A stretch of DNA of 64,000 bases from Phycisphaera sp. (GTDB taxonomy: Bacteria > Planctomycetota > Phycisphaerae > Phycisphaerales > Zrk34). The stretch covers positions 1 to 64,000 of the forward strand of contig WGMA01000016.1 of NCBI GenBank assembly GCA_016125285.1. The letters are read 5' to 3'. This document shows, one piece after another, positions 1 through 64,000 of this stretch. Each line of letters starts with the position of its first letter. Positions within the stretch are counted from its first letter, which is position 1. The notes beneath the pieces are model-generated. The model was not told where the DNA came from. It saw only the letters and a list, made by a program, of their open reading frames with translations, and did not search any database. The translations under genes were made by a program, and so were the position numbers.

Positions 1-117
1 TCCAGCGCGGTTGGTCTCGACCACCTGCCCGGCTGGGTCCGAACCCTCGATCGCGTGCGACGCTGGATTCACGCCAAGATCCTCATCGCCTTGACCATCA
101 AACAAGGCACCACTTAA
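1..117 (+). CDS. 3' end of an unidentified CDS entering from the left window edge
   Basis: Frame 1 is open from base 1 to TAA at 115-117. About three quarters of third codon positions are G/C, like the confirmed genes. No recognisable motif. Confidence 0.3.
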   Translation, partial: SSAVGLDHLPGWVRTLDRVRRWIHAKILIALTIKQGTT

Positions 118-159
118 GGCAACTATGCAATATCCTGCTTGGAGGGAGAGGGAGTGAAC

Positions 160-1317
160 TCACTGGGCGAGCGCCTTCGCGGCGGCGGCGACGGCTGTGC
201 CCGGGGTGATCTTGACGCCCGCGGCGATGAGCTCGGCCTCGATCGCCATCATCGCCGCCAGCGTGTCGCCGGCGTCGACGTATCCCATGTGGTTCACGCG
301 GAAGATCTTGCCCTTCCACGAGGCGCCGCGGCCGTCCTGTCCGCCGGCGATCGCCATGGCGTGGTTGTCACGCACGGCGCCGCGGAACTTCGAGTCGTCG
401 ATGCCGTCGGGGTAGAAGGCGCCGGTGACCGAATCGCTGGGGCTGGTGGAGCAGAGCTTCAGGCCCATCGCGGTGAACGCGGCGCGTGTGGCGGCGGCGA
501 GCTTGGCGGTGCGGATCCAGATGTTGTCCAGGCCGATCGCCTCCATGGATTTCAGCGCGACGTTCTGTCCGCGGATCAGCGAGACGGGCGGGGTGAACGG
601 CACGTCGTTCTTCTCGTAGCTCTTGAGCCACTTGCGGAGGTCGAGGTTGTAGCAGGGCAGGCCGTCGGTCTGCTCGAGTCGGAGGATGGCGCGGTCGCCG
701 AGTCCGACGAAGCCGAGTCCGGGCGGCAGCATCATGGCCTTCTGCGATCCGGTGACGAGCACGTCGATTCCCCAGGCGTCCATCTCGACGGGCAGGGCGC
801 CGACGGCGGTGATGCCGTCGACGATGAGCAGGGCGTTGGACTGCTGGACGACCTTGGCGATCGCACGGATGTCGCTGTAGGTCGCGGTCGAGGTTTCGGA
901 GGCGACGATACAGACGACGCTGATGTCGGGGTTGTCCTTGAGGGCCTGCTCGATCTGCGCGGGGTCGACGGCGTCGCCCCACGGGACGTTGATCTTGATC
1001 TGCTCGACGCCGTAGGTGTCATAGACGTCCTGCCAGCGCTCGCCGAATTTGCCGCCGGAGATGGTCAGAGCCTTGCGACCGGGCTCGATGAGCGAGATCT
1101 GCGCGGCCTCGAAGGAGGTCGTGCCGGACCCGGCGATCGTCAGGACGGGCGACGACGTGCGGAACAGCTTCTTGAGGCCTTCGCTCATCTCTTTGTAGAT
1201 GGCCTGGAAGGCTTTGGTCCGGTGGTGAATGATGGGCTGAGCCATCTCGAGCAGCACGTCCGGCGGCACGTCGGTGGGCCCCGGGGTCATCACACGCTTC
1301 TTGAACAGCAAAGACAT
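160..1317 (-). CDS. Class V PLP-dependent aminotransferase (serine-pyruvate / alanine-glyoxylate aminotransferase-like)
   Basis: 385-aa ORF. N-terminal RVMTPGPTDVP and internal LVTGSQKAMMLPPGLG (SxQK PLP-lysine context) are typical of this family. GC3 is high. Confidence 0.85.
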   Translation of the reverse strand: MSLLFKKRVMTPGPTDVPPDVLLEMAQPIIHHRTKAFQAIYKEMSEGLKKLFRTSSPVLTIAGSGTTSFEAAQISLIEPGRKALTISGGKFGERWQDVYDTYGVEQIKINVPWGDAVDPAQIEQALKDNPDISVVCIVASETSTATYSDIRAIAKVVQQSNALLIVDGITAVGALPVEMDAWGIDVLVTGSQKAMMLPPGLGFVGLGDRAILRLEQTDGLPCYNLDLRKWLKSYEKNDVPFTPPVSLIRGQNVALKSMEAIGLDNIWIRTAKLAAATRAAFTAMGLKLCSTSPSDSVTGAFYPDGIDDSKFRGAVRDNHAMAIAGGQDGRGASWKGKIFRVNHMGYVDAGDTLAAMMAIEAELIAAGVKITPGTAVAAAAKALAQ

Positions 1318-1332
1318 CGTTTGATCCAGTAG

Positions 1333-1367
1333 TCAGGGTTCAGGGTTCAGGGTTCAGGGTTCAGCGT
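1333..1367. repeat. Tandem heptamer (TCAGGGT) x4 plus one degenerate copy
   Basis: Read directly: tcagggt tcagggt tcagggt tcagggt tcagcgt. It lies in the divergent intergenic region between the starts at 1317 (-) and 1429 (+). It contains GGG-N4-GGG-N4-GGG-N4-GGG at 1336-1359. Confidence 0.9.
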
Positions 1368-1428
1368 GGCGAGCACGCGGATCGGCCATCATAGTGTCCG
1401 TGGCGCGTCGATCAATGGCCGCGTTACA

Positions 1429-1788
1429 ATGCCGGGCATGGACGCCGACCGACCGAAACACGTGGACATCAAGAAGGACCGCGGGCTGACGCTGGAATGG
1501 CCCGACGGGTCGAGCAGCTTTTTTCCGGTGGCGTTCCTGCGCAAGCACAGTCCGTCGGCGGAGATGAAGAACCTGCGGGAGGAGATGGCGCGGAATCCCT
1601 TGACGGTGCTCCCGGCCTCGGCGGTGCACGACGGGCCGCTGACGATCACCGACGCCGAGCTGGTGGGTAACTACGCGATCCGGTTCCAGTTCTCCGACGG
1701 CCACGGCACGGGCATCTACTCGTGGGAGTACCTGCGGGAGATCGATCCGCACGAGCCGGGCGGCGGCGGGCCGAGCGGCGGGGCGTGA
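1429..1788 (+). CDS. DUF971 family protein (gamma-butyrobetaine hydroxylase-like N-terminal domain)
   Basis: ORF 1366-1788 trimmed to ATG 1429 (ATG 1438 is an alternative). LEWPDGSSSFFPVAFLRKHSPSAE and GNYAIRFQFSDGHGTGIYSWEYLR fit my recollection of the DUF971 pattern. Confidence 0.7.
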   Translation: MPGMDADRPKHVDIKKDRGLTLEWPDGSSSFFPVAFLRKHSPSAEMKNLREEMARNPLTVLPASAVHDGPLTITDAELVGNYAIRFQFSDGHGTGIYSWEYLREIDPHEPGGGGPSGGA

Positions 1789-1791
1789 TGA

Positions 1792-1913
1792 GGGAATTGC
1801 AAATTGCAGATTGGTCATTGCAAATTGCAAAGTGTCGGAGGGCCGCAGCCGTACGTTTGATCGCCGCCTCCAATGACCAATTTGAAATGTTCAATTTTCA
1901 ATTTGCAATTCCC
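1792..1913. repeat. AT-rich palindromic intergenic repeat, copy A (TTGCAAAT-type arms)
   Basis: Left end GGGAATTGCAAATTGCAGATTGGTCATTG. The reverse complement of the right end is GGGAATTGCAAATTGAAAATTGAACATTTCAAATTGGTCATTG. It starts 4 nt after the stop at 1788. G+C is far below that of the flanks. Confidence 0.85.
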
Positions 1914-1944
1914 TCGTGACTCGCGAGAGAGGTATGATCTCCCG

Positions 1945-2214
1945 ATGCCGACGATCGGGTTTACCGCCAACGTTGCGAAGTATGTCGACGTGTCGCCGCC
2001 GCGGCTGACGGGCGACACGGTGCGCGCGGCGCTGGAGGATCTGTTCGCGATCAACCCGAAGCTGCGCAGCTACGTGCTGGACGACCAGGGCGCGGTGCGC
2101 ACGCACGTGGTGGTGTTCGTCAACGGTGAAGCGATCGCGGACCGGGCGACGCTGAGCGAAGCGGTGAAGGACGATGACGAAATCTTCATCGCGCAGGCGC
2201 TGAGCGGGGGATAA
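1945..2214 (+). CDS. MoaD/ThiS-family ubiquitin-like sulfur-carrier protein
   Basis: ORF 1873-2214 trimmed to ATG 1945, because the upstream part lies inside repeat A. The 89-aa protein ends in the diagnostic C-terminal Gly-Gly (..IAQALSGG*). Confidence 0.75.
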   Translation: MPTIGFTANVAKYVDVSPPRLTGDTVRAALEDLFAINPKLRSYVLDDQGAVRTHVVVFVNGEAIADRATLSEAVKDDDEIFIAQALSGG

Positions 2215-2322
2215 GGAAATGCAAATTGAAAAATGCAAAATGCAAAATGCAAAATGTGCGCCCAGGTGCGGCGCGCATCCATTTTGCGATTTGCAATTCT
2301 CATTTTGCAATCTGCAATTTCC
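2215..2322. repeat. AT-rich palindromic intergenic repeat, copy B
   Basis: The left arm GGAAATGCAAATTGAAAAATGCAAAATGCAAAATGCAAAATG pairs imperfectly with the right arm (reverse complement GGAAATTGCAGATTGCAAAATGAGAATTGCAAATCGCAAAATGG). It starts immediately after the stop at 2214. Confidence 0.8.
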
Positions 2323-2343
2323 TCTTCAACGCGGAGTGTTCAC

Positions 2344-3435
2344 ATGATCCTCGTCGGCACCAGAAAGGGTTTGTTCTTCGTCGAAGACGGTCGCATCGCG
2401 TCGGTGCATTTTCCCGGCGTGCAGGTTCCGATGGTGCTGCGTGACCCGCGTGACGGGGCGATCTACGCGGCGCTGGATCACGGGCACTTCGGCGGCAAGC
2501 TGCACCGCAGTGACGACGAGGGCAAGACGTGGGAGGAGCTGACGCCGCCGACGTTTCCGCCGAAGCCGGACGACGTGGAGGACATCTATTGTCCGATGCG
2601 CAAGATCGTGATCCCGTGGTCGCTGAAGCTGACGTGGGAGCTGACGCCTGGCGGCGCGGACGAGCCGGGCGTGTTGTGGGCGGGCGTGATCCCGAGCGCG
2701 GTGTTCAAGTCGACCGACCGCGGCGCGACGTGGGAGTTGAATCGACCGCTGTGGGATCAGCCCGGGCGCGCGAAGTGGATGGGCGGCGGGTTCGACTACC
2801 CCGGCGTGCACTCGATCGCGGTCGATCCGGCGGACTCGAAGCACGTGACGATCGCGATCAGCAGCGGCGGCGTGTGGCAGACACGCGACGGCGGGGCGAC
2901 GTGGGCCGCGACGTCGACCGGCATGCACAACAGCTATTCGCCGCCCGGGCAGGAGGGCGAGCCCGAGGGGCAGGACCCGCACCGCATGGTCGTGTGCCCC
3001 GGCGATCCGAAGCGGGCGTGGGTGCAGCATCACTGCGGCATGTATCGCAGCGACGACGGGTGCGACACGTGGGTGGAGCTGAAGGACGTCGAGCCGTCGA
3101 CGTTCGGGTTCGCGGTGGCGGTGCACCCGACGGACGGCGACACGGCGTGGTTCGCGCCGGCGAAGAGCGACATGGAGCGCATGGCTGCGGACGCGCGGGT
3201 GGTGGTGGTCCGCACGCGCGACGGCGGCAAGTCGTTTGAGACGCTGACGAACGGCCTGCCGCAGGAGCACGCGTACGACCTGATCTTCCGGCACTGCCTC
3301 GACGTCGACTCGACCGGCGACCGGCTGGCGATGGGCTCGACGACCGGTTCACTGTGGACGAGCGACGACGGGGGCGACTCGTGGGCGACGGTGTCGGAGC
3401 ATCTGCCGCCGGTGTATTGCGTCAGATTTGGGTGA
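2344..3435 (+). CDS. BNR/Asp-box repeat beta-propeller protein (sialidase-fold / Ycf48-like)
   Basis: ORF trimmed to ATG 2344. Six Asp-box motifs are present: SDDEGKTW, STDRGATW, TRDGGATW, SDDGCDTW, TRDGGKSF and SDDGGDSW. Confidence 0.8.
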   Translation: MILVGTRKGLFFVEDGRIASVHFPGVQVPMVLRDPRDGAIYAALDHGHFGGKLHRSDDEGKTWEELTPPTFPPKPDDVEDIYCPMRKIVIPWSLKLTWELTPGGADEPGVLWAGVIPSAVFKSTDRGATWELNRPLWDQPGRAKWMGGGFDYPGVHSIAVDPADSKHVTIAISSGGVWQTRDGGATWAATSTGMHNSYSPPGQEGEPEGQDPHRMVVCPGDPKRAWVQHHCGMYRSDDGCDTWVELKDVEPSTFGFAVAVHPTDGDTAWFAPAKSDMERMAADARVVVVRTRDGGKSFETLTNGLPQEHAYDLIFRHCLDVDSTGDRLAMGSTTGSLWTSDDGGDSWATVSEHLPPVYCVRFG

Positions 3436-3453
3436 TAGCGGGCGCGTCGAGTA

Positions 3454-3591
3454 GGAACTGCAAATTGAAATTGCAGATTGGTCATTGCAAATTGCAAAGT
3501 GCCTGAAGCCTGCGGCTGCGATCGCAGTGGTGAACCTTATCGCTGGCACAATGATCCGTTTGCAATGCTCAATGATCAATTTGCAATTCCC
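3454..3591. repeat. AT-rich palindromic intergenic repeat, copy C
   Basis: It shares an identical 31-nt run (ttgcagattggtcattgcaaattgcaaagtg) with copy A and ends in the same tttgcaattccc terminus. It lies between the stop at 3435 and the start at 3622. Confidence 0.85.
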
Positions 3592-3621
3592 ATCTGGCGA
3601 CCGTGATACAATCCACGCACC

Positions 3622-5031
3622 ATGAAGGAATGGATCCCGCGCATCGTGGTGCTGGTGCTGTTCGTGGCCGTGGTCGGGCTGCCGGTGTTGTGGCGTCCGG
3701 CTGAGGCGAAGACGGACGCAGATGCGGCGCTGAAGCTCGTGGTGATCACGCCGCACAACGAGCAGATCCGGTTCGAGATCGGGCGGGCGTTCAGCAAGTG
3801 GCACGAGGCGAAGTACGGCGAGGCGGTCGACATCGACTGGCGTGCGATCGGCGGCACGAGCGACATCGAGCGCGTGCTGCTCAGCGAGTACGCGTCGCTG
3901 GCCGAGCAGGGCAAGCTCGAGGACGGCGCGGGGTACGACGTGGTGTTCGGCGGGGGCGACTACTCGTTCGACTTCAAGCTCAAGCCCGGCGTGCAGTGGA
4001 ATGGCAAGATGGAGAGCGTGCTCGAGCCGCTGGACCTCGACGACGCGTTCATCAAAGAGGTGTACCCCGAGCCGACGATCGCGGGCAACAAGCTGTACGA
4101 CCCGGAGCACTACTGGTGGGGTGTGGTGCTGTCGAGCTTCGGCATCGTGTACAACCGCGACGTGCTGAGGCTGCGCGGCGTGCCCGAGCCGAAGACGTGG
4201 GAAGACCTCGGCGACCCGAAGCTCGCGGGGTGGATCGCGCTGGCGGACCCCGAGCACTCGGGCTCGGTGAAGGTGACGTACAACGCGATCGTGCAGAACT
4301 ACGGCTACGAGCGCGGGTGGGCGACGCTGCGACGCGCGTGCGCCAACGCGCGGTACTTCTCCAACAGCAGCTCGAAGGTGCCGCTCGACGTCTCGGCGGG
4401 CGAGGCGGCGGCGGGCATGTGCATCGATTTCTACGGGCGATACCAGGCGAACGTCGTCGGCGCGGACCGCGTGGGCTTCGTCGCGCCGGCGGGGCAGACG
4501 GTGGTGACCGCGGACCCCGTCGCCGTGCTGCGCGGCTGCCAGCGCCCCCAGCTCGCCGAGCGGTTCGTGCGGTGGCTGCTGAGCACCGAGGGGCAGCTGC
4601 TGTGGAACGTGCCGGTCGGCCACGCGGCGGGGCCGGAGAAGTTCGGCCTGCGACGCATGCCCATCCGGCGCGACGTGTACAAGCCGTACCTCGGCGAGAT
4701 GATCGACCGGGTCGACCCCTTCGAGATCGCCAGCCCGCTGCCGGCCGGCACGCCGAGCTACTTCAGCGTGATCGGCCCGGTGATGCACGCGATGGCGATC
4801 GACATCCACGACGACCTGCGCGACGCGTGGCGGACGATCAACCAGACGACCGACGAAGCGCAACGCGCCGAGATGCTCAAGCTGTTCGACGCGATGCCGC
4901 TGACGAGCGACGAGCTGCTCGCCCGCAAGGCGGAGTGGAAGAAGAACCCGGACACGCAGATCGCCGACCGCCTGGCGTGGACGACGTTCTACCGGGACAA
5001 CTACCGGCGCATCGTTGAGATGGGACGCTGA
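3622..5031 (+). CDS. Extracellular solute-binding protein (ABC-type, family 1 / iron(III)-polyamine-like), membrane-anchored
   Basis: 469 aa with an N-terminal hydrophobic anchor (RIVVLVLFVAVVGLPVL). The overall pattern resembles periplasmic binding proteins (LKLVVITPHNEQI.., GSVKVTYNAIVQ). The family call comes from recollection, not a search. Confidence 0.55.
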   Translation: MKEWIPRIVVLVLFVAVVGLPVLWRPAEAKTDADAALKLVVITPHNEQIRFEIGRAFSKWHEAKYGEAVDIDWRAIGGTSDIERVLLSEYASLAEQGKLEDGAGYDVVFGGGDYSFDFKLKPGVQWNGKMESVLEPLDLDDAFIKEVYPEPTIAGNKLYDPEHYWWGVVLSSFGIVYNRDVLRLRGVPEPKTWEDLGDPKLAGWIALADPEHSGSVKVTYNAIVQNYGYERGWATLRRACANARYFSNSSSKVPLDVSAGEAAAGMCIDFYGRYQANVVGADRVGFVAPAGQTVVTADPVAVLRGCQRPQLAERFVRWLLSTEGQLLWNVPVGHAAGPEKFGLRRMPIRRDVYKPYLGEMIDRVDPFEIASPLPAGTPSYFSVIGPVMHAMAIDIHDDLRDAWRTINQTTDEAQRAEMLKLFDAMPLTSDELLARKAEWKKNPDTQIADRLAWTTFYRDNYRRIVEMGR

Positions 5032-5035
5032 CGGC

Positions 5036-5057
5036 GCGACCCGCCGAAGCGGGTCGC
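5036..5057. terminator. Stem-loop between convergent genes (candidate bidirectional terminator)
   Basis: GCGACCCGC-cgaa-GCGGGTCGC forms a perfect 9-bp stem. It lies between the stop at 5031 (+) and the stop at 5064 (-). There is no clear U-tract. Confidence 0.5.
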
Positions 5058-5063
5058 ACCGGG

Positions 5064-6137
5064 TTACGCCACGAGTTCTTCGGGGCGGTACTGCTCGAAC
5101 ATCTTCTTGTCCTGGGCCTTCATGTACGCGGCTTCGCCGGAGATGGTGCCGGCCTTGATGAGTTTCATCAGGCCCTGGTCCATCGTCTGCATGCCGTCAC
5201 GCGAGCCCATTTCGATCATCGACACGATCTTGGAGATGGCGCCGTCGCGGATCATCTGCGACATGCCTTCCTTGCGGACGAGGATCTCCTGGCAGGCGAC
5301 GCGGCCCTTGCCGTCGGCCTTGCGGAGCAGCTGCTGCGAGAAGATCGCGCGGACCGACTCGCTGAGCATCGTCCGGATCATGGGCTGCCGGCCGGAGGGG
5401 AACACGTCGATGATGCGGTCGATGGTCTTCGCGGCGGAGTTGGTGTGCAGCGTGCCGAACACGAGCAGGCCGAGCTCCGCGGCGGTCAGCGCGAGCGAGA
5501 TGGTCTCGAGGTCGCGCATCTCGCCGACGAGGATGACGTCGGGGTCTTCGCGGACGGCGGCGCGGAGGGCCTCGGCGAAGCCGTCGGTGTGCTGGCCGAC
5601 CTCGCGCTGCGTGATGACGGACTGCTGGTTCTCGTGCACGAATTCGATCGGGTCTTCGATGGTCACCACGTGCTTGGAGTATTCCTTGTTGACCTTGTCG
5701 ATGATGGCGGCGAGGGTCGTGGACTTGCCCGAGCCGGTCGGCCCGGTGACGAGGCAGAGGCCGGAGCGGTAGTGCGCGGCGTCGGCGATGGCGTCGGGCA
5801 GGCCGAGGTCCTGGCAGGTGAGGATCTTGTCGGGGATCTGACGGAAGACGGCGCCGTAGCCATGGACCTGCTTGAGGTAGTTGCAGCGGAAACGGGCGAC
5901 GCCCTCGAGGCCGTACGCGAAGTCGAGGTCGCCGGTCTTCTCGTACCGTTCCCAGAGGACCGGCTCGCAGATCTCGACGAGGTACGTGCGCAGCATGTCG
6001 CGCGTGAGGATGGGGTGTCCCTCGATGGGGTGCAGCTCGCCGTGCACGCGGACCTTGGCCGGCTGGCTCTGCAGCAGGTGCAGATCGCTGGCGCCGTTGG
6101 CTTTGACGTATCGGAACAGTTCGTCGATCTTGGCCAT
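5064..6137 (-). CDS. pilT: Type IV pilus retraction ATPase PilT
   Basis: 357 aa of canonical PilT size. It has Walker A GPTGSGKSTT, VTIEDPIEF, REDPDVILVGEMRD and GTLHTNSAAKTIDRIIDVFP. An RBS GAGAGG precedes the ATG. Confidence 0.9.
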   Translation of the reverse strand: MAKIDELFRYVKANGASDLHLLQSQPAKVRVHGELHPIEGHPILTRDMLRTYLVEICEPVLWERYEKTGDLDFAYGLEGVARFRCNYLKQVHGYGAVFRQIPDKILTCQDLGLPDAIADAAHYRSGLCLVTGPTGSGKSTTLAAIIDKVNKEYSKHVVTIEDPIEFVHENQQSVITQREVGQHTDGFAEALRAAVREDPDVILVGEMRDLETISLALTAAELGLLVFGTLHTNSAAKTIDRIIDVFPSGRQPMIRTMLSESVRAIFSQQLLRKADGKGRVACQEILVRKEGMSQMIRDGAISKIVSMIEMGSRDGMQTMDQGLMKLIKAGTISGEAAYMKAQDKKMFEQYRPEELVA

Positions 6138-6176
6138 AGTGTTTGCCTCTCGGGTCTAAGCGAGCGGTCGGGTGCC

Positions 6177-7829
6177 TTACTTGAATCGTCTGGGGTCCTC
6201 GGCGACCTTGATCGCCTCTTCCTTGTTGATCGTACCGCTCTGGACCAGCTCGTCGAGCGATTCGTCCATCAGCTTCTGGCCGACCTTGCGTCCGGTCTGC
6301 ATGACCGAAGGCAGCTGATAGGTCTTGGAGTCGCGGATCAGGTTGGCCACGGCGGTGGTGACGTAGAGGGTCTCGAGCGAGGCGACACGGCCGGAGCGGT
6401 CGTTCTTGCGCACGAGCTGCTGCGTGATGATGCCGCGGAGCGACCCGGCGAGCATCGTGCGGACCTGGGCCTGCTGGTCGGCGGGGAACACGTCGACGAT
6501 GCGGTCGATGGTGCGCGCCGCGGACTTGGTGTGCAGCGTGCCGATGACGAGGTGGCCCGTTTCGGCGGCGGTCATCGCGAGGCTGATGGTCTCCAGGTCG
6601 CGCATCTCGCCGATCATGATCACGTCGGGGTCCTCACGCAGCGCGGCCTTGAGCGCGGCGGAGAACGACTCGGTGTGCGGGTGCACCTGACGCTGCGTGA
6701 CGTTGCAGCTTTTCGACGGGTGCAGGTATTCGATGGGGTCCTCGACGGTGATGACGTGGTCCATGCGGTTTTCGTTGACGCAGTTGACCAGCGCCGCGGC
6801 GGTGGTGGACTTGCCACAGCCCGCGGGACCGGTCACGAGCACCAGCCCCTGCGACCACTCGGTCAGCGCCTCGAGGCTGTCGGGCATGCCGAGCTGCTGG
6901 AGGGTCGGGACCACGGACGGGATGATGCGGAGGATGATCGACGGGCCGCGGAACTGCATCAGCGCGTTGGCGCGGAATCGGCTGAGGTGGGGGTGTTCCC
7001 ACGACAGGTCGAGGTCGCGGTGCTCGGTGAAGATCTCGCGCTGCTCGTCGTCGAGGAAGCCCATGACCATGCGTTCGGCCATCTCGAAGGTGATGGGCGG
7101 TTCGTCGAAGAAGTGCAGCTCGCCGTGCAGCCGACAGAACGGTCGCGACCCGGCGGTGAGGTGCAGGTCGCTGGCGCCCATCCGGCAGGCCGTGTAGAGG
7201 AAACGCCACGCGTCGTCGTCGAGCCGGGGATCGTCGTCGGGCTTGGGCGGGACGTCGATCTTCGCGCCCGGCGCGGCGGGCTGCGCGCCCGGTCGGGGCG
7301 GCGCCGGCCGGTTCGGCGGCGGCGGTGGCGACGCGGCGGGGGGCGCGGCTTCCTCGAAGGAGAACTGCTTTTCCTCGACGGGCTCGGGCGGCGCCGGGGG
7401 GCGCGCCGCCTCGGCGGGATCGGTCGCGGGCACGACGTCGCCGAACAGCGCCGCGACGCGCTGGCCCACCTTCGCGACGACCGCGTCGTCGAGGAAGCCC
7501 TTGCGCTTGAGGATCCTGCGGATCGGCATGCGCCCGCCGGACTTCTCGAACTCCGAGAAGCACTCCTTCCACTGCTCGGGGGTGAGCAGCTTGTTGAGCG
7601 TCAGCAGGTTCTTCCACACGCGTGTCTCGACGATGACGCGCATGAGCGGGATCTTCTTCGGCGGGACCAGCCCGCTGGTCATCAGCATCGTCTGGAAGGG
7701 GATGCGGCCCTGCTGTTCCTTGAACTTGCCGACGACCTCGGCCCACTGCTCCTCGGTCATCAGGTTGTTCTGCATCACGACCTGATACCAGATCTGCAGG
7801 ACGATCTCGGTGCCTTGGGAGTCGCTCAC
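6177..7829 (-). CDS. PilT/PilU-family ATPase with a roughly 200-aa N-terminal extension (helical repeats plus Pro-rich linker)
   Basis: The C-terminal ~345 aa form a PilT core: GPAGCGKSTT, ITVEDPIEY, REDPDVIMIGEMRD, GTLHTKSAARTIDRIVDVFP and AVANLIRDSKTYQLPSVMQTG. The N-terminus has repeated ..EQW.E.. helices and PAPPEP/PPPPPNRPAPPRP. GTG start with a GGGAGGG RBS. Confidence 0.85.
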   Translation of the reverse strand: MSDSQGTEIVLQIWYQVVMQNNLMTEEQWAEVVGKFKEQQGRIPFQTMLMTSGLVPPKKIPLMRVIVETRVWKNLLTLNKLLTPEQWKECFSEFEKSGGRMPIRRILKRKGFLDDAVVAKVGQRVAALFGDVVPATDPAEAARPPAPPEPVEEKQFSFEEAAPPAASPPPPPNRPAPPRPGAQPAAPGAKIDVPPKPDDDPRLDDDAWRFLYTACRMGASDLHLTAGSRPFCRLHGELHFFDEPPITFEMAERMVMGFLDDEQREIFTEHRDLDLSWEHPHLSRFRANALMQFRGPSIILRIIPSVVPTLQQLGMPDSLEALTEWSQGLVLVTGPAGCGKSTTAAALVNCVNENRMDHVITVEDPIEYLHPSKSCNVTQRQVHPHTESFSAALKAALREDPDVIMIGEMRDLETISLAMTAAETGHLVIGTLHTKSAARTIDRIVDVFPADQQAQVRTMLAGSLRGIITQQLVRKNDRSGRVASLETLYVTTAVANLIRDSKTYQLPSVMQTGRKVGQKLMDESLDELVQSGTINKEEAIKVAEDPRRFK

Positions 7830-7954
7830 GACGGCGCCCTCCCGTCGCGACGACGCTCACGCCGAGCCGCGACCGGACCGGTCGGGGGTGTCCGCCGGCG
7901 ACCGTGACTCAAACGCATGGGTGTCGGGTCGTCCATCGTGGGTGCGCGTCCGTG

Positions 7955-10120
7955 TCAGAACAGCTTGTTGGGGTTCTCCGCGGCCTTCATCGCGTCGTCC
8001 TTCGTGATCACCCCGGACTGCGCCAGCTCCTTGAGCGAATCGTCCATCAGCTTCTGGCCCTGCTTGCGTCCGGTCTGCATGACCGACGGCAGCTGGAACG
8101 TCTTGGAGTCGCGCACGAGGTTGGACACGGCGGTGTTGACGTAGAGCACCTCGAGCGCCGCGACGCGGCCGGAGCCGTCGGCCCTGCGGACGAGCTGCTG
8201 GGTGATGATGCCGCGCAACGCCTCGGAGAGCATCGTGCGGACCTGCGCCTGCTGGTCGGACGGGAACACGTCGACGATGCGGTCGATCGTGCGCGAGGCG
8301 GACTTGGTGTGCAGCGTGCCGATGACGAGGTGGCCCGTTTCGGCGGCGGTCATCGCGAGCGAGATGGTCTCGAGGTCGCGCATCTCGCCGATCATGATCA
8401 CGTCGGGGTCTTCACGCAGCGCGGCCTTGAGCGCCGCGGCGAAGGTCTTGGTGTGGATCGGCACCTGCCGCTGCGTGACGTTGCAGTTCTTGGACGGGTG
8501 GATGTACTCCACCGGGTCCTCGACGGTGATGATGTGGTCTTTGCGGTTGGAGTTGACCAGGTCGACCAGCGCCGCGGCGGTGGTCGACTTGCCGCAGCCG
8601 GCGGGCCCGGTCACGAGCACCAGGCCCTGCGTCCACTCGGTCAGGCGGCCGAGGCTGGCGGGCATGCCGAGGTCGTCGAGCGTGGGGATGGTCTTGGGGA
8701 TGATGCGGAAGATGATCGACGGGCCGCGGAACTGCATCAGCGCGTTGACGCGGCATCGGCCGAGTTCGTCGCCGCCGTCGAACGAGAAGTCGAGGTCGCG
8801 GTGGCGCAGGAACTGCTGCTGCTGTTCGTCGTCCATGAAGCCGAGCACCATGCGGCGGGCGCGGTCGGGCGTCAGCTGCGGGGCGTCGAAGAAGTTCAGC
8901 TCGCCGTTGTGGCGCATGAAGGGGCGCGACCCGGCGGTGAGGTGAAGGTCGCTGGCGCCGGCCTCCACCGCGGCCTGGAGAAACTGCCGCGCCTCGGGGT
9001 CCAGGTCGTTCGGCGCTACCTCGCACTCGACACGCGGCTTATCGTCGGCCGCCTCCGGCACGCCCACCTTTGACGCCAGCGGCGCGATCGGCTTGGGCGC
9101 CACGAGCTTCGGCCCCTCGGGCTTCGGACGCGCGTCCGGCGAGATCGACGCCGAGCTGTCGAAGACGATGATCTTCTCGGTCGGCTCGCTGTCGTCGAGG
9201 TCGATGGCGTCGAGGTCTTCCTCCTCGCGTTCGATCGACAGCAGGTTCTCCTCCGCTTCACCGACCATCCGCGTGTTGGCGTCCTCGGTGGTCTGCGAGG
9301 TCCACTCCATCTCGCCGACGCGCTTGCGTCGCGCGGCGCCTTCGGCTTCCTCTTCGTCGGTCAGGTCGATGTCGTAGTCGTCGCCGTCCTCGTCCTGCAG
9401 CTCGACGACATCGGCGTCTTCCTCGAGGGCGTCCATGCTGATCGCGCTGCCGCCGGGCGCGGACGGCGCGGCGGTGGGCGGCGGCGGTGGGGGGGCCTTG
9501 GGCTTCGGCGGTGGCGGCGGTGCGGGATCGTCCTCAAGGGCGTCCATGCTGATGGCGCTGCCGCCGGGCTTGGGGGGCGCGGTCGGCGGGGGAGGCGGCG
9601 CGGCGGCCTTCCGGGGCGGAGGCGGCGCGCTGGCCTGCGGCGCGGGCGCGGCGTTGTCCGGCCACTTGCCGAGGATCAGGCGGAGCCGAGCCTTGATGTT
9701 GTTCGCCATGTCCTCCCGGACGTAGCCCTTGTCGATCAGGATCTTGTCGATCGGCACGCCGGCGTTCTGCTTCTGCAGCTGTTCACACTCGGCCCACTGA
9801 TCCTTGCTGATGACCTTGCTCTGCAGCAGCATCATCTTCAGGACCTCGACCTTCGCCGCGGAGCGCAGCTGGACGATGGTCTTTTCATCGGCCAGGCCGT
9901 TGTTGTGCAGGATCGTCTCGATCTGGATCTTCGCCCCGGCGTCGTTGTACGCCTTGTGGATCGCGTCCCAGACCGGTCGTTCGAGAATCTTGTATTTCAG
10001 CAGGACGTGCTGCCAGACCTGTGCGCGCGTCGCGGCAAGGGCGGCCTGTTCACGTTTCAAGCTTTCAGGAGAGGGACTCAAATCCGCTTCCTTTGAATCA
10101 CCACCGGCCCGAGCGTTCAC
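7955..10120 (-). CDS. PilT/PilU-family ATPase with a roughly 370-aa N-terminal extension (helical repeats, poly-Pro and acidic disordered region)
   Basis: The PilT core is very similar to that of 6177-7829: GPAGCGKSTT, REDPDVIMIGEMRD and AVSNLVRDSKTFQLPSVMQTG. The N-terminus carries T2SSE_N-like helices, PPPPP tracts, a duplicated GGSAISMDALE[DE]D motif and long D/E runs. The start (GTG 10120) is uncertain. Confidence 0.8.
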   Translation of the reverse strand: MNARAGGDSKEADLSPSPESLKREQAALAATRAQVWQHVLLKYKILERPVWDAIHKAYNDAGAKIQIETILHNNGLADEKTIVQLRSAAKVEVLKMMLLQSKVISKDQWAECEQLQKQNAGVPIDKILIDKGYVREDMANNIKARLRLILGKWPDNAAPAPQASAPPPPRKAAAPPPPPTAPPKPGGSAISMDALEDDPAPPPPPKPKAPPPPPPTAAPSAPGGSAISMDALEEDADVVELQDEDGDDYDIDLTDEEEAEGAARRKRVGEMEWTSQTTEDANTRMVGEAEENLLSIEREEEDLDAIDLDDSEPTEKIIVFDSSASISPDARPKPEGPKLVAPKPIAPLASKVGVPEAADDKPRVECEVAPNDLDPEARQFLQAAVEAGASDLHLTAGSRPFMRHNGELNFFDAPQLTPDRARRMVLGFMDDEQQQQFLRHRDLDFSFDGGDELGRCRVNALMQFRGPSIIFRIIPKTIPTLDDLGMPASLGRLTEWTQGLVLVTGPAGCGKSTTAAALVDLVNSNRKDHIITVEDPVEYIHPSKNCNVTQRQVPIHTKTFAAALKAALREDPDVIMIGEMRDLETISLAMTAAETGHLVIGTLHTKSASRTIDRIVDVFPSDQQAQVRTMLSEALRGIITQQLVRRADGSGRVAALEVLYVNTAVSNLVRDSKTFQLPSVMQTGRKQGQKLMDDSLKELAQSGVITKDDAMKAAENPNKLF

Positions 10121-10253
10121 CGCGGAAATGGCGCGTACGCAGTAACTTCCGCAGTATAGACACGCCCACGAATTGCGCCAAGGTGACCCGGCGGCCGCGA
10201 CGCCCCGTCGTAGACCGCCGGCCTCCCCGGTTTATGTCGAGCCTGCCGCAGCT

Positions 10254-11030
10254 TCAGAGCGGATCGCTCTCGTCGCCGCTGGAGGCCTCCTCGCCGCCGA
10301 GCTCTTCCTCGTGTGTCGAGCCGCCGTCCTCCTCGTCGTCGAGTTCCTCCTCGATGATCGAGTCCTTCTCGGTTTCGGTCGTGACGGCGGTGAACTCCAG
10401 CAGGCGGTTGATGCGGCGGCGGACCAGGAACAGCAGGGGCACGTGCGGGATGCGACGCAGCTCCTGCCGGCCGGTGGCGCTGTAGACGATCAGCGTGCCC
10501 GCGCCGCACATCAGGAACTCCAGCAGGTCGGGGTACGTCGTGCGGACGCGCTTGGCGCCGCGGGCGAGCGAGTCGTCGGCCCGGCCGAACGCGTAGTGTT
10601 CAAACTCGTTGTGCGAGATCCGCCAGCGGTGGTTGATCCGCACCCACACCATCATGATCGCGAACGGGATCGCCAGCAGGATGCTCAGCGCCATGCCGAA
10701 CCCCCTGTCGTAGTGGGCGTTCAGGCCGTCGAAGAAGTCATACATCGCCTTGAAGACCATGATGTCGTACGCGTCGCTCAGCCAGCGTCCGGCGAAGAAC
10801 AGCAGGCCCGCGATCACGACCCACACGAACGCGTAGTTGCGCTCGACGTCGACGCTGATGGTCATGATGACCGCCAGCATGATGAGCAGGTAGGTCCACC
10901 CGATGAGCGGGATCTGCGGCAGGAAGTACAGCAGCGGCCCGGCGACGATCAGCGGCCACGTGAACAACAGTTTCGGGTAGGTGTAGAACGTGACCGCTTC
11001 GCGGTCCTTGCGGGGTTTGTGTCCTGCCAT
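10254..11030 (-). CDS. Hypothetical integral membrane protein with an acidic C-terminal tail
   Basis: ORF trimmed to ATG 11030, which a GAGGAG RBS precedes. There are about four hydrophobic helices, a soluble domain, and a tail EEELDDEEDGGSTHEEELGGEEASSGDESD. I did not recognise a family. Confidence 0.6.
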   Translation of the reverse strand: MAGHKPRKDREAVTFYTYPKLLFTWPLIVAGPLLYFLPQIPLIGWTYLLIMLAVIMTISVDVERNYAFVWVVIAGLLFFAGRWLSDAYDIMVFKAMYDFFDGLNAHYDRGFGMALSILLAIPFAIMMVWVRINHRWRISHNEFEHYAFGRADDSLARGAKRVRTTYPDLLEFLMCGAGTLIVYSATGRQELRRIPHVPLLFLVRRRINRLLEFTAVTTETEKDSIIEEELDDEEDGGSTHEEELGGEEASSGDESDPL

Positions 11031-11220
11031 CGGATCGCTCCTCATGAGTGAGGGACTCGCCGGTTGCGCGGGGCGCTCGGCGGGGGGTTCACGTGGCCTG
11101 TGTTATCGATCGATCGTCGCCACAGGTCAAATCCACAACGTGTGTTTGTGATGATTTTAGGTTGGCGGGGGGTGGCGTCGACGGCAAAAGGCCTACGCGG
11201 ATTCACGAACGTGGCAAGGC

Positions 11221-14200
11221 TCAGCCCGACCCGTCCGGCGGACGCCGACGCTCCACCAGCTGACGCAGCTGCGGGATCAGCCGCCTGAGCAGGTCCAGCA
11301 GGTGTTCGATCGACTCGGGGTGCTCGACGACGGCGTGTTCGTCGGCCTCGATGCTGCGGCTCACCGCCTCGGCCTCCTTCGACCCGAAGATGCCCAGCGA
11401 CCCCGCCAGCCGATGCACGAGGCGGTGAACCGACTCGGTGTCGCCGTCTTGCACCGCCCGGCGCAGGTCGTCCGAAACCGCTTCGCTCTCCTTCGCAAAC
11501 AGCTCGACGATCTCGGTCAGCAGCCCGTGGTCGTCACCGGTGCGGTCGAGCACCTCGTTGAGGTCGTAGAGCACGGCGCCGTCACCGTCGCCGTCACGGT
11601 CGTCTCGCCCCGTGCCGCTGGTCGACCTGTCCCGGTCGCCCCGAGTGGTGTTCGTCGGATCGTCGGGTTCGCTCGTCACGCTGCGCGCCAGGGCGTCGCG
11701 CAGCGTGTCGCGCCGGATCGGCTTGGACAGGTAGTCGTCCATGCCCGCGTCGATGCACCGCTCGCGGTCTCCGGCCATGGCGTGTGCGGTCATCGCGATG
11801 ATCGGGACGTGCTCGCCGGTCTGACGCTCGGCGACGCGGATGCGACGCGTGGCCTCGAGGCCGTCCATCTCCGGCATCTGCACGTCCATCAGCACCACGT
11901 CGTAGCGCGTCGCGCCGCGCAGCGCCGCCAGCGCCTGTCGGCCGTTGCCCGCGACCGACACGCGATGGCCCTCGCGCTCCAGCAGGTGCGTCGCGACGAC
12001 CTGGTTGGTCACGCCGTCTTCCACGAGCAGGATGTTGAGCGAGCGCACCGCCGCGTCGCGCCCGGTCTCGTGTGACGTGGGGGCCTGGAGCTCCAGCGTT
12101 TCGGCGATCGCGTCAAACAGCTCGGACTGTTTGACGGGCTTGATGAGGTACCGACGGATGCCGACCTGCGCGAGGCTCGCGGTGTCGGCGAAGCGATGTG
12201 CGGAGGACAGCATGATCAGCCGCGTGCCGCGCAGGTTCGGCGTGTCCTTGATCCGGCGCGCCAGATCGAAGCCGTCCATGCCGGGCATCATCGCGTCGAG
12301 CAGCGCCAGCGGGTAGGGATCACCGGCCTCGGCGGCGCGGGTCAGCTCGGCCAGCGCCGCCGCACCATCGGCGACGACGGTTGGCGCCATGCCCCAGTTC
12401 TCCACCAACTGCTTGAGGATGCGGCGGTTGGTTACGCTGTCGTCGGCCAGCAGCAGCCGCACGCCGTCGAGCGACTCGTGCCGGTGGGCGGGTTGTTTGT
12501 CGGCGATCTCGAACGACGCGCTGAAGTGAAACGTGCTTCCCACGCCGACCGTGCTGACCACGCCGAGCTGCCCGCCCATCATCTCCACGAGCCGCCGCGA
12601 GATCGTCAACCCGAGTCCCGTGCCGCCGTAACGCCGCGTGGTCGACGAATCCGCCTGGGCGAACTCGTCGAAGATCCGCCCCAGGTGCTCGGGCGCGATG
12701 CCGATGCCCGTGTCGCGTACGGTGAACTTGAACGTCGCGTGATGGTCGTCGCGCGACTCGTTCGCCACGGTGACGACGATCTCGCCGCGCTCGGTGAACT
12801 TGATCGCGTTGCCGACGAGGTTGACCACGACCTGCGCCAGCCGCGGCGCGTCGCCGATCAGCACGTCGGGCACGTCCGGCGGGATGTCGTACGCCAGCTC
12901 CAGCTTCTTCTCCGACGCACGCGACCCGAGCATCTGCAGCGTGTTGCCCAGCAGGTCGCGCAGGCCGAACGGCTCGGCGTGCAGCTCGAACCGACCGGCC
13001 TCGATCTTCGACAGGTCCAGGATGTCGTTGATCAGGTCGAGCAGCGACATCGCCGAACGCTCGAGCATGTTCAGGTATTCCTTCTGAGCCTTGTCCAGGT
13101 CGCTGTCGCTCAGCAGCTGCGCCATGCCGATGATGCCGTTGATCGGCGTGCGGATCTCGTGGGACATGTTCGCCAGAAAATCGCTCTTGGCGCGGTTGGC
13201 CTGCTCCGCGGTGGTCTTGGCGATCTGGAGCTCCTGCGAGGCTCGCTCCATCGCCTCCTGCGCCTGCTTCATCGCGGTGATGTCGATCGAGTACATGATC
13301 ACGCCGCCGATCTCGCCGTCGGCGTCGCGCCACGGGCGCACCTCCCACATCAGCCACTGCACCGTGCCGTCGGGGCGCTCGAAGCGGTCCTCGTCGCAAG
13401 TCTCGGTCGCCCCCGCCAGGCAACGCTGGTGGATCTCCTTCCACCGGGCCGGCACCTCGGGGAACACGTCGTAGTGGCAACGCCCCTCCAGCGACCGCAG
13501 CGGCAGGCCGTAGTCCACCAGCCACTGCTCGGAGTGGCAGATGTAACACATGTCCCGGTCGAACATCGCCACGCCGACCGGCGCTTCCTTGACGAACTGC
13601 TCGAGCGTGTCGGCGGTCGCCCGAAGCTCCTGCTCGGCCTGGACGCGCTTGGTGATGTCCGTCGCGATCCCCGCCACCGCGTAGATCTTCCCCTCGTCGT
13701 CGCGCAGCGGGAACTTCAGCGACAGGTAATTCCGGAGCCCGTCGTCGTGCGGCATCGTCAGCTCGGACTGGATCGTCTGCCCGTTCGCCGCGACCTGCTG
13801 GTCCACCAGGAACGCCTCGGCCAGCTCCGCGCGGAACAGGTCCCGCGCCCGGCGGCCGTGCACCTGGACGTTGGTCAGCCCGAACACACGCTCGAACTGC
13901 CTGTTTACGAGCGTGAAGCCGTGGTCGAGGCTCTTGATGTAGACCACCGCCGGCATGAAGTCGATGATCGCCTTGAGCTGCTGCTCGCTGCGGGTGCGGT
14001 CGGCCAGCGCCTGCTTCTGCGCCGTGATGTCCATGATCACGCCGTCCAGCCAGCCGACCTCGCCCGTCAGGTCGTCGTGGATCGCCTGTCCCGACTCGCC
14101 GACCCAGCGGATCGAGCCGTCGGCGTGGACGATGCGGTACTCCATCGAGTAGGGCTCGTCGCGGTCGACGTGCTCGCGCACGATGCGGTCGACGCGGTCG

Positions 14201-15471
14201 GTGTCGTCGGGGTGGATGACGCTCTCGAAGGATCGCACGCGGTTCGACACGAAGTCGGACGCGGGGTAGCCGGTGATCTGCTCGATGCGGTCGCTGAGGT
14301 AACGCATCGTCCATTCTTCATCGAGGTCGCAGCGGTAGACCGCGCCGGGAATGTTGTCGACGAGCGTGCGGTACTGCCGCTCGGATCCGGTCAACGCCTC
14401 CTGCGCGACGCGGCGTTCGGCGGCTTCGCGTGTCGCCTCCGCGGCCTTCTGCTCGGCCTCGGTGCGCGCGGCGACGACCGCGGACTGCTGGCGGTGGAGG
14501 AACCCCGCGACGATCAGGCCGCCGATCGCCACGACCAGCCCCGCGACGATCACCTCGATCAGCGCCTCCCGCAGCGGCGCGTACGCCAGCGCCTCGGGCT
14601 GCTGGGCGACCACCGTCCACCGCTGCCGCGCGTAGGTCACGGGCATGAAGCTCGCCAGCACCGGCTCGTCGAGCCGCGGGTCGACGTAAGTGAGCGTGGC
14701 GCTCTTGCCGAGCGACGCCTGGATCTTCGGTTGCGTCGCGTACACGTCGTTCAGCAGCCGCGGGTCGCTCTCGTCGGGCGCGATCGCCGAGTGCCCGATC
14801 ACCAGGCCGCGCCGATCCAGCAGGATCACCTGCACGCCCTCGGCGATCGGCAGGTCAGACAGACGACGCGTGAACGTGTCGAGCCGGTACTGGTAGCACA
14901 GCACGCCGTGCACGCCCTCGTCGTCACGCACCGGCGTGGCGACGGTCACGACATAGGGCTGCGGCGCGGCGCGGCGCTGGTACGGCTCGGAGACGTACTG
15001 CGACCACTTCTCCGACACGCCGCGGAACCAGTCGCGATCGGAAAAGTCGACGTTGAGCGATTCGGGCGCCGCGGGGTAGTCGCACCACAGCACGCCCTTC
15101 TCGTCGGTCACGAACGCGCGGTCGACGTCGTCGTATGACTCGACGAGCGTCTGGAGCTTCGTGCGCAGCCCCGCGGCGTCGTGGCGGCTGACCATGTCAA
15201 TGAACTCGTCGGAGCCGGTGTAGATCGCCGCGTGCTGGCTGAGGTAGGACAGGTCGTTGGCGACGTACTGGCTCGTGAGCCGCGCCGCCGCCTCGCTCGC
15301 CGCCAGCGCCTGCGCGCGGATCGTGTGACTGACGATGACATACGCCGACCCGCACAACAGGAACACCGGCGCCATCAGCAGAACGACAAACACATAAAAC
15401 CACCGACGCGGACGGTTGTTGTCGCGTGTCTCGGCATCTCCACCACGTGCATTACCCTGCGTCTCTGACAA
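11221..15471 (-). CDS. Hybrid sensor histidine kinase (Cache-like sensor, multiple PAS, HisKA-HATPase, two receivers, HPt)
   Basis: 1416 aa. It has an N-terminal TM, a periplasmic region and a second TM, followed by several PAS/PAC modules. It also has the H-box [14 protein letters not shown], ATPase boxes DTGIGI / [13 protein letters not shown], receivers with [11 protein letters not shown] and [12 protein letters not shown], and a C-terminal HPt ([11 protein letters not shown]). Confidence 0.9.
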
Positions 15472-15675
15472 TCGCCATACCCCCAGGCGAGTACTCCCCC
15501 ATGGTCGACCGGATCACAGTTGTGTCCGACGGACCCCGATACGAATAGACCTGCTCCCATTCAGGATATAGACGCGCGTCGTCGCAGACAATCGTGGGGA
15601 ATGTCCTTTTGAATTTATTAAGGCGTCAATATGCACAGCAATCTCCTGCAATCGCGCAGCCGTGACCCGCGGCCC

Positions 15676-16710
15676 TCAGCCGTGAATCGCTTCGCCGCCG
15701 ACGTCAGCCAGCTCGTTGTATATCTCCGCGAACACGTCCTGGGCGTCGTTGAACGCCTCAACGATGTCGGGGTCAAAGTGCTTGCCCGACTCGGTATTGA
15801 TGATCTGGCACGCCCGGGCGTGATCGACCTCATCCTTGTACACACGCTTGGAGCGGATCACGTCGTACGCGTCGGCGAGGGCCACGATCCGAGCCGCCAG
15901 AGGAATGCCGGTCTTACGGTCGCGTCCGGCGCGTCCCTCCGGGTAGCCCGTGCCGTCGAACTTTTCATGATGCGACAACACCAGGTCCCGCGCCATCGAC
16001 AGGAACGACGCGGCGGGAAACCGTTTGATCGTCGTATCCAGCACCCGCGCCCCGCGCACGGTGTGCTTGGTCATGATCGCAAACTCCTCGGGTGTCAGCT
16101 GCCCGGGCTTGAACAGCACGCGGTCCGGCACCGTCACTTTGCCGATGTCGTAGAGCGGACAGACCTGCATCAGGATCAACCGGAACTCCGCCGTCACCTC
16201 GTTGATGTATCGCGGGTGCGTCGCCAACTCCTCGGCCAGCGTCATGCAGTACCGCCGCACGCGCTCGAGGTGGTTCGAGCCAGGCCAGTCACGCGCCCCG
16301 GCCAGCTTCGCCAGCGCGAACACCATCGCGTCCCACGACTCGGCCCGCGCGATCCGACGACCGGCGTTGAGCCGCAGCCGCAACTCGTCGTCGTTGAACG
16401 GCTTGATGATGTAATCGTCCGCCCCGGACTCCAGGCCAACCCGCACGTGGTCCGGATCGCGGTGACCCGTCAGCAGCACGATGTAGGTGTACGTGTGACT
16501 CTCCCGCGCGCGCACCGCCCGGCACAAGTCCACGCCGCTGACGCCCGGCATCTCCCAGTCCGCGAGGATCACGCGGAACGGGCGCGTGCGCAGAACCTCC
16601 AGCGCCTGGGCCCCGTGCTGCGCGACGGTGACCTTCCAGCCCCACTGCAGCAGCCTGGCCCGCAGCAGCGCGCGCGTCGTCGTGTCGTCATCAACGACCA
16701 GAATCTCCAC
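15676..16710 (-). CDS. Response regulator with HD-GYP domain (c-di-GMP phosphodiesterase, RpfG-like)
   Basis: The receiver is canonical (VVDDD, ILADWEMPGVSG, LLTGH, IIKP). It is followed by HD-GYP signatures (YDIGK, SHHEKFDGTGYPEG). Confidence 0.9.
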   Translation of the reverse strand: MEILVVDDDTTTRALLRARLLQWGWKVTVAQHGAQALEVLRTRPFRVILADWEMPGVSGVDLCRAVRARESHTYTYIVLLTGHRDPDHVRVGLESGADDYIIKPFNDDELRLRLNAGRRIARAESWDAMVFALAKLAGARDWPGSNHLERVRRYCMTLAEELATHPRYINEVTAEFRLILMQVCPLYDIGKVTVPDRVLFKPGQLTPEEFAIMTKHTVRGARVLDTTIKRFPAASFLSMARDLVLSHHEKFDGTGYPEGRAGRDRKTGIPLAARIVALADAYDVIRSKRVYKDEVDHARACQIINTESGKHFDPDIVEAFNDAQDVFAEIYNELADVGGEAIHG

Positions 16711-16798
16711 GATACCCCCTTCCGAACAACACGTAGCCCTTTGATGTCCGAGGCTTTACTATAACCGCATTGGGCGGCGTCCGGGAAGAAAGGCGCGC

Positions 16799-16826
16799 AA
16801 AAAAGCCCGGGTCGTCGGACCCGGGC
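16799..16826 (-). terminator. Rho-independent terminator of the 16857-18128 gene
   Basis: On the minus strand: GCCCGGGTC-cgac-GACCCGGGC followed by TTTTTT. The stem is a perfect 9 bp. Confidence 0.75.
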
Positions 16827-16856
16827 CTCGTTCGATATCCACCGTGTCGGGTCGTC

Positions 16857-18128
16857 CTACTGCTTGACGTCGAAGCAGAAGAACAGGTCCTGGTCACGCA
16901 GGTACAGCTTGCCGTCGCTGATCACCGGGTGGACCCAGATCTTGCCGCTCTTGCGGGGCTTGTTGGTCTTCGCGGGCAGATTGAGGCGGCCGTGCTCCTT
17001 CCAGCCGTCCTTGCTCGCCTCGATCAGCACGCACGTGCCGTCGCTCTCGCTGTACAGGTACAGCATGCCGTCGGCGTAGGTGCACGAGCCCTTGCCCAGG
17101 TCGCGCGAGCTCCAGATCATGTCGCCCGACATGAAATCCTGGCAGACCCACGCCGAGTCGTTGTGACCGTAGAGCTGCTCGCCCACGCGGACCACGCCGC
17201 CGTGGTGGTTCTTCATCGTCTTGTTGTCGTAGACGATCTCCGCGGACTTCGAGTCGTCGGCGATCTTGATCAGCATGCAGCCCTGGCCGTAACCCGACGT
17301 GATGTACACGTGACCGTTGTGGTAGATCGGCGTAGGGATCACCGCCGTCTTGCCGTGCCACGGCACCGACCAAAGCAGCTTGCCGTCCTTCGCGTCGATG
17401 CCGTTGACGCTTTCGACACGCAGCTTGACGTACTGACGCTTGCCGTTGTGATCGATGGCGATCAGCGACGAGTAGTGGCCCGCGTCCTTGAAGTTGTCCG
17501 ACTTCCAGATGATCTCGCCGGTCTTCTTGTTGAACGCGTAGCAGGGCCCGTTGCCGCCGGCGGTGGCGACCACCTGGTCGCCGTCCACGAGCGGCGACTG
17601 CGTGTAGCCCCAGCCCTCGGTCTTGCCGCCGAGCTTGTTGAGGTCCTGCGTCCACAGGCTCTTGCCGCTCGTCGCGTCGATGCACGCCAGCTCGCCCTTC
17701 GAGCCCATGCAGTACGCCTTGCCGTCGTCGATCGTCGGCGTCGAACGCGGGCCGTCGCCCCAGTTGTTGTCGTAGTGCGAGCCGACCGGCGTCGACCAGA
17801 TCATCTTGCCGTTCGACGCGTCGAGGCAGTGCAGTTCCTCGCCGTTGCCGCGGTCGGACATGATGTAGATGCGCCCTCCGACGACCGACGGTCCCGCGTG
17901 CCCGATCCCCAGCGTGTCGATCTGCCACACGAGCTTCGGGCCGCCCTCGGGCCACTGCTTGAGCAGTCCGGTCTCCGACGAGCGGTCGGTGCGATCCGGC
18001 CCGCGCCACTGCGGCCAGTCCGCCGCCATCGCCGCCGACGCCAGCGCGAGCGCCGCGCCGGTGATGATCATGCTCGCCGTTCGCGTCGCCCACGGCGTCG
18101 CTACGTTCTTACCTCGCGCGTTGGTCAT
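16857..18128 (-). CDS. Secreted PQQ-like beta-propeller repeat protein (BamB-family fold)
   Basis: 423 aa with a signal peptide (..ALALASAAMAADWPQWRG). Repeated motifs include G.IY.., DG.LY and W-rich blades. A GAGGGA RBS is present. Confidence 0.8.
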   Translation of the reverse strand: MTNARGKNVATPWATRTASMIITGAALALASAAMAADWPQWRGPDRTDRSSETGLLKQWPEGGPKLVWQIDTLGIGHAGPSVVGGRIYIMSDRGNGEELHCLDASNGKMIWSTPVGSHYDNNWGDGPRSTPTIDDGKAYCMGSKGELACIDATSGKSLWTQDLNKLGGKTEGWGYTQSPLVDGDQVVATAGGNGPCYAFNKKTGEIIWKSDNFKDAGHYSSLIAIDHNGKRQYVKLRVESVNGIDAKDGKLLWSVPWHGKTAVIPTPIYHNGHVYITSGYGQGCMLIKIADDSKSAEIVYDNKTMKNHHGGVVRVGEQLYGHNDSAWVCQDFMSGDMIWSSRDLGKGSCTYADGMLYLYSESDGTCVLIEASKDGWKEHGRLNLPAKTNKPRKSGKIWVHPVISDGKLYLRDQDLFFCFDVKQ

Positions 18129-18373
18129 GCTGCGTGTCCCTCATCAATCGTGTTGGTGGTGCGTGCCGGTTCCAAAGTGTCGGCAGATTATACCGTCGTC
18201 ATCGCCGCCGGGTTCGAGTATTCATAGGCGAAAGGGGTTTTTGGTCAGATGCTTTACATGCGGTGGGCTGGGGTTGATACTGAACAGGTCCACATGGGGC
18301 CGGCGATCCACTCGACGCGCCCCCGTTCCGTGGTTCACAACGTCCTGTCCAACCGCCCAAAAGGGGGTCGCAC

Positions 18374-18625
18374 GTGCGTTGGCTTTGTCGATTCCTGACC
18401 GTCACGATCATGATCCTGCTGTCGAGTGCGCCGCTTCTGGCGCAGGAACCGGGCAAGGGTGAACGCGTCGTGGTCGATAGCGGACTGGGCACCGGCGGCA
18501 AGGCCGCGCTGATCATCTTTATCATTCTCGGCATCGCCGTGGTCGTCATGGGGATTCTGCTGTGGACCAGCGGCCAGAGCCGGCGCACCCGCGCGATGAA
18601 CCGCACGGGTATCCGGCGGTATTGA
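18374..18625 (+). CDS. Small hypothetical membrane protein (signal peptide plus one TM)
   Basis: GTG start preceded by AAAGGGGG. The sequence has LLSSAPLLAQEP, then the TM segment AALIIFIILGIAVVVMGILLW and a basic tail. No homology was recognised. Confidence 0.45.
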   Translation: MRWLCRFLTVTIMILLSSAPLLAQEPGKGERVVVDSGLGTGGKAALIIFIILGIAVVVMGILLWTSGQSRRTRAMNRTGIRRY

Positions 18626-18741
18626 CTTCGCGGTCACGTCTCGCGGCGGCCCTTGCTGTACACCGCCGCCCGATTGTTAGAATATGTTGCACGTCCAAAC
18701 GCGTACGGGTCCCGTCTTTCAGCCCTGAGGCACCGCATCGC

Positions 18742-19092
18742 ATGATCCTCGTCGCCACCTACAGCTCGCGCTATTGCGTCGCGATCAAGAAGTTCGTCGA
18801 GGACCTCGGCTATCACGCCCTGGCCACGACCGACGGCGAGGACGCCTGGGAGATCTACCGCGGCCGAAAGAAGGAACTCGAACTCGCCATCCTCGACGCC
18901 AACCTCCCGCACAAGTCCGGCGTGTCCATCATGCAGGAGATCCGCGCCGGCGATCCCAAGTTTCCGATCATCCTGCTCTTCCGGTCCGAGCAGAAGCACT
19001 TCATCGAGGAAGAGAACGTCCACTGCCTCAACAACCCCGTCGACCGGGAAGTGCTGCGCGAGCTCGTCATCGAAACGACGATGTTCGGCTGA
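18742..19092 (+). CDS. Stand-alone receiver-like (REC) domain protein, atypical
   Basis: ORF 18562-19092 trimmed to ATG 18742. It has an alpha/beta receiver pattern with the acceptor context LAILDANLPHKSG. It lacks the N-terminal acidic pair (ILVATYSS) and the conserved Lys (CLNNP). Confidence 0.6.
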   Translation: MILVATYSSRYCVAIKKFVEDLGYHALATTDGEDAWEIYRGRKKELELAILDANLPHKSGVSIMQEIRAGDPKFPIILLFRSEQKHFIEEENVHCLNNPVDREVLRELVIETTMFG

Positions 19093-19104
19093 TCGCGCCC
19101 CGCC

Positions 19105-20487
<1,383 letters not shown>

Positions 20488-20521
20488 GGCCGCAGTATAA
20501 CTTCGCGATCCTCACGATGTG

Positions 20522-20551
20522 GTGAAATTCACTAGCATTAGTGAAAATCAC
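20522..20551. promoter_or_regulatory. Candidate enhancer (UAS): two copies of an 11-bp near-palindrome
   Basis: GTGAAATTCAC (20522-20532) and GTGAAAATCAC (20541-20551). They lie about 70-100 bp upstream of the -24/-12 element and just upstream of the divergent activator gene. Confidence 0.55.
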
Positions 20552-20620
20552 TATATCCTCCAGGACATTAGAAAATACGTATCTTTATTAAATAAAGAGC
20601 ATTATGCGTAATTTTGGCTC

Positions 20621-20636
20621 TGGCACGTCTGTTGCA
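20621..20636 (+). promoter_or_regulatory. Sigma-54 (RpoN) -24/-12 promoter
   Basis: cTGGCACGtctgTTGCAt: TGGCAC at 20621-20626, a 5-nt spacer, and TTGCA at 20632-20636. This is a near-perfect match to YTGGCACGrNNNTTGCW. It lies about 50 nt upstream of ATG 20686. Confidence 0.8.
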
Positions 20637-20685
20637 TTGTGATAGGCGGGGAGAGCGACGATCACTGGAAGAAAGGATCAGAGGG

Positions 20686-21051
20686 ATGCATAGCTCCCGC
20701 AAGATATCGGTACGCGACTGGCTCACGAGACTGGCCATCCTCGGCATCGTCAGCTTCATGGTGATTGGCGCCGAGCAGGTCACGCTTCAGTGGACCTACC
20801 CCACGACGCTCAGCGAGCTGGCCGTTCAGCAGCTCGAGGCGTCGAACGACGTCGCCGAGGCGATGCGTATCCAGAGCGACCTGCGGCACACGCTGACGAT
20901 GGTCTGCGAGTCGCTGGTCGTGGCGGTCGCGCTGGTCCTGTTCACCGGCCCCGTAGTGGCGCTGTTCCAGCGTCGCACCTCCGACGAAGGCGCAGGCGAT
21001 CGCGATGACGACGCCGACGCCGCCGCGCTCCGGCGCGCGCGGGGCGCCTGA
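20686..21051 (+). CDS. Small hypothetical membrane protein (two TM) with an acidic tail
   Basis: ORF 20614-21051 trimmed to ATG 20686, which follows GGAAGAAAGGA..GAGGG. TM segments are LAILGIVSFMVIGA and LVVAVALVLFTGPVVALF. Confidence 0.55.
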   Translation: MHSSRKISVRDWLTRLAILGIVSFMVIGAEQVTLQWTYPTTLSELAVQQLEASNDVAEAMRIQSDLRHTLTMVCESLVVAVALVLFTGPVVALFQRRTSDEGAGDRDDDADAAALRRARGA

Positions 21052-21171
21052 ATCACCACCCGCCACTGAATCCTCGTTGACCCGTGCGCCAAACGTGCGC
21101 GCCGGGAAGACGCCTCACACCCACACGCGGCTCGGCCGCGCACGCTCACCGTACGTGAAAGGACACCGAAG

Positions 21172-22224
21172 ATGACACGCCAAACACTCAAACTGCTCGT
21201 CACGCTCACGCTCGTCGCCGTCATGACCACCGGCTGCAAGCCGTACGATAAGCCCGAATTCGAGGAGATTGACACCTCGGAGACCGGCTTCCTCATCCCG
21301 CTCGAGGGCGACACGACCAAGCAACAGTCGTTCGAGTCGGAGACCTACCTCGACCAGCGCAAGGTCGCGGCCAAGCGCGTCGAGATCCCGCACCGCTGGG
21401 TGCAGACCGGCCGCGCGTGGTGGGCCGGTCAGTGGATGGACATGGTCCGCCTGGTGAAGGTCGACCGCTCGCCGGTGACGCGCGAGTGGACCGCCGAGGC
21501 GACCAGCGGCACGTCGAAGGCGAACCAGGCGATCTGGATCGAGTCGAAGGACTCGGTCGGCTTCAGCGTCGGGTTCAACTGCACGGCGTACATCCAGGAG
21601 CCCAACACGGCCAAGTTCCTCTACATGTACCGCAGCAAGTCGCTGGCCGACATGATGGACACCGAGGTGCGTGCGCGCATCCAGTCCGTCGCCGCGGAGG
21701 TCGCCGCGGAGTACGACCTCGACGAGCTCCGCTCCAAGAAGCAGGAGATCATCGACAAGGTCCGCACCGATGTCATCCCGTTCTTCGAGCAGCGTGGCAT
21801 CAGCATCACCACGATCGGCATGTTCGGCGGGTTCACCTACCAGAACGTCGCCATCCAGAACGCGATCGACGAGACGTTCGTCGCGCAGCAGCTGAAGGTC
21901 GTGGCCGACGCGAAGCTCAAGGCGCAGCTCAAGGAGAACGAGGTGATCGAGCTCGCCGCGAAGGCCGAGGCGAACAAGGCCGAGACGATCGCCACCGGCG
22001 AGGCCGCCGCGATCACGAAGGTCGCCGAGGCGACGTCCAAGGCGCAGAAGGACCCGCTGTTCATCCAGCTGCGACTGCTCGAGGTCGAGAACGCCCGCAT
22101 CGCCAAGTGGGACGGCAAGTACCCCGTCTACATGATGCAGCTCGGCCAAGGCGACACCCAGACCCAAGCGCCGCAGATGCTCCTGCAGCTTCCTCCTGTC
22201 AGCGCGACCAGCGTGTCCCGCTGA
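21172..22224 (+). CDS. SPFH/Band-7 (prohibitin-homology) domain lipoprotein
   Basis: Lipobox LVAVMTTGC. An SPFH-like core is followed by an Ala/Lys/Glu-rich coiled coil (AKLKAQLKENEVIELAAKAEANKAETIATGEAAAI). The RBS is GAAAGGA. Confidence 0.65.
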   Translation: MTRQTLKLLVTLTLVAVMTTGCKPYDKPEFEEIDTSETGFLIPLEGDTTKQQSFESETYLDQRKVAAKRVEIPHRWVQTGRAWWAGQWMDMVRLVKVDRSPVTREWTAEATSGTSKANQAIWIESKDSVGFSVGFNCTAYIQEPNTAKFLYMYRSKSLADMMDTEVRARIQSVAAEVAAEYDLDELRSKKQEIIDKVRTDVIPFFEQRGISITTIGMFGGFTYQNVAIQNAIDETFVAQQLKVVADAKLKAQLKENEVIELAAKAEANKAETIATGEAAAITKVAEATSKAQKDPLFIQLRLLEVENARIAKWDGKYPVYMMQLGQGDTQTQAPQMLLQLPPVSATSVSR

Positions 22225-22267
22225 CCGCGAGCCCGCCGCTCGCTTGAGAGCCCTTCCGGGGCTTTCG

Positions 22268-22299
22268 GGAGCCGACCGTTAAGTCGGTCGGCTCCTTTT
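22268..22299 (+). terminator. Rho-independent terminator
   Basis: GGAGCCGACCG-ttaagt-CGGTCGGCTCC, a perfect 11-bp stem, followed by TTTT. Confidence 0.85.
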
Positions 22300-22349
22300 G
22301 AGAAGTCGCAACCCTGTGGATCGATCAGTCGATCAGATTGGAGACACCG

Positions 22350-22811
22350 ATGACACGCATGCCTGACGAATCGTTCGTGGACACCCGTGGGATTACGGTC
22401 CCGGTCGCGGTGGGCGGGCGGATGGTCGCGGCGCCGCTGCTGCCGGTGGTCAGCCCGCCGGTGTGGGCGGAGATCGGGTTGATCGCGGTGCGCGAGGGCC
22501 GGTTGGCCGTGGCGCAGCCGCCGCAGTGCGAGCCGCACCTGATCCTGTGGGACCCGGAGCTGGAGCGAGCGGCGTGGTCGATCCCGCTGGCGCGCGTCAC
22601 GGGCGTGGCGCACTTCGGCTGGTGGTGGTGGCGCACGTGTCGCCTGTCACTCGACGACGGCGAACGCGTGCTGATCCACGGCGACCTGGGCGACTTCGAC
22701 GTCCTGCTCGAATTCGAGCTCTGGCAGCGCGGCATGCCCCGCTACGACGCTGACGACCCGCGGTCGCTGTGGCATCCGACGCACTGGATCGACGTGGCGG
22801 AGAGGAACTGA
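22350..22811 (+). CDS. Hypothetical protein (Trp-rich, no recognised family)
   Basis: ATG 22350 lies 6 nt after GGAG. 153 aa. The stop TGA at 22809-22811 overlaps the next start (ATG 22811). Confidence 0.5.
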   Translation: MTRMPDESFVDTRGITVPVAVGGRMVAAPLLPVVSPPVWAEIGLIAVREGRLAVAQPPQCEPHLILWDPELERAAWSIPLARVTGVAHFGWWWWRTCRLSLDDGERVLIHGDLGDFDVLLEFELWQRGMPRYDADDPRSLWHPTHWIDVAERN

Positions 22812-23398
22812 TGAACGCGATCTGGAAAATGGCGACAAAGCGCATCAAAGTCAAAGAGTCGCGAGTGGTGTCTTGGTTGTGTGTCGGATTCTTTGTCGCA
22901 AGCGCCGTGTGCCTTGTAGCGAGCTTTTGGGGTTCGTTGTTTGGTCCCGAGGTCTTGGATTTACTTGGCGCGCTCGGCTTCTTCATCACTGTGATCGCTT
23001 TTTTGACCTCCGGGTCCGAGGCAGTACGTGATTACATCGCGAAGCGGCCACGCGGCCTCGCGCCTGATTGGCTACGACCGTGGCGTTGGTTCTTGATTGT
23101 CAGCGCCATAGTTTTAGCAGCGATCGTCATTGCGTCTGGAATCCCGATGTTTCTGTACGCAGATGGCGTTGCATCGAGTTCGGGTCCAGTGTTTGAGCAC
23201 CGTGCAGTGTACGAGTTGTGCAATCACGGCACGTATACCACCGTGTCGCGCTGGCGGTACCTGGTCGTGGGCACATCGTTCATCGTGGGGTGGCACGGCG
23301 GCATAGCCTTCATGGACCTGATCGGACTCATTTACTTGTTGTTCGGTGTCAAGAGATCCATGAATACGAAAAACAGCACCGAAGGAGGTGCGACGTGA
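22811..23398 (+). CDS. Hypothetical four-TM membrane protein, compositionally atypical
   Basis: ATG 22811 overlaps the preceding stop. There are four hydrophobic helices. The first 100 nt are about 51% G+C by hand count, and A/T-ending codons are frequent (aaa, ttt, tta, gta, tct). Confidence 0.55.
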   Translation: MNAIWKMATKRIKVKESRVVSWLCVGFFVASAVCLVASFWGSLFGPEVLDLLGALGFFITVIAFLTSGSEAVRDYIAKRPRGLAPDWLRPWRWFLIVSAIVLAAIVIASGIPMFLYADGVASSSGPVFEHRAVYELCNHGTYTTVSRWRYLVVGTSFIVGWHGGIAFMDLIGLIYLLFGVKRSMNTKNSTEGGAT

Positions 23399-24078
23399 AA
23401 AGGAAATTCTTTCAGTTTGTTCGCGTCCTGGCGGCGGTGTGCATGCTGCTGGGTGGGATTGGGTATTTCGGTTCGCTGTCGATCAACAACGGGTCGACGG
23501 ACTGGCTCGGCGACAACGTCGAGCTGCCGCTGGGGGACCTGACGGACGTGGAGGTCGACGGCGATGGCCACGTGTACTGCGCGTTGCAGGGTTACCACCG
23601 CGTGCAGGTGTACGACGCGGATGGGCGCTTCGTGCGCGGCTGGCAGGTCGAGTCGCAGACGGGGCGCTTCCGCATGCAGCTCGGCGATACGGGCCACGTC
23701 GAGGTCGCGACGCTGCGCGGCGACATGCTGTTCGTCTACGACACGAACGGCAAGCTGCTCGACGCACGCGACGGCGGTCACACGGCGTACTTCGCGTTCG
23801 GCGAGGGGCACGACCGCGTCGCGCCGCAGCAGGGGCGTGACGGTCACGTGTACCGCGTGGCCGACGCGCAGCTCTATCCGCACGTCGTGCGCTGCGACGC
23901 GACCGACGGCGGCGGCGCGAAGGAATCGACGGTGGTGTCGATGCCGTTCTACTACTGGCCGTTCATGGCGCCGGTGCCCGCGCTGCCGATGTGGATGGGC
24001 GGGATCTTCACGCTGATCCTCACGGACAAGCGTTACGGGGATTCGAGCAGCGTGGCGACGGCGGTGACGGCGGACTGA
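23395..24078 (+). CDS. Hypothetical membrane-anchored protein with a beta-strand repeat (NHL/propeller-like) ectodomain and a C-terminal TM
   Basis: GTG 23395 overlaps the stop at 23396-23398 (GTGA). The N-terminal TM is VLAAVCMLLGGIGYFG. Repeated motifs are DG.VY / DG.FV / NGKLL. The C-terminal TM is WPFMAPVPALPMWMGGIFTLIL. Confidence 0.5.
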   Translation: MKRKFFQFVRVLAAVCMLLGGIGYFGSLSINNGSTDWLGDNVELPLGDLTDVEVDGDGHVYCALQGYHRVQVYDADGRFVRGWQVESQTGRFRMQLGDTGHVEVATLRGDMLFVYDTNGKLLDARDGGHTAYFAFGEGHDRVAPQQGRDGHVYRVADAQLYPHVVRCDATDGGGAKESTVVSMPFYYWPFMAPVPALPMWMGGIFTLILTDKRYGDSSSVATAVTAD

Positions 24079-24160
24079 GCGCGGCGTGCGGCGCGACGCA
24101 TCTGCGCGCCGCGCCCGCTCACGCATGCACCGCTACGCATCGCAACGAAAGGAGACAACG

Positions 24161-24460
24161 ATGTCGAACGATCGAAACACTGGAACGGGTTGGTGGGCGA
24201 GCCTGTCCTGGCCGCACGCGATGATGTTCGCGTGGGTGGCGTTCAATCTGGCGATCGGCCCGCTGGTGATGTTGCCGCTGCTGCGTGACCTGATGTCGGC
24301 GACGCCGCACGACGCGCGGGGGCTGCCGATGGACCTGGCGCTCGGCTGGGCGAGCGTGTTCCTCGGCGTGCTGATCGTGCTGGTGATGGCCGAGCGGGTG
24401 CGCGAGCTGCTGCAGGCGCCGAAGCGACCGCGGCTGCGGCGCAGGCGCCGTCGCAAGTGA
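24161..24460 (+). CDS. Small hypothetical membrane protein with a poly-Arg tail
   Basis: ATG 24161 follows AAAGGAGAC. There are two or three TM helices. The C-terminus is KRPRLRRRRRRK. Confidence 0.5.
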   Translation: MSNDRNTGTGWWASLSWPHAMMFAWVAFNLAIGPLVMLPLLRDLMSATPHDARGLPMDLALGWASVFLGVLIVLVMAERVRELLQAPKRPRLRRRRRRK

Positions 24461-24482
24461 TCGCGCGTCGCGCAGTCGTTCG

Positions 24483-25979
24483 CTACTTGATCGACGCGAG
24501 CTTCGCGTCGAGCTTGGCTCGCATGTCGTCGAGGACCTGCTTGTGCTGCGGGTCCTCGGCGAGGTTGGTGAACTGGTGGGGGTCCTTTTCCATGTCGTAC
24601 AGTTCGACGCCGCTCTTGCCGTCGTTGTATACGATCAACGCCCAGCGGTCGGTGCGCAGCATGTGGTCGGCGTCGTTGCGCAGCGTGTAGACCGACTCGT
24701 GCACGGCGGGCGCGTGGTCCGGGTCATTGACGACGGACGCGAGGCTCTTGCCCTGCACGTGCGGCGGGATCGGCAGGCCGCAAAGCTCCGCGAGCGTGGG
24801 GTAGATGTCGATCTGTTGGCCGAGCGCGTCGGGCGCGCCGACGGGGCGACCGGGCGCGGCGACGATGAGCGGGATGTGCGTCGTCTCCTCGTGCAGGTGC
24901 ATCTTCTGCCACAGCTCGTGCTCGCCGAGCTGGTAGCCGTGGTCCGCGGTGAACACGACGATCGTGTTGTCGCGGAGGCCGAGCCGGTCGAGCGCGCCGA
25001 GGATCTTGCCGACCTGTGCGTCCATGTAAGACACCGCCGCGTAGTACGCTTCGAGCACCTTCTGCTTCTTGAGCGTCGTGTCGAGCCCGCGCTTCTGGCT
25101 GTCGTTGTGTCGCCCGGCTTCGGGGATGTCCGCTTCGTCGTTCTCCACGCTCAGCGCCAGCTTCATCTCCTCCGCGGGGTACGGCTCGAAGAACGACGCG
25201 GGCGCGACCAGCGGCACGTGCGGTCGCACCAGACCCACCGCGAGGAAGAACGGCTTGTCGTCCTTGCCGTGCTTCTCCAGCAGTTCGACCGCCTTCGCCG
25301 CGGTCTTGTGATCGGCCTGCTCCGTGCCATCGCTCGCGCCGCGCACGACGTAGAACGCGCTTCCATAACCCAGCGCGTAATGGATGTCGTGGTTCGGGTC
25401 GGGCTTGAGGCGATCGTGCGACAGGTGCTCGTGCACGCCCTCGGTCCACTGCTCGGGCGCCTGGCTGTTGAATCGTTCGGTCCACGACGCTTCGTGGTCG
25501 GGGCCGTCGACGCCCGCCGTGATGTCGCCCGGGACGCGCATGTGATAGATCTTGCTGACGCGCGCGGTGTAGTAGCCGTGGTCGCGGAACTGCTGCGCCA
25601 TGGTGGGGCGGTCGCCCATCCGCTTGGTGAAGCCGTTGGCCTGAGCGTTGGAGGTCACGCCGATCACCTGCGCGTACATGCCCGACATCAGCGCCGCACG
25701 CGACGGCCCGCACACGGGGTACTGGCAGTACACGCGTGTGAAGCGCGCCCCGCGCGCCGCCAGCGCGTCGAGGTTCGGCGTCTTGCACTGCGTGTTGCCG
25801 TAGCAGCCCAGCGATTGCGAGCCCAGGTCGTCGGAGATGATGAACAGCACGTTGGGCTTGCGGTCCGCGGCGCGCAGCGGCGTCACGCAGGCGAGCAGCG
25901 CGGCGGTGATGAGCACGGCGATCAGGCATGCAAGCGGGGCGGCATCGGAGCGGACGGATAAACGGTCGGGCGTCGTCAT
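24483..25979 (-). CDS. Cys-type sulfatase (formylglycine-dependent)
   Basis: ORF trimmed to ATG 25979. A signal peptide is followed by KPNVLFIISDDLG and the active-site motif CGPSRAALMSG. Confidence 0.9.
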   Translation of the reverse strand: MTTPDRLSVRSDAAPLACLIAVLITAALLACVTPLRAADRKPNVLFIISDDLGSQSLGCYGNTQCKTPNLDALAARGARFTRVYCQYPVCGPSRAALMSGMYAQVIGVTSNAQANGFTKRMGDRPTMAQQFRDHGYYTARVSKIYHMRVPGDITAGVDGPDHEASWTERFNSQAPEQWTEGVHEHLSHDRLKPDPNHDIHYALGYGSAFYVVRGASDGTEQADHKTAAKAVELLEKHGKDDKPFFLAVGLVRPHVPLVAPASFFEPYPAEEMKLALSVENDEADIPEAGRHNDSQKRGLDTTLKKQKVLEAYYAAVSYMDAQVGKILGALDRLGLRDNTIVVFTADHGYQLGEHELWQKMHLHEETTHIPLIVAAPGRPVGAPDALGQQIDIYPTLAELCGLPIPPHVQGKSLASVVNDPDHAPAVHESVYTLRNDADHMLRTDRWALIVYNDGKSGVELYDMEKDPHQFTNLAEDPQHKQVLDDMRAKLDAKLASIK

Positions 25980-26040
25980 GCGGCGATCCTTATGTGTTGG
26001 GTCTTGTAACAACGGCGCGACCGGAGGGCGAGATGGCGTG

Positions 26041-26787
26041 TCACCGCCCGAATCGATAGGTGTCGTCGTATTCGCGAGCGCCGCCGCCGTCGCCGTACTG
26101 CTCGTCGATGCCGGGCGAGATCAGCAGGTACTCCGCGGAACGGAGCGGGATGCTGAGGGTGTTGCGATCGGTCGCCGAGGCGGTGGTCCGCCAGTAGTCG
26201 ACGGGGTTGTCCGCGCCGACGAGCGTGTTGTTGTGCGCGAGGTTGAAGCGGCCACCGTTGTCCCACACGTCGGCCCCGGCGCCGCCGAGCGTGCCGGTCG
26301 CCCCGGCGTTGTCGGCGCGGTAGTAGAGCACGCCGCGTTTCGACTGGCTCGTCGCGACCGTCAGCACCCAGCGTCCCGGCGCGCTCTCGGCCAGCGTCTG
26401 CTTCTCGGTCTGGATGTTGAGGTACGGGCCGTACGACTTGCCGGTGAGCGACGCGTCCTTGGTCCACCCGTAGCCCATCTGGCCGTCGACGCCGTTGGGC
26501 TGCGGCCCGACGAGCGCCTGCGCGAGGATCTCGCCGCCGCTCCATGCGCCGAAGCAGATCGGCGCGGTGGCCTTCGTGTAGTCGCTGGGCGGGTAATCGT
26601 TGAAGTCGTTGTGGTAGGCCTGCAGCGCGATGCCGGTGTTCGTCAGCAGCTGCACCTCCCACGGGTTGGGCCTGATATTGGCGATGGTCGGGATGAGGAT
26701 GCCGAGCAGCGCGATGATGATCGCGATCACCACGAGCATCTCAACGATTGTGAACCCGCGGCGTGTGTGCGGCTGGTCGGTCGGCAT
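26041..26787 (-). CDS. Prepilin-type N-terminal cleavage/methylation domain protein (pseudopilin-like)
   Basis: ORF trimmed to ATG 26787. RRGFTIVEMLVVIAIIIALLGILIP is a class III signal with Phe+1 and Glu+5. Confidence 0.8.
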   Translation of the reverse strand: MPTDQPHTRRGFTIVEMLVVIAIIIALLGILIPTIANIRPNPWEVQLLTNTGIALQAYHNDFNDYPPSDYTKATAPICFGAWSGGEILAQALVGPQPNGVDGQMGYGWTKDASLTGKSYGPYLNIQTEKQTLAESAPGRWVLTVATSQSKRGVLYYRADNAGATGTLGGAGADVWDNGGRFNLAHNNTLVGADNPVDYWRTTASATDRNTLSIPLRSAEYLLISPGIDEQYGDGGGAREYDDTYRFGR

Positions 26788-26895
26788 GGCGTGTCTCCCT
26801 TTGCGGAATCGGCGATGGCCCCGTGCGTGATCTGCGTGCGGGATTATAGGCACGGGATCAGCCGGGCGACGGCGACGGGGCGTTGCCGGGAATCG

Positions 26896-29800
26896 CTATT
26901 TCGCGTCGAGGCATGTGATCGAGCCGTCGACGCCGCTGACATAGAGCTTGCGGTTGGCCGCGGCCATGCCGTTGAACACCGGCGGGGTGTCGAGGCGTGA
27001 CTCGAACAGTCGCTGGCCGGTCTTGGCGTTGACCACCCAGAACAGGGCGCCGCTCTTGCCCGCCCACGCGTCGCCCTCTTCCTTGATCTGCTTCTGAGTG
27101 ACCAGGTCGGAGAGCTTGCGGAACGCCTGCTCCTCGTTGACCGCGTCCTCCGGGCCGGACATGAACAGGTTGCCCTCCGACAGCACGAGGCCGCGGACGA
27201 ACATGGGGATGTCGGTCGTCCAGTCGTACGGCACGTCGAAGCCGGGCACGGCCTTTTCGGGCTCGGTGTTGGGCGAGCCTTCTCCGGCGGCGACCTCCGT
27301 CTCGCTCGCCCGGCCGTCGAACCTCAACGCCTTGCCCGCGCGGCCCGGCGCGGTGCTCGCACCGTCGACCGCGCCGTTGAGCTGGTTGCCCGACGCGTCG
27401 GTCGCCTTGCCGTCGTCGAACCCGAACGCGACGACCAGGCCGTCGGCGTCGGGCTTCGCGTCGGCGTCCGCGGGGGCCGCGGCGTCGGCTGCGATCTGCG
27501 CCTCGCTGCGCGCCTTGCGGTAGATCCGCACGTCGTCGATCAGCCCGGTGAATCCGACGGCGCGCTTGTACTCGCCGACCGGCGTCTCATCGTCCGTGCC
27601 GATCGACACGCCCTCGATCGGGTCCTTCGGCAGCGGGCCGTCGGCCCTGGCGGACGCGGCGAGCTTGCCGTCGATGTACACCTTGAGCGTTCCGTCGCCG
27701 TCGAGCACACCGGCGAGGTGCACCCACTTGTTTTCGTCGACCGTGTGCTTCGCCGTCGCGTCGGTGATCTTGCCACCGTTGCGCAGGGCGAATACGGGGT
27801 GTGCGTCGTCGAGATAGAGCGTGAAGCCCATCGCGCCGCCGCCGCGTGCGAGGATGACGCCGTCGGCGCTGGCGGGCTTGATCCACGCCTCGACGGTCAC
27901 CGGTGACTTGGCCGTCGACAGCTTCGGCGCGTTGGCGAGACGCACGACGGTCGACCCGGTCGCGTCACCCTTGCCCGCGTTGCCCTTGCCATCGCCGCCC
28001 TTACCGTTGCCCTTGCCCGCGTTCTTGTTGACCGGCGTCTCGCCGCGGCGGACCGCCGGGTTGCTAACGCCGCCGTTGTCCGGCACGTCCTGAGACGCGC
28101 CCTTACGCGGCGACGAGAACAGGTGGTTTTCCATCGGCGTGGTCCACTTCCAGTACTCGGGCTTGCGGCCGAACCCGTAGATCGTCGTGTCGTCCGACAC
28201 GAGCACGCGACCGGCCGGGGCGCTCTTGCCCGCGCGGTAGTAGCCCTGCCAGCCGCTGACGTACATCGTGCCGTACATCCAGTACGTGCGGTGCCAGTAG
28301 CTGTCGTCGAGGTAGCCGGTCGGGCTGAAGATGTGCGCGTGCTCGACACCCTGCACGGGGTCCGGCGCGCCCTGGTCGGCGTCGGCCTTACGCGGCATCG
28401 CGCTGAGCGGCAGGCGCTTGCCCGACAGGTCGAACGGCTGCGACCGCATGTACACGAACCGATCGTCGCACGACAGCACGTCCGGCAGGCCCACCGGCAT
28501 GTTCAGCCAGCTGACGAAGTCCGTGATCTTCTTGCCCGTGCCCTCTTCGCGGTCGTCCATCTTCGTGATGCTCAGCAGGCCGCCCGTCGCCGGGTCGAGC
28601 CGGTACATGCGGATGCCGCCGTCGAGGAACATCGACCGCCCGGCCACGCAGTACAGCACGTCGTTCTCGATCAGCACGCTGCCGTTGACCGGCCAGAGCG
28701 ATTCGATCTGATCGAACGACATCGTCCGTTGGTCCACGAACGCCGCGAGGAACCGCCACGCCAGCGCGCCGTCGCTCGCACGCAGCGCGTACACGTAGCC
28801 GTCGTTCGAGCCGAAGTACACGCGGCCCTTGTGGTACGTCGGTGGCGAGTCGACGCGGCCGCCTGAGGTGAACGACCACAGCGGCTTGCCCGTGTCGGCG
28901 TCGATCGCGTGCACCGTGTGCGTGTCGATCGACGCGACGAACACCTTGTGATCCGCCACGACCGGCGCGGTCAGCTTGCCGCCGATCGGCGTCTTCCACG
29001 TCGTCTGCAGCGACGTGGGCACGATCGTGCTGGCGTGGCCGCTGCGCTCGTTGTCGTGCCGGAACGTGGGCCACTCCTCGACGCTGCTGACGCGCGGGTC
29101 GTCGAGGTCGTAGCCCGGGCCGCGCGTCAGGCGTTTGTCGTCGGCGACCGGCACGAGCGGTTTGTCCGCGGCGGGCGCCAGGGCGTTGAAGCCCGACAGC
29201 TTGGCCTCGAGGTAGCAGGCGCAGGGATGTTGCGGAGCGTAGGTCAGTCCGTTGGCGGGCATCACGCCGTACAGGCACGCGCCGCGCACGAAGTGGTTCG
29301 TGTCCCAGCTCTCCTTCTTGACGTCGATGTACTCGATGCCGGTGCGCGACATCATCAGGTACTTGTCCGTCGCCTTGCCGCGGTAGCAGCGGTGGTGGAA
29401 CCAGTACGTCTGCACGTCCGGCTCGAACGACCGCTTCACCTCGCCGGTGCGCGGGTCACGCCCGGTGAACAGGCCCTCGGCGCGGCCGCTCGTCGTCTCG
29501 CCGGTCCACACCAGCCCGTCGACGACCATCAGGTCCTCCGCCGAGCGATAGCCCGAAGCCGGGTGCGGCGCGTTCCACAGCACCTTGCCCGTCGCCAGAT
29601 CCAGCGCGGACATGCTGTCGACGTCGCGGCTCCATCCGCCCGAGCCCGAGCCCGCCTTCTCGCCGCCCGCGAACAGCACCACATCCTTATAGATGACGAG
29701 CGTCGGCGAGAAGAACGGACGCATCTCGGCCGATCGCGCCACCGGTTCGGATCGCCACGCGACTTCGCCCGTGTCGCGCTTGAGGCACACGACGCTCTCT

Positions 29801-30954
29801 CCGTCGTGGAACACCGCGTAGGGCCCGCTGACGGCCAGCGTGTTCGGCAGGACCTTCTTCTTGTCCTCCCACAGCGGTTTGCCGGTTGCCGCGTCGAGCG
29901 CGATCAGCGCCCACACGTCCTTCTCGGTCCACGCCACGCCGCGGCGCTTGGCCAGCGCTTCCGCGCCCGGGTCGGACAGCCGCATCACCGAGTACACCAC
30001 GCCGTCATCGACGAGGATCTCGGCCGTGTTCTCGGTGCCCTTGTAGGTCAGCACGGTCTCGCCGGTCGCCGCGTCGATCGCGGTGATCGGGCCGTCGATC
30101 GTCATGGTCACGTACACGCGGTCGCCGACGGCGACGAGGCGTCGCGGCAGCTGCGCCGGGCCGTTCTTCAGCCCCCAAAGGTTCGGCTGCCAGTCGTCGA
30201 TGTCGCGCTTCCAGAGGATCGTGCCGTTGAACGCGTCGCGCGCGATCAGCTTCCACTCGGGCGGCAGCAGCACCGACACGCGGGGCGCCTCGTCGAAGAT
30301 CGTGAACACGCGGCCGTTCGCCGACACCATCGCGCTGAGGCTCGACATCTTGTCGTGGTGCCGCGAATACCGCGGGCCGGACACCCACTGCAGGCGGCGG
30401 GGCGGGCCGACCACCTCGTCGTGCGCCACCGCGTTGTTCGTCGGGTCGTGCAGGTAGTGCGTCCAGTCGTCGATGTTGCTCGGGCGCGGCTTGACGGTCT
30501 TGTTCCACGTGTCGCCGCTGCGGACCATCGCCACGCCGTTCGGCGCCAGCACACGCGTGACCTCCTCCATCGACACCGCGTCCGCATCGGAGACGACCAC
30601 GAGGTTGACGAGGTTGTCGATGAGCGGGATCGACCTGCCGTGGAGGTGATCGATCGTCACGCGGCCGTACGCGCCCAGCGCGTTGATGCGATCGCGTGCG
30701 GCGTTGACGTCCTTCGCGTCGGCGTCGAGGCCCAGCGCGTTGAAGCGTTCACCCGCCAGCGCCGCGGTGAGCTTGCCGTCGCCGCAGCCGACGTGCACGA
30801 TGAGCCCGCCGGTGACGCCGCTGGTGTCGAGGATCTGCTTCGCCTCCGCCGCGCTCGCGGCGTCCACTTCGGCGGCCATCGCTGCGCCGCTTCCGGCCAG
30901 CGTCAACAGCAGCATTCCGCACGCCACACGACAGAGCAACGCAGAGACACGCAT
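26896..30954 (-). CDS. Large secreted multidomain protein: class I methyltransferase-like fold, PQQ-like beta-propellers and a LamG/ConA-like domain
   Basis: ORF trimmed to ATG 30954, with signal peptide LLLTLAGSGAAMAAE. SAM motif I-like sequence LIVHVGCGDGKLTAAL is present. Many propeller blades follow. The LamG-like region includes VTVEAWIKPASADGVILARGG and LIDDVRIYRKA. Confidence 0.75.
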   Translation of the reverse strand: MRVSALLCRVACGMLLLTLAGSGAAMAAEVDAASAAEAKQILDTSGVTGGLIVHVGCGDGKLTAALAGERFNALGLDADAKDVNAARDRINALGAYGRVTIDHLHGRSIPLIDNLVNLVVVSDADAVSMEEVTRVLAPNGVAMVRSGDTWNKTVKPRPSNIDDWTHYLHDPTNNAVAHDEVVGPPRRLQWVSGPRYSRHHDKMSSLSAMVSANGRVFTIFDEAPRVSVLLPPEWKLIARDAFNGTILWKRDIDDWQPNLWGLKNGPAQLPRRLVAVGDRVYVTMTIDGPITAIDAATGETVLTYKGTENTAEILVDDGVVYSVMRLSDPGAEALAKRRGVAWTEKDVWALIALDAATGKPLWEDKKKVLPNTLAVSGPYAVFHDGESVVCLKRDTGEVAWRSEPVARSAEMRPFFSPTLVIYKDVVLFAGGEKAGSGSGGWSRDVDSMSALDLATGKVLWNAPHPASGYRSAEDLMVVDGLVWTGETTSGRAEGLFTGRDPRTGEVKRSFEPDVQTYWFHHRCYRGKATDKYLMMSRTGIEYIDVKKESWDTNHFVRGACLYGVMPANGLTYAPQHPCACYLEAKLSGFNALAPAADKPLVPVADDKRLTRGPGYDLDDPRVSSVEEWPTFRHDNERSGHASTIVPTSLQTTWKTPIGGKLTAPVVADHKVFVASIDTHTVHAIDADTGKPLWSFTSGGRVDSPPTYHKGRVYFGSNDGYVYALRASDGALAWRFLAAFVDQRTMSFDQIESLWPVNGSVLIENDVLYCVAGRSMFLDGGIRMYRLDPATGGLLSITKMDDREEGTGKKITDFVSWLNMPVGLPDVLSCDDRFVYMRSQPFDLSGKRLPLSAMPRKADADQGAPDPVQGVEHAHIFSPTGYLDDSYWHRTYWMYGTMYVSGWQGYYRAGKSAPAGRVLVSDDTTIYGFGRKPEYWKWTTPMENHLFSSPRKGASQDVPDNGGVSNPAVRRGETPVNKNAGKGNGKGGDGKGNAGKGDATGSTVVRLANAPKLSTAKSPVTVEAWIKPASADGVILARGGGAMGFTLYLDDAHPVFALRNGGKITDATAKHTVDENKWVHLAGVLDGDGTLKVYIDGKLAASARADGPLPKDPIEGVSIGTDDETPVGEYKRAVGFTGLIDDVRIYRKARSEAQIAADAAAPADADAKPDADGLVVAFGFDDGKATDASGNQLNGAVDGASTAPGRAGKALRFDGRASETEVAAGEGSPNTEPEKAVPGFDVPYDWTTDIPMFVRGLVLSEGNLFMSGPEDAVNEEQAFRKLSDLVTQKQIKEEGDAWAGKSGALFWVVNAKTGQRLFESRLDTPPVFNGMAAANRKLYVSGVDGSITCLDAK

Positions 30955-31153
30955 GGAAAACACTCCACTGGGGAACCGTCGATTCAACTCAAAAGCGGAT
31001 CACGACCGATCGTCAGCCGCGTGCCCGCAATCCAGTGTAGGCCGTCTTAACCTTTTAGGAAAACGGGGTCGCCCAGATACCCGCGTGCGTGCTAAAGTGG
31101 TTCACCTACCGACGGACTGGGCATTCGTCGATACCCCCAACCGGAGACGCCGC

Positions 31154-31927
31154 ATGTTTTCACGCGATCACCGCCTCGCTGTCACCGCCGCCATCGCCTT
31201 GCTCGCCGCGCTCGTCGTTGCCGTGCTGGGCGCCACGCCCGTGCGCGCCGCCGACAAGCCGATCCACCTGTTCATCCTCTCCGGACAGTCGAACATGGCG
31301 GGGATGAAGCCCGAGGCGGGGTTCGTGCCCGAAGCCAACAAGCTGTTCGCCGACGGCGAGGTGGTCTACATCAAGGTCTCGCAGGGCGGTCAGCCCATCC
31401 GCCTCTGGCTGGAGACGTGGAACGACATCGCCAAGAAGCACGGCCTGACGACGATGTCGACCGGCACGAAATTCTACAAGCCGATCCTCGAACAGGTCGC
31501 CGAGAAGCTCAAGGGAAAGCCCGCGCCGAAGACGGTGACGTTCTGCTGGATGCAGGGCGAGCGCGACGCGAAGGAGCATCTCGACGCGGCGTACGAAGAG
31601 GCGATGATGACATTGATCGCGGACCTTCGCCGCGACCTCAAGCGTCCGGACATGTACTTCGTGATCGGCCGCCTGAGCGACTTCGGCAAGCCGGACAACA
31701 AGCCCTGGCAGGCCGTGCGCGACGCGCAGGTGAAGGTCGCCAACGACGACCCGCGCGGCGCGTGGATCGACTGCGACGACCTGAACAACAAGGAAAAGGG
31801 CGGCAAGCAGTACGACGACCTGCACTACACGCCCGAAGGCTACAAGACGATGGGCGAACGCTACGCCCGCCAGGCGCGCCTGATGATCGACGGCAAGAAG
31901 CCCGCGGCGGACGGACGTCCGCAGTAA
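31154..31927 (+). CDS. Sialate O-acetylesterase-like SGNH/DUF303 carbohydrate esterase
   Basis: ORF 30683-31927 trimmed to ATG 31154, because the upstream part overlaps the previous gene. A signal peptide is followed by IHLFILSGQSNMAGM, CWMQGERDA and DDLHYTPEGY. Confidence 0.75.
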   Translation: MFSRDHRLAVTAAIALLAALVVAVLGATPVRAADKPIHLFILSGQSNMAGMKPEAGFVPEANKLFADGEVVYIKVSQGGQPIRLWLETWNDIAKKHGLTTMSTGTKFYKPILEQVAEKLKGKPAPKTVTFCWMQGERDAKEHLDAAYEEAMMTLIADLRRDLKRPDMYFVIGRLSDFGKPDNKPWQAVRDAQVKVANDDPRGAWIDCDDLNNKEKGGKQYDDLHYTPEGYKTMGERYARQARLMIDGKKPAADGRPQ

Positions 31928-31962
31928 TCGCCGCCAAGTCAATCGGCGGGCGCGCGACCGGC

Positions 31963-32454
31963 TCACCCACCCAGGTCGTAGAGCAGCCCCGGTCGCGCCG
32001 CGGCGAGCGCGTCGGCGGCCTTTGATGTCACGCGCGTGCCGCGCGCTTCGAGCATGGTCAGGCCGGTCATGCCCTGCAGGTGCGCCAGGCCCGCGTCGGT
32101 CACCTGCGTGCCCGACACGTTGAGCAGGCTCAGCGTGCCCAGGCCCGTCAGTTGCGACAGACCGGCGTCGGTGATCGACGTGTCCGACAGGTCCAGCGAC
32201 GTCAGCCGCTTCATCCCCGCCAGCTTCGCCAACTGATCGTCGGTGACCGTGCTGCCCTTGAGGATGACGTACGCGTTCCACTCGTCGGCCGCGATCGCGT
32301 CGATCTGCGCGTCGCTGATCTGCTGCCCCGACAGGTCGGCGGTCTTCGTCTTCGGCGGCTCGACCGCATCGCCCCCGCAGCCGATCATCGCCAACGCCAC
32401 CGCGCACACGACAACCACGCAGCCCCCGCGCCGCAAGCTTCGCGCATCACACAT
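31963..32454 (-). CDS. Leucine-rich-repeat lipoprotein
   Basis: ORF trimmed to ATG 32454. The lipobox is LAMIGCGG. The LRR units are LTSLDLSDTSITDAGLSQL, LSLLNVSGTQVTDAGLAHL and LTMLEARGTRVT. Confidence 0.7.
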   Translation of the reverse strand: MCDARSLRRGGCVVVVCAVALAMIGCGGDAVEPPKTKTADLSGQQISDAQIDAIAADEWNAYVILKGSTVTDDQLAKLAGMKRLTSLDLSDTSITDAGLSQLTGLGTLSLLNVSGTQVTDAGLAHLQGMTGLTMLEARGTRVTSKAADALAAARPGLLYDLGG

Positions 32455-32748
32455 CCGGTCGCCTCCTGTTGACGTCTTCCCCTCAAAGGCAGATAGCATC
32501 AACCCTCGTTTGATTACCGAGCGATCGGTTCCGGCATCGTAACTCGTGTGTGGATTGGGTGTAGCGTCGCGAGAACACCGGCGTCTTCGGCGATGTCATG
32601 CAAAAACTTGGCACGCGCGTGTAATGCATTTTCTCCCGGCGTTATCTGGTAGTGGAGCCGGAGAACGAGCACGGGGCACCAGCTATTTCCCCAAATGTAG
32701 AACGGATCGCGTCGTGCAACACGCGATCGGCGTCACGAGGAGCGACCC

Positions 32749-33552
32749 ATGACCACGCGGGTTCGGCGGTTGAGATCGACCAGGGGATTCACGCTCGTCG
32801 AGCTGCTGGTGGTCGTGTCCATCATCGCGCTGCTGATCGCCATCGTGCTCGCCCCGGCCTACGAGAACATCCAGTCCGTGGCGGGGCAGACGGTCTGCGC
32901 GTCGAACATGCGTCAGATGGGCGTGGGCATGGTCAGCTACGGCGTGACCTGGGGCTACACGCCCGCGTCGTACACACGCTACAACGCGTGGTCGCTCCGC
33001 GGCGTCAACGAGGTCTGCGCCGTCTGGCCCGCGCAGATCCGCAGCCACACCGACGGCAACACCGACATCTTCTACTGCCCCGTCTCCGAGCCCGCGGCGC
33101 GCTGGGTCCGTCAGTACGGCTCCGGCAACCCGGCGCGCTACGGCTACGACGAAGACGAGTACTGGGTCGCCGCCCATCCCACCGGCGGCACCAGCTACGG
33201 TCACAACAACGACGGCACACGCTCGCACCTCTCAGAGACCACCGGCCATCTCCTGGGCCTCAGCGACAACCCCGACCTCGCCAGCAACTACGTGCGCATC
33301 TCCGCCATCCGCGCCCCCGGGCAGTTCATCTGCTTCGGCGACTCCAAGCTCGACGACAAGTGGGACGCGTTCATCGACTACGGCGTGCCCGGCGAGGACA
33401 TCTCCGAACGCCACCACGGCGGCGGCAACATCCTCTTCGGCGACGGACACGTCGAGTGGATCCACTCGCCCGAATACGAAGATAACGCCTGGACGTACGC
33501 GATCGACCCGGACCACGGTCGCATGTGGAACAACGACAACAAGTACCCGTGA
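32749..33552 (+). CDS. Prepilin-type N-terminal domain protein with H-X9-DG (DUF1559) C-terminus
   Basis: [23 protein letters not shown] at the N-terminus and HHGGGNILFGDGHVEWI at the C-terminus. Confidence 0.85.
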   Translation: MTTRVRRLRSTRGFTLVELLVVVSIIALLIAIVLAPAYENIQSVAGQTVCASNMRQMGVGMVSYGVTWGYTPASYTRYNAWSLRGVNEVCAVWPAQIRSHTDGNTDIFYCPVSEPAARWVRQYGSGNPARYGYDEDEYWVAAHPTGGTSYGHNNDGTRSHLSETTGHLLGLSDNPDLASNYVRISAIRAPGQFICFGDSKLDDKWDAFIDYGVPGEDISERHHGGGNILFGDGHVEWIHSPEYEDNAWTYAIDPDHGRMWNNDNKYP

Positions 33553-33594
33553 TCCTTCAGCCGCGCCCAACGGCGCCCGCCGCGACCAACACAC

Positions 33595-34101
33595 GTGACC
33601 GAACTGCCCACCCGATTCCGCGACTGGACCAACCGGTACTCCGCGCCCGTGACGGTGCTGTGCCTCGTGGTGCTGCTGCTCTGCGGCGCGACGCTGTTCT
33701 GGTCGAAGTCCGCCAGCAGCGTGCCGATCGAGCACCAGGCGTGGTACCGCGACTCGGTGACCGGCGAGACGTTCATGGCCGCCGAGCAGCTGCCGCCGAT
33801 CGTCAGCCCCGCGGGCAACCCCTCGGCGCGCGTGTACTACTACGGGTGCGGCGCGTGCGGGGACGACGATCGTTTCGTCGGCTACTACTACAAGCTTTCC
33901 GACGGGGCGATGCGGCGCATCGCCGAGAACCCGCAGCTCGAGGCCGCGGCATGGGGCCCGCGGTTCCCGGGTCGCATGTACTCGCTGGACGGCGAGACGT
34001 GGGTCGAGGCGCCGGACCCCGCGTCGGCGGGCGTCGGCGCCGCGCTCGCCAAACGCTGCTCGGCGCCCAACTACCTGCGCGAGTGTCGCGAAGGCCCGTG
34101 A
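33595..34101 (+). CDS. Hypothetical membrane-anchored protein
   Basis: GTG start. The N-terminal TM is VTVLCLVVLLLCGATLFW. The Cys-containing ectodomain includes YYYGCGACGDDD. No family was recognised. Confidence 0.45.
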   Translation: MTELPTRFRDWTNRYSAPVTVLCLVVLLLCGATLFWSKSASSVPIEHQAWYRDSVTGETFMAAEQLPPIVSPAGNPSARVYYYGCGACGDDDRFVGYYYKLSDGAMRRIAENPQLEAAAWGPRFPGRMYSLDGETWVEAPDPASAGVGAALAKRCSAPNYLRECREGP

Positions 34102-34141
34102 CGCAGACGCTGCGCAGCGCACCGTTCCACATCGAGGCACG

Positions 34142-35014
34142 ATGACCCGCAACCGCACGACATCACAATCACGCCAACCCCGCCGCGGCTTCACGCTCAT
34201 CGAGATGCTCGTGACCCTCGCGATCATCGCCGTGCTGCTGGGCATCCTGCTCCCGGCGATGAGCAAGGCGCGCAAGCGCGTGATGGCGGTCGTCGGCGAC
34301 TGGAACATCCCCACCGACAACCTCGTGGCGTTCTATCCGCTGCTCGGCGCAGACGTGCCCGGGCGGCTGCCCAACAACCTCGGCAGCCCGAAGGTCGTGT
34401 TCGACCAGGACGCGCAGCTCGATGTCATCGAGTTTGATGGTTCGTTCACGCTCGGCGTGCTGCCGCCGGTGTTCGACAACCGCCAGGAGCTGACGGTGAT
34501 GTTCTGGGCGAAGGGCGACGACGCGCTGCCGCAGGCGACCGCGGCGTTCTGGCTCGAAGGGCCCGGCGCGGGCGGACGCGTCGCGCTGGTGCACCTGCCG
34601 TGGTCGAACGGCAACGTCTACTTCGACGCGGGCGACGGCTCGTGCTGCCCCGACCGCATCTACACCGCCGTGCCGCCCGAACTCTACAAGGGCGAGTGGA
34701 CCTTCTGGGCGTTCACGAAGAACGCGAAGACCGGCGAGATGAAGATGTATGCCAACGGCGAACTGATCGCCAGCGGCTCCGGGCACAAACGCGCGATGGC
34801 CGACACCGCGAGCCTGTGGATCGGCTCGGCGCCCGGCGGCGCCAATCGGTACCGCGGCCGGATGATGATGCTGGGCTTCTACGATCGCGTGCTCGACCCC
34901 GAGCAGATCAAGGAGTACGCCGCCGCCCAGCCGGGGCTCGTGCAGGCGTACCAGGGCAAGCTGTCCAGCCGCATCAACGCCGTGGGCAAGGGCCTGCGGA
35001 CGGTTAAGGAGTGA
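34142..35014 (+). CDS. Prepilin-type N-terminal domain fused to a LamG/ConA-like lectin domain
   Basis: RRGFTLIEMLVTLAIIAVLLGILLP is followed by LTVMFWAKGDD, WTFWAFTKN and YRGRMMMLGFYDRVLDPEQI, which is the LamG pattern. Confidence 0.75.
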   Translation: MTRNRTTSQSRQPRRGFTLIEMLVTLAIIAVLLGILLPAMSKARKRVMAVVGDWNIPTDNLVAFYPLLGADVPGRLPNNLGSPKVVFDQDAQLDVIEFDGSFTLGVLPPVFDNRQELTVMFWAKGDDALPQATAAFWLEGPGAGGRVALVHLPWSNGNVYFDAGDGSCCPDRIYTAVPPELYKGEWTFWAFTKNAKTGEMKMYANGELIASGSGHKRAMADTASLWIGSAPGGANRYRGRMMMLGFYDRVLDPEQIKEYAAAQPGLVQAYQGKLSSRINAVGKGLRTVKE

Positions 35015-35050
35015 TCCACGAGCGCGGCGCAGGGCGCATAGATCACGTCG

Positions 35051-35338
35051 ATGGCCCTGATGCTTTATTGGATGGCGATCGGACTCTGCGTCGGCGCGTT
35101 CGGCGGATGGTTCACCGCGCGGTGGGGCGAGCCGATCGGCGAGGCGATGTATGTGTCGGCGCGCGCCGCGGCGTTTTGGGCGTTCGTGGCGACGCTGCCG
35201 TGGCTGATGCCGTATGGGTGGGCGGGCTTCTTGGCGTCGCCGTTGCTGCTGGGCGGCGCGGGCGTTTGTGCGTCGCCCGCGGGGCTGATGGGCGCACTGA
35301 TTACACGCGAACTGCACGAACTGTCGCGGTCGGGGTAA
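35051..35338 (+). CDS. Small hypothetical membrane protein
   Basis: 95 aa with three hydrophobic helices and high GC3. No family was recognised. Confidence 0.4.
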   Translation: MALMLYWMAIGLCVGAFGGWFTARWGEPIGEAMYVSARAAAFWAFVATLPWLMPYGWAGFLASPLLLGGAGVCASPAGLMGALITRELHELSRSG

Positions 35339-35358
35339 TCAGCCGCGTGACCAGCCGG

Positions 35359-35571
35359 TCACCACTGATCGTCGTCGACCTCGTCGAGAAAACCGATGAC
35401 GTCGCTGTCGGACGGGCTGCCCGCCGCCGCGGCGACATGGGGCAGGTCCTCGACGACGACGTGGATCGTGTTGCCGCACGGCTCGCAGCGGATCACCTTG
35501 CCGATGTACTCGAAGGGGATGCCGTGCTTCCGGCCGCAGTGCGGACAATAGATCTTGAACAGCTCAGCCAT
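35359..35571 (-). CDS. Small zinc-ribbon protein (MJ0042-type CxxC...CxxC) with an acidic tail
   Basis: ATG 35571 follows GAGG. The sequence is MAELFKIYCPHCGRKHGIPFEYIGKVIRCEPCGNTIHV with a tail DEVDDDQW. Confidence 0.55.
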   Translation of the reverse strand: MAELFKIYCPHCGRKHGIPFEYIGKVIRCEPCGNTIHVVVEDLPHVAAAAGSPSDSDVIGFLDEVDDDQW

Positions 35572-35820
35572 GGTCAACACCTCGCTTCAGGCGTCAACGG
35601 TCGCATCGAACGACCGCGAAACAGAACGACACGCGGAAGGCGTGTGGAGGTGTAAAGGAGCGGCGCCCCGCCGGGGGGATCGACGGAGCGCCGTGGTGGT
35701 GAGGATCTCGGTAAGGCGGTCGCGGCCGATGTGCGTCGGCGTCGGGTTCGCGGTCTCCGGTCGATCGGACCGTGACCCGCGGATGCGTGCGTGCGACCTG
35801 TCAATGCAGTCAGCCATTGC

Positions 35821-36051
35821 TTATTGCGTCGCGGTTTCGGGCTTCTTGGTGTTGCTGACGTTGATCACTTGCGGCTGCGTGCCGTCGGTGTCTTCACCGG
35901 GCGACGCAAACGCCGCGGCGGGCGCCTCCGTCGGGGGGCCCATGATGATCGGTCCCCGCGCGTTCGGCGCCGAACCGTTCTCCGAGCAACCGCCCAGCGT
36001 CAAAGCGAACACCGCGAACAGAATCGTGATGGAACCTGCGAGCCTCGACAT
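35821..36051 (-). CDS. Small lipoprotein
   Basis: ATG 36051 follows AAGGGA. MSRLAGSITILFAVFALTLGGC is a lipobox. I preferred it over the mirror-frame + ORF on RBS and n-region charge. Confidence 0.5.
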   Translation of the reverse strand: MSRLAGSITILFAVFALTLGGCSENGSAPNARGPIIMGPPTEAPAAAFASPGEDTDGTQPQVINVSNTKKPETATQ

Positions 36052-36522
36052 GACTATCCCTTTCAACACAACGGTATCAAATACCACTTGACGTGAATCA
36101 CTCAGCAAACCGGGTTGTGAGTCCCAATCCGCAAACCACTTTCGCCCGTGTGAGACGTGCCGGAACACGGAGCGAAATTGAACGCAACCGACTCGCCTGG
36201 CAAGGAAAATCCCAACGAAACCCCGTACAGGGAGCCTTGCAAGGCCGTCCGTGGGGTCAACACGCTTGAAAGAACGCATGTGACATCACGAACAAGAACA
36301 ACTTGTCTGGTTAGGTGCGGGTCGGCGCTGCTTGACCGTCAGGGAGGAGAGATGAATAAGGCCGGGTACTGAATAACCTGACGTTCAAATTTCAGCGCGT
36401 GTCTCGATTACCGCAAAGCAATGATGTGAAACTTCTACTTCCGTTACCAAATGAACAGTAGCAACGGTCGAAATGAGAGTCAACTATTTGGTTAAAAAAT
36501 TGGGCAAGTTCCATGCGGTATT

Positions 36523-37737
36523 TCACGTCGGCTTGGCGTCGTCGTTGGCGCGTGATCCGGCGGTCTGCTGGCGGTATCGGCCGGGCGTGACGCCGAGCCG
36601 CCGCTTGAAGAGCGTCGCCAGGTGCTGCGGGTGGGCGAAGCCGGTGCGCCGGGCGATCCGCTCGAGCGTCAGGTCCGTGTCGCGCAGTAGCCGCTGCACG
36701 TGCTCGAGGCGGACACGCGTGATCTCCGCCTTGGGCGATCGGCCGAGCGCGGCGCGCATCTTCCGCTCCAGCGAACTCCGCGACATCGGCACGGCGTCGA
36801 GCACGTCCTCCGTCGTGATGCCCCGGTCGGCGTTCTCGCGGATGAACCGCACCGCATCGGCGATGTCTGCGTCGGCGATCGCCACGACGTCCGAAGACTG
36901 ACGCGTGACGATGCCGATCGGCGGCACCTCGATGGCGCGCGGCTTCGTCGGCGTCTTCGCGCCGCGCCCGCCGCGCCCGCGCATCAGGCCGTCCAGCAGC
37001 CGCGCCGCTTCGTAGCCGATCCGCTCGGCGTTGAACGTCACGCTCGACAGCGGCGGCGTCGACATCAGGCAAAGCGACTCGTCGTTCTCCGCGCCGACCA
37101 CCGCCATCTCCTCCGGCACCGCCACGCCCGCGCGCCGGCACGCGTCCAGCAGCCAGAACCCCAACTGGTCCGTGCACGCCAGCACGCCCACCGGCTTAGG
37201 CAGCGACGTCACCCACGCCGCGAGCCGCTCCTGCTCGCGCTCCCACTCGCGCGGCTTCTCCCGCTGACCCGCCGCGTGGTACACGCTCACCTCGTGCCCC
37301 AGCTCGCGCAGGTACTTCACGAACGTGTCCCGCCGCTGTGCGAAGTACGCCTGCGTGTCAATGTCGTACACGGCGAACCGCGTGAAGCCGCGGTCGATCA
37401 GGTGCTCGGCGACCATGCGCCCCAGCGCCGCGTTGTCGACGCCAACGAACGGCAGGTCGTGCCGCAGGTGCGTGGCGCGCAGCTCCACCGCCGGCAGCCC
37501 GAGCCGACGGATCACGTTCGCCGTCGCCTGCACCTCCGTGCGCGTGAGGATCCCGTCGCCTCGCCACCGGCTCAGCCACGGCGGGGCGTTCGTGTCCAGG
37601 TGCCGCAACTCCACGTACAGCGACCACGGCCCGTGCTCGTCGACGTAACGCTTCACCCCGCGCAACAGCCCGCGGCCGTAGCTCCGCGACGTCTCGATCA
37701 GCAACGCCACGTGCGGCGTCTTACGCGTGCGCGCCAT
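36523..37737 (-). CDS. XylR-like transcriptional regulator (periplasmic-binding-protein-type sugar sensor plus AraC-family HTH)
   Basis: ORF trimmed to ATG 37737. The N-terminal LacI/PBP-like fold includes VALLIETSRSYGRGLLRG. The C-terminal AraC HTH includes SRSSLERKMRAALGRSPKAEI and GFAHPQHLATLFKRRLGVTPGRYR. Confidence 0.8.
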   Translation of the reverse strand: MARTRKTPHVALLIETSRSYGRGLLRGVKRYVDEHGPWSLYVELRHLDTNAPPWLSRWRGDGILTRTEVQATANVIRRLGLPAVELRATHLRHDLPFVGVDNAALGRMVAEHLIDRGFTRFAVYDIDTQAYFAQRRDTFVKYLRELGHEVSVYHAAGQREKPREWEREQERLAAWVTSLPKPVGVLACTDQLGFWLLDACRRAGVAVPEEMAVVGAENDESLCLMSTPPLSSVTFNAERIGYEAARLLDGLMRGRGGRGAKTPTKPRAIEVPPIGIVTRQSSDVVAIADADIADAVRFIRENADRGITTEDVLDAVPMSRSSLERKMRAALGRSPKAEITRVRLEHVQRLLRDTDLTLERIARRTGFAHPQHLATLFKRRLGVTPGRYRQQTAGSRANDDAKPT

Positions 37738-37858
37738 GTTGCGCCTCCGATCCGGGGGAAATCGCGTGACAAAAATTCGCAATAAGTTTACGCAATTCGT
37801 GAATGACACGCACGCGCCGCGCGTCGGATAATGGCCCGTAACCGATCACCGAGGCACG

Positions 37859-38650
37859 ATGACCATGAGCCACAACCGCCGCACTGCCTTCACACTCATC
37901 GAACTGCTCGTCGTCGTGTCCATCATCGTGTTGCTGGTCGCGATCCTGCTCCCGGCGATGAGCAAGGCGAAGGAGTCCGCCCGCCGCGTGGTCTGCGCGT
38001 CGAACCAGCACCAGATCGGCCTGGCCCAGACCTACTACGCCAACGATCATCAGCAGCGCCTGCCCCCGGCGTTCCGCGGGCTGACCTCAAAGAACGTCTT
38101 GCCGCACATCATCTCCGAGGACGTCTGGCCGCTGCTGCGCGACCGCAATCGCCTCACCGCACAGGTGATGTTCTGTCCGTCGAGCTACCGCCCCGTCAGC
38201 GGGACCACCGAGCGTGTCGGCGCGCCGGACGACGACCTGACGCTGTGGGCGGGCAACTCGTCCTGGCCGAGCGGCTGGGAGATCGGCTACTTCGTGCTCG
38301 GCAACATGTGGGGCATGTCGCCCGGCGCGACGGACCCGAAACCGGACGTGAAGATCACGCCGCGCACGCTCGCGGACCCGGGCATGTCGCACCTCACCGC
38401 CGACAAGAACATCTCGTGGCAGGCGAACACGAATACGGGCCTGCAGTGGATGGCTCACCCGGCCGACCGCGAAGGCACGACGATGCCCGACGGCACGAAT
38501 CGCGGCTACCTCGACGGCCACGTCGAGTGGGTGTTCCCCGACCACATGGGCCGCGACGAGACCGCGCTCGAGCCGACCGGCACGTGGATGTGGGGCGGCG
38601 TCGAGAAATACGACCACTGGACGCCGGGCGATCGACGCTACTACTGGTGA
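37859..38650 (+). CDS. Prepilin-type N-terminal domain protein, DUF1559-like
   Basis: [27 protein letters not shown] at the N-terminus and [10 protein letters not shown] near the C-terminus. Confidence 0.8.
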
Positions 38651-38651
38651 C

Positions 38652-40037
38652 ATGAATCCACTACACCAACAACACGACCGCTTAATGACCGCGTGCGTCG
38701 TCGCGCTGCTGCTCGTCGTTGGCGCGTTCGCGTCCACCGTGGCTCGCGCCGACGACAAGCCCAACTTTGTCGTCATCCTCACCGACGACCAGGGCTACGC
38801 GGACCTGGGCTGCTTCGGGTCGCCGACGATCCACACGCCGAATATCGATCGCATGGCGCGCGGCGGCGTTCGGCTCACGAGCTTCTACGCGGCCGCGCCG
38901 ATCTGCACGCCCACCCGCGCCGCGCTGATGACCGGCTGTTACGCCACGCGTGTCGGCCTGCCCACGCCGCTGCACGTCTTCGACGAGATCGGTCTCAACC
39001 CGGCCGAGGTCACGCTGCCGGAGGTCCTCCAGCAGCGCGGCTACCGCACGGCGTGCGTCGGCAAGTGGCACCTGGGTCACGCGCCGGCGTTCTATCCGAC
39101 GCGCCACGGCTTCGACGTCTACTGGGGCACGCCGCTCGGCCACATGTTCGACCGCCCCGCGGTAGGTAAGGCGGTGGGCGACACGTCCGACCTGTTCCTC
39201 GACAACGAGACCGCGATCGCGTTCCCCGACCACGGCGATCTGACCGAACGGCTCACCGACGTCGCGGTGCGATTCATCGCCGAGAACAAGCGGCGGCCGT
39301 TCTTCCTGTTCGTGTCGCACCCGATGCCGCACGAGCCGCTGGCCGTGTCGCCGCGCTTCGCCGGCAAGAGCAAGGGCGGGCTGTACGGCGATGTGATCGA
39401 GTGCATCGACTGGAGCACGGGCCGCATCCTCGCCGCGCTCGAAGAGCACGGGCTGACGGAGCGCACCGTCGTGATCTTCACCTCCGACAACGGCCCGAAG
39501 AAGGGGCACGGGTCGGCCGCGCCGCTGCGCGGATTCAAGCATCAGCCCTACGAAGGCGGCGTCCGCGTGCCGTGCGTCGCGTACGCGCCGGGGCGCATCC
39601 CCGCCGGGCGAACCGTTGACGCCATCACGACGGTCATGGACCTCTATCCGACGCTCGCCGGTCTGGCCGGTGCGCCGGTGTCGCCGCAGCAGGTGCGCGA
39701 CGGCAGGGACATCTGGCCGCTGCTGACCGGAGAGTCGAACGCCGAGCCGGCGCACCGTGAGTTCTTCTACTTCGTCCGGCACGGCGTGCTCGCCGGCGTG
39801 CGCGACGAACGCTGGAAGCTGCTCGAGCAGAAAGGGCTGACGGAGCTATTCGACCTCGTGGCGGACATCAGCGAATCGAGCAACGTCGCCGGGCAACACC
39901 CCGAGATTGTCGCGCGGCTGACCGCGCGCATGCAGGCGTTTGAGAAGGACGTGACGGAGACCAAACGCCCGCCCGCCGGCGCGAAGGCGACGACGCACGT
40001 GAGCAACGGGCAGCAGCATCAGGAGCAACGGCAATGA
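38652..40037 (+). CDS. Cys-type sulfatase (arylsulfatase A family)
   Basis: A signal peptide is followed by KPNFVVILTDDQGYADLGCFG and the active site CTPTRAALMTG. It starts 1 nt after the upstream stop. Confidence 0.9.
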   Translation: MNPLHQQHDRLMTACVVALLLVVGAFASTVARADDKPNFVVILTDDQGYADLGCFGSPTIHTPNIDRMARGGVRLTSFYAAAPICTPTRAALMTGCYATRVGLPTPLHVFDEIGLNPAEVTLPEVLQQRGYRTACVGKWHLGHAPAFYPTRHGFDVYWGTPLGHMFDRPAVGKAVGDTSDLFLDNETAIAFPDHGDLTERLTDVAVRFIAENKRRPFFLFVSHPMPHEPLAVSPRFAGKSKGGLYGDVIECIDWSTGRILAALEEHGLTERTVVIFTSDNGPKKGHGSAAPLRGFKHQPYEGGVRVPCVAYAPGRIPAGRTVDAITTVMDLYPTLAGLAGAPVSPQQVRDGRDIWPLLTGESNAEPAHREFFYFVRHGVLAGVRDERWKLLEQKGLTELFDLVADISESSNVAGQHPEIVARLTARMQAFEKDVTETKRPPAGAKATTHVSNGQQHQEQRQ

Positions 40038-40933
40038 TGAGACGACGTGAATTCTGCAAGACGATCGGCGTAGCCACGGGCGCGGTGCTCGGTGCACGCC
40101 TCGGCGTCGGCGCGGCCCACGCGGCCGATGCGCCGTTCAAGCTCAACTACCTCGTCGCATCGGCGTTGTACGGCAAGCTGCCGCTGGCGGAGGTCCTTCC
40201 GGAGGTATCGAAGCTCGGGTCGACGCACATCGACATCTGGCGACTCAATCACGCCAATCAGCGCGAGCAGATCGACGCGATGGGGCTCGACGCGTACGCC
40301 TCGCTGCTCGACCAGCACGACGTCAAGATGGCGTGCACGACGATCTGGGGCGGCGACTTCGTGCCCGAGCTCGACTTCGTCAAACGCTTCGGCGGCGACA
40401 CGCTCGTGACCGGCTTCGTGCCCGACTCGAGCAAGAAGGGCGACACAATCCAGACGCTGCTCGATAAACACCGTGCGGGCATCGAGAAGGCCGCGAGCCT
40501 CGGCGTGACCGTCGCGTTCGAGAACCACGGTGCGTCCATCGACGACATGCGCCGCTTCGCCGACGCGATCCGCGACATGAAGGGCGCCGGCATCGCGTTC
40601 GCCCCGTATCACCTGCCGCAGGACCCCGCGGCGCTGGCGTCGTTGATTGAACACATGGGCCCGACGATGAAGCTGTTCTACGGCTGGCAGCACGGCATGG
40701 GCTGCATGACCAAGCTGCCGAAGGAGCAGGAACTGCTGCAGCTGCCCGGTCGCGGCGACCTCGACTTCACGCCGCTGCTCACGGCACTCAAGAAGACCCA
40801 TTTCACCGGCTGGACCGAGATCTTCATGCACCCCACGCCGCGCGGCATCCCGATCATGCCCACCGCCGCGGAGGTCACCGCGGAGATCAACCGCGCACGC
40901 AACTATCTCGAACAATGCCTCGCGAAGGCGTGA
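40034..40933 (+). CDS. Tat-exported sugar phosphate isomerase/epimerase (xylose-isomerase-like TIM barrel)
   Basis: ATGA overlap with the upstream stop. The twin-arginine leader is MMRRREFCKTIGVATGAVLG. The TIM-barrel pattern includes THIDIW, VAFENHG and WTEIFMH. Confidence 0.7.
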   Translation: MMRRREFCKTIGVATGAVLGARLGVGAAHAADAPFKLNYLVASALYGKLPLAEVLPEVSKLGSTHIDIWRLNHANQREQIDAMGLDAYASLLDQHDVKMACTTIWGGDFVPELDFVKRFGGDTLVTGFVPDSSKKGDTIQTLLDKHRAGIEKAASLGVTVAFENHGASIDDMRRFADAIRDMKGAGIAFAPYHLPQDPAALASLIEHMGPTMKLFYGWQHGMGCMTKLPKEQELLQLPGRGDLDFTPLLTALKKTHFTGWTEIFMHPTPRGIPIMPTAAEVTAEINRARNYLEQCLAKA

Positions 40934-40974
40934 TTGTCATCAGTAACCCCATCGACCGCACGAAGGAAGCACCC

Positions 40975-41562
40975 ATGAGTAACAAGGTTCTTATCGTCAT
41001 CGGCGACGCGTCCGAGACGCTCGACACGATGTATCCGTTCTACCGCCTGCAGGAGGCGGGGTTCACGCCCGTCGTCGCCGCGCCGGAGAAGCGGAAGTAC
41101 CAGATGGTCATGCACGAGGTGAAGCCCGGCTGGACCATCACCAAGGAGTGGGAGGGCTACACGATCGACGCCGACGTGGCGTTCGCGGAGATCGACCCCG
41201 ATGACTACGCCGGCATCTTCTTCAGCGGCGGGCGCGCGCCGGAGTACATCCGCTACGACGAGGACCTCGTGCGCGTCACGCGGCACTTCTTCGATCGCGA
41301 CAAGCCGATCGCCAGCGTGTGCCACGGCGTGGAGATCCCGGCGTACGCGGGCTGCGTGAAGGGCCGACGGATGGCGACCGTGCCGAAGTGCAGGTTCGAC
41401 CTGGAGGTGTGCGGCGGCGTGTTCGTCGACGAGGCGTGCGTGGTGGACGGCAACCTCGTGAGCGGGCGCACGTTTCACGACAACGGGCGGTACTTCGGCG
41501 CGTTCATCAAGCTGCTCGAAGAGGCGCGTGCGGCGGCAAACGCGGAGGCGCGCAGCGCGTGA
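40975..41562 (+). CDS. DJ-1/PfpI family protein
   Basis: ORF trimmed to ATG 40975. [11 protein letters not shown] and the nucleophile elbow [12 protein letters not shown] are present. Confidence 0.8.
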
Positions 41563-43826
41563 GGCTGACGCTCTACATCTCGATGATGGCGACGTTGCTC
41601 ATGTGCGGACTCGCGCACGCGGCGGATGCGCCGCAGGCATCGCACCCGATCGTGCCGGGCTTCGAGCGGTTCTACGCGACCGGCGAACTCGACGACGCGG
41701 CGCTGGCCGACGGCGGCGAGTTGCTGCTGGCCGAGCTGAACTGCGTGGCGTGCCACGCGGTGGACGACGCGACGCGCGCCCGGCTCAACGCTAAGCCCGC
41801 GCCGGACCTGACGAACGTCGGCACGCGCCTCGATCGAACAGCGATCCGCGACATGATGCTCGCCCCGCACACGCTCAAGGCGGGCACGACCATGCCCGCG
41901 ATGTTCGCCGGTGACGACGGACCGAAGCGTATCGGCATGATCGTCAGCTTCCTCGCGTCGCTGAGCGGCGCCGGGGCGGACGGCGAGCGCGCGTCATCGT
42001 CGGCGCCGTCGCCGGGCGGTTCCGCTGAGCGCGGACGTACCGTGTATCACACCGTCGGCTGTGTGGCGTGTCACGACGCGGATCGCGGCACGGGTGACAG
42101 GGCCGAGGCTTTGCCAACGTCCGTGCCGATCGCGCTGGCGGGGCGATACGACGTGTCGGCGCTCGCGGCGTTTCTGCGCGATCCGTTGGCGGCGCGACCG
42201 GCGGGGCGCATGCCCGCGACGCACCTGACGGCGCAGGAGGCCGCGGACGTCGCGGCGTACCTGCATCAACGGCTGGAGAACGACACGGGTGAAGGGCCGC
42301 CACACCTGGGCCGCATGCCGGCGCACGTCATCGCCGAGGGACAGCGTCAGTTCACCGAGCGGGGCTGTGCGGCGTGCCACACGGTCACGATCAACGGCCG
42401 ACGCCTCGCGTCGACGCGCACCGCGCCGTCGCTGGCGACGCTGCAACCCGAACAACGCGCCGGTTGCATGAACGCCGAGGCGACCGATGGCGTGCCGCAC
42501 TACGGACTCAACGACCGGCAGCGTGCCGCGCTGACCGCGGCGATCGTCCGGCTGCGCGATGACAACATCAAGCCGCTCACACTCGCGCAGCGCGTCGATC
42601 GGACGATGACGCAGCTCAACTGCTACGCGTGTCACAAGCGCGGCGACAAGGGCGGCGTCGAGGCCGAGCGCGCGGCGTATTACACGGTGACCGAGCCGAA
42701 GGCCGAGGCGCTGGGCCCCGAGGGCAAGCTGCCGCCGGTGCTGACGATGGTGGGGCGGAAACTGACGCGCGAGGCGCTCGGTGCGGTGCTCGCCGGCAAA
42801 GCGGATCGCGTGCGGCCGTACATGGGCGTGCGCATGCCGGCGTTCGGCGCGGCGGCGACCGCGCATCTTGTCGACGACTTCGACAAGGCCGACGTGTGGG
42901 ACCACCCGATCCAAATCGACACGTCGGGTGGACTGCGTCACCAGCGCGAGCGGTACGGTCGCTCGCTGATCGGCGTCGAGGGCCTGAACTGCGTGACGTG
43001 TCACGGGATCAAGGGCAAGGCGTCGCTCGGCGTGCCCGCGCCGGACCTGACGTACGTGACGCATCGGCTACAACCGGAGTACTTCAAGGCGATGCTGCTG
43101 AACCCGCAGGCGTTGCGGCCAGGCACGATGATGCCGCCGCTGTTCACGGGGCGGAAGAACGCGGACATCGAGATCGAGCAGCTGTGGACGTACCTGAAGG
43201 AGGCGGACCAGCGACCGCTGCCGACGGGGCTGCTGGATCGCGGCACGTACGAGTTGAAGCCGGACGCGACGAGCGGGCCGATCGTGTTCCGCACGTTCAT
43301 GGAAGGACCGAAGGGCGAGGCGCTGACACGTGCGATCGCGGTGGGGATGCCGTCGAAGACGCACGCGGCGTTCGACGCGACGCGCGGTGCGTGGGTGATG
43401 GCGTGGCGCGGCGCGTTCATCGACGCGATGGGCACGTGGGACGACCGCTTCGCGCCGCTGGCCAAGCCGCTCGGCGACGACGTGCGCGCGCTGCCGGTCG
43501 GGCCGACGCTGGCGCGGCTCACGAGCGGCGACGCGAAGTGGCCCGGCGCGTGGGCCGATCGCGACGTTTACCGCTTCGGCGGATACCGCGTCGGTAAGGA
43601 CGGCGGGGTGACGATGCTTTACACGGTCGACGGCTTGTCGGTGGAGGACACGCTGCACGCCGCGTCGGACGGGCACGGGCTGCGGCGAACGGTGAAGCTG
43701 AGCGCTCGTGGCGGTGAGGATGCGGCACGCGACTGGTGGTTCCGCGGCTACGGGCACACCGCGGAACCACGGCGCGTGTCGCTGACCGACGGCGTGGAGA
43801 CGATCGAGGAGGTGATCACGTGGTGA
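41559..43826 (+). CDS. Secreted multi-CxxCH c-type cytochrome domain protein (PVC-type heme-binding)
   Basis: GTG 41559 overlaps the upstream stop (ATG 41583 is an alternative). The signal peptide is [16 protein letters not shown]. There are five CxxCH motifs: CVACH twice, CAACH, CYACH and CVTCH. Confidence 0.8.
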
Positions 43827-45355
43827 ACGTGCGCTTAACGATGCTGGCGATCGCGACGCTTGCGCTCGCCGCGACGTGCGCGTTCGGCGCGGCGACGCCG
43901 CCCGACGCGTCGGCCGAGTCGGCGCAACGCCAAGCGGCGCGCGCCGACGAGATCGCGCGACACTACCAGACGGTCACCGTCCCGTTGCCCAGCGGGCTCA
44001 AGCTCGAGGCGAGCGGCCTGGCGGCGTTGCCAGACGGGCGACTCGCGATCGCCATCCGCAAGGGCGAGGTGTGGATCGCCGACGGCGTCGAGTCGAAGAC
44101 GCTCACCGACAAGAACGTGCGTTTCACCCGCTTCGCATCCGGTCTGCACGAGCCGCTCGGTCTGACGCTGCACGACGGTGACCTCTACACGACGCAGCGC
44201 AGCGAGGTGACGCACCTGCGAGACACCGACGGTGACGGCGTGGTCGACGAATACCTCACCGCCGGGACGGGCTGGGGCGTGTCGGGCAACTATCACGAAT
44301 ACGCGTACGGCCCGGTGTTCGATCACGCAGGGCGCATGTGGGTGACGCTTAACACGACGATCGGCAAGCCGCTCGTCGATGACGTGGCGTGGCGCGGCTG
44401 GTCGATGGTGCAGGACAAGCCCGGCGGGGACATGCGGCCGGTCAGCGCGGGCCTGCGCTCGCCGATCGGCATCGGCGTCAATCACGAGGGCGATGTGTTC
44501 GCGACGGATCACCAGGGCAACTGGTTCCCGACGTGTCCGCTGCTACACCTCAAGCCCGGCGCGTTTCACGGACACGCCGATGCGCTCAAGTCATCGAAGC
44601 TGGCGGGCGCGACAGTCACCGGCATCGGCAAGCTGCCGGAAGGTAAGACGGTCGGCGAGGTGGCGCAGCTTGTGTCGCAGTATCAACTCCCGGCGGTGTG
44701 GTTCCCGTACGGCAAGATGGGGCAGGGCACGACGGGGATCGTGTGCGACGAGACCGGCGGGAAGTTCGGGCCGTTCGAGCACCAGTTCTTTGTCGGCGAG
44801 TTCACGCTGTCGCGCGTGAGCCGGGTGTGGCTGGAGAAGGTCGGCGGCGAGTATCAGGGCGCGTGCTTCCCGTTCCTGGCGGGGTTTGACTCGGCGGTGG
44901 TGTCGCTGGAGTTCGGGCGCGACGGTTCGCTGTTCGTCGGCGAGACGAACCGCGGGTGGAACTCGGTCGGCGTGCGATCCTTCGGGCTGCAGCGCGTGCG
45001 ATTCACGGGCAAGACGCCGTTCGAGATCCAGTCGATGAGCGCGACGTCGGACGGGTTCGTGCTGACGTTCACCGAGCCTGTCGACACGAAGACGGCGGGC
45101 GACCCGGCGGCGTACCGCATGAGCAGTTACACGTACCGCTACAGCCCGGCGTACGGCGGCGACGAGACGAACACGCGGCGGCTCACGATCAGCGCCGCGC
45201 GCGTGCTCGACGAGCGCCGCGTACGGCTGACCGTCGACGGCCTGCGCGCGACGTACGTGCACGAGCTGCACGCCGAGGGCGTGCGCGCCGCCGACGGACG
45301 CACGCTGCTGCACGCCGAGGCGTACTACACGCTCAATCGCATCCCGTCGGAGTGA
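43823..45355 (+). CDS. Beta-propeller dehydrogenase-like protein (PVC putative membrane-bound dehydrogenase / sorbosone-dehydrogenase-like)
   Basis: GTGA overlap with the upstream stop, plus a signal peptide. [54 protein letters not shown] and [13 protein letters not shown] are present. I recall the family pairing with CxxCH proteins in PVC genomes. Confidence 0.65.
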
Positions 45356-45390
45356 TCGGCGTAGCACCGTGCGACATCCCTGAAAATGAC

Positions 45391-45426
45391 CAATGCCCGA
45401 GGCGCTCCACTCGCCATCGGGCATTG
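45391..45426. terminator. Stem-loop between convergent genes (candidate bidirectional terminator)
   Basis: CAATGCCCGA-(16 nt)-TCGGGCATTG forms a perfect 10-bp stem. Confidence 0.55.
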
Positions 45427-45455
45427 CTCGTTTGTGTCGAACTGATCTGTCGTGT

Positions 45456-46652
45456 TTACCGCTGCGCCTGCAGCGGTGTCGACTGCATCCGCTGCCAGCC
45501 GACGGTGGAGCCGACGTTGGGGTCGAGATTGGCGTTGTTGGACAGCAGGTATTCGCCGGACTCGGAAACCCACACGTCGCGGTAGCTGCTGGGCAGGTCG
45601 ACGGTGTTGCCGGTGTAGGGGTTGGCGTACTGATCGACGCCGCGGACGTAATTGGAGAACTGGCGATTGACACGGTCGTAGGTGCGCTGCTGGTTCTCGT
45701 ACGCGGATCGGTTGATCTCGCGGATCTCGTCGCTGGCGCGGGCGATGTAGCGGCTCAGCTCGCCGGCGCTGCGGATCGCCCCGGCCTGGCGGTTGTTGAA
45801 CAGCTGCACGACGTAGAGGTATTCGGTGAGCCACTCGGGGCTGACGCGGACGCTCGACACCATCGCGTGCATCACGTCGGACCGCGCGTTGAGCTGACCG
45901 GCGGGGGCGCGGAACGAGTAGAGCCGCACCGGCGTCCACAGCGTCGTGCCCGGCGCGACGGGGCTGGTGGTGTAGGCGATCGCGACGTAAAAGTCTTCTT
46001 CGTACGCGACGCCGTGGAAGTAGTACGCGATGCGGATGCGTTCGGCGGAGACGGTCTTGCGGGTGCTCGGCTCGGCGATGGACGTGGCGAGCGTCTGCGC
46101 GACGTCGCGCATCTCGCGGTGGTCGACGAGGCGCGGCTGGATGCCCGGGCGGATGCTCGGCAGCAACTGGTCGACATACTGCACCGGCGACAGCGGCCGA
46201 GCGACGATGTTGCCGAGGTAGTTGCTGCCCTCGGGGAATCCGTAGTAGCCGCGATCGGACCACGTGTAGTTGATCGACGGGTAGACCTGCAACGCCTCGC
46301 CGCCGTCGGGGTTCCACGCCAGCATCGACACGGCCGCGAGGTTCGAGCGGTCGTGCATCCACACCACGCCACCCTGGCTGCGCCAGCCCTGCGGCACGAG
46401 CATGCGGAACGCTTCGATGTTGTTGATCTGCGCGTCGCGGACGACGAGCGGCGCGAGGCGCACGGCCTGGCCCGCCAGCGACGGATCGGCCTGCTGGCCG
46501 CGCGTCGCCGCGGGCGCCGCGATCAGGATCGCCACCACGATCGCCGACCCGAGCCCGCGCCCCGGACGTCTCGGCCCGCGCGGCTTACGCTGCACGCCCC
46601 GACTCGACTGTTCTCGATTCCCCCGCATCGAACTGTGATTCAGCGTCTGCAT
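45456..46652 (-). CDS. Hypothetical secreted protein
   Basis: ORF trimmed to ATG 46652. A basic N-terminus precedes the hydrophobic segment AIVVAILIAAPAA. 398 aa with high GC3. No family was recognised. Confidence 0.5.
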   Translation of the reverse strand: MQTLNHSSMRGNREQSSRGVQRKPRGPRRPGRGLGSAIVVAILIAAPAATRGQQADPSLAGQAVRLAPLVVRDAQINNIEAFRMLVPQGWRSQGGVVWMHDRSNLAAVSMLAWNPDGGEALQVYPSINYTWSDRGYYGFPEGSNYLGNIVARPLSPVQYVDQLLPSIRPGIQPRLVDHREMRDVAQTLATSIAEPSTRKTVSAERIRIAYYFHGVAYEEDFYVAIAYTTSPVAPGTTLWTPVRLYSFRAPAGQLNARSDVMHAMVSSVRVSPEWLTEYLYVVQLFNNRQAGAIRSAGELSRYIARASDEIREINRSAYENQQRTYDRVNRQFSNYVRGVDQYANPYTGNTVDLPSSYRDVWVSESGEYLLSNNANLDPNVGSTVGWQRMQSTPLQAQR

Positions 46653-46828
46653 GACCTTTCCCCTGTCTGGCCCACGACGTGGCATCGCCGGGCGTTCTTG
46701 TCTTCGTGTTCCTCACCGCAACGCCGTGTTGCGTGCTGTATACCCGAACAATAGTGTTCAAAATACACGAAGTCAAAGAATCGGGGAAATAACGTACATT
46801 TCGCATAAGTTGGGCTGGAAACGGAGAT

Positions 46829-48145
46829 TCAGGTGAGGCTCAGCGGGCCGTCGGCGCAGTAGTCGGGGTTGCCGAAGGTGTTGATGCGGTGGCCGAACCC
46901 GTGGGCGAGCGCCATCAGCAGGCGGTTGTGGGCGACGCCCTTGAACTTCAGCGAGCGGCCCATCTTGAAGTCGAGCCCGCCGCCGACCAGCACGAACGGG
47001 ATGTTGTCCAGCGTGTGGCTGTTGCCCTTGCCCAGCTCGTTGGTCCAGACGATCAGCGTGTTGTCGAGCAGCGTACCCTCGCCGCCGGGCTCGGGCGTCT
47101 CGGCGAGCTTCTTGGTGAGGTACGCCAGCTGCTCGCAGTACCACTTGTTGATGCGTGTGAGCTTGTCCTTCGCGTCGTTGTTGGAGTCCGGCTCGTGCGA
47201 CAGCCCGTGGTGTCCCTCGTCGATGCCCAGCCAGCGCATCTTCGCCTGCCCGACCGAGCGGGTGAACTGCAGCGTGGCGATGCGGGCGAAGTCCGCGGCG
47301 AAGCTGTTGACCAGCAGGTCGATCTGCGTCTGGCTGATCTTCGGCATGTTGTCGTTGTCTTCGACGATGCCCGGCTCGAGCGTCGGCACGGCGTGGTCGT
47401 TGCCGCGCTGCTTCGACGCCTGCAGCTCGCGCTCCATCTCGCGCACCCACTGCGCGTGCTCCTCGAGCAGGCGGCGGTCGTCGGCGCTGACACGCGTGCG
47501 CAGCTTAGCGAGGTCTTCCTGCAGCTCGTCGAGCACGCTCTTGAGCGACTCCTGGTCCTTCACGCGGCCGTACATCTTGTCGAACATCTGGTACGGGTCG
47601 TCGATCGGCGCCAGCGGCTGGTTCGGCCCGGCGTACGACATGCGTGTCCAGGTGTCGGCGCGTTCGGGCACCATGACGCCGAACTCCAGCGAGCCGAAGC
47701 GCGTGCGCGTCGCGGCGTTCTTCTGCAGCTGGTTCTTGATCTCCTGGTCGATGGAGATGCCGCTGGACCAACCGGCGGGCGTGTGCGAGCCGCCCTGGAT
47801 GTTGCCGGGGAACAGCTCGATGCCGGTCAGCAGGCAGCCGATGCCGCGCATGTGGTTGTCGCCGTCGCCGCGCACCTTGTCGCACACGCCGTTGAGGAAC
47901 AGCGTGCGGTTCTTGAACGGTTCGAGCGGCGAGGTCGAGTCCTTGAGGTTGTAGTTTTCGCCTTCCTCGCCGGGCCAGAAGTTCTCGGGGATCACGCCGT
48001 TGGGGCTGAACATGACGATCAGCCGCTTCTTGCGCTGCGTGGTCTGCGCGAAGCCGAGGCTGGGCATGTTGAGCAGGAACGGCAGGGCGGCGGCGCTGAG
48101 GCCGAGCTCCTGCATGAACTGTCGTCGTGTCTGTGGCTTGCCCAT
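46829..48145 (-). CDS. DUF1552 family protein (Tat-type leader)
   Basis: [54 protein letters not shown] and IPFVLVGGG are present. It lacks the GGWDTH signature that I would expect of DUF1501. Confidence 0.7.
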
Positions 48146-48166
48146 GGCGCTACTCCTTGCCCTTCC

Positions 48167-50572
48167 TCAGTTCGATTTCGCCTCGGCCTTCGGTCGGTCG
48201 GGTGCGGTGGTCGCGATGGTCACCGCGGCGTTGACGATCAGGTCGCGGATGTTGTAGCCGTGCGCCGCGAAGTCGCGACGCAGCTGCTCGGCCTTGTCCT
48301 GACCGTAGGCCATCATCGACTGCTTGGCCAGGTGATGGAACAGCTGCATGACGAACGCGTCGTGCGTCTCTTCGCTCTCGGCCAGGAAGCTGGCCAGGTC
48401 GTACGCGTCGTTGAAGTTGCGGACCTTGCCGGTCGGCAGCTCGTACGCGCCGCGCGCGTCGATCGGCTTGCCGAACTCCTTGTCGCGGAACCGGCCCACG
48501 GCGTCGAACTGCTCGAGCGTGAAGCCCAGCGCGTTGATCATCCCGTGGCACGCCTGGCACGCCTTCGGCTCGGTCTGCAGCGTCACGCGCTGACGCGTGG
48601 TCATGCCCGGGTGCAGGTCCGGCGCGAGCGGCGCGACGGCCTTCGGCGGCGGACGCAGCGCCCGGCCCAGCACGCTCCGCACGATGAACACGCCGCGGTG
48701 GATCGGCGACGTGGCGTCCGGGTACGCGAACCGCGCCAGCACGTACGGGTGCGTCAGCACGCCCACGCGCTTCGGCGTCGTCGCGGCGACCTTCTCGAAC
48801 GGCGCGTCCTTCGGCAGGTTCACGCCGTAGTACGCGCCGAGACGACCGTTGACGTACATCGCGTCGGACGTCAGCAGCTGGCGGAAGTCGCCGCTGCCGT
48901 TCCACACCACGTCGTCGAGGAACAGGTCCAGCGACGTCCGCAGGTCCGAGGTGACCGCGGCGTCGAAGCCCTTGAACTGTTCCTTGTCCTTGGCCATGTC
49001 CGGCACCTGCTCGATGTCGAGCCAGTAGTGCATGAACTGGCGGACCTTCGCGTGGCAGCGCGGGTCGTCGAGCATGCGCTGCGCCTGCCGGGCGACCTGG
49101 TCGGGCTTGGCGAGCTGGCCCTTCGCCGCCGCGTCGAGCAGCTGCCGATCGGGCAGCGAATCCCACAACGCGAACGACAGCCGCGACGCCTGCGCGTACG
49201 CGTCGTCCTCGTCGCCGCCGAGGTTGTGGTACAGGAACCGCGGTGACTCCATCGTCAGCATCACCACGCGTTTCAGGCCGAGCTTGATGTCGTCGGCGCC
49301 CTCGAACTGCTTGTCGACGTAGAGGCGACGCTCGAAGTCGGTCAGCGGGCGGCGGAAGGCGCGCTCGACGAACGTCGCGGCGAACGCGCGGACCTTCTCG
49401 TCGCGCTTGTCGTCCTTGATGCGCGTGTTCGACAGCTCGTACATGTGCCCCACGACGTAGTCGGCGACCTCGATCGCCGCGCCCGTCGTCGCGTCCGCCC
49501 ACGCCTTGGACACCGACGACCCGCGCTCGTAGCCGACGCTGCGATCGTCCGGCGGGAACGGCGTGTTCAGCACGCAGACCTCCGTCGCGCTCGTCGGCGA
49601 CAGCACCCGCGCGGGCACGACCTCCACCTCGCGGTGCGGCGGCCGCCACCACAGCTCCACGAAGCTGTGCTCGGGCAGCTTGCTCTTGTGCTCCTTCTCG
49701 TCGCCCACGCCCTGGCTGTGACACGAGAACTCCACCGCCAGCGGGTACACCTGCCCGGCGATCAGGAAGATCGTGCCGCGGTACTCGATCTGGTTGCCGG
49801 ACTTCACCCACGCGTCGATGAACGCGTCCTTGGTCTCGGAGAACTCGTTATCGTCGCGGTTGCCGCGGCCGTCCTGGTTCAGCCAGAGGCGCACGGCGTG
49901 ATCGCTCTTGAGGATGAACTCGTAGTTGCCGGTCTCCGGCGCGACCAGCGCGCCGCTCCAACGGGCGCTGAAGCCCTTGGGATCGAACCTGTCGTACAGC
50001 GGGTTGGACTTGTCGAAGTGCGCCAGCACGGACGGCTCGATGCGCTCTTCGAGGCGGTCACGCCCCATCGAGCGGCCCTTGAAGAACTCGGCGCGCAGGC
50101 CGTCACGCTTGTCGAGGCTGACGTTGCGGCGGAACGAGCCGATCAGGTCGGCCACGACGTTGCGGTGCTGCGTGACGGTCAGCCGCGACAGCTCGATCCG
50201 CGGCGGGCGGTGACGGGCCTGGGCGATCGGCGAGTAGAACGCGTCGTAGATGTAACGCGACACCGCCTCGGCGTCCTTGCCGACGCACTGCTCGGGCTTG
50301 TCGTCCGGCATCGATTTGGTGACGTAGTTGGTCAGCTGGGGGACGGTCTTGTCGCCGACGAGCGGCTTGGAGTACTCGCCCTTCACGCCGCCGCCGGTCT
50401 TGCCGTGGCACGACGCGCACCGCTTCATGTAGATGCTTTCGCCGGGCTCCTCGGCGCGGCCGGTGGCCGTCGCCAGCAGCGCCAACACGACCACGCCCGC
50501 GACGAAGACCGCGGTGTGCCCTGGATGACGCGTGCCCAACCCAAAGTGAAACTTCCGCTTCGGGGTCATCAT
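48167..50572 (-). CDS. DUF1592/DUF1588/DUF1585-type planctomycete cytochrome-c domain protein (partner of DUF1552)
   Basis: ORF trimmed to ATG 50572. It has the N-terminal heme motif CASCHG. It has a DUF1588-like segment VGVLTHPYVLARFAYPDATSPIHRGVFIVRSVLG. It has a DUF1585-like segment CQACHGMINALGFTLEQFDAVGRFRDKE. Confidence 0.75.
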   Translation of the reverse strand: MMTPKRKFHFGLGTRHPGHTAVFVAGVVVLALLATATGRAEEPGESIYMKRCASCHGKTGGGVKGEYSKPLVGDKTVPQLTNYVTKSMPDDKPEQCVGKDAEAVSRYIYDAFYSPIAQARHRPPRIELSRLTVTQHRNVVADLIGSFRRNVSLDKRDGLRAEFFKGRSMGRDRLEERIEPSVLAHFDKSNPLYDRFDPKGFSARWSGALVAPETGNYEFILKSDHAVRLWLNQDGRGNRDDNEFSETKDAFIDAWVKSGNQIEYRGTIFLIAGQVYPLAVEFSCHSQGVGDEKEHKSKLPEHSFVELWWRPPHREVEVVPARVLSPTSATEVCVLNTPFPPDDRSVGYERGSSVSKAWADATTGAAIEVADYVVGHMYELSNTRIKDDKRDEKVRAFAATFVERAFRRPLTDFERRLYVDKQFEGADDIKLGLKRVVMLTMESPRFLYHNLGGDEDDAYAQASRLSFALWDSLPDRQLLDAAAKGQLAKPDQVARQAQRMLDDPRCHAKVRQFMHYWLDIEQVPDMAKDKEQFKGFDAAVTSDLRTSLDLFLDDVVWNGSGDFRQLLTSDAMYVNGRLGAYYGVNLPKDAPFEKVAATTPKRVGVLTHPYVLARFAYPDATSPIHRGVFIVRSVLGRALRPPPKAVAPLAPDLHPGMTTRQRVTLQTEPKACQACHGMINALGFTLEQFDAVGRFRDKEFGKPIDARGAYELPTGKVRNFNDAYDLASFLAESEETHDAFVMQLFHHLAKQSMMAYGQDKAEQLRRDFAAHGYNIRDLIVNAAVTIATTAPDRPKAEAKSN

Positions 50573-50874
50573 GGCGGAATTCAATGCCGCGAGAACGCGA
50601 AAGTGAAGCGCCGGCAGAATTTTGTAGAGCGATTGAGACAAATGCGTGTGCCCGTGGAGGTTCGTGTCGAGCGACGCGGCGCGTCGCTCTATCGATCTAT
50701 TGGCCCGAACGCGCGGATTGTTACGCGCCTGGCGGCGGTCGGGGACTGATTGATTCGTGCAGTGCTTTGATTCGATCGGAGCTTGGTTCGGCGAGGTTCT
50801 TGCCCCTACAATGCGGCCACGATCGCTCACGTGGGCACGTGGGTGGGCACACATACACGTCCAATTCAGATGGG

Positions 50875-53787
50875 ATGGGCTTCATGGTACGGAACGTTAC
50901 AGTTGCTCTGTTGACGGTCCTGCTGGCGGTCGCCGCGCCGATGTACGCGGCGGCGCCGGTGCAGGAGATTTCCAAGTCGATCGACGCCGAGGCGGGGCTG
51001 GTGGTGGTGATCGGCGGCGGCGCCGACACCGCGGACATCGCCGCGGGCCTGGGCAACGGCGACCGGCTCGTGCACGTGATCGCCTCGGACTACGCCGAGC
51101 TCAAGCGTGTCAACGACGCGGTCGCCAAGGCGAACCTCAAGGGCTGCGTCACCGTCGAGGTGCTGGGCCTGGCGACGCTGCCGTACCGCGATCACCTGGT
51201 CAACGCGATGGTGATCACCGACGCGGACAAGGCGGCGAAGGCCGGGCTGAAGATGGAAGAGGCCACGCGGAGCGTCATCCCCGAGGGCGTGATCGTGCAG
51301 TGCCGCGGCGGCAAGGTTCAGGTCACGCGGACGCCGGTGCGTAACGACATGGACGTGTGGACCCACCGCTACCACGCGGCGGACGGCGTGCCGGTGTCCA
51401 ACGACAAGGTGTTCGCGATGCCGATCGGCTTCAAGTGGAACGCCGACCTGCCGATGAACTTCGACAACCCCGAGCGGGCGGCCAACCGCTACTCGTCCAC
51501 GCGGGCGCTGATCGTCGACGACGGCCGCATCTTCACGTTCAGCGAGTGTGTCGTGGAGAACCTCGGCGAGGGCGTCAGCTCGAAGTTCGGCACGGATCAG
51601 TACCTCACGTGCCGCGACGCGTTCAACGGCCGGCTGCTGTGGCGCAAGAACGTCGGCGACACCTACTACGGCGGGCTGTACATCGAGAACACCGCGCCGC
51701 TGATCAGCACGGGGCGTCGGCTCTACACGGCCGGGGCGAACGGCAAGATGGAGGTGCTCGATACGCGCAGCGGCGAGACCGTGCGTGAGCTGCCCACGAA
51801 GTTCATCCCCGGCGTGATCGCCGCGTCGCAGGGCGTGGTGGTGACCACGACGTGGTCCGGCGGCAAGCAGATGGGCTCGGTCAAGCATTACGACCGCCGG
51901 CGCATGGACTGGGAGATCAGCGCGGGCACGGTGGAGGCCTACGACGACGCGACGGGCAAGCTGCTGTGGAAGAACGACACGCTGGGCACGTCGCTGCTGA
52001 TCGCCGACGGAACGGTGTTCATCGTCAACCGCAACGAGCGGGACGCGCTGGAGGCCGAGCACAACAAGCGTCGCGAGGGCGTCGACCTCAAGCACCCGCC
52101 GCAGAAGGTCATCGCGTACGACCTGAAGACCGGCAAGCAGGTCTGGTCGGTAGACGACACGAGCTTCAATGTCAGTGACCAGCCGCTGAGCCTGGAGTCG
52201 GCGGGTCGCGGCGCGGTGGCGGTGGGGCTGGACGGTCGGTCGAAGGTCGCGATCCTCGCGGCCGACAGCGGCAAGCTGCTCGAGGCCGACGCGCTGAAGG
52301 AGGCGAACGACTACTTCTTCCGCTTCCGCAACCACATCTGCACGCCGGTGCTGCGTGTGGGCGACGTGGTGTTCAACAACCGCGGCGGCAACATCAAGGA
52401 CGGCAAGTCGAACACAAACTTCGGCGGCGCCCGCGCCGCGTGTCTGACCGGCACCGTGCCCGCCTACGGCGCCGGGTACATCGCGCAGAATTGGTGCCGC
52501 TGCTCGCCGGGCCAGATCCCCGGCCTGCTCGGCGTGGCGCCGATCGGCAAGGTCCCCACGCCCGAGGAGATGGAGGTCCCCACGCAGCCGATCAAGCTCG
52601 GCGACTACAGCGAGGGCGAGGACGGCGTGGCGCACCCGTCGAACTGGACGTCGTTCCGCGGCAACGCCGAGCGTAGCAGCAGCGTCGCGATGGACGTGCC
52701 CGACGACGTGAAGGAGAGCTGGTCGGTCAAGCTCGCCGGCGACGAGCTGGCCGGCACGATCCAGCGTGACTGGCAGTCGTACCTCAACAGCCGCCTGACC
52801 GCGCCGGTGCTCGCGGACAACCTCGCGATCGTCGGCGATATCGATCACAACGAGATCATCGCGTTCGACACCGCCAAGGGCGCCGTCAAGTGGCGGCACA
52901 TGCTCAGCGGCCGCGTCGACACGCCGCCGACCGTCTACAAGGGCATCGTGCTCATCGGCGATCACACCGGCTACGTCACGGCGCTGAAGGTGAAGAACGG
53001 TCAGCCGATCTACAAGCTGCGGATCGCGCCCGACGAGAAGCGGATGATGTCGTACGGCAAGGTCGAGTCGGTCTGGCCGGTGATCGGCGGCGTGCTGGTC
53101 GCCGAGGGCAAGGCGTTCGCCTCGGCGGGGCGCACGCAGGGCTCCGACGGCGGCCTGGTCGTCCGCGCCTTCGAGCCGGAGACCGGCAACCCGATCTGGG
53201 CGCAGGCCATCCCGCAGTCCAGCCCCGAGCTGACCGAGAAGAAGCCCAAGCGCAACGACGCGCTGGCGCGGCACGGCGAGTTCGTCACCGTCATGGGCCA
53301 CTGGCTCCGCCTCGACAACGGCGCGTTCGCACCGAAGCCCGAAGGCGACACGCTCGACATCGGGCTCGAAGGCCTCTACAGCTGGAACTGGACACGCCTG
53401 GGCGACCGCAAGTTCATGGCGATCGGCTACGGCTCGATCAAGGGCGACACCATCGCGTGGAACGACAGCTACGCCGTGACCACCCGTCACGACAGCAGCG
53501 GCCTGATCGCCTCGCGCGTCGACCCGAAGAAGGTCCGCGGCTTCCCCGGCCTGCCCAACATCTATCAGCCCACGTGCATGGTCGTGTGCAACAACGCCCT
53601 GATCCAGGGCGGCGCCATCCTCGACCAGCCCGCTGACAAGGGCTTCATCCGGGCCGTCAGCCTCACCGACGGCAAGGTCCTGTGGGAAAAGAAGTACACC
53701 AAGAAGCTCGCGTTCAACGGCCTGGCGGTCGATAACGGCGGGATCCTCGCCAGCTTCGACGACGGGTCGGTCGTCTGCCTCAAGTAA
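50875..53787 (+). CDS. Secreted methyltransferase-like fold plus PQQ-like beta-propeller protein (paralogue of 26896-30954)
   Basis: ORF trimmed to ATG 50875 (ATG 50884 is an alternative), with signal peptide LLTVLLAVAAPMYAAAP. The motif I position is degenerate (LVVVIGGGADTADIAAGL). Many propeller blades follow. The C-terminus ..DDGSVVCLK resembles ..VDGSITCLDAK of the paralogue. Confidence 0.75.
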   Translation: MGFMVRNVTVALLTVLLAVAAPMYAAAPVQEISKSIDAEAGLVVVIGGGADTADIAAGLGNGDRLVHVIASDYAELKRVNDAVAKANLKGCVTVEVLGLATLPYRDHLVNAMVITDADKAAKAGLKMEEATRSVIPEGVIVQCRGGKVQVTRTPVRNDMDVWTHRYHAADGVPVSNDKVFAMPIGFKWNADLPMNFDNPERAANRYSSTRALIVDDGRIFTFSECVVENLGEGVSSKFGTDQYLTCRDAFNGRLLWRKNVGDTYYGGLYIENTAPLISTGRRLYTAGANGKMEVLDTRSGETVRELPTKFIPGVIAASQGVVVTTTWSGGKQMGSVKHYDRRRMDWEISAGTVEAYDDATGKLLWKNDTLGTSLLIADGTVFIVNRNERDALEAEHNKRREGVDLKHPPQKVIAYDLKTGKQVWSVDDTSFNVSDQPLSLESAGRGAVAVGLDGRSKVAILAADSGKLLEADALKEANDYFFRFRNHICTPVLRVGDVVFNNRGGNIKDGKSNTNFGGARAACLTGTVPAYGAGYIAQNWCRCSPGQIPGLLGVAPIGKVPTPEEMEVPTQPIKLGDYSEGEDGVAHPSNWTSFRGNAERSSSVAMDVPDDVKESWSVKLAGDELAGTIQRDWQSYLNSRLTAPVLADNLAIVGDIDHNEIIAFDTAKGAVKWRHMLSGRVDTPPTVYKGIVLIGDHTGYVTALKVKNGQPIYKLRIAPDEKRMMSYGKVESVWPVIGGVLVAEGKAFASAGRTQGSDGGLVVRAFEPETGNPIWAQAIPQSSPELTEKKPKRNDALARHGEFVTVMGHWLRLDNGAFAPKPEGDTLDIGLEGLYSWNWTRLGDRKFMAIGYGSIKGDTIAWNDSYAVTTRHDSSGLIASRVDPKKVRGFPGLPNIYQPTCMVVCNNALIQGGAILDQPADKGFIRAVSLTDGKVLWEKKYTKKLAFNGLAVDNGGILASFDDGSVVCLK

Positions 53788-53820
53788 GGCCGACACGCGA
53801 CAGCACGACACGCATCGACC

Positions 53821-53847
53821 AACGCCCCGTGCCCCGCGCGGGGCGTT
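53821..53847 (+). terminator. Candidate terminator stem-loop
   Basis: AACGCCCCG-(9 nt)-CGGGGCGTT, followed by gtcttg. The U-tract is weak. Confidence 0.5.
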
Positions 53848-54066
53848 GTCTTGCGCCGCGGCGATCCGCCAGTGTGGGCCGGTTGGCGCGGTTCGAGCCA
53901 AAATGCCACGCCGGCGCGGACCGCGCGGCGGTGGTCGGGATACAATGCCCCCGCACCGGGACCGGGCGACGGCCCACCCCGCTGACCGTCCGACGGCGTT
54001 GTCGGGCGGGAGGTCACACGCGTGACCTCGACTACTCAATCGCGATGGGCACGCGAAAGGATCGAT

Positions 54067-55119
54067 ATGCGTTCTTATCTGGCAGCGGCCATGGTTCTGG
54101 CGTTCGTGCTCCCATCGGTTTTGCGGGCGGAGGCCGGCGTGACTTACGAAGGCGACAGCGGCCCCGGCAAGGGCAAGCACATCGTGTTCATCGCCTCGGA
54201 CCACGAGTACCGCGGCGAAGAAACCTGCCCCGCGATCGCACGCATCCTCGCCAAGCGCTACGGGTTCAAGTGCACCGTGCTGTTCGGGCTCGACGGCGAG
54301 GGCAACGTCAAGGCCGGCTCGTCGAACATCCCCGGCATGGAGGCGCTCGACGACGCGGACATGCTGTTCCTGTTCATCCGCTTCCTGGCGCCCGACGACG
54401 AGTCGATGAAGCACTTCGTGGCGTACCTCGAGCGCGGCGGTCCGGTCCTCGGGCTGCGGACGTCGACCCACGGGTTCAACGGCCTGAAGGGCGACTACGC
54501 GAAGTACAACTACAACAACGGGGACCCCAACTTCGAGGGCGGCTTCGGCCGTCAGGTCCTCGGCGAGACGTGGAACCCCAAGAAGGGCGCCGGTCACTAC
54601 GGCAGCAACCACAAGTACAGCACGCGCCTGCACACCGTGCCGGAGCAGGCGAGCCACCCGGTGATGACCGGCTGCAAGGACATGCACGTCATGGCGGGCG
54701 CCTACTCGGCCGTGCCCCAGCCCAACTCCGTCATCCTCGCGACCAATCAGGTGCTGGATAGCATGTCGCCCGACGCCAAGCCGCTCGAAGGCAAGACGCC
54801 TCAGCCGGCCGTGTGGGTGCGGACGTACCAGCTGCCGGGCGGCAAGGAGGGCCGGGCGTTCTGCTCCACGCAGGGCGCGTCGCAGGACATCCTCAGCGAC
54901 GACTTCCGCCGCTGCATCATCAACGGCGTGTTCTGGTGCATGGGGATGGAGGACGCGATCAAGGCGGACATGGACGTGTCGTTTGTCGGGCCGTACAACC
55001 CCGCAACGTTCGCGTTCGGCGGCGAGCGCAAGGGCGTGAAGCCGGCCGACATCGCGGGCTGGGACACGCCGATCTGGAACCCGGACGCACCGACCGACGC
55101 CCCGAAGAAAAAGAAGTGA
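54067..55119 (+). CDS. ThuA-like (class I glutamine-amidotransferase-fold) secreted protein
   Basis: ORF trimmed to ATG 54067, with a signal peptide. KHIVFIASDHEYRGEE, DMLFLFIRF and RRCIINGVFWCMG fit the ThuA-domain pattern as I recall it. Confidence 0.6.
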   Translation: MRSYLAAAMVLAFVLPSVLRAEAGVTYEGDSGPGKGKHIVFIASDHEYRGEETCPAIARILAKRYGFKCTVLFGLDGEGNVKAGSSNIPGMEALDDADMLFLFIRFLAPDDESMKHFVAYLERGGPVLGLRTSTHGFNGLKGDYAKYNYNNGDPNFEGGFGRQVLGETWNPKKGAGHYGSNHKYSTRLHTVPEQASHPVMTGCKDMHVMAGAYSAVPQPNSVILATNQVLDSMSPDAKPLEGKTPQPAVWVRTYQLPGGKEGRAFCSTQGASQDILSDDFRRCIINGVFWCMGMEDAIKADMDVSFVGPYNPATFAFGGERKGVKPADIAGWDTPIWNPDAPTDAPKKKK

Positions 55120-55129
55120 GACGCCATCC

Positions 55130-56794
55130 ATGATGACGATTCGACAATCCGCGTTCTGCGCCGGAGTGATGTTCGTTGCGATGCTGGCGCTGTTCGTCGC
55201 CGTTTGCCATCCCCAACCGGCGCACGCGGCGGCGGCGGCGCCCGGCAAGCGCCCGAACGTCGTGTTCATCCTCGCCGATGACATGGGCTACTCGGACCTG
55301 GGCTGCTACGGCGGCGAGATCGAGACGCCGAACCTCGACGCGCTGGCGGCGGACGGGCTGCGCTTCACGCAGTTCTACAACACCGCACGCTGCTGGCCTT
55401 CGCGTGCGGCGCTGATGACCGGGTATTACGCGCAGCAGGTGCACCGCGACGGGCTGCCGGGCTTGGGCGGCGGCGGTGGGGGCAGGCGTCAGGAGTGGGC
55501 GCGGCTGCTGCCGGACTTCCTTGCGCCGCTCGGCTACCGCAGCTATCACAGCGGCAAGTGGCACATCGACGGCAAGGTGCTCGACGCGGGGTTCGACCAC
55601 TCGCTCGACGTGCGCAATCACGGCGACAACTTCACGTGCAAGGGCAACCTGGTCGACGACAAGCCCGTCACGCCGCCGGCCGACGAGTCGGGCTATTACT
55701 CGACGACGGCGATCGTCCAGCACGCGATCGACTGCCTGAAGGATCACGCCGCGCACTACGCCGGCCGGCCGTTCTTCAGCTACGTCGCGTTCGTCGCGCC
55801 GCACTTCCCGCTGCAGGCCCCGCAGGACGACATCGCCCGCTACGCCGGCAAGTACGACGCGGGCTGGGACGTGATGCGCGAGCGGCGTTTCGCGCGGCAG
55901 AAGGAGCTCGGCGTCGTCAACACCACGCTGTCGAAGCTCGAGCCGGACGTCGGCCCGCCGTACTACTTCGCCGACGCGTTCGAGAAGCTCGGCCCCGGCG
56001 AGGTCCGGTACCCGGTGCCTTGGGACCAGCTGACCGACGAGCAGAAGAAGTTCCAGTCGACGAAGATGTCGATCCACGCGGCGATGGTGTACCGCATCGA
56101 TCAGGAGGTCGGGCGGCTCGTCGCGCAGCTCAAGGCGATGGGGCAGTTCGACAACACGCTGATCTTCTTCGCGTCGGACAACGGCGCCAGCGCGGAGATC
56201 ATGGTGCGGGCGGGCGGCCACGATCCAAGCGCCCCGCCGGGCAGCGCCAAGACGTTCCTGTGCCTGGGGCCGGGCTTTTCGAGCGCGTGCAACACGCCGC
56301 ACCGGCGGCACAAGACCTGGGTGCACGAAGGCGGGATCAGCACGCCGCTGATCGTGCACTGGCCGGCGGGCATCAAGGCGCACGGCGAGCTGCGGCACAC
56401 GCCGGGCCACTTCGTCGACATCATGCCGACCGTGCTCGAGGTCGCCGGCGGTGAGAAGCCGAAGCGGTGGAAGGGCGAGGCGCTGCCGCCGGCGCCCGGT
56501 CACAGCCTGGTCGCGGCGTTCGCCGATGACGTGACGATCGCGCGCGACCACCTGTGGTGGCTGCACGAGGGCAACCGCGCGATCCGCGTGGGTGACTGGA
56601 AGCTCGTGGCGGCGAAGGGCGATCCGTGGGAGCTGTACGACATGACGTGCGATCGCGCCGAGTCACACAACCTCGCGGCCCAGAAGCCCGAACTCGTCGA
56701 GCGGCTCGCAGCCGAGTGGGACGCGCAGACCAAACAGATCAGCGAGTTGGCGAAGCAGACCGCGGACCTCGGCGGCAGGGCGAAAAAGAAATAA
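55130..56794 (+). CDS. Cys-type arylsulfatase
   Basis: A signal peptide is followed by RPNVVFILADDMGYSDLGCYG and the active site CWPSRAALMTG. SDNGAS is also present. Confidence 0.9.
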   Translation: MMTIRQSAFCAGVMFVAMLALFVAVCHPQPAHAAAAAPGKRPNVVFILADDMGYSDLGCYGGEIETPNLDALAADGLRFTQFYNTARCWPSRAALMTGYYAQQVHRDGLPGLGGGGGGRRQEWARLLPDFLAPLGYRSYHSGKWHIDGKVLDAGFDHSLDVRNHGDNFTCKGNLVDDKPVTPPADESGYYSTTAIVQHAIDCLKDHAAHYAGRPFFSYVAFVAPHFPLQAPQDDIARYAGKYDAGWDVMRERRFARQKELGVVNTTLSKLEPDVGPPYYFADAFEKLGPGEVRYPVPWDQLTDEQKKFQSTKMSIHAAMVYRIDQEVGRLVAQLKAMGQFDNTLIFFASDNGASAEIMVRAGGHDPSAPPGSAKTFLCLGPGFSSACNTPHRRHKTWVHEGGISTPLIVHWPAGIKAHGELRHTPGHFVDIMPTVLEVAGGEKPKRWKGEALPPAPGHSLVAAFADDVTIARDHLWWLHEGNRAIRVGDWKLVAAKGDPWELYDMTCDRAESHNLAAQKPELVERLAAEWDAQTKQISELAKQTADLGGRAKKK

Positions 56795-56949
56795 TCGACG
56801 CCGCGATGCGGCGCACCGGCTAGAATCACAGCGTACTTCCCGATGGCGTGCCAGACGGTATCCCCAACATGTCCGTCACCCGCACGCCGGCGGTACTCGG
56901 CAAGAACAGGACCGTGAGAGTCGTTTCGAGCCCCTTCTTCGCAAGGAGT

Positions 56950-57561
56950 ATGGTTATGCGTGTCATCATCGGAACGGCGATCGGCGTCACACTGGGCATT
57001 GTCCTCGTCGCAGCAATCTTCAGGCCGTGGCGGGACCGGGCGGTCGAAGGGCCGGTCACGTCAACGGTCTCACCGCCGGTGGACGTGGTCAGCGCCACGC
57101 CGCCAACGGAACCGACGCCCGCCGCGCCGGCTGCCAAACCGACGGCCGCTCAGCCGTCTACCGAACCGACGCCCGTCACGGCCGTCCCGCGTGTCCCTGC
57201 GACGCCGCGGGCCTCGATCATCCACGGCTATCCGCCAAACTCGGACCAAGACCCGCTGGTCAGGGCGCTGGCGGACCTGGAGCGTCAGCTCAAGGACGCG
57301 GCAAGCGCGGGCGATCCCGATCCCGAGACGCTGCGAACGACGGTCGCGAGGCTGCTCCAGTTGAGTGACTACGCGCAGCGGCTGTACGACGTCCACAGTG
57401 GGTTTCCGCCGCACATGGCGCGGGTAGCATCCGACGCCAGGCTCCTCGCTGACGAGTACATGCCGGGCGTCAGCAAGCAGCCGCGCAAGCCTTTGAGTGA
57501 GATGCCGGACTGGTTGCGGGCATATGGCGTAAGCGTCAAGCCGGCTGTTCCGACGTCTTAG
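56950..57561 (+). CDS. Hypothetical membrane-anchored Pro/Thr-rich protein
   Basis: ATG 56950 follows AAGGAG. The TM is VIIGTAIGVTLGIVLVAAIF. A PTEPTPAAPAAKPTAAQPSTEPTP linker and a helical C-terminal domain follow. Confidence 0.5.
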   Translation: MVMRVIIGTAIGVTLGIVLVAAIFRPWRDRAVEGPVTSTVSPPVDVVSATPPTEPTPAAPAAKPTAAQPSTEPTPVTAVPRVPATPRASIIHGYPPNSDQDPLVRALADLERQLKDAASAGDPDPETLRTTVARLLQLSDYAQRLYDVHSGFPPHMARVASDARLLADEYMPGVSKQPRKPLSEMPDWLRAYGVSVKPAVPTS

Positions 57562-57589
57562 GCGCGATGTTTCGCGCGGTGCGGGCATG

Positions 57590-57617
57590 AAAAAAGGCGA
57601 CTCCCGGAGGAGCCGCC
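57590..57617 (-). terminator. Rho-independent terminator downstream of tRNA-Phe
   Basis: On the minus strand: GGCGGCTCC-tccg-GGAGTCGCC (one G.U pair) followed by TTTTTT. Confidence 0.7.
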
Positions 57618-57621
57618 AATG

Positions 57622-57694
57622 TGGGCAAGGGCGGACTTGAACCGCCGACACCGGCATTTTCAGTGCCGTGCTCTACCAGCTGAGCTACTTGCCC
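57622..57694 (-). tRNA. tRNA-Phe (anticodon GAA)
   Basis: The 73-nt cloverleaf was folded by hand: acceptor GGGCAAG/CTTGCCC, D arm GCTC-AGCTGGTA-GAGC, anticodon arm CGGCA-CTGAAAA-TGCCG, variable loop GTGTC, T arm GGCGG-TTCAAGT-CCGCC and discriminator A. CCA is not encoded. Confidence 0.95.
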
Positions 57695-57734
57695 GGTAGA
57701 GGACGGAACATCATTAGACCGTGCGGTGGCTTTG

Positions 57735-58259
57735 TCAAGTTCCGGCGTCCGCGTCGACGTTGGCGGGTCGCGTGTCGGGCTCGGGTGCGGTGTGTTGGCC
57801 GGTCGCCGGCACGCCGGAGGGCGCGTGGGTCGGTGGGGCGGCGAGGAGGCGTGCACGCTGCAGCGTCAGGTCGGTCATCGTGCGCTCGTGGATCTGGCGG
57901 ACCTGCGCGAGCGTGCGTTCGGTGAGCAGCCTGAGGCGGGGGTTGTCCGCGGCCCGCCGGTCGTGCAGCATCGTTTCGAGGCTGTCGCTGAGCGTGACGA
58001 ACGCGGCGCGCTCGTCGGCGATGCGGCGGTCGATCGTCGCGAGGCGCACCGTCGCGTTGCGGGCCGCGACCTGCACCGACGTGGACACGTGGCCGACGGT
58101 CACGGCCATGAGTCGATCCAGCGGCAGGTCGAACAGGTCGGCGTACGCGAAGTTCTTGGGCGATGCCTTGGGTTCATCGGCGCGCGGCGCGGTGCCGGCC
58201 AGCGTTGCGGCGCAGCCGCAGACGATCACGATCAACCCGGTTCGATAACGTTTCGACAT
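57735..58259 (-). CDS. Hypothetical lipoprotein
   Basis: Lipobox LIVIVCGC. 174 aa with a helical middle region and a Pro-rich tail. No family was recognised. Confidence 0.5.
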   Translation of the reverse strand: MSKRYRTGLIVIVCGCAATLAGTAPRADEPKASPKNFAYADLFDLPLDRLMAVTVGHVSTSVQVAARNATVRLATIDRRIADERAAFVTLSDSLETMLHDRRAADNPRLRLLTERTLAQVRQIHERTMTDLTLQRARLLAAPPTHAPSGVPATGQHTAPEPDTRPANVDADAGT

Positions 58260-58366
58260 TCCTAAGCCACCCCATTTGATTTCCCCGTGACGAGAAAGTT
58301 AGCGGAGGTCGGCGTGTCGTTCAAATCGGGCGATGGGGTATCCGCCCGTGTCGCTAACGCGGGGCG

Positions 58367-58411
58367 ACACAAAACCCGACGCCGGCACACGCGAGATGCG
58401 CCGGCGTCGGG
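58367..58411 (-). terminator. Rho-independent terminator of the 58439-59302 gene
   Basis: On the minus strand: CCCGACGCCGGC-(13 nt)-GCCGGCGTCGGG, a perfect 12-bp stem, followed by TTTTGTGT. Confidence 0.75.
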
Positions 58412-58438
58412 TGGAACGTTGTGGGGCGGGCGAGCGGT

Positions 58439-59302
58439 TTACGGCTGCGGCCAGGCGAGGCGGACGGTGAAGCCGGACGGCAGCTGCTCGTCGGGGTTGT
58501 CGATGGTGAACACGCAGCGGAAGGTCTGGCTGGCGGGCTCGATCTGGGGCTCGACGCTCTTGAGCTTGCCGATGACGGTCTTGCGTGTGCGGTTGACGGG
58601 CGGGCCGGCGTAGAAGGTGTACTCCTTGCCGATCTGCAGCTCGCCGTAGAGCTGCACGGGCAGGAACATCTGCGCCTCGAGCGGGTTGAGCGCGATCATG
58701 TAGATGATCACGTCGTCGCTGCGGTTGTTGGAGACGGTGGCGCCCTCTTCGACGCCGAGCTGGAGGATGCGTCCGTCGAACGGCGCCTTGATCTTGTAGC
58801 GATCGAGTCGGAGCTGCTCGAGGTCGAGCGACGACTTGGCGCGGTCGAGGTCGATCTGGGCTCCGGTCTGCTGGAGCTCGCGCTGCCGGAGCTCGAAGTC
58901 ACCGATCGCCTTCTTCTCGAGCAGCCGCTTGGCCTGGTCCACCTGCAGCTTGGCCTCCTCGAGCAGGGCGGCGCGGCGGTCGACCTCGAGCCGGGCGGCC
59001 TCGACCTGCACGATCTGCAGCTCGTCGTCCATCACCGCCAGCACGTCGCCTTCCTTGACCGAGTCGTCCTCATCGACGTTGATCTTCTTGATCAGGCCTT
59101 CGAGCGGCGCCATGAGCGACACCTTCTTCGACGGCTTGACGAGTCCGGTAAGTCTTTCGTCGTCGGGGGTGATCGGCTTGAGCTGCAGGGGCTGCTCGAT
59201 GTCGCCCGCCGCGGCGCCCTGACTCTGGCCGGTCGAAACCGACGCGACGGCCAGCGCGGCGAGCACGGCGGTGAAGCAGAATAACCTTGACAAAGTTTTC
59301 AT
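58439..59302 (-). CDS. Periplasmic membrane-fusion protein (HlyD / RND-adaptor family)
   Basis: ORF trimmed to ATG 59302 (ATG 59305 is an alternative), following AGGAGG. It has a signal peptide. The biotinyl-lipoyl-like hairpin includes GLIKKINVDEDDSVKEGDVLAVMDD and IKAPFDGRIL. A coiled coil and a beta-barrel follow. Confidence 0.8.
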   Translation of the reverse strand: MKTLSRLFCFTAVLAALAVASVSTGQSQGAAAGDIEQPLQLKPITPDDERLTGLVKPSKKVSLMAPLEGLIKKINVDEDDSVKEGDVLAVMDDELQIVQVEAARLEVDRRAALLEEAKLQVDQAKRLLEKKAIGDFELRQRELQQTGAQIDLDRAKSSLDLEQLRLDRYKIKAPFDGRILQLGVEEGATVSNNRSDDVIIYMIALNPLEAQMFLPVQLYGELQIGKEYTFYAGPPVNRTRKTVIGKLKSVEPQIEPASQTFRCVFTIDNPDEQLPSGFTVRLAWPQP

Positions 59303-59406
59303 CATTCCTCCTAATGCCTCATCTTGCGCTTGGATTCGGCGTTCGTCGCCAACTATTGTATCCAAGTCGCCGGTGGAGTCAGGGTAGCCAGAGAGATGAG
59401 TTTCGC

Positions 59407-61335
59407 ATGAGTCAGACGGCCGATCAAGTTCAGCGGCTCGTTCAGCAGGCGTTGGGCGAGTTCGAGCAGCAGATGTCCAGCGACGAGAAGCCCTCGTCGG
59501 TGCTGACCAAGATGATGGAAACGCTGCTGCGCACGACGCAGGGCGTGGGCGCCGTGGCGTGGATGTTCAAGGACCCCGAGCACCCGGAGTTCACGTCGGT
59601 GGCGCAGGTGGGCCCGGCGTCGCCGCTGGTGTTCGACCCCGAGGGCCGCATCCAGACGCCCGTGCGTGAGGTGCTCCAGCAGAGCGCGTCGCAGGGCAAG
59701 CCGATCATCGTCGCGCCCGATCAGCCGGACTTCCAGAAGACGGACCTGCACAACACGTGTCAGTTCATCGTGCCGATCGACGCGATGGGCCGCACGCTGG
59801 GCGTGGTGCAGCTGATCCACACCAAGGACCTGGACCCGAAGGTCTACCGCCAGTTCGTGATGTTCACGCAGCAGGCGTCGCGTGCGGCGGGGCTGTACCT
59901 GGCGCGGCGTCAGAGCAACGTGCTCCGCGAAGACCTCGACGCGGCGACGCGCATGCTCAAGATGTCGCACCAGCTGGTCAAGGTCTCCACGCCCGAGGAC
60001 CTGATCCACGAGCTGGCGAACCTGGCGCGCAACGCGCTGAAGGCGCAGCGCATGTCGGCGGTGGGGTACTGGCGGAACAAGACGGAGGTCGCGTTCAGCG
60101 ACACGATCGAGGTCAACCGCAAGGCGGTGGTCGTGCGGACCGTCGAGCTGCTCGCCGAGGTCGTGCGCGACCGGCGCGTGCCGATGGTGTTCCTCCGCGA
60201 CCAGGAGCTCGAGCCGGAGGAGCAGTCGCTGCTGCCGCTGCTGGAGGATCTGTACAGCCACGGCGCGGCCGAGGCGATCGTGCTCACGCCGCTGATGGTC
60301 GACAAGAAGGTCGTCGGCGTGCTGATCGGCGAGTACGACGACGCGGAAGAGGCGTCGGCGCGATCGGCGACGCAGAGCGAGGTCGCCGGTCAGGCGGCGC
60401 CGCTGCTGAACCAGGTCGTCGAGTGGCGCTACCGCCCGCTGCGTCGCACGAGCGACCTGCTGGCGTCGATCCGCCGCAGGCCGATGTCGTCGATGGGCAA
60501 GGTGGCGGTGGCGGTCGCGATCGTCTGGTTCGTGATCCACGTGCTGTTCTTCGTGCCGATGCCGGTGTCGGTGTTCGGCGAGGCGCGTCTGGAGCCGGCC
60601 AAGCTGGCGCTGATCACGGCGCCCGAGGCCGGGCGGATCAGCGACGTGAAGATCGTCAACGGTGAGGCGGTGGAGCGCGGCCAGGTGCTGGCGACGATGG
60701 ACGACATCGACCTGAAGCTGGAGCTGGCGGAGATCGTGCAGAAGATCAGCGGCGAGCGGGTGGAGCTGGAGGCGTCGCGTCGCGAGGGCGACCGGCCGAA
60801 GCTTCAGGCCTCCCAGCTCCGCATCGAGCAGTATCAGCTGCAGAAGCAGTCGCTGGAGCGCAAGATCGAACGCGCGCAGGTGCGCACGCCGATCGGCGGC
60901 GTGGTGCTCGACGACCGCCCGCAGCGGCTGATCGACCGCACCGTCGCGCAGGGCGACGAGCTGATGAGCGTGGCGGACCTCACGGAGTTCGAGCTGGTGA
61001 TCGACCTGCACGAGGAAGACCTCGCGGCGGTGGAGGAGGCGATCCGCGACGGCAAGGAGGTCGAGGTGTCGTTCCTCAGCCGCCCCTGGCCGGACCTCGT
61101 CCAGCACGCGAAGGTCACGAACATCGAGCAGCTGTCGCCGACGAGCCGCCCCGACGAATACCAGAAGCAGCACGTGTTCCGCATCATCGTGCCGATCGAG
61201 CTGGAGGGCCTGAGCCCGCAGCTGGTGCTGGCGAACCCGACCGGCCGCGCCAAGCTGATCACGCCGCCGCGCAGCATCGCGTACGGCGTGTTCGGCGGCG
61301 TGTGGCGATTCCTGAAGATGACCCTGTTCTTCTAA
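59407..61335 (+). CDS. Tandem GAF domains, one TM and a HlyD-type membrane-fusion domain in one protein
   Basis: ORF trimmed to ATG 59407. Two GAF-like regions are present (..QFIVPIDAMGRTLGVVQLIH and ..LTPLMVDKKVVGVLIGEY). The TM is VAVAVAIVWFVIHVLFFV. The HlyD hairpin includes ITAPEAGRISDVKIVNGEAVERGQVLATMDD and VRTPIGGVVL. Confidence 0.8.
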   Translation: MSQTADQVQRLVQQALGEFEQQMSSDEKPSSVLTKMMETLLRTTQGVGAVAWMFKDPEHPEFTSVAQVGPASPLVFDPEGRIQTPVREVLQQSASQGKPIIVAPDQPDFQKTDLHNTCQFIVPIDAMGRTLGVVQLIHTKDLDPKVYRQFVMFTQQASRAAGLYLARRQSNVLREDLDAATRMLKMSHQLVKVSTPEDLIHELANLARNALKAQRMSAVGYWRNKTEVAFSDTIEVNRKAVVVRTVELLAEVVRDRRVPMVFLRDQELEPEEQSLLPLLEDLYSHGAAEAIVLTPLMVDKKVVGVLIGEYDDAEEASARSATQSEVAGQAAPLLNQVVEWRYRPLRRTSDLLASIRRRPMSSMGKVAVAVAIVWFVIHVLFFVPMPVSVFGEARLEPAKLALITAPEAGRISDVKIVNGEAVERGQVLATMDDIDLKLELAEIVQKISGERVELEASRREGDRPKLQASQLRIEQYQLQKQSLERKIERAQVRTPIGGVVLDDRPQRLIDRTVAQGDELMSVADLTEFELVIDLHEEDLAAVEEAIRDGKEVEVSFLSRPWPDLVQHAKVTNIEQLSPTSRPDEYQKQHVFRIIVPIELEGLSPQLVLANPTGRAKLITPPRSIAYGVFGGVWRFLKMTLFF

Positions 61336-61370
61336 GCGTCGGTTGATCGACACGCGGACCCGCACACCCC

Positions 61371-63620
61371 ATGGCGCACCTCCCGTTCCAACCCGAACCG
61401 CCTCAGCCGCCGCAGCACGGCGTGGACGACGAGCCGTTCCAGCGCGACAACTCCGGCCAGGCCGAGCAGGCGATGTCCGAGCCGCTGCCGGCGGTGCGCA
61501 AGGACCTGGAGATCAGCCCGCAGCTGTACCTCGGCAAGATCGTGTACGTCGTGAAGGACCCGGTGAGCCTGACGTATTTCCGCCTCAAGCCCGCCGAGCA
61601 CTTCGTGCTCAAGAACCTCGACGGCCAGGCCAGCGCCAACGACATGGCGCGGAAGCTGGCGCGTCACTTCCCCGAGCAGCCCGCCGACGCCGAGCAGGTG
61701 ATGGTCTTCATCCGCATGCTGCAGGGCTCGGGCCTGCTGCTGGGCCGCGGCGAGTCGCACGGCGAGTGGATCCGCGAGAACCGCGACGAGCGCCGCCGCA
61801 AGAACGTCATGGCGCAGTGGTTCAACTTCCTGTTCATCAAGATCCCCATCATGGACCCGGACCACCTGCTCGACGACATCTACAGCTTCGTGCGGTTCTT
61901 CATGAACCGAAAGACGATGTGGCTGGCGGCGATCTTCCTGGTCTCGTCGCTCGTGGCCATCGGGCTCCACCTCGACCGCGTCGGCGCGCTGAAGTTCCCC
62001 GTGCTCGGGTGGATCAACGCCCTGATGCTCACCGGCACGTTCCTCACGGTGAAGGTCATCCACGAGTTCGGGCACGGCCTGGCCGCCAAACACCGCGGCC
62101 TCGAAGTGCACGAGATCGGCGTGATGATGATGGTGTTCTTCCCTGTGTTCTACGTCGACGTGTCCGACGCGTGGATGGTCACGCGGCGATCCGACCGCCT
62201 GTGGATCAACGCCGGCGGCGTGTACATCGAGTGCCTCTTCGCCTCCATCGCCGCGTGGGTGTTCCTCAGCACCGACCCCGGCGTCGTCAACCAGATCGCG
62301 TTCAACACGATGCTCGCCGCGTCGGTCACCACCGTGCTGTTCAACGCCAACCCGCTGCTGCGGTACGACGGCTACTACTTCCTGATGGACTGGCTGGAGA
62401 TCCCCAACCTCCGCTCCAAGGCCGGCAACTACTGCGGCTACCTCGCCAAGCGCTACCTGCTGGGCATGGACGAGGAGGTCCCGCCGCACGAGGCGTCGAC
62501 CCACCCGATCTTCATGCCGCTGTACTCCGCGGCCGCGGGCGTCTACCGCTGGGTCGTGGTCTTCGGCATCATCGCCGTCGTCTGGCACCTGCTCGATCCG
62601 TACGGCCTCGAGGTGATCAGCGCCATCATGGGCATCGTCGCCGTCGTCACCATGCTGCTGCTGCCGCTCGGACAGATGCTCTCGTTCGTCTGGTCGCAGC
62701 AGAAGGCGCGCACCGGCAGGCAGGTCGCGATCAGCGTGCTCGGCGTCGTGGCGCTGTTCGGCGTCGCCGCCGGCATCCTCGCCATCCCCACCGATCAGAC
62801 CGTCAAGCACCCCGTCGTCGTCCTCGCCGTCGAGCGCCAGCCCGTGTTCGCCTTCGTGCCCGGACGCGTCGACGAGGTCCACGTCGACGACGGCCAGTAC
62901 GTCCACAAGGGCGACCCGCTGCTGACCCTCCGCAACCCGCCGCTCGTCGATCGCCTCGACCAGCTCGGCGTGTCGCTGCGGCTGACCCAGCTCCAGCTCG
63001 AATCCTCACGCATCGACGGCCGCATCGACGTCGTCGCGTCGCTCACCACGCAGATCAAGCACATCCGCGAGCAGATCGACGTGACCAACGAGAAGATCGC
63101 CGAGCTGGTCGTCCGCGCCCCGATCGACGGACGCATCCAGACCTACCGCCGCCTGCAGACCCTGCTGGGCATGATGGTCGACCGCGGCGACGAGATCGCC
63201 CTGGTCGTCGGCGACCAGCAACGCGAGGTCGACATGGTCCTGCCCGAGACCGACGCCTCGCTCGTCGAGGTCGACGACCGGGTCAACGTCCGCCTCTGGG
63301 GCTCGGCCGAGTTGGCCCGGGTCGGCCACGTCGAGCGGGTCGGATCGCAGATTCTCAAGTCCCTGCCCCACGAGGCCCTGTCCTCGCGGTTCAAGGGCGA
63401 AGTGGACACTGTGCCCACCAGTCAGTACAATTCCGCCCCCAGCACGCCGTCCGTGATCGCCACGATCACCATGGACCCGGGACAGGCGCCGCTGCCGCTC
63501 GACGGCAGCACCGGACGCGGCTCGATCATCGTGGAGGAGAAAGTGACCCTCGCCGCCCAGCTGTGGCGCAGGATCCGCCAGGTGATCAGTCCCGACTATC
63601 GCCTGTGGATGATGAAATAA
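61371..63620 (+). CDS. PqqD-like N-terminal domain, M50 (site-2 protease family) membrane metalloprotease and a HlyD-type membrane-fusion domain in one protein
   Basis: HEFGH lies at 62061-62075 and the second M50 motif NPLLRYDG at 62349-62372. The N-terminus reads YVVKDPVSLTYFRLKPAEHFVLKNLDGQASANDMARKL. The C-terminal hairpin includes GRVDEVHVDDGQYVHKGDPLLTL and VRAPIDGRIQ. Confidence 0.8.
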   Translation: MAHLPFQPEPPQPPQHGVDDEPFQRDNSGQAEQAMSEPLPAVRKDLEISPQLYLGKIVYVVKDPVSLTYFRLKPAEHFVLKNLDGQASANDMARKLARHFPEQPADAEQVMVFIRMLQGSGLLLGRGESHGEWIRENRDERRRKNVMAQWFNFLFIKIPIMDPDHLLDDIYSFVRFFMNRKTMWLAAIFLVSSLVAIGLHLDRVGALKFPVLGWINALMLTGTFLTVKVIHEFGHGLAAKHRGLEVHEIGVMMMVFFPVFYVDVSDAWMVTRRSDRLWINAGGVYIECLFASIAAWVFLSTDPGVVNQIAFNTMLAASVTTVLFNANPLLRYDGYYFLMDWLEIPNLRSKAGNYCGYLAKRYLLGMDEEVPPHEASTHPIFMPLYSAAAGVYRWVVVFGIIAVVWHLLDPYGLEVISAIMGIVAVVTMLLLPLGQMLSFVWSQQKARTGRQVAISVLGVVALFGVAAGILAIPTDQTVKHPVVVLAVERQPVFAFVPGRVDEVHVDDGQYVHKGDPLLTLRNPPLVDRLDQLGVSLRLTQLQLESSRIDGRIDVVASLTTQIKHIREQIDVTNEKIAELVVRAPIDGRIQTYRRLQTLLGMMVDRGDEIALVVGDQQREVDMVLPETDASLVEVDDRVNVRLWGSAELARVGHVERVGSQILKSLPHEALSSRFKGEVDTVPTSQYNSAPSTPSVIATITMDPGQAPLPLDGSTGRGSIIVEEKVTLAAQLWRRIRQVISPDYRLWMMK

Positions 63621-63685
63621 ACTACCCCCGGGGCACGTCGCCACGGGATTCAGTGAGATCGAGAAAGAAGAAGGAAGGTTTAGCA

Positions 63686-64000
63686 ATGGCTAAGGACAAG
63701 AACGACGACAAGACCACCCCGGAATCCGCCGAGCACGCCACCGCCGGTGCGGGCGACACCGTCAGCGCCCCCGCTGAGCAGACTCCCCCGCGCGGCGCCC
63801 AGCTCCGCCTCGACGAGTCCAACGTGCAGTGCTTCTACTCCTCGACGACCCGTCTCTCCGGTTCCGCCGAAGAGATCACCATCGACTTCGCCCAGGGCAT
63901 CCGCCCCGTCGGCCCCAACGCCGCCGTCCTGAAGATCGACGCCCGCGTCGTCATGTCCCCCTGGGGAGCCAAGCGCCTCGTCCAGGCCCTCGAGCAGACC
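63686..64000 (+). CDS. DUF3467 family protein (5' part; continues past the window end)
   Basis: This ORF is absent from the ORF track because there is no stop before the window edge. I translated it by hand from ATG 63686, which follows GAAGAAGGAAGG: MAKDKNDDKTTPES...LRLDESNVQCFYSSTTRLSGSAEEITIDFAQGIRPVGPNAAVLKIDARVVMSPWGAKRLVQALEQT. This fits my recollection of the DUF3467 pattern. Confidence 0.65.
   Translation, partial: MAKDKNDDKTTPESAEHATAGAGDTVSAPAEQTPPRGAQLRLDESNVQCFYSSTTRLSGSAEEITIDFAQGIRPVGPNAAVLKIDARVVMSPWGAKRLVQALEQT

Follow-up and report, generated by a model that had tools for sequence, protein, structure and literature searches.

PilT-type ATPases with tandem MshEN_N-like N-terminal units at a planctomycete three-gene locus

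Three PilT-type ATPase genes on one strand

The window, by which we mean the whole stretch of 64,000 nucleotides that was analysed, carries three co-directional genes on the minus strand, here named A721, B550 and C357 after the lengths of their open reading frames (ORFs). Their coordinates are exactly those given in the first-pass annotation.

10153-10181, minus strand: sigma-70-like promoter match (TTGGCG-17-TATACT) upstream of A721, a match to the consensus only
7955-10120, minus strand: A721, long PilT paralogue, 721-aa ORF (TIGR01420 435 bits; best PDB match 3jvu)
7958-9004, minus strand: PilT core of A721 (aa 373-721), with Walker A GPAGCGKST, Asp box, Walker B DVIMIGEMRD, His box and AVSNLVRD
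6177-7829, minus strand: B550, second long PilT paralogue, 550 aa
6180-7214, minus strand: PilT core of B550 (aa 206-550), 75% identical to the A721 core
5064-6137, minus strand: C357, canonical-length short PilT partner, 357 aa

Because GC3 is 0.53 over codons 1-32 of A721, as against about 0.9 further on, the true start is probably a TTG, at either codon 14 (10079-10081) or codon 21 (10058-10060), which would give a protein of about 701-708 aa. Two sigma-70-like matches were found where 0.3 were expected. No terminator-like site was detected on the minus strand between the three genes, which makes a three-gene operon possible, and an Rfam search of positions 4900-17000 returned neither a riboswitch nor any other RNA family.

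The earlier assignment of the cores to the PilT type is borne out by model scores, structural matches and phylogeny. A721, B550 and C357 score 435.4, 429.1 and 433.5 bits, respectively, against TIGR01420 (PilT/PilU), all above its curated whole-protein cut-off of 319 bits, and only 133-153 bits against PilB/GspE/MshE-type models, far under the cut-offs for assembly and secretion ATPases (675 bits for TIGR02538, 630 for TIGR02533 and 617 for NF007755). The best PDB match of A721 is Pseudomonas aeruginosa PilT (3jvu, E 5e-98), and in the PDB comparison PilT scores 330-345 bits versus 224-263 bits for PilU. All three cores lie inside the PilT clade of the core tree, in which PilB forms the outgroup; grouping with PilB/GspE is not seen, and a PilB/GspE identity is ruled out by the tree together with the low model scores.

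Walker A, Asp box and Walker B patterns are matched in all three proteins. The His box GHLVIGTLHT is matched in A721 and B550, and C357 has the off-pattern variant GLLVFGTLHT, read from the sequence. At the AIRNLIRE-type motif A721 has AVSNLVRD and B550 AVANLIRD (5-6 of 8 positions), each followed by QLPSVMQTG, so that the core motifs quoted in the first-pass annotation are present; that of C357 is degenerate (GMSQMIRD). C357 is about 46% identical to the A721 and B550 cores, and it alone fits the size of about 340-400 aa without an extra N-terminal domain. To judge from their sequences, all three gene products are PilT-type ATPases whose catalytic motifs are intact.

N-terminal extensions, linkers and the long-PilT clade

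The N-terminal extensions of the long proteins, 372 aa in A721 and 205 aa in B550, each consist of two tandem helical units of about 55 aa followed by a linker that leads into the PilT core. These extensions are coding, and they are conserved in relatives. GC3 across them (0.90-0.97) does not differ from that of the cores. In L087, an orthologous locus of three genes, the extensions keep 69-72% identity, the two triplets being 69-79% identical with the linker motifs included, and a full-length B550 orthologue (P0001) is 72% identical across 99% of its length. The unit is carried by 78 of 123 close homologues, and full-length gene calls exist among the relatives that have the extension.

The contrary reading, in which the extensions are ORF over-extensions of a kind that does arise as spurious long upstream ORFs in high-GC genomes (here 67% GC), the real genes being the 334- and 349-aa cores to which the NCBI records from the same contig (P0002, P0007) are confined, retains virtually no probability and is ruled out by the frame-specific GC3, by amino-acid conservation in dozens of relatives and by confidently predicted folded domains, the P0002 call itself beginning within the conserved PilT N-terminal region (MGASDLHL). 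At least one further contig has such genes cut down to the core by the NCBI pipeline, and because it calls cores only and Pfam is blind to the domain, the long-PilT architecture is missing from those annotations.

The linkers contain the following features.

9005-9682, minus strand: disordered linker of A721 (aa 147-372), assigned by composition, with poly-Pro tracts and an acidic tract
9527-9565 and 9416-9454, minus strand: exact repeat GGSAISMDALE[DE]D, present twice in the A721 linker
9302-9316, minus strand: GEMEW motif in the A721 linker
8990-9037, minus strand: pre-core motif PRVECEVAPNDLDPEA at the linker/core boundary of A721
7215-7454, minus strand: Pro/Ala-rich linker of B550 (aa 126-205), 30% Pro, net charge -7

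Poly-proline tracts are present in both long proteins, as first described. The acidic sequence of A721 was also confirmed, but it covers about 147 aa (226-372; 45 D+E, net charge -31) and not the more than 150 that had been claimed. Among 189 family members, in which linker length spans 30-231 aa, the A721 linker is the longest. Two of its motifs occur in 14 and 19, respectively, of the 35 members of the planctomycete class versus one and none of the 154 members of the other class, an enrichment that far exceeds shuffled controls; the B550 linker has neither. Such class-specific short motifs point to partner binding as a candidate role.

What the first-pass annotation overlooked is that the pairing of a long PilT with a short one behind it is a conserved family arrangement and not a peculiarity of this genome. 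That gene order was found in every locus examined (L001-L005, L087 and the window), and the window shares with the other members the placement of its cores, the units, the disordered linker and the short PilT directly downstream. The long cores are monophyletic in 99 of 100 bootstrap replicates; the planctomycete class receives 100, the canonical class 95 and the short partners of long PilTs, with which C357 clusters, 82. As reconstructed from these sequences, the long PilTs form a monophyletic, essentially undescribed clade of two phyla, a taxonomic range that rests on a few named records because a scan of a genome collection with full-length B550 was swamped by generic PilT cores from many phyla, driven by the Walker-B pattern. 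Unit matches in the loci of that collection proved to be ordinary neighbouring PilB genes. Within the clade the Myxococcota-type branch has kept the canonical ligand motif, whereas that of the planctomycete branch, the window included, is degenerate; in a subclade the unit is duplicated and both copies are retained.

MshEN_N-like units and the c-di-GMP motif

The 53-residue four-helix bundle that binds c-di-GMP in MshE/PilB/PilF-type ATPases, MshEN_N, is represented by PDB 5HTL and 8PDK. There it is borne on assembly ATPase cores, whereas the units of the window, located by HMM, stand before a PilT-type retraction core.

9863-10018, minus strand: unit 1 of A721 (aa 35-86), MshEN_N-like, motif starts VWQ / QIE, not RLG / RLG
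9692-9844, minus strand: unit 2 of A721 (aa 93-143), MshEN_N-like, motif starts VLK / PID
7638-7793, minus strand: unit 1 of B550 (aa 13-64), MshEN_N-like, motif starts IWY / PFQ
7464-7619, minus strand: unit 2 of B550 (aa 71-122), MshEN_N-like, motif starts VWK / PIR

All four of the repeated short helices first quoted from these regions are present, and the HMM resolves two tandem units per long protein. The resemblance to T2SSE_N/MshEN that had been drawn from them holds for the MshEN_N bundle and not for the whole MshEN domain. PF05157 (MshEN/T2SSE_N) gave no match to either N-terminus at E<=10 and is absent from the precomputed Pfam domains of the listed homologues, and at the same threshold Pfam found nothing relevant in the acidic linker or in the N-termini taken alone. 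The alpha/beta subdomain MshEN_C (ND1) of the MshE/PilB/PilF proteins is absent, low-complexity Pro/Ala/acidic sequence following directly after the bundle as a disordered linker of 80-230 aa. Used by itself as the query of a word-indexed homology search, the B550 N-terminus returned no matches, the full-length query being needed.

A profile built from planctomycete-type units only does match Geobacter PilB (E 3e-7) and Thermus PilF GSPII-A (E 1e-6) with the motifs in register, and each unit comprises two 24-residue half-motifs separated by a 7-residue spacer, as in Geobacter PilB. AF2 models of the N-terminal units are all-helical (pLDDT 93.4 and 92.8) and reproduce the four-helix bundle, a fold that may be memorised and that was modelled from an alignment including canonical-motif sequences. 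Profile and models support homology of the units to the MshEN_N bundle in sequence and in predicted fold, and the structural similarity proposed for the N-termini stands to that extent.

The implied link to c-di-GMP fared less well. Position 3 is occupied by Q/E, K/D, Y/Q and K/R in the four units, so that the glycine of the MshE/PilB/PilF bundles has given way to bulky or charged residues in all eight half-motifs. NF053729, the model of the 53-residue MshEN_N c-di-GMP motif (curated cut-off 38 bits), scores A721 unit 2 at 24.0 bits and does not match the other three, which places the units under NCBIfam as well as Pfam thresholds. In VcMshE the substitutions G11L, G11I and G40I abolish c-di-GMP binding, and comparable changes do so in XpsE (PMC5013675), while at position 1 the consensus accepts unexpected residues (K, L, P), as PilF GSPII-B shows (PMC11731258). 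By the motif rules drawn from MshE and PilF, canonical binding would be lost here, and c-di-GMP sensing by A721 and B550 is unlikely.

Leu is replaced by Trp in the planctomycete branch, and RLG by hW(G/x) and xPI at key contacts. Two conserved Trp residues stand at positions 2 and 17 of motif I, those of the guanine-stacking platform in MshE (equivalent to L10 and L25), which makes a modified ligand site conceivable; these, like other non-contact positions, show strong conservation.

The sister clade, the Myxococcota-type long PilTs (for example P0082 and P0338), is built in the same order, a unit and a disordered linker before the PilT core, with a short PilT immediately downstream. Its members differ in having only one unit, of canonical motif (LLG...RLG), as against two degenerate units per long protein in the window, and linkers that are neither acidic nor furnished with the planctomycete motifs. 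Both glycines are retained in 106 of 107 sister-clade units, and since the canonical motif passes the NF053729 cut-off with 43-55 bits, these proteins are likely true c-di-GMP binders.

One further gene bears on the question of sensing.

15676-16710: HD-GYP response regulator (REC + HD_5), at a distance of about 5.6 kb from the start of A721

This is the HD-GYP gene placed 5.5 kb away in the first-pass annotation, and its presence was confirmed. Together with a large sensor kinase it lies co-directionally upstream of the locus. The neighbourhood is absent from the four distinct relatives' loci examined, and a functional link to the HD-GYP gene was rejected on that ground. The window genes scanned yielded neither a cyclase nor a c-di-GMP riboswitch.

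It is unlikely that the bundles of the window are still sensors, holding c-di-GMP or another nucleotide in a remodelled Trp-lined site and making A721 and B550 ligand-gated motors, possibly wired to the HD-GYP protein. The retained fold and register, the Trp platform, the known tolerance at position 1, the intact motifs of the sister clade and the co-directional signalling genes all speak for it; against it stand the loss of every position-3 glycine, the poor NF053729 scores, the lack of conservation of the neighbourhood and the negative result for a riboswitch or cyclase among the genes scanned.

A candidate two-component retraction module

The account towards which we lean is that of a two-component long/short PilT retraction module with a duplicated long gene (A721, B550, then C357), the degenerate MshEN_N bundles now being tethered docking or regulatory modules. 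Each long protein would be a catalytically competent subunit of a PilT hexamer, bearing two tandem four-helix bundles at the end of a long Pro/Ala-rich linker, disordered and, in A721, acidic. A single fusion event would lie behind this architecture, in the ancestor of the clade common to Myxococcota-type and planctomycete bacteria. No longer able, as the motif loss suggests, to bind c-di-GMP canonically, the bundles of the window, up to 12 per hexamer, may dock proteins that recruit or gate the motor, and the long PilT would cooperate with the short one.

Degenerate MshEN-type N-domains are also those of Xanthomonas PilB (ND0-ND1, PDB 7LKM, binding PilZ-FimX) and of XpsE (PDB 2D28, no c-di-GMP binding), which differ from the window proteins in belonging to assembly or secretion ATPases and in keeping ND1. 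The precedent for docking is PilB: in X. citri the ND0 of PilB is without c-di-GMP motifs, and the N-terminal domain is found in complex with PilZ, and thereby with FimX (PMC8389850).

The output of the module might be other than assumed. In the established two-motor PilT/PilU tandems (Pseudomonas, Vibrio, Neisseria) the genes are likewise adjacent and one partner has the better conserved AIRNLIRE-type motif; PilU has no N-terminal MshEN_N, and in the window it is the first gene that is extended, and it is duplicated. The long PilTs could be PilU-like accessory motors needing the short PilT, or serve another fibre or secretion system, instead of being type IVa retraction motors. We consider this quite improbable, even though no pilus assembly genes (pilB/C/M-Q) were found in the 64 kb, which contain a single prepilin-type N_methyl protein, the long/short pair of relatives likewise sits away from pilus genes, and the long clade is separate from generic PilTs. 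All three cores are closer to PilT than to PilU, and the AIRNLIRE-type motif is better kept in the long cores than in the short partner. Since this alternative concerns the output of the motors and not the nature of their N-terminal domain, it is compatible with the docking module.

Still less probable is that the N-terminal regions are decaying remnants of an ancestral sensor on otherwise ordinary, redundant PilT paralogues. In its favour, the ligand-contact residues are gone and linker length varies widely. The M. xanthus pair MXAN_6705/MXAN_6706 probably belongs to the Myxococcota type, to judge from the published description of MXAN_6705 as having a longer N-terminus, an adjacent paralogue and conservation in Myxococcales. 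Also in favour of decay, the only paper found to mention this probable member calls its long N-terminus disordered, by prediction, and the motility defects it reports are stronger for other paralogues (PMC13584747). Decay is hard to reconcile, however, with units and linker motifs about 70% identical between the window and L087, with GC3 as high as in the cores, with very confident AF2 models, with retention of both unit copies in a subclade, and with the conservation of Trp and non-contact positions and of linker motifs far above shuffled controls.

In the literature located, the action of c-di-GMP on type IV pili runs via the extension ATPases (MshE, PilB, PilF) or adaptors. A PilT retraction ATPase with a built-in sensor-type domain was not found described there, and the architecture catalogue of Wang et al. 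(2016) does not include an MshEN_N-PilT fusion. On a bolder and less likely reading, the long-PilT clade would consist of unrecognised retraction motors with a sensory or targeting domain of their own: a c-di-GMP receptor in the Myxococcota type, and in the planctomycete type a Trp-rebuilt pocket for another ligand or a ligand-mimicking lock, with the conserved acidic-Trp and pre-core linker motifs serving the ATPase ring as a tethered switch within the molecule. A c-di-GMP receptor on PilT would, if true, bring the retraction half of the pilus cycle under second-messenger control. Across the MshEN_N-PilT clade the ligand motifs grade from canonical to degenerate; the canonical branch makes it testable whether c-di-GMP directly gates retraction motors, and the copies of the window what a sensor bundle becomes once its ligand is lost.

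Retraction-type cores with long N-terminal extensions

Three co-directional genes, separated by gaps of 125 and 39 bp, lie exactly where the first-pass annotation had placed its PilT-family ATPases.

PilT genes of the window
7955-10120, minus strand: A721, ORF for a PilT ATPase of 721 aa
6177-7829, minus strand: B550, ORF for a PilT ATPase of 550 aa
5064-6137, minus strand: C357, ORF for a PilT ATPase of 357 aa

The proposed PilT character of the cores was upheld. A721, B550 and C357 score 435, 429 and 433 bits against TIGR01420, the NCBI PilT/PilU model (curated cut-off, 319 bits), and just 133-153 bits against the PilB and GspE models (cut-offs, 617-675 bits), and all three fall inside the PilT tree when PilB serves as outgroup. 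The closest solved structure is in each case P. aeruginosa PilT (330-345 bits), with PilU behind (224-263 bits). The motifs and helices quoted at first pass were all found. All three proteins keep Walker A, the Asp box and Walker B intact, and the His box pattern is matched in A721 and B550, with the variant GLLVFGTLHT in C357; the long PilTs, A721 and B550 included, are presumed to be competent ATPases. The A721 and B550 cores are 75% identical, and either is ~46% identical to that of C357.

Because NCBI, in its record of this contig from a Phycisphaera sp. MAG, annotates the cores alone, as P0002 (334 aa) and P0007 (349 aa), the reality of the extensions needed a test. Third-position GC is 0.90-0.97 across both, the level of the cores, except in codons 1-32 of A721 (10021-10120), where it drops to 0.53, so that translation probably begins at a TTG, either codon 14 or codon 21. 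Upstream of A721, at 10153-10181, is a sigma-70-like promoter match. Full-length relatives exist, such as the homologue P0001 (72% identity to B550 over 99%), and a locus on a second metagenome contig, L087, keeps the three PilT genes in unchanged order: A is 69% identical over 685 aa, linker included, B is 72% identical, and C, of which 47 residues are present, 79%. By codon composition and conservation, then, the extensions of A721 and B550 are translated and under selection.

MshEN_N-like units and linker

Both long proteins share one domain order, in which two tandem units lead through a Pro/Ala-rich linker to the PilT core.

MshEN_N-like units
A721, aa 35-86 and aa 93-143: two in tandem, ~55 aa each
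B550, aa 13-64 and aa 71-122: two in tandem, ~55 aa each

The Pfam MshEN model does not match these units, and NF053729, the NCBIfam 53-residue c-di-GMP motif model, gives a single sub-threshold match. A profile built from window-type units only nevertheless matches Geobacter PilB (E 3e-7) and GSPII-A of Thermus PilF (E 1e-6) at their N-terminal MshEN/GSPII bundles, and the alignments keep the register of the published half-motifs. Confident AlphaFold models of the two N-terminal regions (pLDDT 93.4 and 92.8; pTM 0.82 and 0.83) predict two four-helix bundles with a continuous helix between them. On profile matches and models together, the units are homologous to MshEN_N, the c-di-GMP-binding subdomain of MshE-type ATPases, and the suggestion of MshEN-like structure on PilT motors was right. 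The unit occurs in 78 of 123 close PilT homologues, as one copy in 73 and as two in five, A721 and B550 among them. Among representative-library matches it is also seen in arrays of 3-5 or more copies in large proteins of 700-2400 aa (e.g. P0123, P0126, P0129, P0141); their glycine positions are mostly canonical, and they may be multivalent c-di-GMP binders.

The catalogue of Wang et al. 2016 places MshEN on PilB/GspE/MshE-type ATPases and MshEN_N in fusions with several other domains, with no MshEN_N-PilT fusion, and no paper in the literature searched describes a retraction ATPase with a domain of MshEN type. Whereas MshE/PilB/GspE-type ATPases bear MshEN, A721 and B550 carry MshEN_N on a PilT core. 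NCBI annotation has likewise cut a long PilT from a Deltaproteobacteria MAG to its core (P0334, 349 aa). The architecture is invisible in those annotations because NCBI truncates to the core and Pfam is blank on the extension.

The linkers are of low complexity and measure 226 aa in A721, where the sequence is strongly acidic, and 80 aa in B550; among 189 family members the median is 86 aa (range 30-231), and that of A721 is the longest. The highly acidic stretch claimed for the largest protein is present (45 D+E, net charge -31), at 147 aa instead of more than 150. Two motifs, both well over shuffle expectation, mark the linkers of the planctomycete class to which the window proteins belong: [DEN]x[DE]W, in 14/35 as opposed to 1/154 for the other class (0.5 on average after shuffling), and a pre-core motif, R[IVM]x[SCA][PE]VxPxxhDPxA, in 19/35 versus 0/154.

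Motifs of the A721 linker
9302-9316, minus strand: GEMEW, a match to [DEN]x[DE]W
8990-9037, minus strand: pre-core motif

Both occur in A721 and neither in B550; they recur in P0003, P0006, P0012, P0013, P0036 and other homologues. This enrichment and distribution suggest that the linker does more than space the domains apart. A721 also contains a repeat, GGSAISMDALE[DE]D, at 9527-9565 (aa 186-198) and 9416-9454 (aa 223-235), each copy flanked by poly-proline tracts; similar elements, TISMDDIEDD and GGSAIAMDFEDDD, are found in its L087 orthologue.

A long-short PilT module and its surroundings

In the core phylogeny all long PilTs form one clade (99/100 bootstraps), from which it follows, on this tree, that the fusion arose once. 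The clade splits into the planctomycete class (100; named members in Phycisphaera, Phycisphaeraceae and Planctomycetota) and a canonical-motif class (95; named members in Myxococcota or 'Deltaproteobacteria' MAGs). B550 pairs with P0001, with A721 as sister to the two. The short partners form a separate clade (82), and a short PilT of ~355 aa directly follows the long gene in every locus examined (L001-L005, L087), none of which has pilus assembly genes near the pair. By gene order and phylogeny, the window holds a long-short PilT module in which the long gene is duplicated. In M. xanthus, MXAN_6705 adjoins MXAN_6706, and is conserved in Myxococcales; its N-terminus is longer and 'predicted to be intrinsically disordered' (2026 study, PMC13584747). 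The 2016 list of 22 MshEN proteins for this species does not contain it. Judged from its published description, MXAN_6705 would belong to the long-PilT clade.

Other PilT homologues are extended differently. Those of ~730 aa (715-761 aa; P0004, P0008, P0011, P0014 and others, e.g. from Arenimonas composti, Lentisphaeria and Kiritimatiellota) are without the MshEN_N unit, and their long lists of P-loop Pfam matches suggest tandem double-PilT fusions. P0104 (502 aa, Planctomycetes MAG) joins FHA domains (PF00498/PF16697) to a PilT core without an MshEN_N unit, a further case of a PilT core that has gained a sensory or docking domain.

Neighbouring genes in the window
10254-11045, minus strand: predicted membrane protein of 263 aa with an acidic C-terminal tail, co-directional, 133 bp upstream of A721
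11221-15471, minus strand: very large hybrid sensor kinase (dCache, several PAS, HisKA, HATPase, two REC, Hpt)
15676-16710, minus strand: REC-HD-GYP response regulator, co-directional with the PilT genes
34142-35014, plus strand: prepilin-type N-terminal methylation motif and LamG/Concanavalin-like domain

From their domains, the kinase and regulator look like a c-di-GMP-degrading two-component output. The HD-GYP gene noted at first pass is real. None of the four distinct relatives' loci examined carries the regulator or the kinase, so the pair does not count as evidence for a functional link to the PilT genes. The membrane protein matches no Pfam family and is absent upstream of long PilTs in the relatives examined. 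The gene at 34142-35014 is the sole pilin-like gene and the only other pilus machinery in the 64 kb, an Rfam scan of 4900-17000 found no c-di-GMP riboswitch, and the remaining genes are typical planctomycete content.

Lost c-di-GMP contacts and a possible docking role

In MshE, each guanine is held by a Leu triad and by the position-3 glycine, the latter through its backbone amides, and binding is abolished by G11L, G11I and G40I; comparable changes in XpsE also lose binding (PMC5013675). The consensus has since been widened to (R/K/L)LG... (PMC11731258). The four window units have Q/E, K/D, Y/Q and K/R at position 3, so that the glycine is kept in 0/8 half-motifs. Against NF053729 (cut-off, 38 bits) the best of them reaches 24 bits and three have no match; single-unit planctomycete relatives score 19-24 bits, and units of the more distant, canonical-motif long PilTs 43-55 bits. 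In that class 106/107 units keep both glycines (LLG...RLG). The long-PilT family therefore probably includes c-di-GMP binders, with A721 and B550, by motif and score, its most degenerate members, and the c-di-GMP link implied for these two is probably wrong. At positions 2 and 17 of motif I, both base-stacking platform positions, a conserved Trp stands in place of Leu, and the ligand site may therefore have been remodelled.

The canonical contacts are lost, yet fold, Trp and linker motifs have stayed conserved, a combination most economically explained if the bundles act as a ligand-independent docking or regulatory module, descended from a c-di-GMP-sensing ancestor. Each long-PilT hexamer would then carry as many as twelve MshEN_N-derived bundles, flexibly tethered. 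The N-terminal domain of Xanthomonas PilB offers a precedent for such a role of degenerate bundles: its MshEN_N-like ND0 is without c-di-GMP motifs, and the domain still complexes with PilZ and FimX (PMC8389850). The invariant short partner suggests that it and the long PilT would work as two motors, an arrangement that recalls PilT/PilU. The sister clade, with its canonical motifs, plausibly senses c-di-GMP.

Follow-up and report, generated by a model that had tools for sequence, protein, structure and literature searches.

A probable PspF-type, enhancer-dependent sigma-54 control region ahead of an SPFH operon in Planctomycetes

The 198-bp gap at 20488-20685 of the window (the whole stretch of DNA analysed here, 64,000 nucleotides in length) is read as a PspF-type, enhancer-dependent sigma-54 control region, and judging from sequence we put the probability of this reading at roughly 0.8. 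The gap separates a gene for a sigma-54 activator from a divergent operon of two genes, one for a small membrane protein and the other for an SPFH lipoprotein. The reading is built on elements observed in the gap, on their statistical significance, on their conservation in both position and sequence, and on a recognition helix and site motif that are PspF-like. The first-pass annotation had proposed that the activator, bound at tandem sites upstream, acts on the sigma-54 promoter of its divergent neighbour, and the comparative evidence agrees with that proposal. Because the general design is textbook, the finding as then stated was unsurprising. What is new is the rewiring of a PspF-type enhancer to an SPFH operon in Planctomycetes, the replacement of PspA control by a pseudo-receiver domain, and the alternation of PspF-like/sigma-54 control with a c-di-AMP riboswitch.

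Direct reading placed both gene starts where they had been annotated. The minus-strand ATG of the activator appears as CAT at 20485-20487, and the ATG of the downstream gene is at 20686 (reading of 20400-20800). The gap is also as AT-rich as had been described, with a GC content of 0.35-0.38 compared to about 0.67-0.70 in the flanking genes. A scan that used only the E. coli sigma-70 consensus detected no sigma-70 promoter for either gene in the gap, and no Rfam match to a structured RNA was found in the gap or the leader at E<=1.

The promoter element cTGGCACGtctgTTGCAt is present at 20620-20637 exactly as annotated, and its description as a near-consensus RpoN match with correct spacing was borne out. 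The sigma-54 promoter proper, TGGCACGTCTGTTGCA at 20621-20636 on the plus strand, agrees with TGGCACG-N4-TTGCA at 12/12 consensus positions, has its GG (20622-20623) and GC (20634-20635) exactly 10 nt apart, and predicts a transcription start at about 20647. Among 200-bp stretches drawn at random from the collected sequence, roughly one in 10,000 contained a 12/12 match (P about 1e-4 per 200 bp). When both strands of the 64-kb window were searched, TGGCAC-N5-TTGC occurred once compared to 0.19 expected, and TGGCACGTCTGTTGCA was the only exact match to the sigma-54 promoter pattern in the window. The RpoN box is absent from the 64-kb window. The presence of rpoN in the host genome is presumed from the intact GAFTGA activator and from literature on the phylum, in which rpoN has been reported for Rhodopirellula baltica (PMC2754498) and sigma-54 promoters have been predicted across Planctomycetia and Phycisphaerae (PMC12316311).

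Upstream of this promoter, two near-palindromic repeats had been annotated 19 bp apart, GTGAAATTCAC at 20522-20532 and GTGAAAATCAC at 20541-20551, and both are exact. A repeat finder placed each of these cores, which have the form GTGAAAnTCAC, inside a longer 15-bp dyad. Putative activator site 1 is the dyad TGGTGAAATTCACTA at 20520-20534, centred at about -120 from the predicted start, and putative activator site 2 is the perfect 6-3-6 dyad TAGTGAAAATCACTA at 20539-20553, centred at about -101. Combined, the two dyads form a 34-bp near-palindrome. The sequence GTGAAANTCAC was found twice when 0.06 occurrences were expected, and none of 100 shuffles reached two. Site 2 was also the top position-weight-matrix match in the window, with 22.8 bits. 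Two other candidates were attributed to chance. One, a possible third site AGCGACGATCACT at 20654-20666, has 77% identity to the 13-nt repeat core and no counterpart at the matching position in the ortholog sequences inspected; the other, a matrix match TGATGAAACTCATCA at 5156, falls within a coding ORF (pilT-like by eye) with no promoter nearby.

The gene for the putative enhancer-binding protein is at 19105-20487 on the minus strand and encodes 460 aa with matches to Pfam Sigma54_activat (1.7e-62), AAA_lid_14 and HTH_8. An intact sigma-54 interaction domain, the GAFTGA contact loop (intact here and invariant in 10 orthologs) and a Fis-type HTH all fit the control-region reading. The best NCBIfam match of the protein is PspF TIGR02974, at 348 bits and below the cut-off of 443.55. 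Across the AAA+ and HTH regions the identity with E. coli PspF is 42%, and the two proteins have the same recognition helix, LGLTYHQFR. An exact-sequence look-up of the activator protein returned no record. Ahead of the AAA+ domain lie about 150 residues, a region that is conserved in the orthologs and that scores 19 bits for Pfam Response_reg, below the cut-off of 30.2. The phospho-acceptor is replaced in 9/10 orthologs: the window, L001, L002 and L005 have Glu at this position, five loci of the Pirellulales have either Pro or Arg, and only L032 has Asp. By sequence, the N-terminal domain of the activator is a degenerate pseudo-receiver.

Relatives were collected by using the SPFH protein as a query against genomes and metagenomes and fetching the contigs of the homologs. 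In 13 independent planctomycete loci (the window, L001, L002, L005, L007 and L027-L034), an activator gene is divergent from a small membrane gene and an SPFH gene, and carriers of the module include the complete genome of Bremerella volcania as well as Blastopirellula sp. JC732. The flanking genes are unlike in each locus, therefore the module is self-contained. When the gaps were aligned, conserved columns were restricted to the dyads and the -24/-12 element. A 15-mer identity conservation profile peaked exactly on the same elements, and because only one of its positions passed the family-wise threshold, tests at fixed positions were relied on. Both dyads are kept in 13/13 of the activator-bearing loci, adjoining the activator start, and GG-N10-GC is kept in 12/13 at a fixed offset from the dyads. 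The dyad-pair centre lies between -107.5 and -112.5 from the predicted start in 12/13 loci (-110.5 in the window), and in L002 it lies at -121, which is one helical turn further. Conserved positions within the dyads are T1, G5-A6 and A15, and the outer half-sites vary by clade, TGAGAC versus TRGYGA. The dyads and the -24/-12 element are fixed in position across orthologous loci whereas the intervening DNA has diverged, which is what the control-region reading would predict.

One caveat of this comparison is the fact that the Pirellulales promoters agree with the consensus at only 8-10/12 positions. These promoters are convincing because their position is fixed; the match alone is not significant. 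In SPFH loci without an adjacent activator, promoter matches were no better than chance. A natural counter-example is provided by L007, where the -24 GG has turned to GA and the activator gene is internally deleted, leaving 15 N-terminal codons, a stop and then an HTH-coding remnant. In L009 and L010 a sigma-54-like match lies on the minus strand between the small gene and its SPFH neighbour; it was rejected as chance, as it is directed away from the SPFH gene and no activator is nearby.

Since PspF was the best NCBIfam match of the activator, the pspF-pspA gap of E. coli K-12 was compared with the window. The divergent gene layout is common to both, and in both the dyads adjoin the activator's own start. 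The E. coli gap carries TGATGAAATTCGCCA-N5-TAGTGTAATTCGCTA, 15-mers that we take, by their position, to be the footprinted PspF sites, and the window carries TGGTGAAATTCACTA-N4-TAGTGAAAATCACTA. Site 1 has 12/15 positions in common with TGATGAAATTCGCCA, as does site 2 with TAGTGTAATTCGCTA, so that dyads of one type serve the window and the E. coli PspF sites, again in line with the control-region reading. The geometry is similarly close when the window is set beside E. coli pspA: the dyads are spaced by 19 bp and 20 bp, the two sites are centred on -120 and -101 compared to about -119 and -99, the pair centre is -110.5 compared to about -109 from the predicted start, the spacer to the -24 element is 67 bp compared to 65 bp, and the distance from the -12 element to the ATG is 50 nt compared to 52 nt. 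The -12 element reads TTGCA in the window and TTGTA at E. coli pspA. With a weight matrix made from planctomycete sites only, the E. coli pspA site ranked first in the 2.4-kb psp locus and the pspG site ranked first in a 25-kb stretch of E. coli DNA that offers ~50,000 positions. The pspG promoter has a dyad of the same 15-bp type, TAGTCAAATTCACCA, but differs in having one full dyad that is nearer the promoter (centre about -86), a perfect IHF consensus AATCAATAGATTA, and an activator gene that is not adjacent. Two upstream activating sequences at pspA, one at pspG, and IHF-assisted looping have been described (PMC3709507).

However, the comparison also shows disagreements with the E. coli model, and the window does not hold a canonical Psp system. 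The window activator adds the pseudo-receiver of about 150 aa at the N-terminus, a domain that PspF is without, and it falls below the NCBI cut-off for PspF. W56 of PspF is required for PspA binding (PMC3709507), but this PspA-docking residue aligns with Pro207 of the window activator, and Trp was found at that position in none of the orthologs. Likewise, there is no pspA gene in the conserved module, where the targets are the small membrane protein and the SPFH lipoprotein rather than pspABCDE. The window spacer is also without the IHF consensus, unlike that of E. coli pspA. A survey of Psp systems found the pspF||pspABC arrangement in Proteobacteria, Nitrospirae and some spirochaetes only, tied Band 7 proteins to PspA and not to PspF, and left Planctomycetes unmentioned (PMC11237479).

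Two other kinds of system resemble the window in part. NtrC-type systems, for example glnAp2, have the same domain order of receiver-like N-terminus, AAA+ domain and Fis-type HTH, and the same placement of tandem dyads, which precede a -24/-12 promoter by about 100-140 bp. However, the window receiver is degenerate, with the phospho-acceptor Asp replaced and Response_reg sub-threshold, and its site motif is PspF-like instead of the NtrC motif TGCACC-N5-GGTGCA. No sensor kinase gene was found within the conserved module of the orthologous loci. In B. subtilis, yuaFGI is a sigmaW-dependent SPFH operon that is stress-regulated (PMC2636767), and in pspA-ydjGHI an SPFH protein is reported to tether PspA (PMC8581546). 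The Bacillus operons place an SPFH protein and a small membrane partner under an envelope-stress regulator, as is proposed for the window. They differ from it in that the window regulator would be sigma-54 with a PspF-like activator and not an ECF sigma factor, the window SPFH protein is a lipoprotein, and its partner is not of the NfeD family by Pfam.

The dyads could in principle be mainly or only an operator, for the promoter of the activator gene itself or for another regulator, and not an enhancer for the downstream operon. In the window they are 33-67 bp from the activator's own ATG, the ortholog pair centres are 37-50 bp from that ATG in most cases and 20.5-34 bp in L032 and L002, and in E. 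coli the corresponding sites do repress pspF, which is autorepressed through the same enhancer (PMC3709507). However, it is the distance from the dyad centre to the -24/-12 element that has been held constant, whereas the separation from the activator ATG is more variable, at 20 to 50 bp. Measured from the activator start, GG-N10-GC lies at 122-133 bp in 11/12 loci and at 101 bp in L032. The absence of a detectable sigma-70-type promoter in the gap also speaks against a purely local operator, and the two roles are compatible in any case, as they co-exist in E. coli. We consider it very unlikely that the dyads lack an enhancer role.

It is still less probable, in our judgement only barely credible, that the -24/-12 match is fortuitous and the operon is instead transcribed from a sigma-70-type or ECF-type promoter that went unrecognised within the AT-rich gap. 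Some room for such a promoter is left by the poor definition of housekeeping promoters in planctomycetes, by the restriction of the scan to the E. coli sigma-70 consensus, and by several ortholog promoters that agree at only 8-9/12 positions. A fortuitous match is nonetheless difficult to reconcile with 12/12 positions in the window (P about 1e-4) and with a GG-N10-GC that keeps one offset across 12 loci amid spacer sequence that has fully diverged. It would also have to explain why the element co-occurs with a GAFTGA activator and has decayed in L007, where the activator is deleted.

The AT-rich spacer between the activator sites and the promoter (20554-20620, 67 bp) is the presumed looping region, and it includes the palindrome TCTTTATTaAATAAAGA. 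The perfect 8-bp-arm palindrome TCTTTATT-A-AATAAAGA that had been annotated at 20582-20598 is exact, and a perfect inverted repeat with 8-bp arms was present in 1.1% of shuffles of the spacer (66 bp) and 1.6% of shuffles of the whole gap (198 bp). The first-pass annotation had suggested a bending or IHF-type site. As stated, this suggestion is not supported, because the palindrome is unconserved, its IHF match is at the level of shuffles, and no conserved bend is predicted. Spacer length is 64-69 bp in 12/13 planctomycete loci and 78 bp in L002, and spacer sequence is not conserved. A search for the IHF consensus WATCAANNNNTTR in the spacers of 12 loci gave nothing better than shuffles. A heuristic dinucleotide wedge model of curvature predicted neither a conserved intrinsic bend nor a bend above shuffles, a result that is given low weight. 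The AT-content profile showed a broad, non-universal enrichment from -75 to -40.

A more specific version of this idea, that an architectural protein of the IHF/HU type binds the palindrome specifically and bends the spacer in the manner of E. coli pspA, is possible but on balance doubtful. The stiffness of DNA means that a 67-bp spacer normally requires a bending protein, and an unbent loop of this length would be difficult to close. The palindrome is centred at about -57, which agrees with the IHF-like position at about -54 of E. coli pspA, and there is a resemblance to the E. coli spacer in the local sequence, ATCTTTAT(T)AAAT. In addition, the palindrome is improbable by chance (P about 0.01), and the spacer is AT-enriched in most orthologs. 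However, the palindrome was found in the window genome only and in 0/12 of the orthologous loci, its best match to the IHF consensus is 6/9 positions, a value equalled by 500/500 shuffles, the spacer of L034 is GC-rich unlike those of most orthologs, and there is no conserved predicted curvature.

Downstream of the promoter, a likely ribosome-binding site, AAAGGA at 20672-20677 on the plus strand, can be read 8 nt before the ATG at 20686, and in orthologs AAGGAG/AAAGGAGG precedes the start by a comparable distance. The first gene (20686-21051, plus strand) encodes a protein of 121 aa that has two hydrophobic segments and, in a loop, the conserved motif LAVRQ[FL]E.S. This small gene is conserved and co-linear in the orthologous loci, and five Pirellulales genomes have an in-frame fusion of its product with the SPFH protein. 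The second gene (21172-22224, plus strand) encodes a 350-aa SPFH/Band 7 lipoprotein with a signal peptide and the lipobox LVAVMTTGC. The operon had been described as consisting of uncharacterised genes. That description stands for the 121-aa protein, which has no Pfam or NCBIfam family match, but not for the second gene, whose product scores 26.3 bits for Pfam Band_7, above the cut-off of 23.6. The SPFH protein has 1380 homologs at E<=1e-40 and no PDB relative by sequence search, and a MAG labelled 'Phycisphaera sp.' has the exact 350-aa sequence among its annotated proteins.

A terminator-like element follows at 22267-22300 on the plus strand, where a 12-bp G+C-rich hairpin is succeeded by UUUU and the fold z-score is -3.95 (22215-22345). 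It was missed by a consensus scan because it has only four U. This hairpin probably ends the two-gene transcript, and the genes past it differ in every orthologous locus.

The mechanism suggested by these data would begin with the divergently encoded activator binding the two 15-bp dyads at about -120 and -101 through its C-terminal HTH. The bound activator would then assemble into an AAA+ ring, and the ring would reach across the 67-bp spacer, presumably by looping, to sigma-54 RNA polymerase at 20621-20636. ATP hydrolysis by the activator would open the promoter, and transcription from about 20647 would produce a two-gene mRNA for the small membrane protein and the SPFH lipoprotein, with its end predicted at the hairpin near 22296. 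By analogy with PspF in E. coli, an activator bound to the dyads probably represses its own gene as well.

Among more distant operons of the small gene and the SPFH gene, seven that have no activator (L003, L011, L013, L015, L019, L021 and L022) are preceded on their own strand by a c-di-AMP riboswitch, identified as RF00379 with 53-67 bits compared to a gathering score of 38. The same operon is thus under two unrelated control devices in different lineages. c-di-AMP riboswitches control osmotic and cell-envelope genes. Given the riboswitch on related operons and the stress regulation of SPFH operons in Bacillus, our best guess is that the operon has an envelope or osmotic role. We infer that the inducing signal is envelope or osmotic stress because related operons carry the c-di-AMP riboswitch instead.

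A broader model, which we offer tentatively and think more likely wrong than right, is that of a PspA-independent planctomycete envelope-stress response that runs on a PspF enhancer, in which the activator would be gated by a phosphorylation-independent pseudo-receiver and the effectors would be the SPFH lipoprotein and its two-segment membrane partner. If this is true, sister lineages have swapped a protein switch for a c-di-AMP riboswitch, and the SPFH family would be tied to the homeostasis of turgor and osmotic balance. Since E. coli and Planctomycetes have nearly the same enhancer geometry and site motif, the DNA-recognition module of PspF would then also be much older than the Psp operon and much more widely distributed.

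Independent of that model, the PspF helix, the 15-bp site and the enhancer geometry have been kept between Gammaproteobacteria and Planctomycetes despite different regulated genes. The occurrence of PspF-like/sigma-54 control in one clade and a c-di-AMP riboswitch in another amounts to a natural experiment that points to an envelope or osmotic function. The control region provides a concrete and testable regulon assignment for a widespread, unstudied SPFH family, and experiments are feasible because the cultured relatives Bremerella volcania and Blastopirellula sp. JC732 carry the module.

The operon that encodes a two-segment membrane protein and an SPFH/Band 7 lipoprotein is not controlled in the same way in all of the homologous loci fetched with the SPFH protein (labelled L with a number). 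A c-di-AMP riboswitch (RF00379) was found upstream of the orthologous operon in seven of them (L003 5402-5554, L011 3460-3624, L013 224-383, L015 1070-1222, L019 3362-3513, L021 3354-3505 and L022 32-183), with scores of 53-67 bits against a gathering score of 38. The divergent sigma-54 activator gene is absent from the lineages that carry this riboswitch, and therefore the same operon has two alternative regulators that differ by clade.

Where the activator is present, its helix-turn-helix variant parallels the type of its predicted binding site, judging from the window gene (19105-20487) and the ortholog protein alignment. The window, L005 and L027 have LGLTYHQFRHY and 15-mers that are internally palindromic (GYGA-N3-TCRC), whereas the remaining aligned orthologs have LGLSYHQFRY[YF] and outer half-sites of the TGAGA type. 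This parallel rests on too few independent lineages to be called co-variation. In L029 (3424-3437, GTGAAATTTCACTA) and L032 (3029-3040, ACGAAATTTCGT) an additional dyad resembling the activator sites immediately precedes the -24 element (position about -38) and could be a third binding site, possibly a repressive one.

The activator gene is interrupted in the assembled sequence of two loci. In L007 (1233-1379, minus strand) it retains 15 N-terminal codons, which end in a stop and are followed by a remnant of about 35 codons that encodes the helix-turn-helix, and in the promoter of the same locus (1502-1517, CGACACTCTCTTTGCT) the -24 GG has become GA. Both dyads are retained despite these changes. 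This locus may be a natural knockout of recent origin, or the changes may have arisen in assembly. The activator coding sequence in L027 (1460-2843, minus strand) is broken over two frames, and this locus keeps intact dyads and a promoter that matches 11 of 12 consensus positions. Either this is a pseudogene or indel errors have split the frame; the assembly may be built from long reads.

A sigma-54-like match with two mismatches, TGGCATTCAAGTTGCT, was also considered at L009 1487 and L010 3961 (minus strand). In both loci it occupies the gap between the two genes of the operon, in antisense orientation and with no activator close to it, and it is probably a chance match.

The neighborhood of the operon varies as well. 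A single-domain response-regulator ORF (18562-19092, plus strand; Response_reg, 4e-10), running towards the activator gene from its 3' side, was found beside the module in the window and in none of the other loci. L035 (1-8098) has no activator gene; its SPFH gene, 60% identical and preceded by a 92-aa ORF, sits within a run of short same-strand genes, among them those for a NUDIX protein and a phage-type RNA ligase (PHA02142); the setting resembles that of a phage or prophage. In five Pirellulales genomes (L028, L029, L030, L031 and L033) a single ORF of 453-462 aa (3501 to about 4870) encodes both the small membrane protein and the SPFH lipoprotein. Because the lipobox (e.g. ATSTGC) is internal to this frame, the arrangement points to a single precursor from which signal peptidase II could release two proteins.

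What the first reader, a model, noticed from the sequence alone, without database searches (positions are those of the whole stretch)
20686..22299. Putative sigma-54-dependent envelope module: small two-TM protein plus SPFH/Band-7 lipoprotein, closed by a strong terminator
The sigma-54 promoter faces a 121-aa two-TM protein. After 120 nt comes a 350-aa lipoprotein with an SPFH-like core and a long Ala/Lys/Glu coiled coil. A canonical terminator follows (11-bp stem plus TTTT at 22268-22299). The arrangement recalls sigma-54/EBP-controlled membrane-stress systems such as psp, and the common pairing of SPFH proteins with a small membrane partner. However, the small protein does not look NfeD-like, and the SPFH protein is predicted to be lipid-anchored outside the cytoplasm. 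Whether the SPFH gene uses the sigma-54 promoter or its own promoter in the 120-nt gap is unresolved.
Basis: inference. Interest (0 to 1): 0.5.

Follow-up and report, generated by a model that had tools for sequence, protein, structure and literature searches.

The report
Sigma-54-controlled SPFH lipoprotein with membrane partner
A planctomycete operon encodes a small two-helix membrane protein and an outward-facing SPFH (stomatin/HflK-like) lipoprotein that are one fused protein in most relatives, and a neighbouring sigma-54 activator appears to switch it on; the pairing and the control region are real and conserved, but nobody has studied them.

Summary
A divergent sigma-54 activator (19105-20487, minus strand) faces a perfect -24/-12 promoter (20621-20636). 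This is followed by a 121-aa two-TM gene, a 120-nt gap, a 350-aa SPFH lipoprotein gene and a strong hairpin terminator.

- **The small protein is the SPFH protein's conserved partner.** In 53 of 65 related loci, mostly Verrucomicrobiota, it is fused in frame to the N-terminus of the SPFH protein. A profile of those fused extensions finds the window ORF at E=1e-16.
- **The fused forms keep an internal lipoprotein signal.** It has a K/R-rich stretch, an uncharged stretch of about 16 aa, L-T/S-G and an invariant Cys.
- **The activator, two tandem upstream palindromes and the sigma-54 promoter are conserved only in Planctomycetota.** This includes three loci where the target is the fused gene, so the SPFH protein belongs to the regulon.
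- **Verrucomicrobial loci lack all three elements.**

It is not NfeD-type, HflK/C-type or Psp. The inducing signal and the function are inferred only. I judge it a new variant of a known kind, of moderate interest.

The parts
19105..20487 (-). Sigma-54 enhancer-binding protein (460 aa). It has an N-terminal pseudo-receiver, an AAA+ domain with GAFTGA, and a C-terminal Fis-type HTH. It is transcribed divergently from the module.
   Evidence: Pfam Sigma54_activat 1.7e-62, AAA_lid_14 and HTH_8; Response_reg reaches only 19 bits against a cut-off of 30.2. Orthologues of 57-67% identity sit divergent and adjacent in 11 of 12 Planctomycetota-type loci. The NtrC D54 position holds H-S/G-E, T82 is replaced by A, and K104 by L/R.
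20516..20557 (.). Candidate activator-binding sites (UAS). Two tandem palindromic sites, GTGAAATTCACTA (20522-20534) and GTGAAAATCACTA (20541-20553), lie 19 bp apart and 81-100 nt upstream of the -24 GG. They sit about 30 nt from the activator's own start codon.
   Evidence: Repeats D1/D2 and inverted repeat I1. The motif GTGAAANTCAC occurs more often in the window than in any of 100 shuffles. Equivalent paired palindromes sit at the same position in L002, L003, L004, L006, L007, L008, L009 and L011.
20558..20615 (.). AT-rich spacer between the UAS and the promoter, which may bend or loop the DNA.
   Evidence: GC is 0.35-0.38 here against 0.65-0.77 in the flanks. Similar AT-rich spacers occur in the orthologous loci. 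No IHF site is claimed.
20621..20636 (+). Sigma-54 promoter TGGCACgtctgTTGCA, with GG at 20622-20623 and GC at 20634-20635. The predicted transcription start is near 20647.
   Evidence: It scores 12 of 12 against the consensus and is conserved at this position in Planctomycetota loci; background windows never reach 12.
20686..21051 (+). Small partner protein (121 aa). The order is a K/R-rich N-terminus, TM1, a periplasmic helical hairpin carrying the LAVQQL motif, TM2, and an acidic cytoplasmic tail.
   Evidence: An HMM built from 55 fused N-terminal extensions hits this ORF at E = 1.3e-16; the next best of 542 window ORF segments scores E = 1.5. The N-domain lies immediately upstream of the SPFH part in 64 of 65 loci. 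AF2 on the fused homologue models a helical hairpin at pLDDT about 80. The topology follows from the positive-inside rule and is inferred.
21052..21171 (+). Intercistronic gap of 120 nt. It is in the same reading frame as both genes and contains two in-frame stops. The ribosome-binding site AAAGGA precedes the SPFH ATG.
   Evidence: No significant fold (z = -0.83), GC of 0.69-0.73 with no AT dip, and no sigma-70-like or sigma-54-like site on the + strand.
21172..22224 (+). SPFH/Band-7 lipoprotein (350 aa). The order is a signal peptide with lipobox TTG|C (Cys22 at 21235-21237), a divergent SPFH domain, a helix of about 67 residues (226-292), a second helix (295-312), and a conserved C-terminal W-D-G-x-Y-P ... 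LLQLP tail.
22267..22300 (+). Intrinsic terminator with a 12-pair GC-rich stem, a 6-nt loop and UUUU.
   Evidence: The genes downstream of the module differ between orthologous loci.

Best explanation
This is a two-gene operon encoding a divergent SPFH membrane-scaffold module that, in these searches, was found almost only in Planctomycetota and Verrucomicrobiota. In this lineage a dedicated sigma-54 activator controls it.

**Proposed mechanism**
1. The activator encoded next door binds the two tandem palindromes about 80-100 bp upstream of the -24/-12 promoter. It has a pseudo-receiver, an AAA+ domain with GAFTGA, and a Fis-type HTH.
2. When an unknown signal relieves control through its non-phosphorylatable N-terminal domain, it remodels the sigma-54 holoenzyme.
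3. One transcript then runs from about 20647 to the terminator at 22300.
4. The first product inserts into the cytoplasmic membrane as an N-in/C-in helical hairpin that projects into the periplasm.
5. The second product is exported, lipidated at Cys22, and sits on the periplasmic face of the same membrane.
6. There it oligomerises through its long coiled coil and C-terminal tail into an HflK/C-like ring or cage, which associates 1:1 with the hairpin protein.

**What is shown**
- The gene content and the SPFH fold.
- Homology of the small protein to the fused N-terminal domain.
- Conservation of the activator, the UAS and the promoter.

**What is inferred**
- Co-transcription, topology and lipidation.
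- Oligomeric cage formation and physical contact between the two proteins.
- The nature of the signal; envelope or membrane stress is only a guess.
For: - SPFH identity.
- Partner identity: the two parts are one ORF in 53 of 65 loci and split in 11, ten of which are Planctomycetota-type. The profile hit to the window ORF is E = 1.3e-16. A38/Q41 of the LAxxQ motif are invariant in 61 fused proteins.
- Lipoprotein: Cys22 is invariant in both alignments and G21 is invariant or nearly so.
- Regulation: the activator is divergent and adjacent in 11 of 12 Planctomycetota-type loci. The promoter is conserved in position and sequence. Paired palindromes and an AT-rich spacer are conserved. Three activator-linked loci carry the fused gene, so the SPFH part is necessarily transcribed from that promoter there.
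- Operon: no terminator or promoter signal in the gap, and a strong terminator after the SPFH gene.
- Cage-type architecture: a long CC1 helix, a CC2 helix and C-terminal strands appear in the AF2 models. The best structural matches are subunits of solved SPFH complexes, several of them named as cages in their PDB titles (HflK/C, prohibitin, flotillin, stomatin, QmcA).
- Inheritance: identity falls with taxonomic distance, from 67-74% within Planctomycetota to 50-60% in Verrucomicrobiota. There is no defence-system hit. Both point to a vertically inherited envelope function.
Against: - There are no expression data, so sigma-54 dependence and co-transcription are predictions.
- The -24/-12 elements in the fused Planctomycetota loci are weak (8 of 12, CGGyAyr-N4-ATGC), which is within background scores. 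There the argument rests on position and the flanking UAS.
- L005 has a 10/12 promoter but no adjacent activator.
- The family functions without this regulator in Verrucomicrobiota, so regulation says little about core function.
- Residues 26-127 of the SPFH protein are highly conserved but modelled with low confidence. The N-terminal half of the SPFH domain is therefore assigned by Pfam and fold matches to the C-terminal half only.
- Global TM-scores are low (0.2-0.3), because the coiled coil is placed differently.
- No multimer model could be run.
- The lipobox has T at position -3, which is acceptable under the PROSITE rule but not the classical L.
Confidence: 0.62

Rival explanations
1. 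The sigma-54 promoter drives only the small gene. The SPFH gene has its own, possibly constitutive, promoter in the 120-nt gap.
For: The gap is long for an intercistronic spacer (120 nt). Planctomycete housekeeping promoters are poorly defined, so the negative consensus scan is weak evidence.
Against: The gap has coding-like GC (0.69-0.73) and no AT dip, no terminator-like fold, and no sigma-54 or sigma-70 match. In sister lineages with the same control region the two parts are a single ORF. The other split loci also have short gaps, for example 63 nt in L002.
Confidence: 0.12
2. The conserved Cys is not a lipidation site. The hydrophobic segment before it is an uncleaved transmembrane anchor, as in HflK/C, and the Cys serves another role such as a disulfide or packing.
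For: In 53 fused loci the segment is internal, a position where Lgt/LspA processing has, to my knowledge, not been described. A literature search for 'internal lipobox' found nothing. L009/L010 have a non-canonical LVRC.
Against: In the window the segment is N-terminal and has all features of a type II signal peptide. Across the family position -1 is G or S in 60 of 61 loci, position -3 is mostly L, the uncharged stretch is 13-20 aa (median 16) and so short for a TM helix, and it is preceded by a K/R cluster. The Cys is invariant.
Confidence: 0.2
3. The module is a mobile conflict or defence element, such as an SPFH-containing abortive-infection or membrane-damage system, rather than an envelope scaffold.
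For: SPFH domains occur in some predicted conflict systems (PMC7159879, found). The AT-rich control region stands out from the GC-rich genome.
Against: There are no PADLOC hits. No nuclease, toxin or NTPase partner is present. Orthologues follow taxonomy and sit in varied, non-mobile contexts. The AT-rich stretch is confined to the roughly 150-nt intergenic control region.
Confidence: 0.04
4. The sigma-54 circuit responds to a nutritional or developmental cue, such as nitrogen or carbon status or the life-cycle stage, and not to envelope stress. The Psp analogy is misleading.
For: Most sigma-54 activators control metabolism or development. The activator has a pseudo-receiver rather than a PspF-like bare AAA+ core. 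It scores below the PspF equivalog cut-off, 348 against 443.55 bits. No PspA-like negative regulator is encoded nearby.
Against: Bacterial SPFH operons that have been studied are envelope-stress regulated, including B. subtilis pspA-ydjGHI (PMC8581546). From general knowledge, the sigma-W-dependent floA and floT operons are further examples. This is argument by analogy only.
Confidence: 0.3

Closest known systems
HflK/HflC (E. coli), periplasm-facing SPFH cage around FtsH
   Different: There is one SPFH gene, not a paralogous pair. The anchor is a lipobox Cys instead of an N-terminal TM helix. No FtsH is linked. The partner is a small helical-hairpin protein. Sequence similarity is marginal: the PDB profile search gives a best E of 0.022, to prohibitin.
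SPFH-NfeD operon pairs (QmcA-YbbJ in E. coli; PH1511-PH1510; FloA-NfeD2 and FloT-NfeD1b in B. subtilis)
   Different: The partner has no NfeD or OB-fold domain and no Pfam or NCBIfam hit. It lies upstream and is usually fused N-terminally. The SPFH domain faces the periplasm; from general knowledge, QmcA and the flotillins are cytoplasmic.
Psp response (PspF / sigma-54 / pspABCDE in E. coli) and B. subtilis pspA-ydjGHI
   Same: A divergent sigma-54 activator drives a small membrane-protein operon. In B. subtilis the SPFH protein YdjI, with the small membrane proteins YdjG/H, is part of a stress-induced Psp complex (PMC8581546). The AAA+ core of the activator scores best against the PspF model.
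   Different: The operon has no PspA/IM30 gene. The activator has an N-terminal pseudo-receiver and fails the PspF cut-off. From general knowledge, YdjI is cytoplasmic and sigma-W controlled, not sigma-54 controlled.
Polyprotein precursors cleaved at an internal signal peptide (Bradyrhizobium FbcH, cytochrome b-c1); cited from my own knowledge, not checked here
   Same: In the fused relatives a polytopic N-terminal part is followed by an internal signal-peptide-like segment and an exported domain.
   Different: The FbcH precedent involves signal peptidase I. Here the internal signal is of the lipoprotein (LspA) type, for which I found no precedent. The window itself carries the split, ordinary arrangement.

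Membership tests
SPFH / Band 7 superfamily | Sequence match to the SPFH domain model above the curated threshold | tested here: met
   PF01145 scores 26.3 bits against a cut-off of 23.6, E = 9.2e-6, over residues 125-251. All 61 aligned relatives match, with a best E of 4.2e-9.
SPFH / Band 7 superfamily | SPFH alpha/beta fold followed by a long coiled-coil helix | tested here: met
SPFH / Band 7 superfamily | Membrane anchoring and assembly into large ring or cage oligomers | not testable with these tools
   The anchor is predicted from the lipobox or TM segment. No multimer prediction or experiment was available.
SPFH-NfeD operon pair | Partner protein carries an NfeD (OB-fold) domain | tested here: not met
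   The small protein has no Pfam or NCBIfam family at E <= 0.01. No NfeD family appears among the 61 relatives, fused ones included. The AF2 model of the fused N-domain is a helical hairpin, not a beta-barrel.
HflK/HflC | Two paralogous SPFH genes in tandem | tested here: not met
   The window and all loci carry a single SPFH gene.
HflK/HflC | Functional association with the FtsH protease | not tested
   Neither FtsH linkage nor a physical association was examined.
Sigma-54-dependent promoter with enhancer-binding protein | -24 GG and -12 GC elements at canonical spacing, upstream of the gene and in its orientation | tested here: met
   TGGCACgtctgTTGCA lies at 20621-20636, 50 nt before the ATG. 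It is conserved in orthologous loci above background.
Sigma-54-dependent promoter with enhancer-binding protein | Cognate bEBP with an AAA+ domain, a GAFTGA loop and a DNA-binding HTH, plus upstream binding sites | tested here: met
   Sigma54_activat 1.7e-62 and HTH_8. GAFTGA is visible in the translation. Conserved paired palindromes lie 80-100 nt upstream. Actual binding was not tested.
Sigma-54-dependent promoter with enhancer-binding protein | Transcription depends on RpoN and the activator | not testable with these tools
   This needs RNA-seq or reporter assays in rpoN or activator mutants. I did not look for rpoN in the window.
Psp (phage-shock) system | PspA/IM30 effector encoded in the regulated operon | tested here: not met
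   The operon holds only the 121-aa protein (no family) and the SPFH protein (Band_7 only).
Psp (phage-shock) system | PspF-type activator (equivalog, no N-terminal regulatory domain) | tested here: not met
   TIGR02974 scores 348 bits against a cut-off of 443.55. An N-terminal domain of about 150 aa is present.
Response-regulator receiver (activator N-terminus) | Phospho-acceptor Asp plus the acidic pocket, and the conserved Thr/Ser and Lys | tested here: not met
   Response_reg reaches only 19 bits against a cut-off of 30.2. In the alignment with the NtrC receiver, D54 is replaced by H-S/G-E, D11/D12 by E-P or similar, T82 by A, and K104 by L/R, consistently across orthologues.
Bacterial lipoprotein (Lgt/LspA substrate) | N-terminal signal peptide ending in a lipobox with an invariant Cys | tested here: met
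   The signal is MTRQTLKLLVTLTLVAVMTTG|C. The Cys is invariant in 8, 61 and 61 sequences. Position -1 is G or S in 60 of 61 loci. Lipidation itself cannot be tested here.

The most novel reading that the evidence does not exclude
In most relatives (53 of 65 loci) the module is made as a single precursor: a two-TM hairpin, a cytoplasmic K/R loop, an internal type II (lipoprotein) signal with an invariant lipobox Cys, and then the SPFH domain. The most novel reading is that Lgt and LspA process this internal signal. One polypeptide would then yield both an integral membrane hairpin protein and a lipid-anchored periplasmic SPFH scaffold in strict 1:1 stoichiometry. The window's two-gene operon would be the genetically 'pre-cleaved' version of the same complex: the two genes share a reading frame and are separated by two stop codons. 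That would be a lipoprotein produced from the middle of a polytopic membrane protein. It would also define a non-NfeD SPFH partner seen here almost only in Planctomycetota and Verrucomicrobiota. Such a partner might relate to the unusual cytoplasmic-membrane architecture reported for these bacteria.
Probability: 0.3. Interest if true: 0.7.

Novelty: new variant of a known kind. Interest (0 to 1): 0.5.

Why it matters
SPFH proteins (stomatin, prohibitin, flotillin, HflK/C) organise membrane microdomains in all domains of life. In bacteria, the only widely recognised operon partner is NfeD.

This locus adds three things:
- A second, unrelated partner type: a periplasm-projecting helical hairpin with an LAxxQ motif. 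Gene fusion in most lineages ties it to the SPFH protein.
- An SPFH scaffold that is lipid-anchored and faces the periplasm.
- A complete, conserved sigma-54 control region (activator, two palindromic sites, AT-rich spacer, -24/-12) in Planctomycetota. Almost no promoters or regulons have been defined in that phylum, so the region could serve as a testable model enhancer.

The internal lipobox of the fused forms also gives a concrete test of whether the lipoprotein maturation machinery can act in the middle of a membrane protein.

None of this changes a major paradigm unless that processing is shown.

Tried and rejected
- A single-sequence phmmer search with the small protein against 1.84 billion representatives gave only 13 hits. 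Three were small standalone partners and the rest were long repetitive proteins, probably spurious. It missed the fused forms, which only the profile recovered.
- The profile search of PDB sequences was nearly empty, with a best E of 0.022 to prohibitin. Fold comparison was needed.
- The AF2 model of the fused homologue P0070 was poor outside the N-terminal hairpin (mean pLDDT 62.5). It gave no information on contacts between the hairpin and the SPFH domain.
- The afdb50 fold library was unavailable.
- A search for conserved neighbours in verrucomicrobial loci found only clade-level synteny and no recurrent functional partner.
- My first fused/split classification by regular expression was wrong. 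I replaced it with an HMM and reading-frame test and recomputed the lipobox statistics.
- Literature searches for sigma-54 with SPFH, for SPFH lipoproteins, and for 'internal lipobox' found nothing on this family.
- I rejected the longer TTG start at 20614 for the small ORF (145 aa) because it would begin upstream of the promoter.
- I rejected the orphan receiver gene at 18781-19092 as part of the system, because it is not conserved next to the activator in other loci.
- The PADLOC defence models gave no hits.
Full report
**Source and observation**

The window comes from a Phycisphaera sp. metagenome-assembled genome; the 350-aa protein is 100% identical to an NCBI 'hypothetical protein GC159_06715'.

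- A divergent sigma-54 enhancer-binding protein at 19105-20487 on the minus strand. Pfam gives Sigma54_activat 1.7e-62, AAA_lid_14 and HTH_8. GAFTGA and Walker A are visible in the translation.
- A perfect TGGCAC-N5-TTGCA at 20621-20636.
- A 121-aa ORF at 20686-21051.
- A 120-nt gap.
- A 350-aa ORF at 21172-22224 that begins with a lipoprotein-type signal peptide.
- A terminator with a 12-pair stem at 22267-22296 plus UUUU. The region folds with z = -4.9.

One promoter match in 64 kb is not significant on its own, since shuffles give a mean of 4.4. The case for the promoter rests on conservation, described below.

**The large protein is an SPFH protein**

- Pfam Band_7 is just above its gathering score: 26.3 against 23.6 bits, over residues 125-251. 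The same model matches all 61 aligned relatives.
- NCBIfam has no model for it. A profile search of PDB sequences is almost empty, with a best E of 0.022 to prohibitin. The family is therefore divergent.
- An AlphaFold2 model built on 61 homologues has mean pLDDT 72.9. Block means over residues 131-320 range from 70 to 98, with most above 85.
- The top 34 Foldseek hits in the PDB are all prohibitin, stomatin, flotillin or HflK/C.
- The model shows the usual order of SPFH domain, a helix of about 67 residues, a second helix, and a conserved C-terminal tail.
- Residues 26-127 contain many invariant positions (EIDTSETGFLIPLEG, RSPVTREW, IWIESxDSVGFS) but are modelled with low confidence. I cannot explain this region.

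**The small protein is the conserved partner, and usually the same polypeptide**

- Homologues of the SPFH protein fall into two length classes, about 340-370 aa and about 425-490 aa.
- The long ones carry an N-terminal extension with two hydrophobic helices flanking a loop with an LAxxQ(L/F)NGG-like motif. A38 and Q41 of that motif are invariant in 61 fused proteins.
- An HMM built from 55 such extensions finds the window's small ORF at E = 1.3e-16. The next best of 542 ORF segments in the window scores E = 1.5.
- Of 84 loci examined (83 fetched loci plus the window region), 65 could be anchored on the EIDTSETG motif. In 64 of these the N-domain lies immediately upstream of the SPFH part: 53 fused in frame and 11 split.
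- Ten of the split loci are Planctomycetota-type, including the window. The eleventh, L072, looks like a frameshift.
- Three Planctomycetota loci are fused: Bremerella L003 and L008, and L006.
- In the window the two genes share a reading frame and are separated by 40 codons containing two stops. This fits fission of an ancestral fused gene.
- AF2 on a fused homologue models the N-domain as a long helical hairpin at pLDDT about 80.
- The K/R-rich N-terminus and the charged C-terminal tail place both ends in the cytoplasm and the hairpin tip in the periplasm. This follows from the positive-inside rule and is an inference.
- The partner has no NfeD domain or any other known family.

**The lipoprotein signal is conserved even when it is internal**

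- The Cys is invariant in every alignment.
- In the 53 fused loci the segment before it has a K/R cluster (median 4 of 10 residues) and an uncharged stretch of 13-20 residues (median 16).
- It then has position -3 mostly L (31 of 53), position -2 T/S/G, and position -1 G (49 of 53) or S (4 of 53).
- This is a standard type II signal peptide located after two transmembrane helices, with the orientation a signal peptide needs.
- Whether Lgt and LspA act on it is unknown. I found no literature on internal lipoboxes.
- In the window the signal is N-terminal and ordinary. Lipidation and a periplasmic location for the SPFH domain are the straightforward prediction here.

**Regulation**

- The activator is divergent and adjacent, at 57-67% identity, in 11 of 12 Planctomycetota-type loci. 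It is absent within 4 kb in the verrucomicrobial loci.
- I scored the 900 nt upstream of each module against TGGCACGnnnnTTGCW, requiring GG and GC. The window and L001/L002/L012 score 12 of 12, L004 scores 11, L005 and L011 score 10, and L007 and L009/L010 score 9.
- The three fused loci score 8, with a variant CGGyAyr-N4-ATGC. All of these lie 468-644 nt before the EIDTSETG anchor except L006, whose best match (295 nt) lies inside the coding region; its real -24/-12 candidate (CGGCATaggcaATGCA, 8 of 12) was read by eye from the sequence.
- Among 787 background windows, 16 reach 10, one reaches 11 and none reaches 12. Verrucomicrobial loci stay at background.
- Upstream of the promoter, every activator-linked locus has two tandem palindromes of the type TAGTGAAAnnTCACTA, followed by an AT-rich spacer.
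- In the window these palindromes are GTGAAATTCACTA (20522-20534) and GTGAAAATCACTA (20541-20553). The spacer drops to 35-38% GC in a genome of about 70% GC.
- The sites lie about 30 nt from the activator's own start codon, so autoregulation is possible. This is an inference.
- The activator's N-terminal domain resembles a receiver only weakly: 19 bits against a cut-off of 30.2. In an approximate alignment it lacks the phospho-acceptor Asp, the acidic pair, and the conserved Thr and Lys, consistently across orthologues. It is probably a pseudo-receiver controlled by something other than phosphorylation.
- No kinase is nearby. The orphan receiver at 18781-19092 is not conserved next to the activator elsewhere.

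**Transcription unit**

- The gap has no stable structure (z = -0.83), coding-like GC, and no promoter-like match.
- The SPFH ATG has its own AAAGGA ribosome-binding site.
- Three activator-linked loci encode both parts as one ORF.

The simplest reading is one sigma-54 transcript covering both genes and ending at the terminator. Downstream genes differ between loci, so the unit ends there.

**Comparison with known systems**

- The protein is a member of the SPFH superfamily.
- It works most like HflK/C in orientation, but it has a single SPFH gene, a lipid anchor and no FtsH link.
- It resembles SPFH-NfeD pairs in having a dedicated small membrane partner, but the partner is unrelated to NfeD. 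The published survey of prokaryotic SPFH proteins defined 12 subfamilies. It found conserved operon partners only for SPFH1, 2 and 5, and reported no documented members for subfamilies 6-12 (PMC2636767). I could not place this family in that scheme.
- The Psp analogy is limited to 'divergent sigma-54 activator plus small membrane proteins'. There is no PspA, and the activator fails the PspF model.
- The B. subtilis pspA-ydjGHI operon shows that SPFH proteins can be wired into envelope-stress responses (PMC8581546). It uses a different sigma factor, according to my own knowledge rather than any tool result here, and a cytoplasmic SPFH protein.
- There is no sign of a defence system.

**Verdict**

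It describes a conserved SPFH module found almost only in Planctomycetota and Verrucomicrobiota, made of a helical-hairpin membrane protein and an SPFH lipoprotein. The window carries the split form. A lineage-specific sigma-54 circuit with a well-defined enhancer controls it.

Function and inducing signal remain inferred. I rate it a new variant of a known kind, with moderate interest (0.5). The internal lipobox in the fused relatives is the most unusual lead.

Noticed in passing
window 18781-19092 (+): A single-domain response-regulator receiver (Response_reg 1.9e-10) lies convergent with the activator gene, and their ends are 12 nt apart. It is not conserved next to the activator in other loci.
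   Followed up: partly
window 20686-22224: The small gene and the SPFH gene are in the same reading frame (21172 - 20686 = 486 nt). The 120-nt gap contains two in-frame TGA stops (21049-21051 and 21067-21069), as expected if an ancestral fused gene was split by nonsense mutation and gained a new start.
   Followed up: partly
window 20654-20666: A third, weaker copy of the UAS-like 13-mer (AGCGACGATCACT, 77% identity to the reference) lies downstream of the promoter in the predicted 5' UTR. It may be chance or an extra regulatory site.
   Followed up: no
window 21247-21552 (SPFH residues 26-127): This is the most sequence-conserved part of the protein, with many invariant residues in 61 sequences. 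AlphaFold models it with pLDDT below 50 in several segments, chiefly residues 93-127. It may fold only in the oligomer or against the partner's periplasmic hairpin.
   Followed up: no
L009 / L010 (Phycisphaeraceae MAGs), about 4000-4045: The lipobox is non-canonical (LVRC, with Arg at position -1), and a second Cys lies six residues upstream (LLLIC). The processing site in this lineage is unclear.
   Followed up: no
L005 (Pirellulaceae MAG) 2237-3470: The locus keeps a 10/12 sigma-54-like promoter upstream of the split module, but the divergent neighbour is an ABC-transporter ATPase rather than the activator. The activator may be encoded elsewhere.
   Followed up: partly
L072 and L081 (Chthoniobacterales / Spartobacteria MAGs): These are the only verrucomicrobial loci where the N-domain is out of frame (L072) or undetected (L081). 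The open frame before the Cys is arginine-rich nonsense, which suggests assembly frameshifts rather than true splits.
   Followed up: no
window 22227-22266: Two further GC-rich hairpins (22227-22243 and 22246-22266) lie directly before the terminator stem. Together the three form a compound structure right after the stop codon.
   Followed up: no
L026 (Verrucomicrobiae MAG) 1929-3101: This is the only verrucomicrobial locus with a sigma-54 activator nearby (36% identity, same strand, upstream of the fused gene). No convincing -24/-12 element was found there (score 8).
   Followed up: no
window 16857-18128 (-) and 24483-26012 (-): The neighbouring genes are a PQQ/BamB-like beta-propeller protein and a sulfatase. 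They are typical planctomycete content and are not conserved with the module.
   Followed up: yes

Follow-up and report, generated by a model that had tools for sequence, protein, structure and literature searches.

A conserved cytochrome-propeller module joined to a sulfatase and a pilin-like gene in a Phycisphaera operon

In Phycisphaera sp., a six-gene operon joins sulfatase and pilin-like genes to a cytochrome-propeller module that is conserved widely, is unstudied and is often accompanied by a TIM barrel and a DJ-1 protein. The cytochrome and the propeller are a genuine, almost obligate pair. The six genes as a whole, however, are unequally linked and are not one conserved pathway. The near-obligate pairing and the structural matches of the propeller to sugar dehydrogenases make a periplasmic sugar-oxidising redox chain the best reading, and the conserved module would most likely oxidise sugars outside the cytoplasm and pass the electrons into respiration.

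Operon structure and the divergent regulator

The operon consists of six + strand ORFs, read from the sequence at positions 37859-45355 of the window (the whole stretch of 64,000 nucleotides that was analysed). An ORF check and Pfam matches upheld the gene positions and the family assignments that a sequence-only reading had given. The features are as follows.

36523..37737, - strand: regulator with a PBP-like sugar-binding domain and an AraC-type HTH, XylR-like architecture
37803..37832, + strand: promoter-like site upstream of g1, in the 121 bp between the divergent genes (ATGACA, 18 nt, GATAAT)
37859..38650, + strand: g1, prepilin-type DUF1559-like protein, 263 aa (N_methyl and the N-terminal part of DUF1559)
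38652..40037, + strand: g2, exported Cys-type S1 (formylglycine) sulfatase, 461 aa (Pfam Sulfatase, 3.1e-64)
40034..40933, + strand: g3, Tat-exported xylose-isomerase-like TIM barrel, 299 aa (AP_endonuc_2; RRREFCK Tat motif)
40975..41562, + strand: g4, DJ-1/PfpI protein without a signal peptide, 195 aa (DJ-1_PfpI, 1.5e-32; Cys-His nucleophile elbow ASVCHG)
41559..43826, + strand: g5, exported five-haem c-type cytochrome, 755 aa (Cytochrom_C, 1.1e-27; five CxxCH)
43823..45355, + strand: g6, exported six-bladed beta-propeller with a C-terminal beta-sandwich, 510 aa (DUF7133 propeller, sugar-dehydrogenase-like)
45391..45427, no strand: stem-loop, probable terminator, between the convergent g6 and a - strand 409-aa ORF (45456-46685)

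Direct reading of the sequence reproduced the gene junctions described before: TGA, 1 base and ATG between g1 and g2, an ATGA overlap between g2 and g3, and GTGA overlaps at both g4/g5 and g5/g6. The g3/g4 junction, added here, is most likely a gap of 41 nt, with AAGGAAG 7 nt 5' of the g4 ATG at 40975; an alternative ATG at 40915 would give a 19-nt overlap with g3, and the orthologues begin at the short form. By sequence logic, g1 to g6 read as one tightly coupled transcription unit. The site at 37803-37832 was the only sigma-70-like match within 37600-45600, agreeing at 10 of 12 positions (a match to the consensus only), and terminator-like hits inside the operon were no more numerous than shuffled sequence would give. 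The 10-bp stem-loop that had been placed at the end of the operon proved to be real and stable. Its arms, CAATGCCCGA at 45391-45400 and TCGGGCATTG at 45418-45427, form 10 bp plus four further inner pairs; the 100-nt fold has a dG of -40.2 kcal/mol (z = -3.64), and none of 200 shuffles folded as well. The tail after the stem, CTCGTTTGTGT, is weakly T-rich and provides a weak U-tract. The six-gene operon itself contains no glycoside hydrolase or transporter gene.

Export signals were assigned by eye. Sec-type signals were seen in g2, g5 and g6, a Tat signal in g3 and a prepilin-type signal in g1, leaving g4 as the sole product without one, in agreement with the earlier statement that all products except DJ-1/PfpI carry export signals. 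The divergent regulator likely starts at the ATG at 37737, while its ORF continues to a GTG at 37809. Strong matches to Peripla_BP_3 (4.4e-34) and HTH_18 (1.8e-21) bore out the proposed combination of a sugar-binding fold with an AraC HTH; the score against PBP1_XylR, the N-terminal domain of XylR, was 22.5 bits and thus below the cutoff of 27. Homologues of the regulator are found upstream of the cassette in loci L002 (58% identity), L030 (52%), L044 (49%) and L019 (28%).

The cytochrome-propeller pair

Conservation was assessed in 80 related genome loci, 65 of which were informative for the g5-g6 pairing and 61 for the TIM barrel and DJ-1. In 64 of the 65 loci, the propeller gene immediately follows that of the five-CxxCH cytochrome. 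The pair is widespread: at E <= 0.001, g6 has matches in more than 3,900 protein clusters, and a relative is encoded by at least 550 of 600 candidate stretches of species-level genomes. Its carriers belong to Verrucomicrobiota, Planctomycetota and Bryobacterales, which are the dominant groups in sulfated-polysaccharide turnover in marine and soil habitats. A full-text search on the Pfam names DUF7133 and DUF6797 found no paper on either.

Each of the five CxxCH motifs of g5 is situated in a class-I-like cytochrome c unit, with haem attachment predicted from the motifs, and exactly five motifs were present in all 63 full-length orthologues. The C-terminal ~195 aa form a non-haem domain with a weak match to DUF6797 (0.0037, below cutoff). 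This domain had 1349 library matches, and the best 150 of the 1349 place it identically, in cytochromes of ~750 aa. Assignment of g5 as SoxX (TIGR04485) was rejected, since the score of 84 bits (cutoff 61) arises only by adding two of the five cytochrome c units. SoxX is a mono-haem protein of ~78 aa that pairs with SoxA, whereas g5 has 755 aa and no soxA or other sox gene is nearby. The SoxX score of g5 represents a false-positive risk in automatic annotation.

The best structural matches of g6 were sugar dehydrogenases, with PQQ dehydrogenases clearly the top structural class, and its fold is of the six-bladed sGDH type. At the sequence level, g6 is not a member of the PQQ dehydrogenase family. 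Its match to Pfam GSDH (PF07995) was sub-threshold (E = 0.15, 11.7 bits, cutoff 25), weak GSDH matches were seen in 7 of 20 family members (best E = 0.009), and the g6 profile matched no sGDH in the PDB even at E up to 10. The PQQ site was judged by the catalytic His, Arg-Asn, Gln-Gly-Pro, Trp-Asn and a C-terminal Arg, with the nine-residue CcPDH signature (10.64898/2026.07.10.737718) as the guide. An hhalign comparison with an sGDH sequence aligned only R212-S213-P...Q231-G232-N of g6 with R228-N229-P...Q246-G247-P (E = 0.13). Two PQQ/Ca-site positions of sGDH are altered in g6 (Asn to Ser and Pro to Asn). The top-face loops contain the invariant residues H158, W379-N380 and R391. The invariant His, Arg and Gln-Gly are located in the D-A and B-C loops, which form the active site of sGDH.

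Unequal linkage of the sulfatase, pilin, TIM-barrel and DJ-1 genes

The synteny that had been put forward as a check was found for genes 5 and 6, partly for genes 3 and 4, and weakly for genes 1 and 2. The Tat TIM barrel was present in 32 of the 61 informative loci and DJ-1 in 26, and the layout of regulator, sulfatase, TIM barrel, DJ-1, cytochrome and propeller occurs also in L019, L030 and L044.

The g3 protein scores above the threshold of PF01261, has the TIM-barrel fold, and was compared with the characterised 3-keto-glycoside 1,2-lyases 8tcd, 8bvk and 8ro4. Its closest homologues (63% and 53% identity) follow Gfo/Idh/MocA genes with Tat signals. In L083, orthologues of the pilin, TIM-barrel and DJ-1 genes (48%, 46% and 76% identity) precede a Tat-exported Gfo/Idh/MocA oxidoreductase, which takes the place of the cytochrome and propeller. 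As relatives thus combine the pilin-TIM-DJ-1 set, or the TIM barrel alone, with a Tat-exported Gfo/Idh/MocA protein, the arrangement suggests that the cytochrome and propeller may act as an interchangeable periplasmic sugar dehydrogenase. The g4 protein has the ASVCHG motif and 113 bits against PF01965; its score for the NCBIfam PfpI subfamily (130) is slightly under the cutoff of 139. Its best solved relative is Arabidopsis DJ-1D (2e-50), a glyoxalase III. The g4 orthologues are 69-85% identical and, in 26 of the 61 loci, come after the TIM barrel and before the cytochrome.

The g2 protein fits the S1 sulfatases by its domain (PF00884, 217.6 bits), its C/S-x-P-x-R motif, GKWHLG and an export signal seen by eye. 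Its CTPTRAALMTG and GKWHLG segments align with the active-site regions of STS, 9fo1 and 6bia. The best full-length solved relative is 9fo1, an S1_16 kappa-carrageenan sulfatase (1.8e-69), followed by 6bia and then by S1_19 carrageenan sulfatases. Sulfatases made up 10 of 139 genes flanking the cassette and 16 of 596 other genes (odds ratio 2.8, p = 0.018). This enrichment is modest and the partners come from different subfamilies. The neighbouring sulfatases share only 24-37% identity with g2, and the majority of loci lack one. A same-strand sulfatase lies directly upstream of the TIM barrel in L004, L005, L011, L030 and L044 and directly upstream of the cytochrome in L023 and L026, and in L052 a sulfatase separates the TIM barrel from DJ-1.

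The g1 protein shares with the DUF1559 / H-X9-DG prepilin-like family of Planctomycetota the methylation motif (N_methyl, 25 bits, cutoff 21.2), the hydrophobic N-terminal prepilin helix and the C-terminal G-x-NR-x-YLDG-x-VEW motif, and has two conserved Cys. It differs in that its Pfam match (SBP_bac_10, 26.1 bits) is confined to the first 40 profile positions, and in its prepilin site (TA/FTLIE), where Glu+5 is present but Ala replaces Gly at -1, an Ala common to several homologues. It differs also in its translational coupling to a sulfatase, and an orthologous locus couples the pilin to the TIM-DJ-1-dehydrogenase set. We know of no member of the DUF1559 family with a known function. Three orthologues of ~50% identity were found; the pilin-like gene recurs in only a few Phycisphaerae, and nearly all related loci are without it.

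Proposed pathway and comparison with known systems

On balance, we lean towards a sugar-inducible operon in which a core of propeller dehydrogenase and five-haem cytochrome would be followed by TIM-barrel and DJ-1 steps, with a sulfatase and a pilin-like gene added. In such a scheme, g2 would remove sulfate, so that sulfated sugars, possibly 4-O-sulfated galactosides, could enter the pathway in this Phycisphaera lineage. The g6 protein, related in fold to PQQ-dependent soluble sugar dehydrogenases, would oxidise the sugar or glycoside, and its electrons would pass through the dedicated five-haem cytochrome g5 to the aerobic respiratory chain. Metal-dependent, enolisation-type chemistry on the carbonyl sugar (isomerisation, dehydration or beta-elimination) may be carried out by g3, while the DJ-1D-like g4 may handle reactive dicarbonyl products much as a glyoxalase III or a deglycase does. 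The membrane-anchored g1 at the head of the operon is perhaps a substrate-binding or scaffolding factor.

The sequence-only reading had placed isomerisation before oxidation: the sulfatase would free a sugar, the TIM barrel would isomerise or epimerise it (aldose-ketose or epimer), and the propeller would oxidise the isomer and deliver electrons to the cytochrome. Such a linear order is unlikely. Reaction order is not fixed by gene order, and about half of the cytochrome-propeller loci lack the TIM barrel, which argues that the dehydrogenase is independent of it. Moreover, the closest TIM-barrel homologues stand beside Tat-exported Gfo/Idh/MocA dehydrogenases, and where such systems have been characterised, the TIM barrel works on a keto-sugar after oxidation (bioRxiv 10.1101/2024.03.25.586180; PMC7676230). 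By analogy, desulfation, then oxidation, then TIM-barrel chemistry on the keto-sugar is the likely order. The g6 protein might also be no dehydrogenase, but a lactonase, lyase or binding protein, with the cytochrome serving another purpose such as supplying electrons for a reductive or detoxifying reaction. This is quite improbable, as the near-obligate genetic link with a multihaem cytochrome speaks for redox chemistry; the prominence of PQQ dehydrogenases among the structural matches, the invariant residues in the sGDH-type active-site loops and the replacement of the pair by an oxidoreductase in L083 also argue against it.

The proposal of a sulfated-sugar pathway stood in part: the g5-g6 pairing, the sugar-dehydrogenase folds and the sulfatase enrichment favour it, but not as one conserved pathway of six genes. 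A mosaic of convenience, in which the cassette (with or without the TIM barrel and DJ-1) acts on a separate substrate that has no relation to sulfated glycans, and the sulfatase and pilin are abundant paralogues co-transcribed by chance in a sulfatase-rich island, has a low but appreciable probability. The divergence of the neighbouring sulfatases from g2 and their absence from most loci are consistent with it, as is the content of the 64-kb window, which holds three sulfatases and four prepilin-like genes, a second pilin-sulfatase pair (24483-26853, - strand) among them. DUF1559 genes number 68-74 per planctomycete genome (74 in R. baltica, 68 in P. limnophila; PMC2754498; PMC10632474), and a sulfatase was found within flanks of up to 5 kb at only 3 of 80 prepilin-like loci in a broad sample. 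Against chance, the 1-nt spacer and the ATGA overlap couple g1, g2 and g3 translationally and no promoter-like site lies inside the operon; the flanking genes show an enrichment of about 2.8 times in sulfatases, which recur on the same strand upstream of the TIM barrel or cytochrome, and the layout from regulator to propeller is repeated in three other loci.

A more far-reaching and distinctly doubtful proposal is that the cytochrome-propeller pair would be a new class of respiration-coupled periplasmic glycoside or sugar dehydrogenase, taking over from the Tat-exported Gfo/Idh/MocA enzymes where PVC bacteria and Acidobacteria degrade glycans oxidatively (non-Koshland), so that electrons from the oxidation of desulfated algal glycans would enter the respiratory chain directly; the signal-less, exceptionally conserved DJ-1 would then be a subunit of the TIM barrel exported by hitch-hiking. 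Should the pair prove to be a respiratory dehydrogenase of sugars or glycosides, glycan catabolism in the carrier phyla would have a further periplasmic route, one that conserves energy. The DUF7133 and DUF6797 proteins would then have a function, and the abundance of Tat-exported 'sugar phosphate isomerases' in these phyla would be explained. The Gfo/Idh/MocA swap provides a concrete, testable hypothesis on the substrate class.

The six-bladed fold of g6 is common to sGDH, Asd/YliI, TTHA0570 and the fungal AA12 pyranose dehydrogenase, and PQQ six-bladed propellers are known to adjoin cytochromes c in sulfatase-containing carbohydrate loci (bioRxiv 10.64898/2026.07.10.737718). Unlike these PQQ soluble dehydrogenases, g6 has a sub-threshold GSDH match, no sequence match in the PDB, Arg-Ser in place of Arg-Asn and an extra C-terminal beta-sandwich, and it is paired with a five-haem cytochrome of 755 aa that carries a DUF6797-like domain, instead of with a mono- or di-haem one. 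The PVC-type haem-binding CxxCH proteins, in which a TIGR02604 propeller ('membrane-bound dehydrogenase' domain) is fused to TIGR02603, occur in the same phyla and follow the same logic of propeller plus c-type haem. However, g6 matches TIGR02604 (2.2e-10, 40.5 bits) far under the cutoff of 122.2, g5 matches TIGR02603 (1.8e-9, 37.7 bits) far under the cutoff of 68.15, and here the propeller and haem domains are in separate genes, the cytochrome having five haems. The inositol pair of IolG (Gfo/Idh/MocA) and IolE/IolI (TIM-barrel inosose dehydratase/isomerase) is cytoplasmic and NAD-linked, unlike this operon; identity is only 15-16%, and the inositol system lacks a cytochrome, a sulfatase and export signals. 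Periplasmic oxidative (3-keto) glycoside cleavage, as in the Alistipes/Bacteroides AL/BT cluster and the levoglucosan pathway, combines an exported TIM barrel of the same superfamily with an exported dehydrogenase, as here. The AL/BT cluster comprises a Tat-exported Gfo/Idh/MocA dehydrogenase, a 'sugar phosphate isomerase' TIM-barrel lyase and DUF1080. In that system the periplasmic dehydrogenase works with the lyase, which acts on the resulting keto-sugar, and cytochromes were raised by the authors as possible re-oxidants (bioRxiv 10.1101/2024.03.25.586180).

Anatomy of the six-gene operon

Six ORFs, referred to as g1 to g6, lie on the + strand between 37859 and 45355 of the window, the GC content of which is about 67%:

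37859-38650, +, g1: prepilin-type N-terminus and start of DUF1559 (Pfam/NCBIfam)
38652-40037, +, g2: S1 sulfatase with CTPTR motif (Pfam/NCBIfam)
40034-40933, +, g3: xylose-isomerase-like TIM barrel with RRREFCK Tat motif (Pfam/NCBIfam)
40975-41562, +, g4: DJ-1/PfpI protein without signal peptide (Pfam/NCBIfam)
41559-43826, +, g5: c-type cytochrome with five CxxCH motifs and a C-terminal domain of about 195 aa that weakly matches DUF6797
43823-45355, +, g6: DUF7133 beta-propeller (Pfam/NCBIfam)

Reading the DNA revealed a single spacer base between g1 and g2, an ATGA overlap between g2 and g3, and GTGA overlaps at both g4/g5 and g5/g6, the same four junctions as in the earlier sequence-only reading; 41 nt containing a good Shine-Dalgarno sequence separate g3 from g4. 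By consensus matching, one sigma-70-like site was found upstream of g1 and none inside the operon. The unit is closed by a stable stem-loop (z -3.6), and a PBP/AraC regulator is encoded divergently. The ORFs, the promoter-like site, the stem-loop and the regulator bear out the proposed six-gene, same-strand operon. No RNA families were detected in 35000-47000 by an Rfam scan.

Homologs of the regulator stand at the head of the same layout in four loci fetched from other genomes (L002, L019, L030 and L044). The regulators of the window and L002 are 58% identical, and comparison of the promoter regions that lie downstream of each (37760-37815 and 3040-3100, respectively) uncovered no shared operator beyond a loose AT-rich likeness (AAAAATTCGCAAT versus AAAAATCTGCAAAT, AATGACAC versus AATGACGC, and also AATGAC). 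The elements in common may serve as operator or promoter sequences. Immediately upstream of the regulator (32749-35014, +) are a DUF1559-like prepilin gene that clusters with g1 (32749-33552), a 168-aa ORF without a family match, and a gene for a prepilin-LamG protein (34142-35014). On the other side, a 409-aa ORF (45456-46685, -) is convergent with g6; it shows a strong coding bias (GC3 0.91) and no Pfam family, and the only one of the fetched loci to contain it is L001, a Logan contig whose shared genes match the window at 100% identity.

Conserved and variable genes

The window proteins were mapped onto 80 fetched genome loci encoding g6 relatives (about 54 from Verrucomicrobiota, 17 from Planctomycetota, six from Bryobacterales and three other or unclassified). 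A cytochrome gene was found directly upstream of the propeller gene in 64 of the 65 loci with enough sequence, and all 63 full-length g5 orthologs had exactly five CxxCH motifs. The TIM barrel was found in 32 and DJ-1 in 26 of 61 loci, the two together in 23; no protein of the set was better conserved than DJ-1 (69-85% identity). From these counts, the conserved unit is the cytochrome plus the propeller, with the TIM barrel and DJ-1 as a frequent add-on, while the sulfatase, the pilin-like protein and the regulator are lineage-variable parts. The periplasmic redox chain of the sequence-only reading is well founded. What that reading proposed as a six-gene pathway is better seen as a conserved cassette for a putative, uncharacterised cytochrome-linked dehydrogenase, to which this lineage has added the sulfatase and the pilin-like gene.

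Of the 139 positions flanking the cassette, 10 carried a sulfatase gene, compared with 16 of the 596 positions elsewhere (odds ratio 2.8, p 0.018). These sulfatases are just 24-37% identical to g2 and therefore come from different subfamilies. We rejected the idea that the cassette takes part in sulfatase maturation, because most cassette loci lack a sulfatase. In L052 (3061-11311), two sulfatase genes lie within the cassette, between the TIM barrel and DJ-1, and genes for PhyH dioxygenase and FG-GAP proteins lie upstream; this arrangement of PhyH, FG-GAP, cassette and sulfatase is also found in L014 and partially in L032 (PhyH, cassette and sulfatase). Four loci have a MetE-like gene beside the cassette (about 390 aa, with the Meth_synt_2 catalytic domain): in L030 and L044 it stands between regulator and sulfatase, whereas L054 and L068 have it immediately behind the propeller. 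In the Planctomycetaceae locus L072 (2420-11374), the cytochrome-propeller pair occurs twice in tandem, the second propeller being 44% identical to g6.

The g1 product appears to belong to the planctomycetal DUF1559 family, which is hugely expanded, with 68-74 paralogs per genome (PMC2754498, PMC10632474). Three full-length g1 orthologs were found (about 50% identity). Among the fetched loci, prepilin-like genes were near the cassette only in L002, L033 and L037; the one in L002 lies directly upstream of the TIM barrel gene and overlaps it. A general pilin-sulfatase link was not supported: in 80 metagenomic prepilin-like loci, keyed on the N-terminal helix and so representing the broad family rather than g1 orthologs, a sulfatase was present in three and a Gfo/Idh/MocA gene in two. 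That a g1-type gene again accompanies TIM barrel and DJ-1 genes in L002 and L083 suggests an accessory role specific to the lineage, for example in binding substrate or as a scaffold.

Prepilin-like genes number four in the 64-kb window, one of them in a second pilin-sulfatase pair within 24483-30987 (-), where 28 nt separate a prepilin-type gene (26041-26853) from the S1 sulfatase gene behind it (24483-26012). This pair is downstream of a gene for a 1363-aa protein (26896-30987) with methyltransferase, PQQ_2 beta-propeller and LamG domains. A ThuA-like gene (54022-55119) precedes a third sulfatase gene (55130-56794) by 10 nt, both following a gene for a 1067-aa PQQ_2 propeller protein (50584-53787) in 50584-56794 (+). 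ThuA-family proteins are connected with keto-disaccharide metabolism.

Predicted functions of the gene products

Among full-length solved relatives, the g2 product, a Cys-type S1 sulfatase, matches an S1_16 kappa-carrageenan sulfatase best; 6bia ranks next, ahead of S1_19 carrageenan sulfatases. This hints at 4-O-sulfated galactosides as the substrate. The g4 product is closest to Arabidopsis DJ-1D, a glyoxalase III, which suggests that g4 may handle reactive dicarbonyls. Since g4 lacks a signal peptide and is adjacent to a Tat-exported partner, it may act in the cytoplasm or hitch-hike with that partner through the Tat system.

For g6, sequence methods gave nothing beyond DUF7133, NHL repeats and a TIGR02604 match below threshold, and no sequence link to solved PQQ dehydrogenases was found. 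Weak matches to GSDH (PF07995) occurred in seven of 20 g6-family members. With hhalign, one short, weak segment aligned the invariant R212-S-P...Q231-G of g6 with R228-N-P...Q246-G-P of the PQQ-dependent soluble glucose dehydrogenase (sGDH) (E 0.13). This sGDH segment is the cofactor and metal site, and the alignment is only a lead. The invariant polar residues of g6 (H109, E110, H158, R212, Q231, W379, N380 and R391) map, in the model, to the blades' D-A and B-C loops, corresponding to the loops that form the active-site face of sGDH. Because the sequence matches stay below threshold and the residue comparison is weak, membership of g6 in the PQQ family is not established. g6 is still best read as acting in the manner of a sugar dehydrogenase that has its own cytochrome partner. 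In a 2026 preprint, PQQ six-bladed propellers are reported next to mono- or di-haem cytochromes and in carbohydrate loci containing sulfatases (10.64898/2026.07.10.737718), whereas the partner here has five haems and 755 aa.

The g5 cytochrome has almost no solved relative. When its residues 560-755 were searched against a representative library, all of the best 150 of 1349 matches had the same architecture, with this domain C-terminal of a cytochrome, and no propeller fusion was seen among them. Assignment of g5 to SoxX was rejected, as the score for the NCBIfam SoxX equivalog (84 against a 61-bit cutoff) sums two cytochrome c units; annotation pipelines may mislabel g5 accordingly. Full-text searches for DUF7133 and DUF6797 returned no paper with either name, and nothing specific was found in the literature on this gene combination.

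Proposed module exchange and known oxidative pathways

In L083 (2732-6493), orthologs of the pilin-like (48% identity), Tat TIM barrel (46%) and DJ-1 (76%) genes form the same front end, and a Tat-exported Gfo/Idh/MocA oxidoreductase is encoded where the window operon has the cytochrome and propeller. The closest g3 homologs (63% and 53%) are also encoded directly after Tat-signal Gfo/Idh/MocA genes, with a divergent sulfatase gene at one. Elsewhere in the window (46829-50854, -), a planctomycete DUF1552 gene adjoins a PSD-family gene (DUF1592, DUF1588, DUF1595 and DUF1585) that also has cytochrome c and PA14 domains; a similar pair adjoins a Gfo/Idh/MocA-TIM locus in L086.

Systems already characterised begin with an exported Gfo/Idh/MocA dehydrogenase that produces a 3-keto-glycoside; a "sugar phosphate isomerase" TIM barrel then cleaves it by elimination (bioRxiv 10.1101/2024.03.25.586180). 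The levoglucosan pathway follows the same oxidise-then-eliminate logic (PMC7676230). The cytochrome-propeller pair would be of greater interest if it is a respiratory glycoside dehydrogenase standing in for Gfo/Idh/MocA enzymes. With its lineage-added sulfatase and pilin-like gene, the putative cytochrome-linked dehydrogenase cassette is a variant of two kinds of system already known: periplasmic dehydrogenases of the quinoprotein type and oxidative pathways for keto-sugars.
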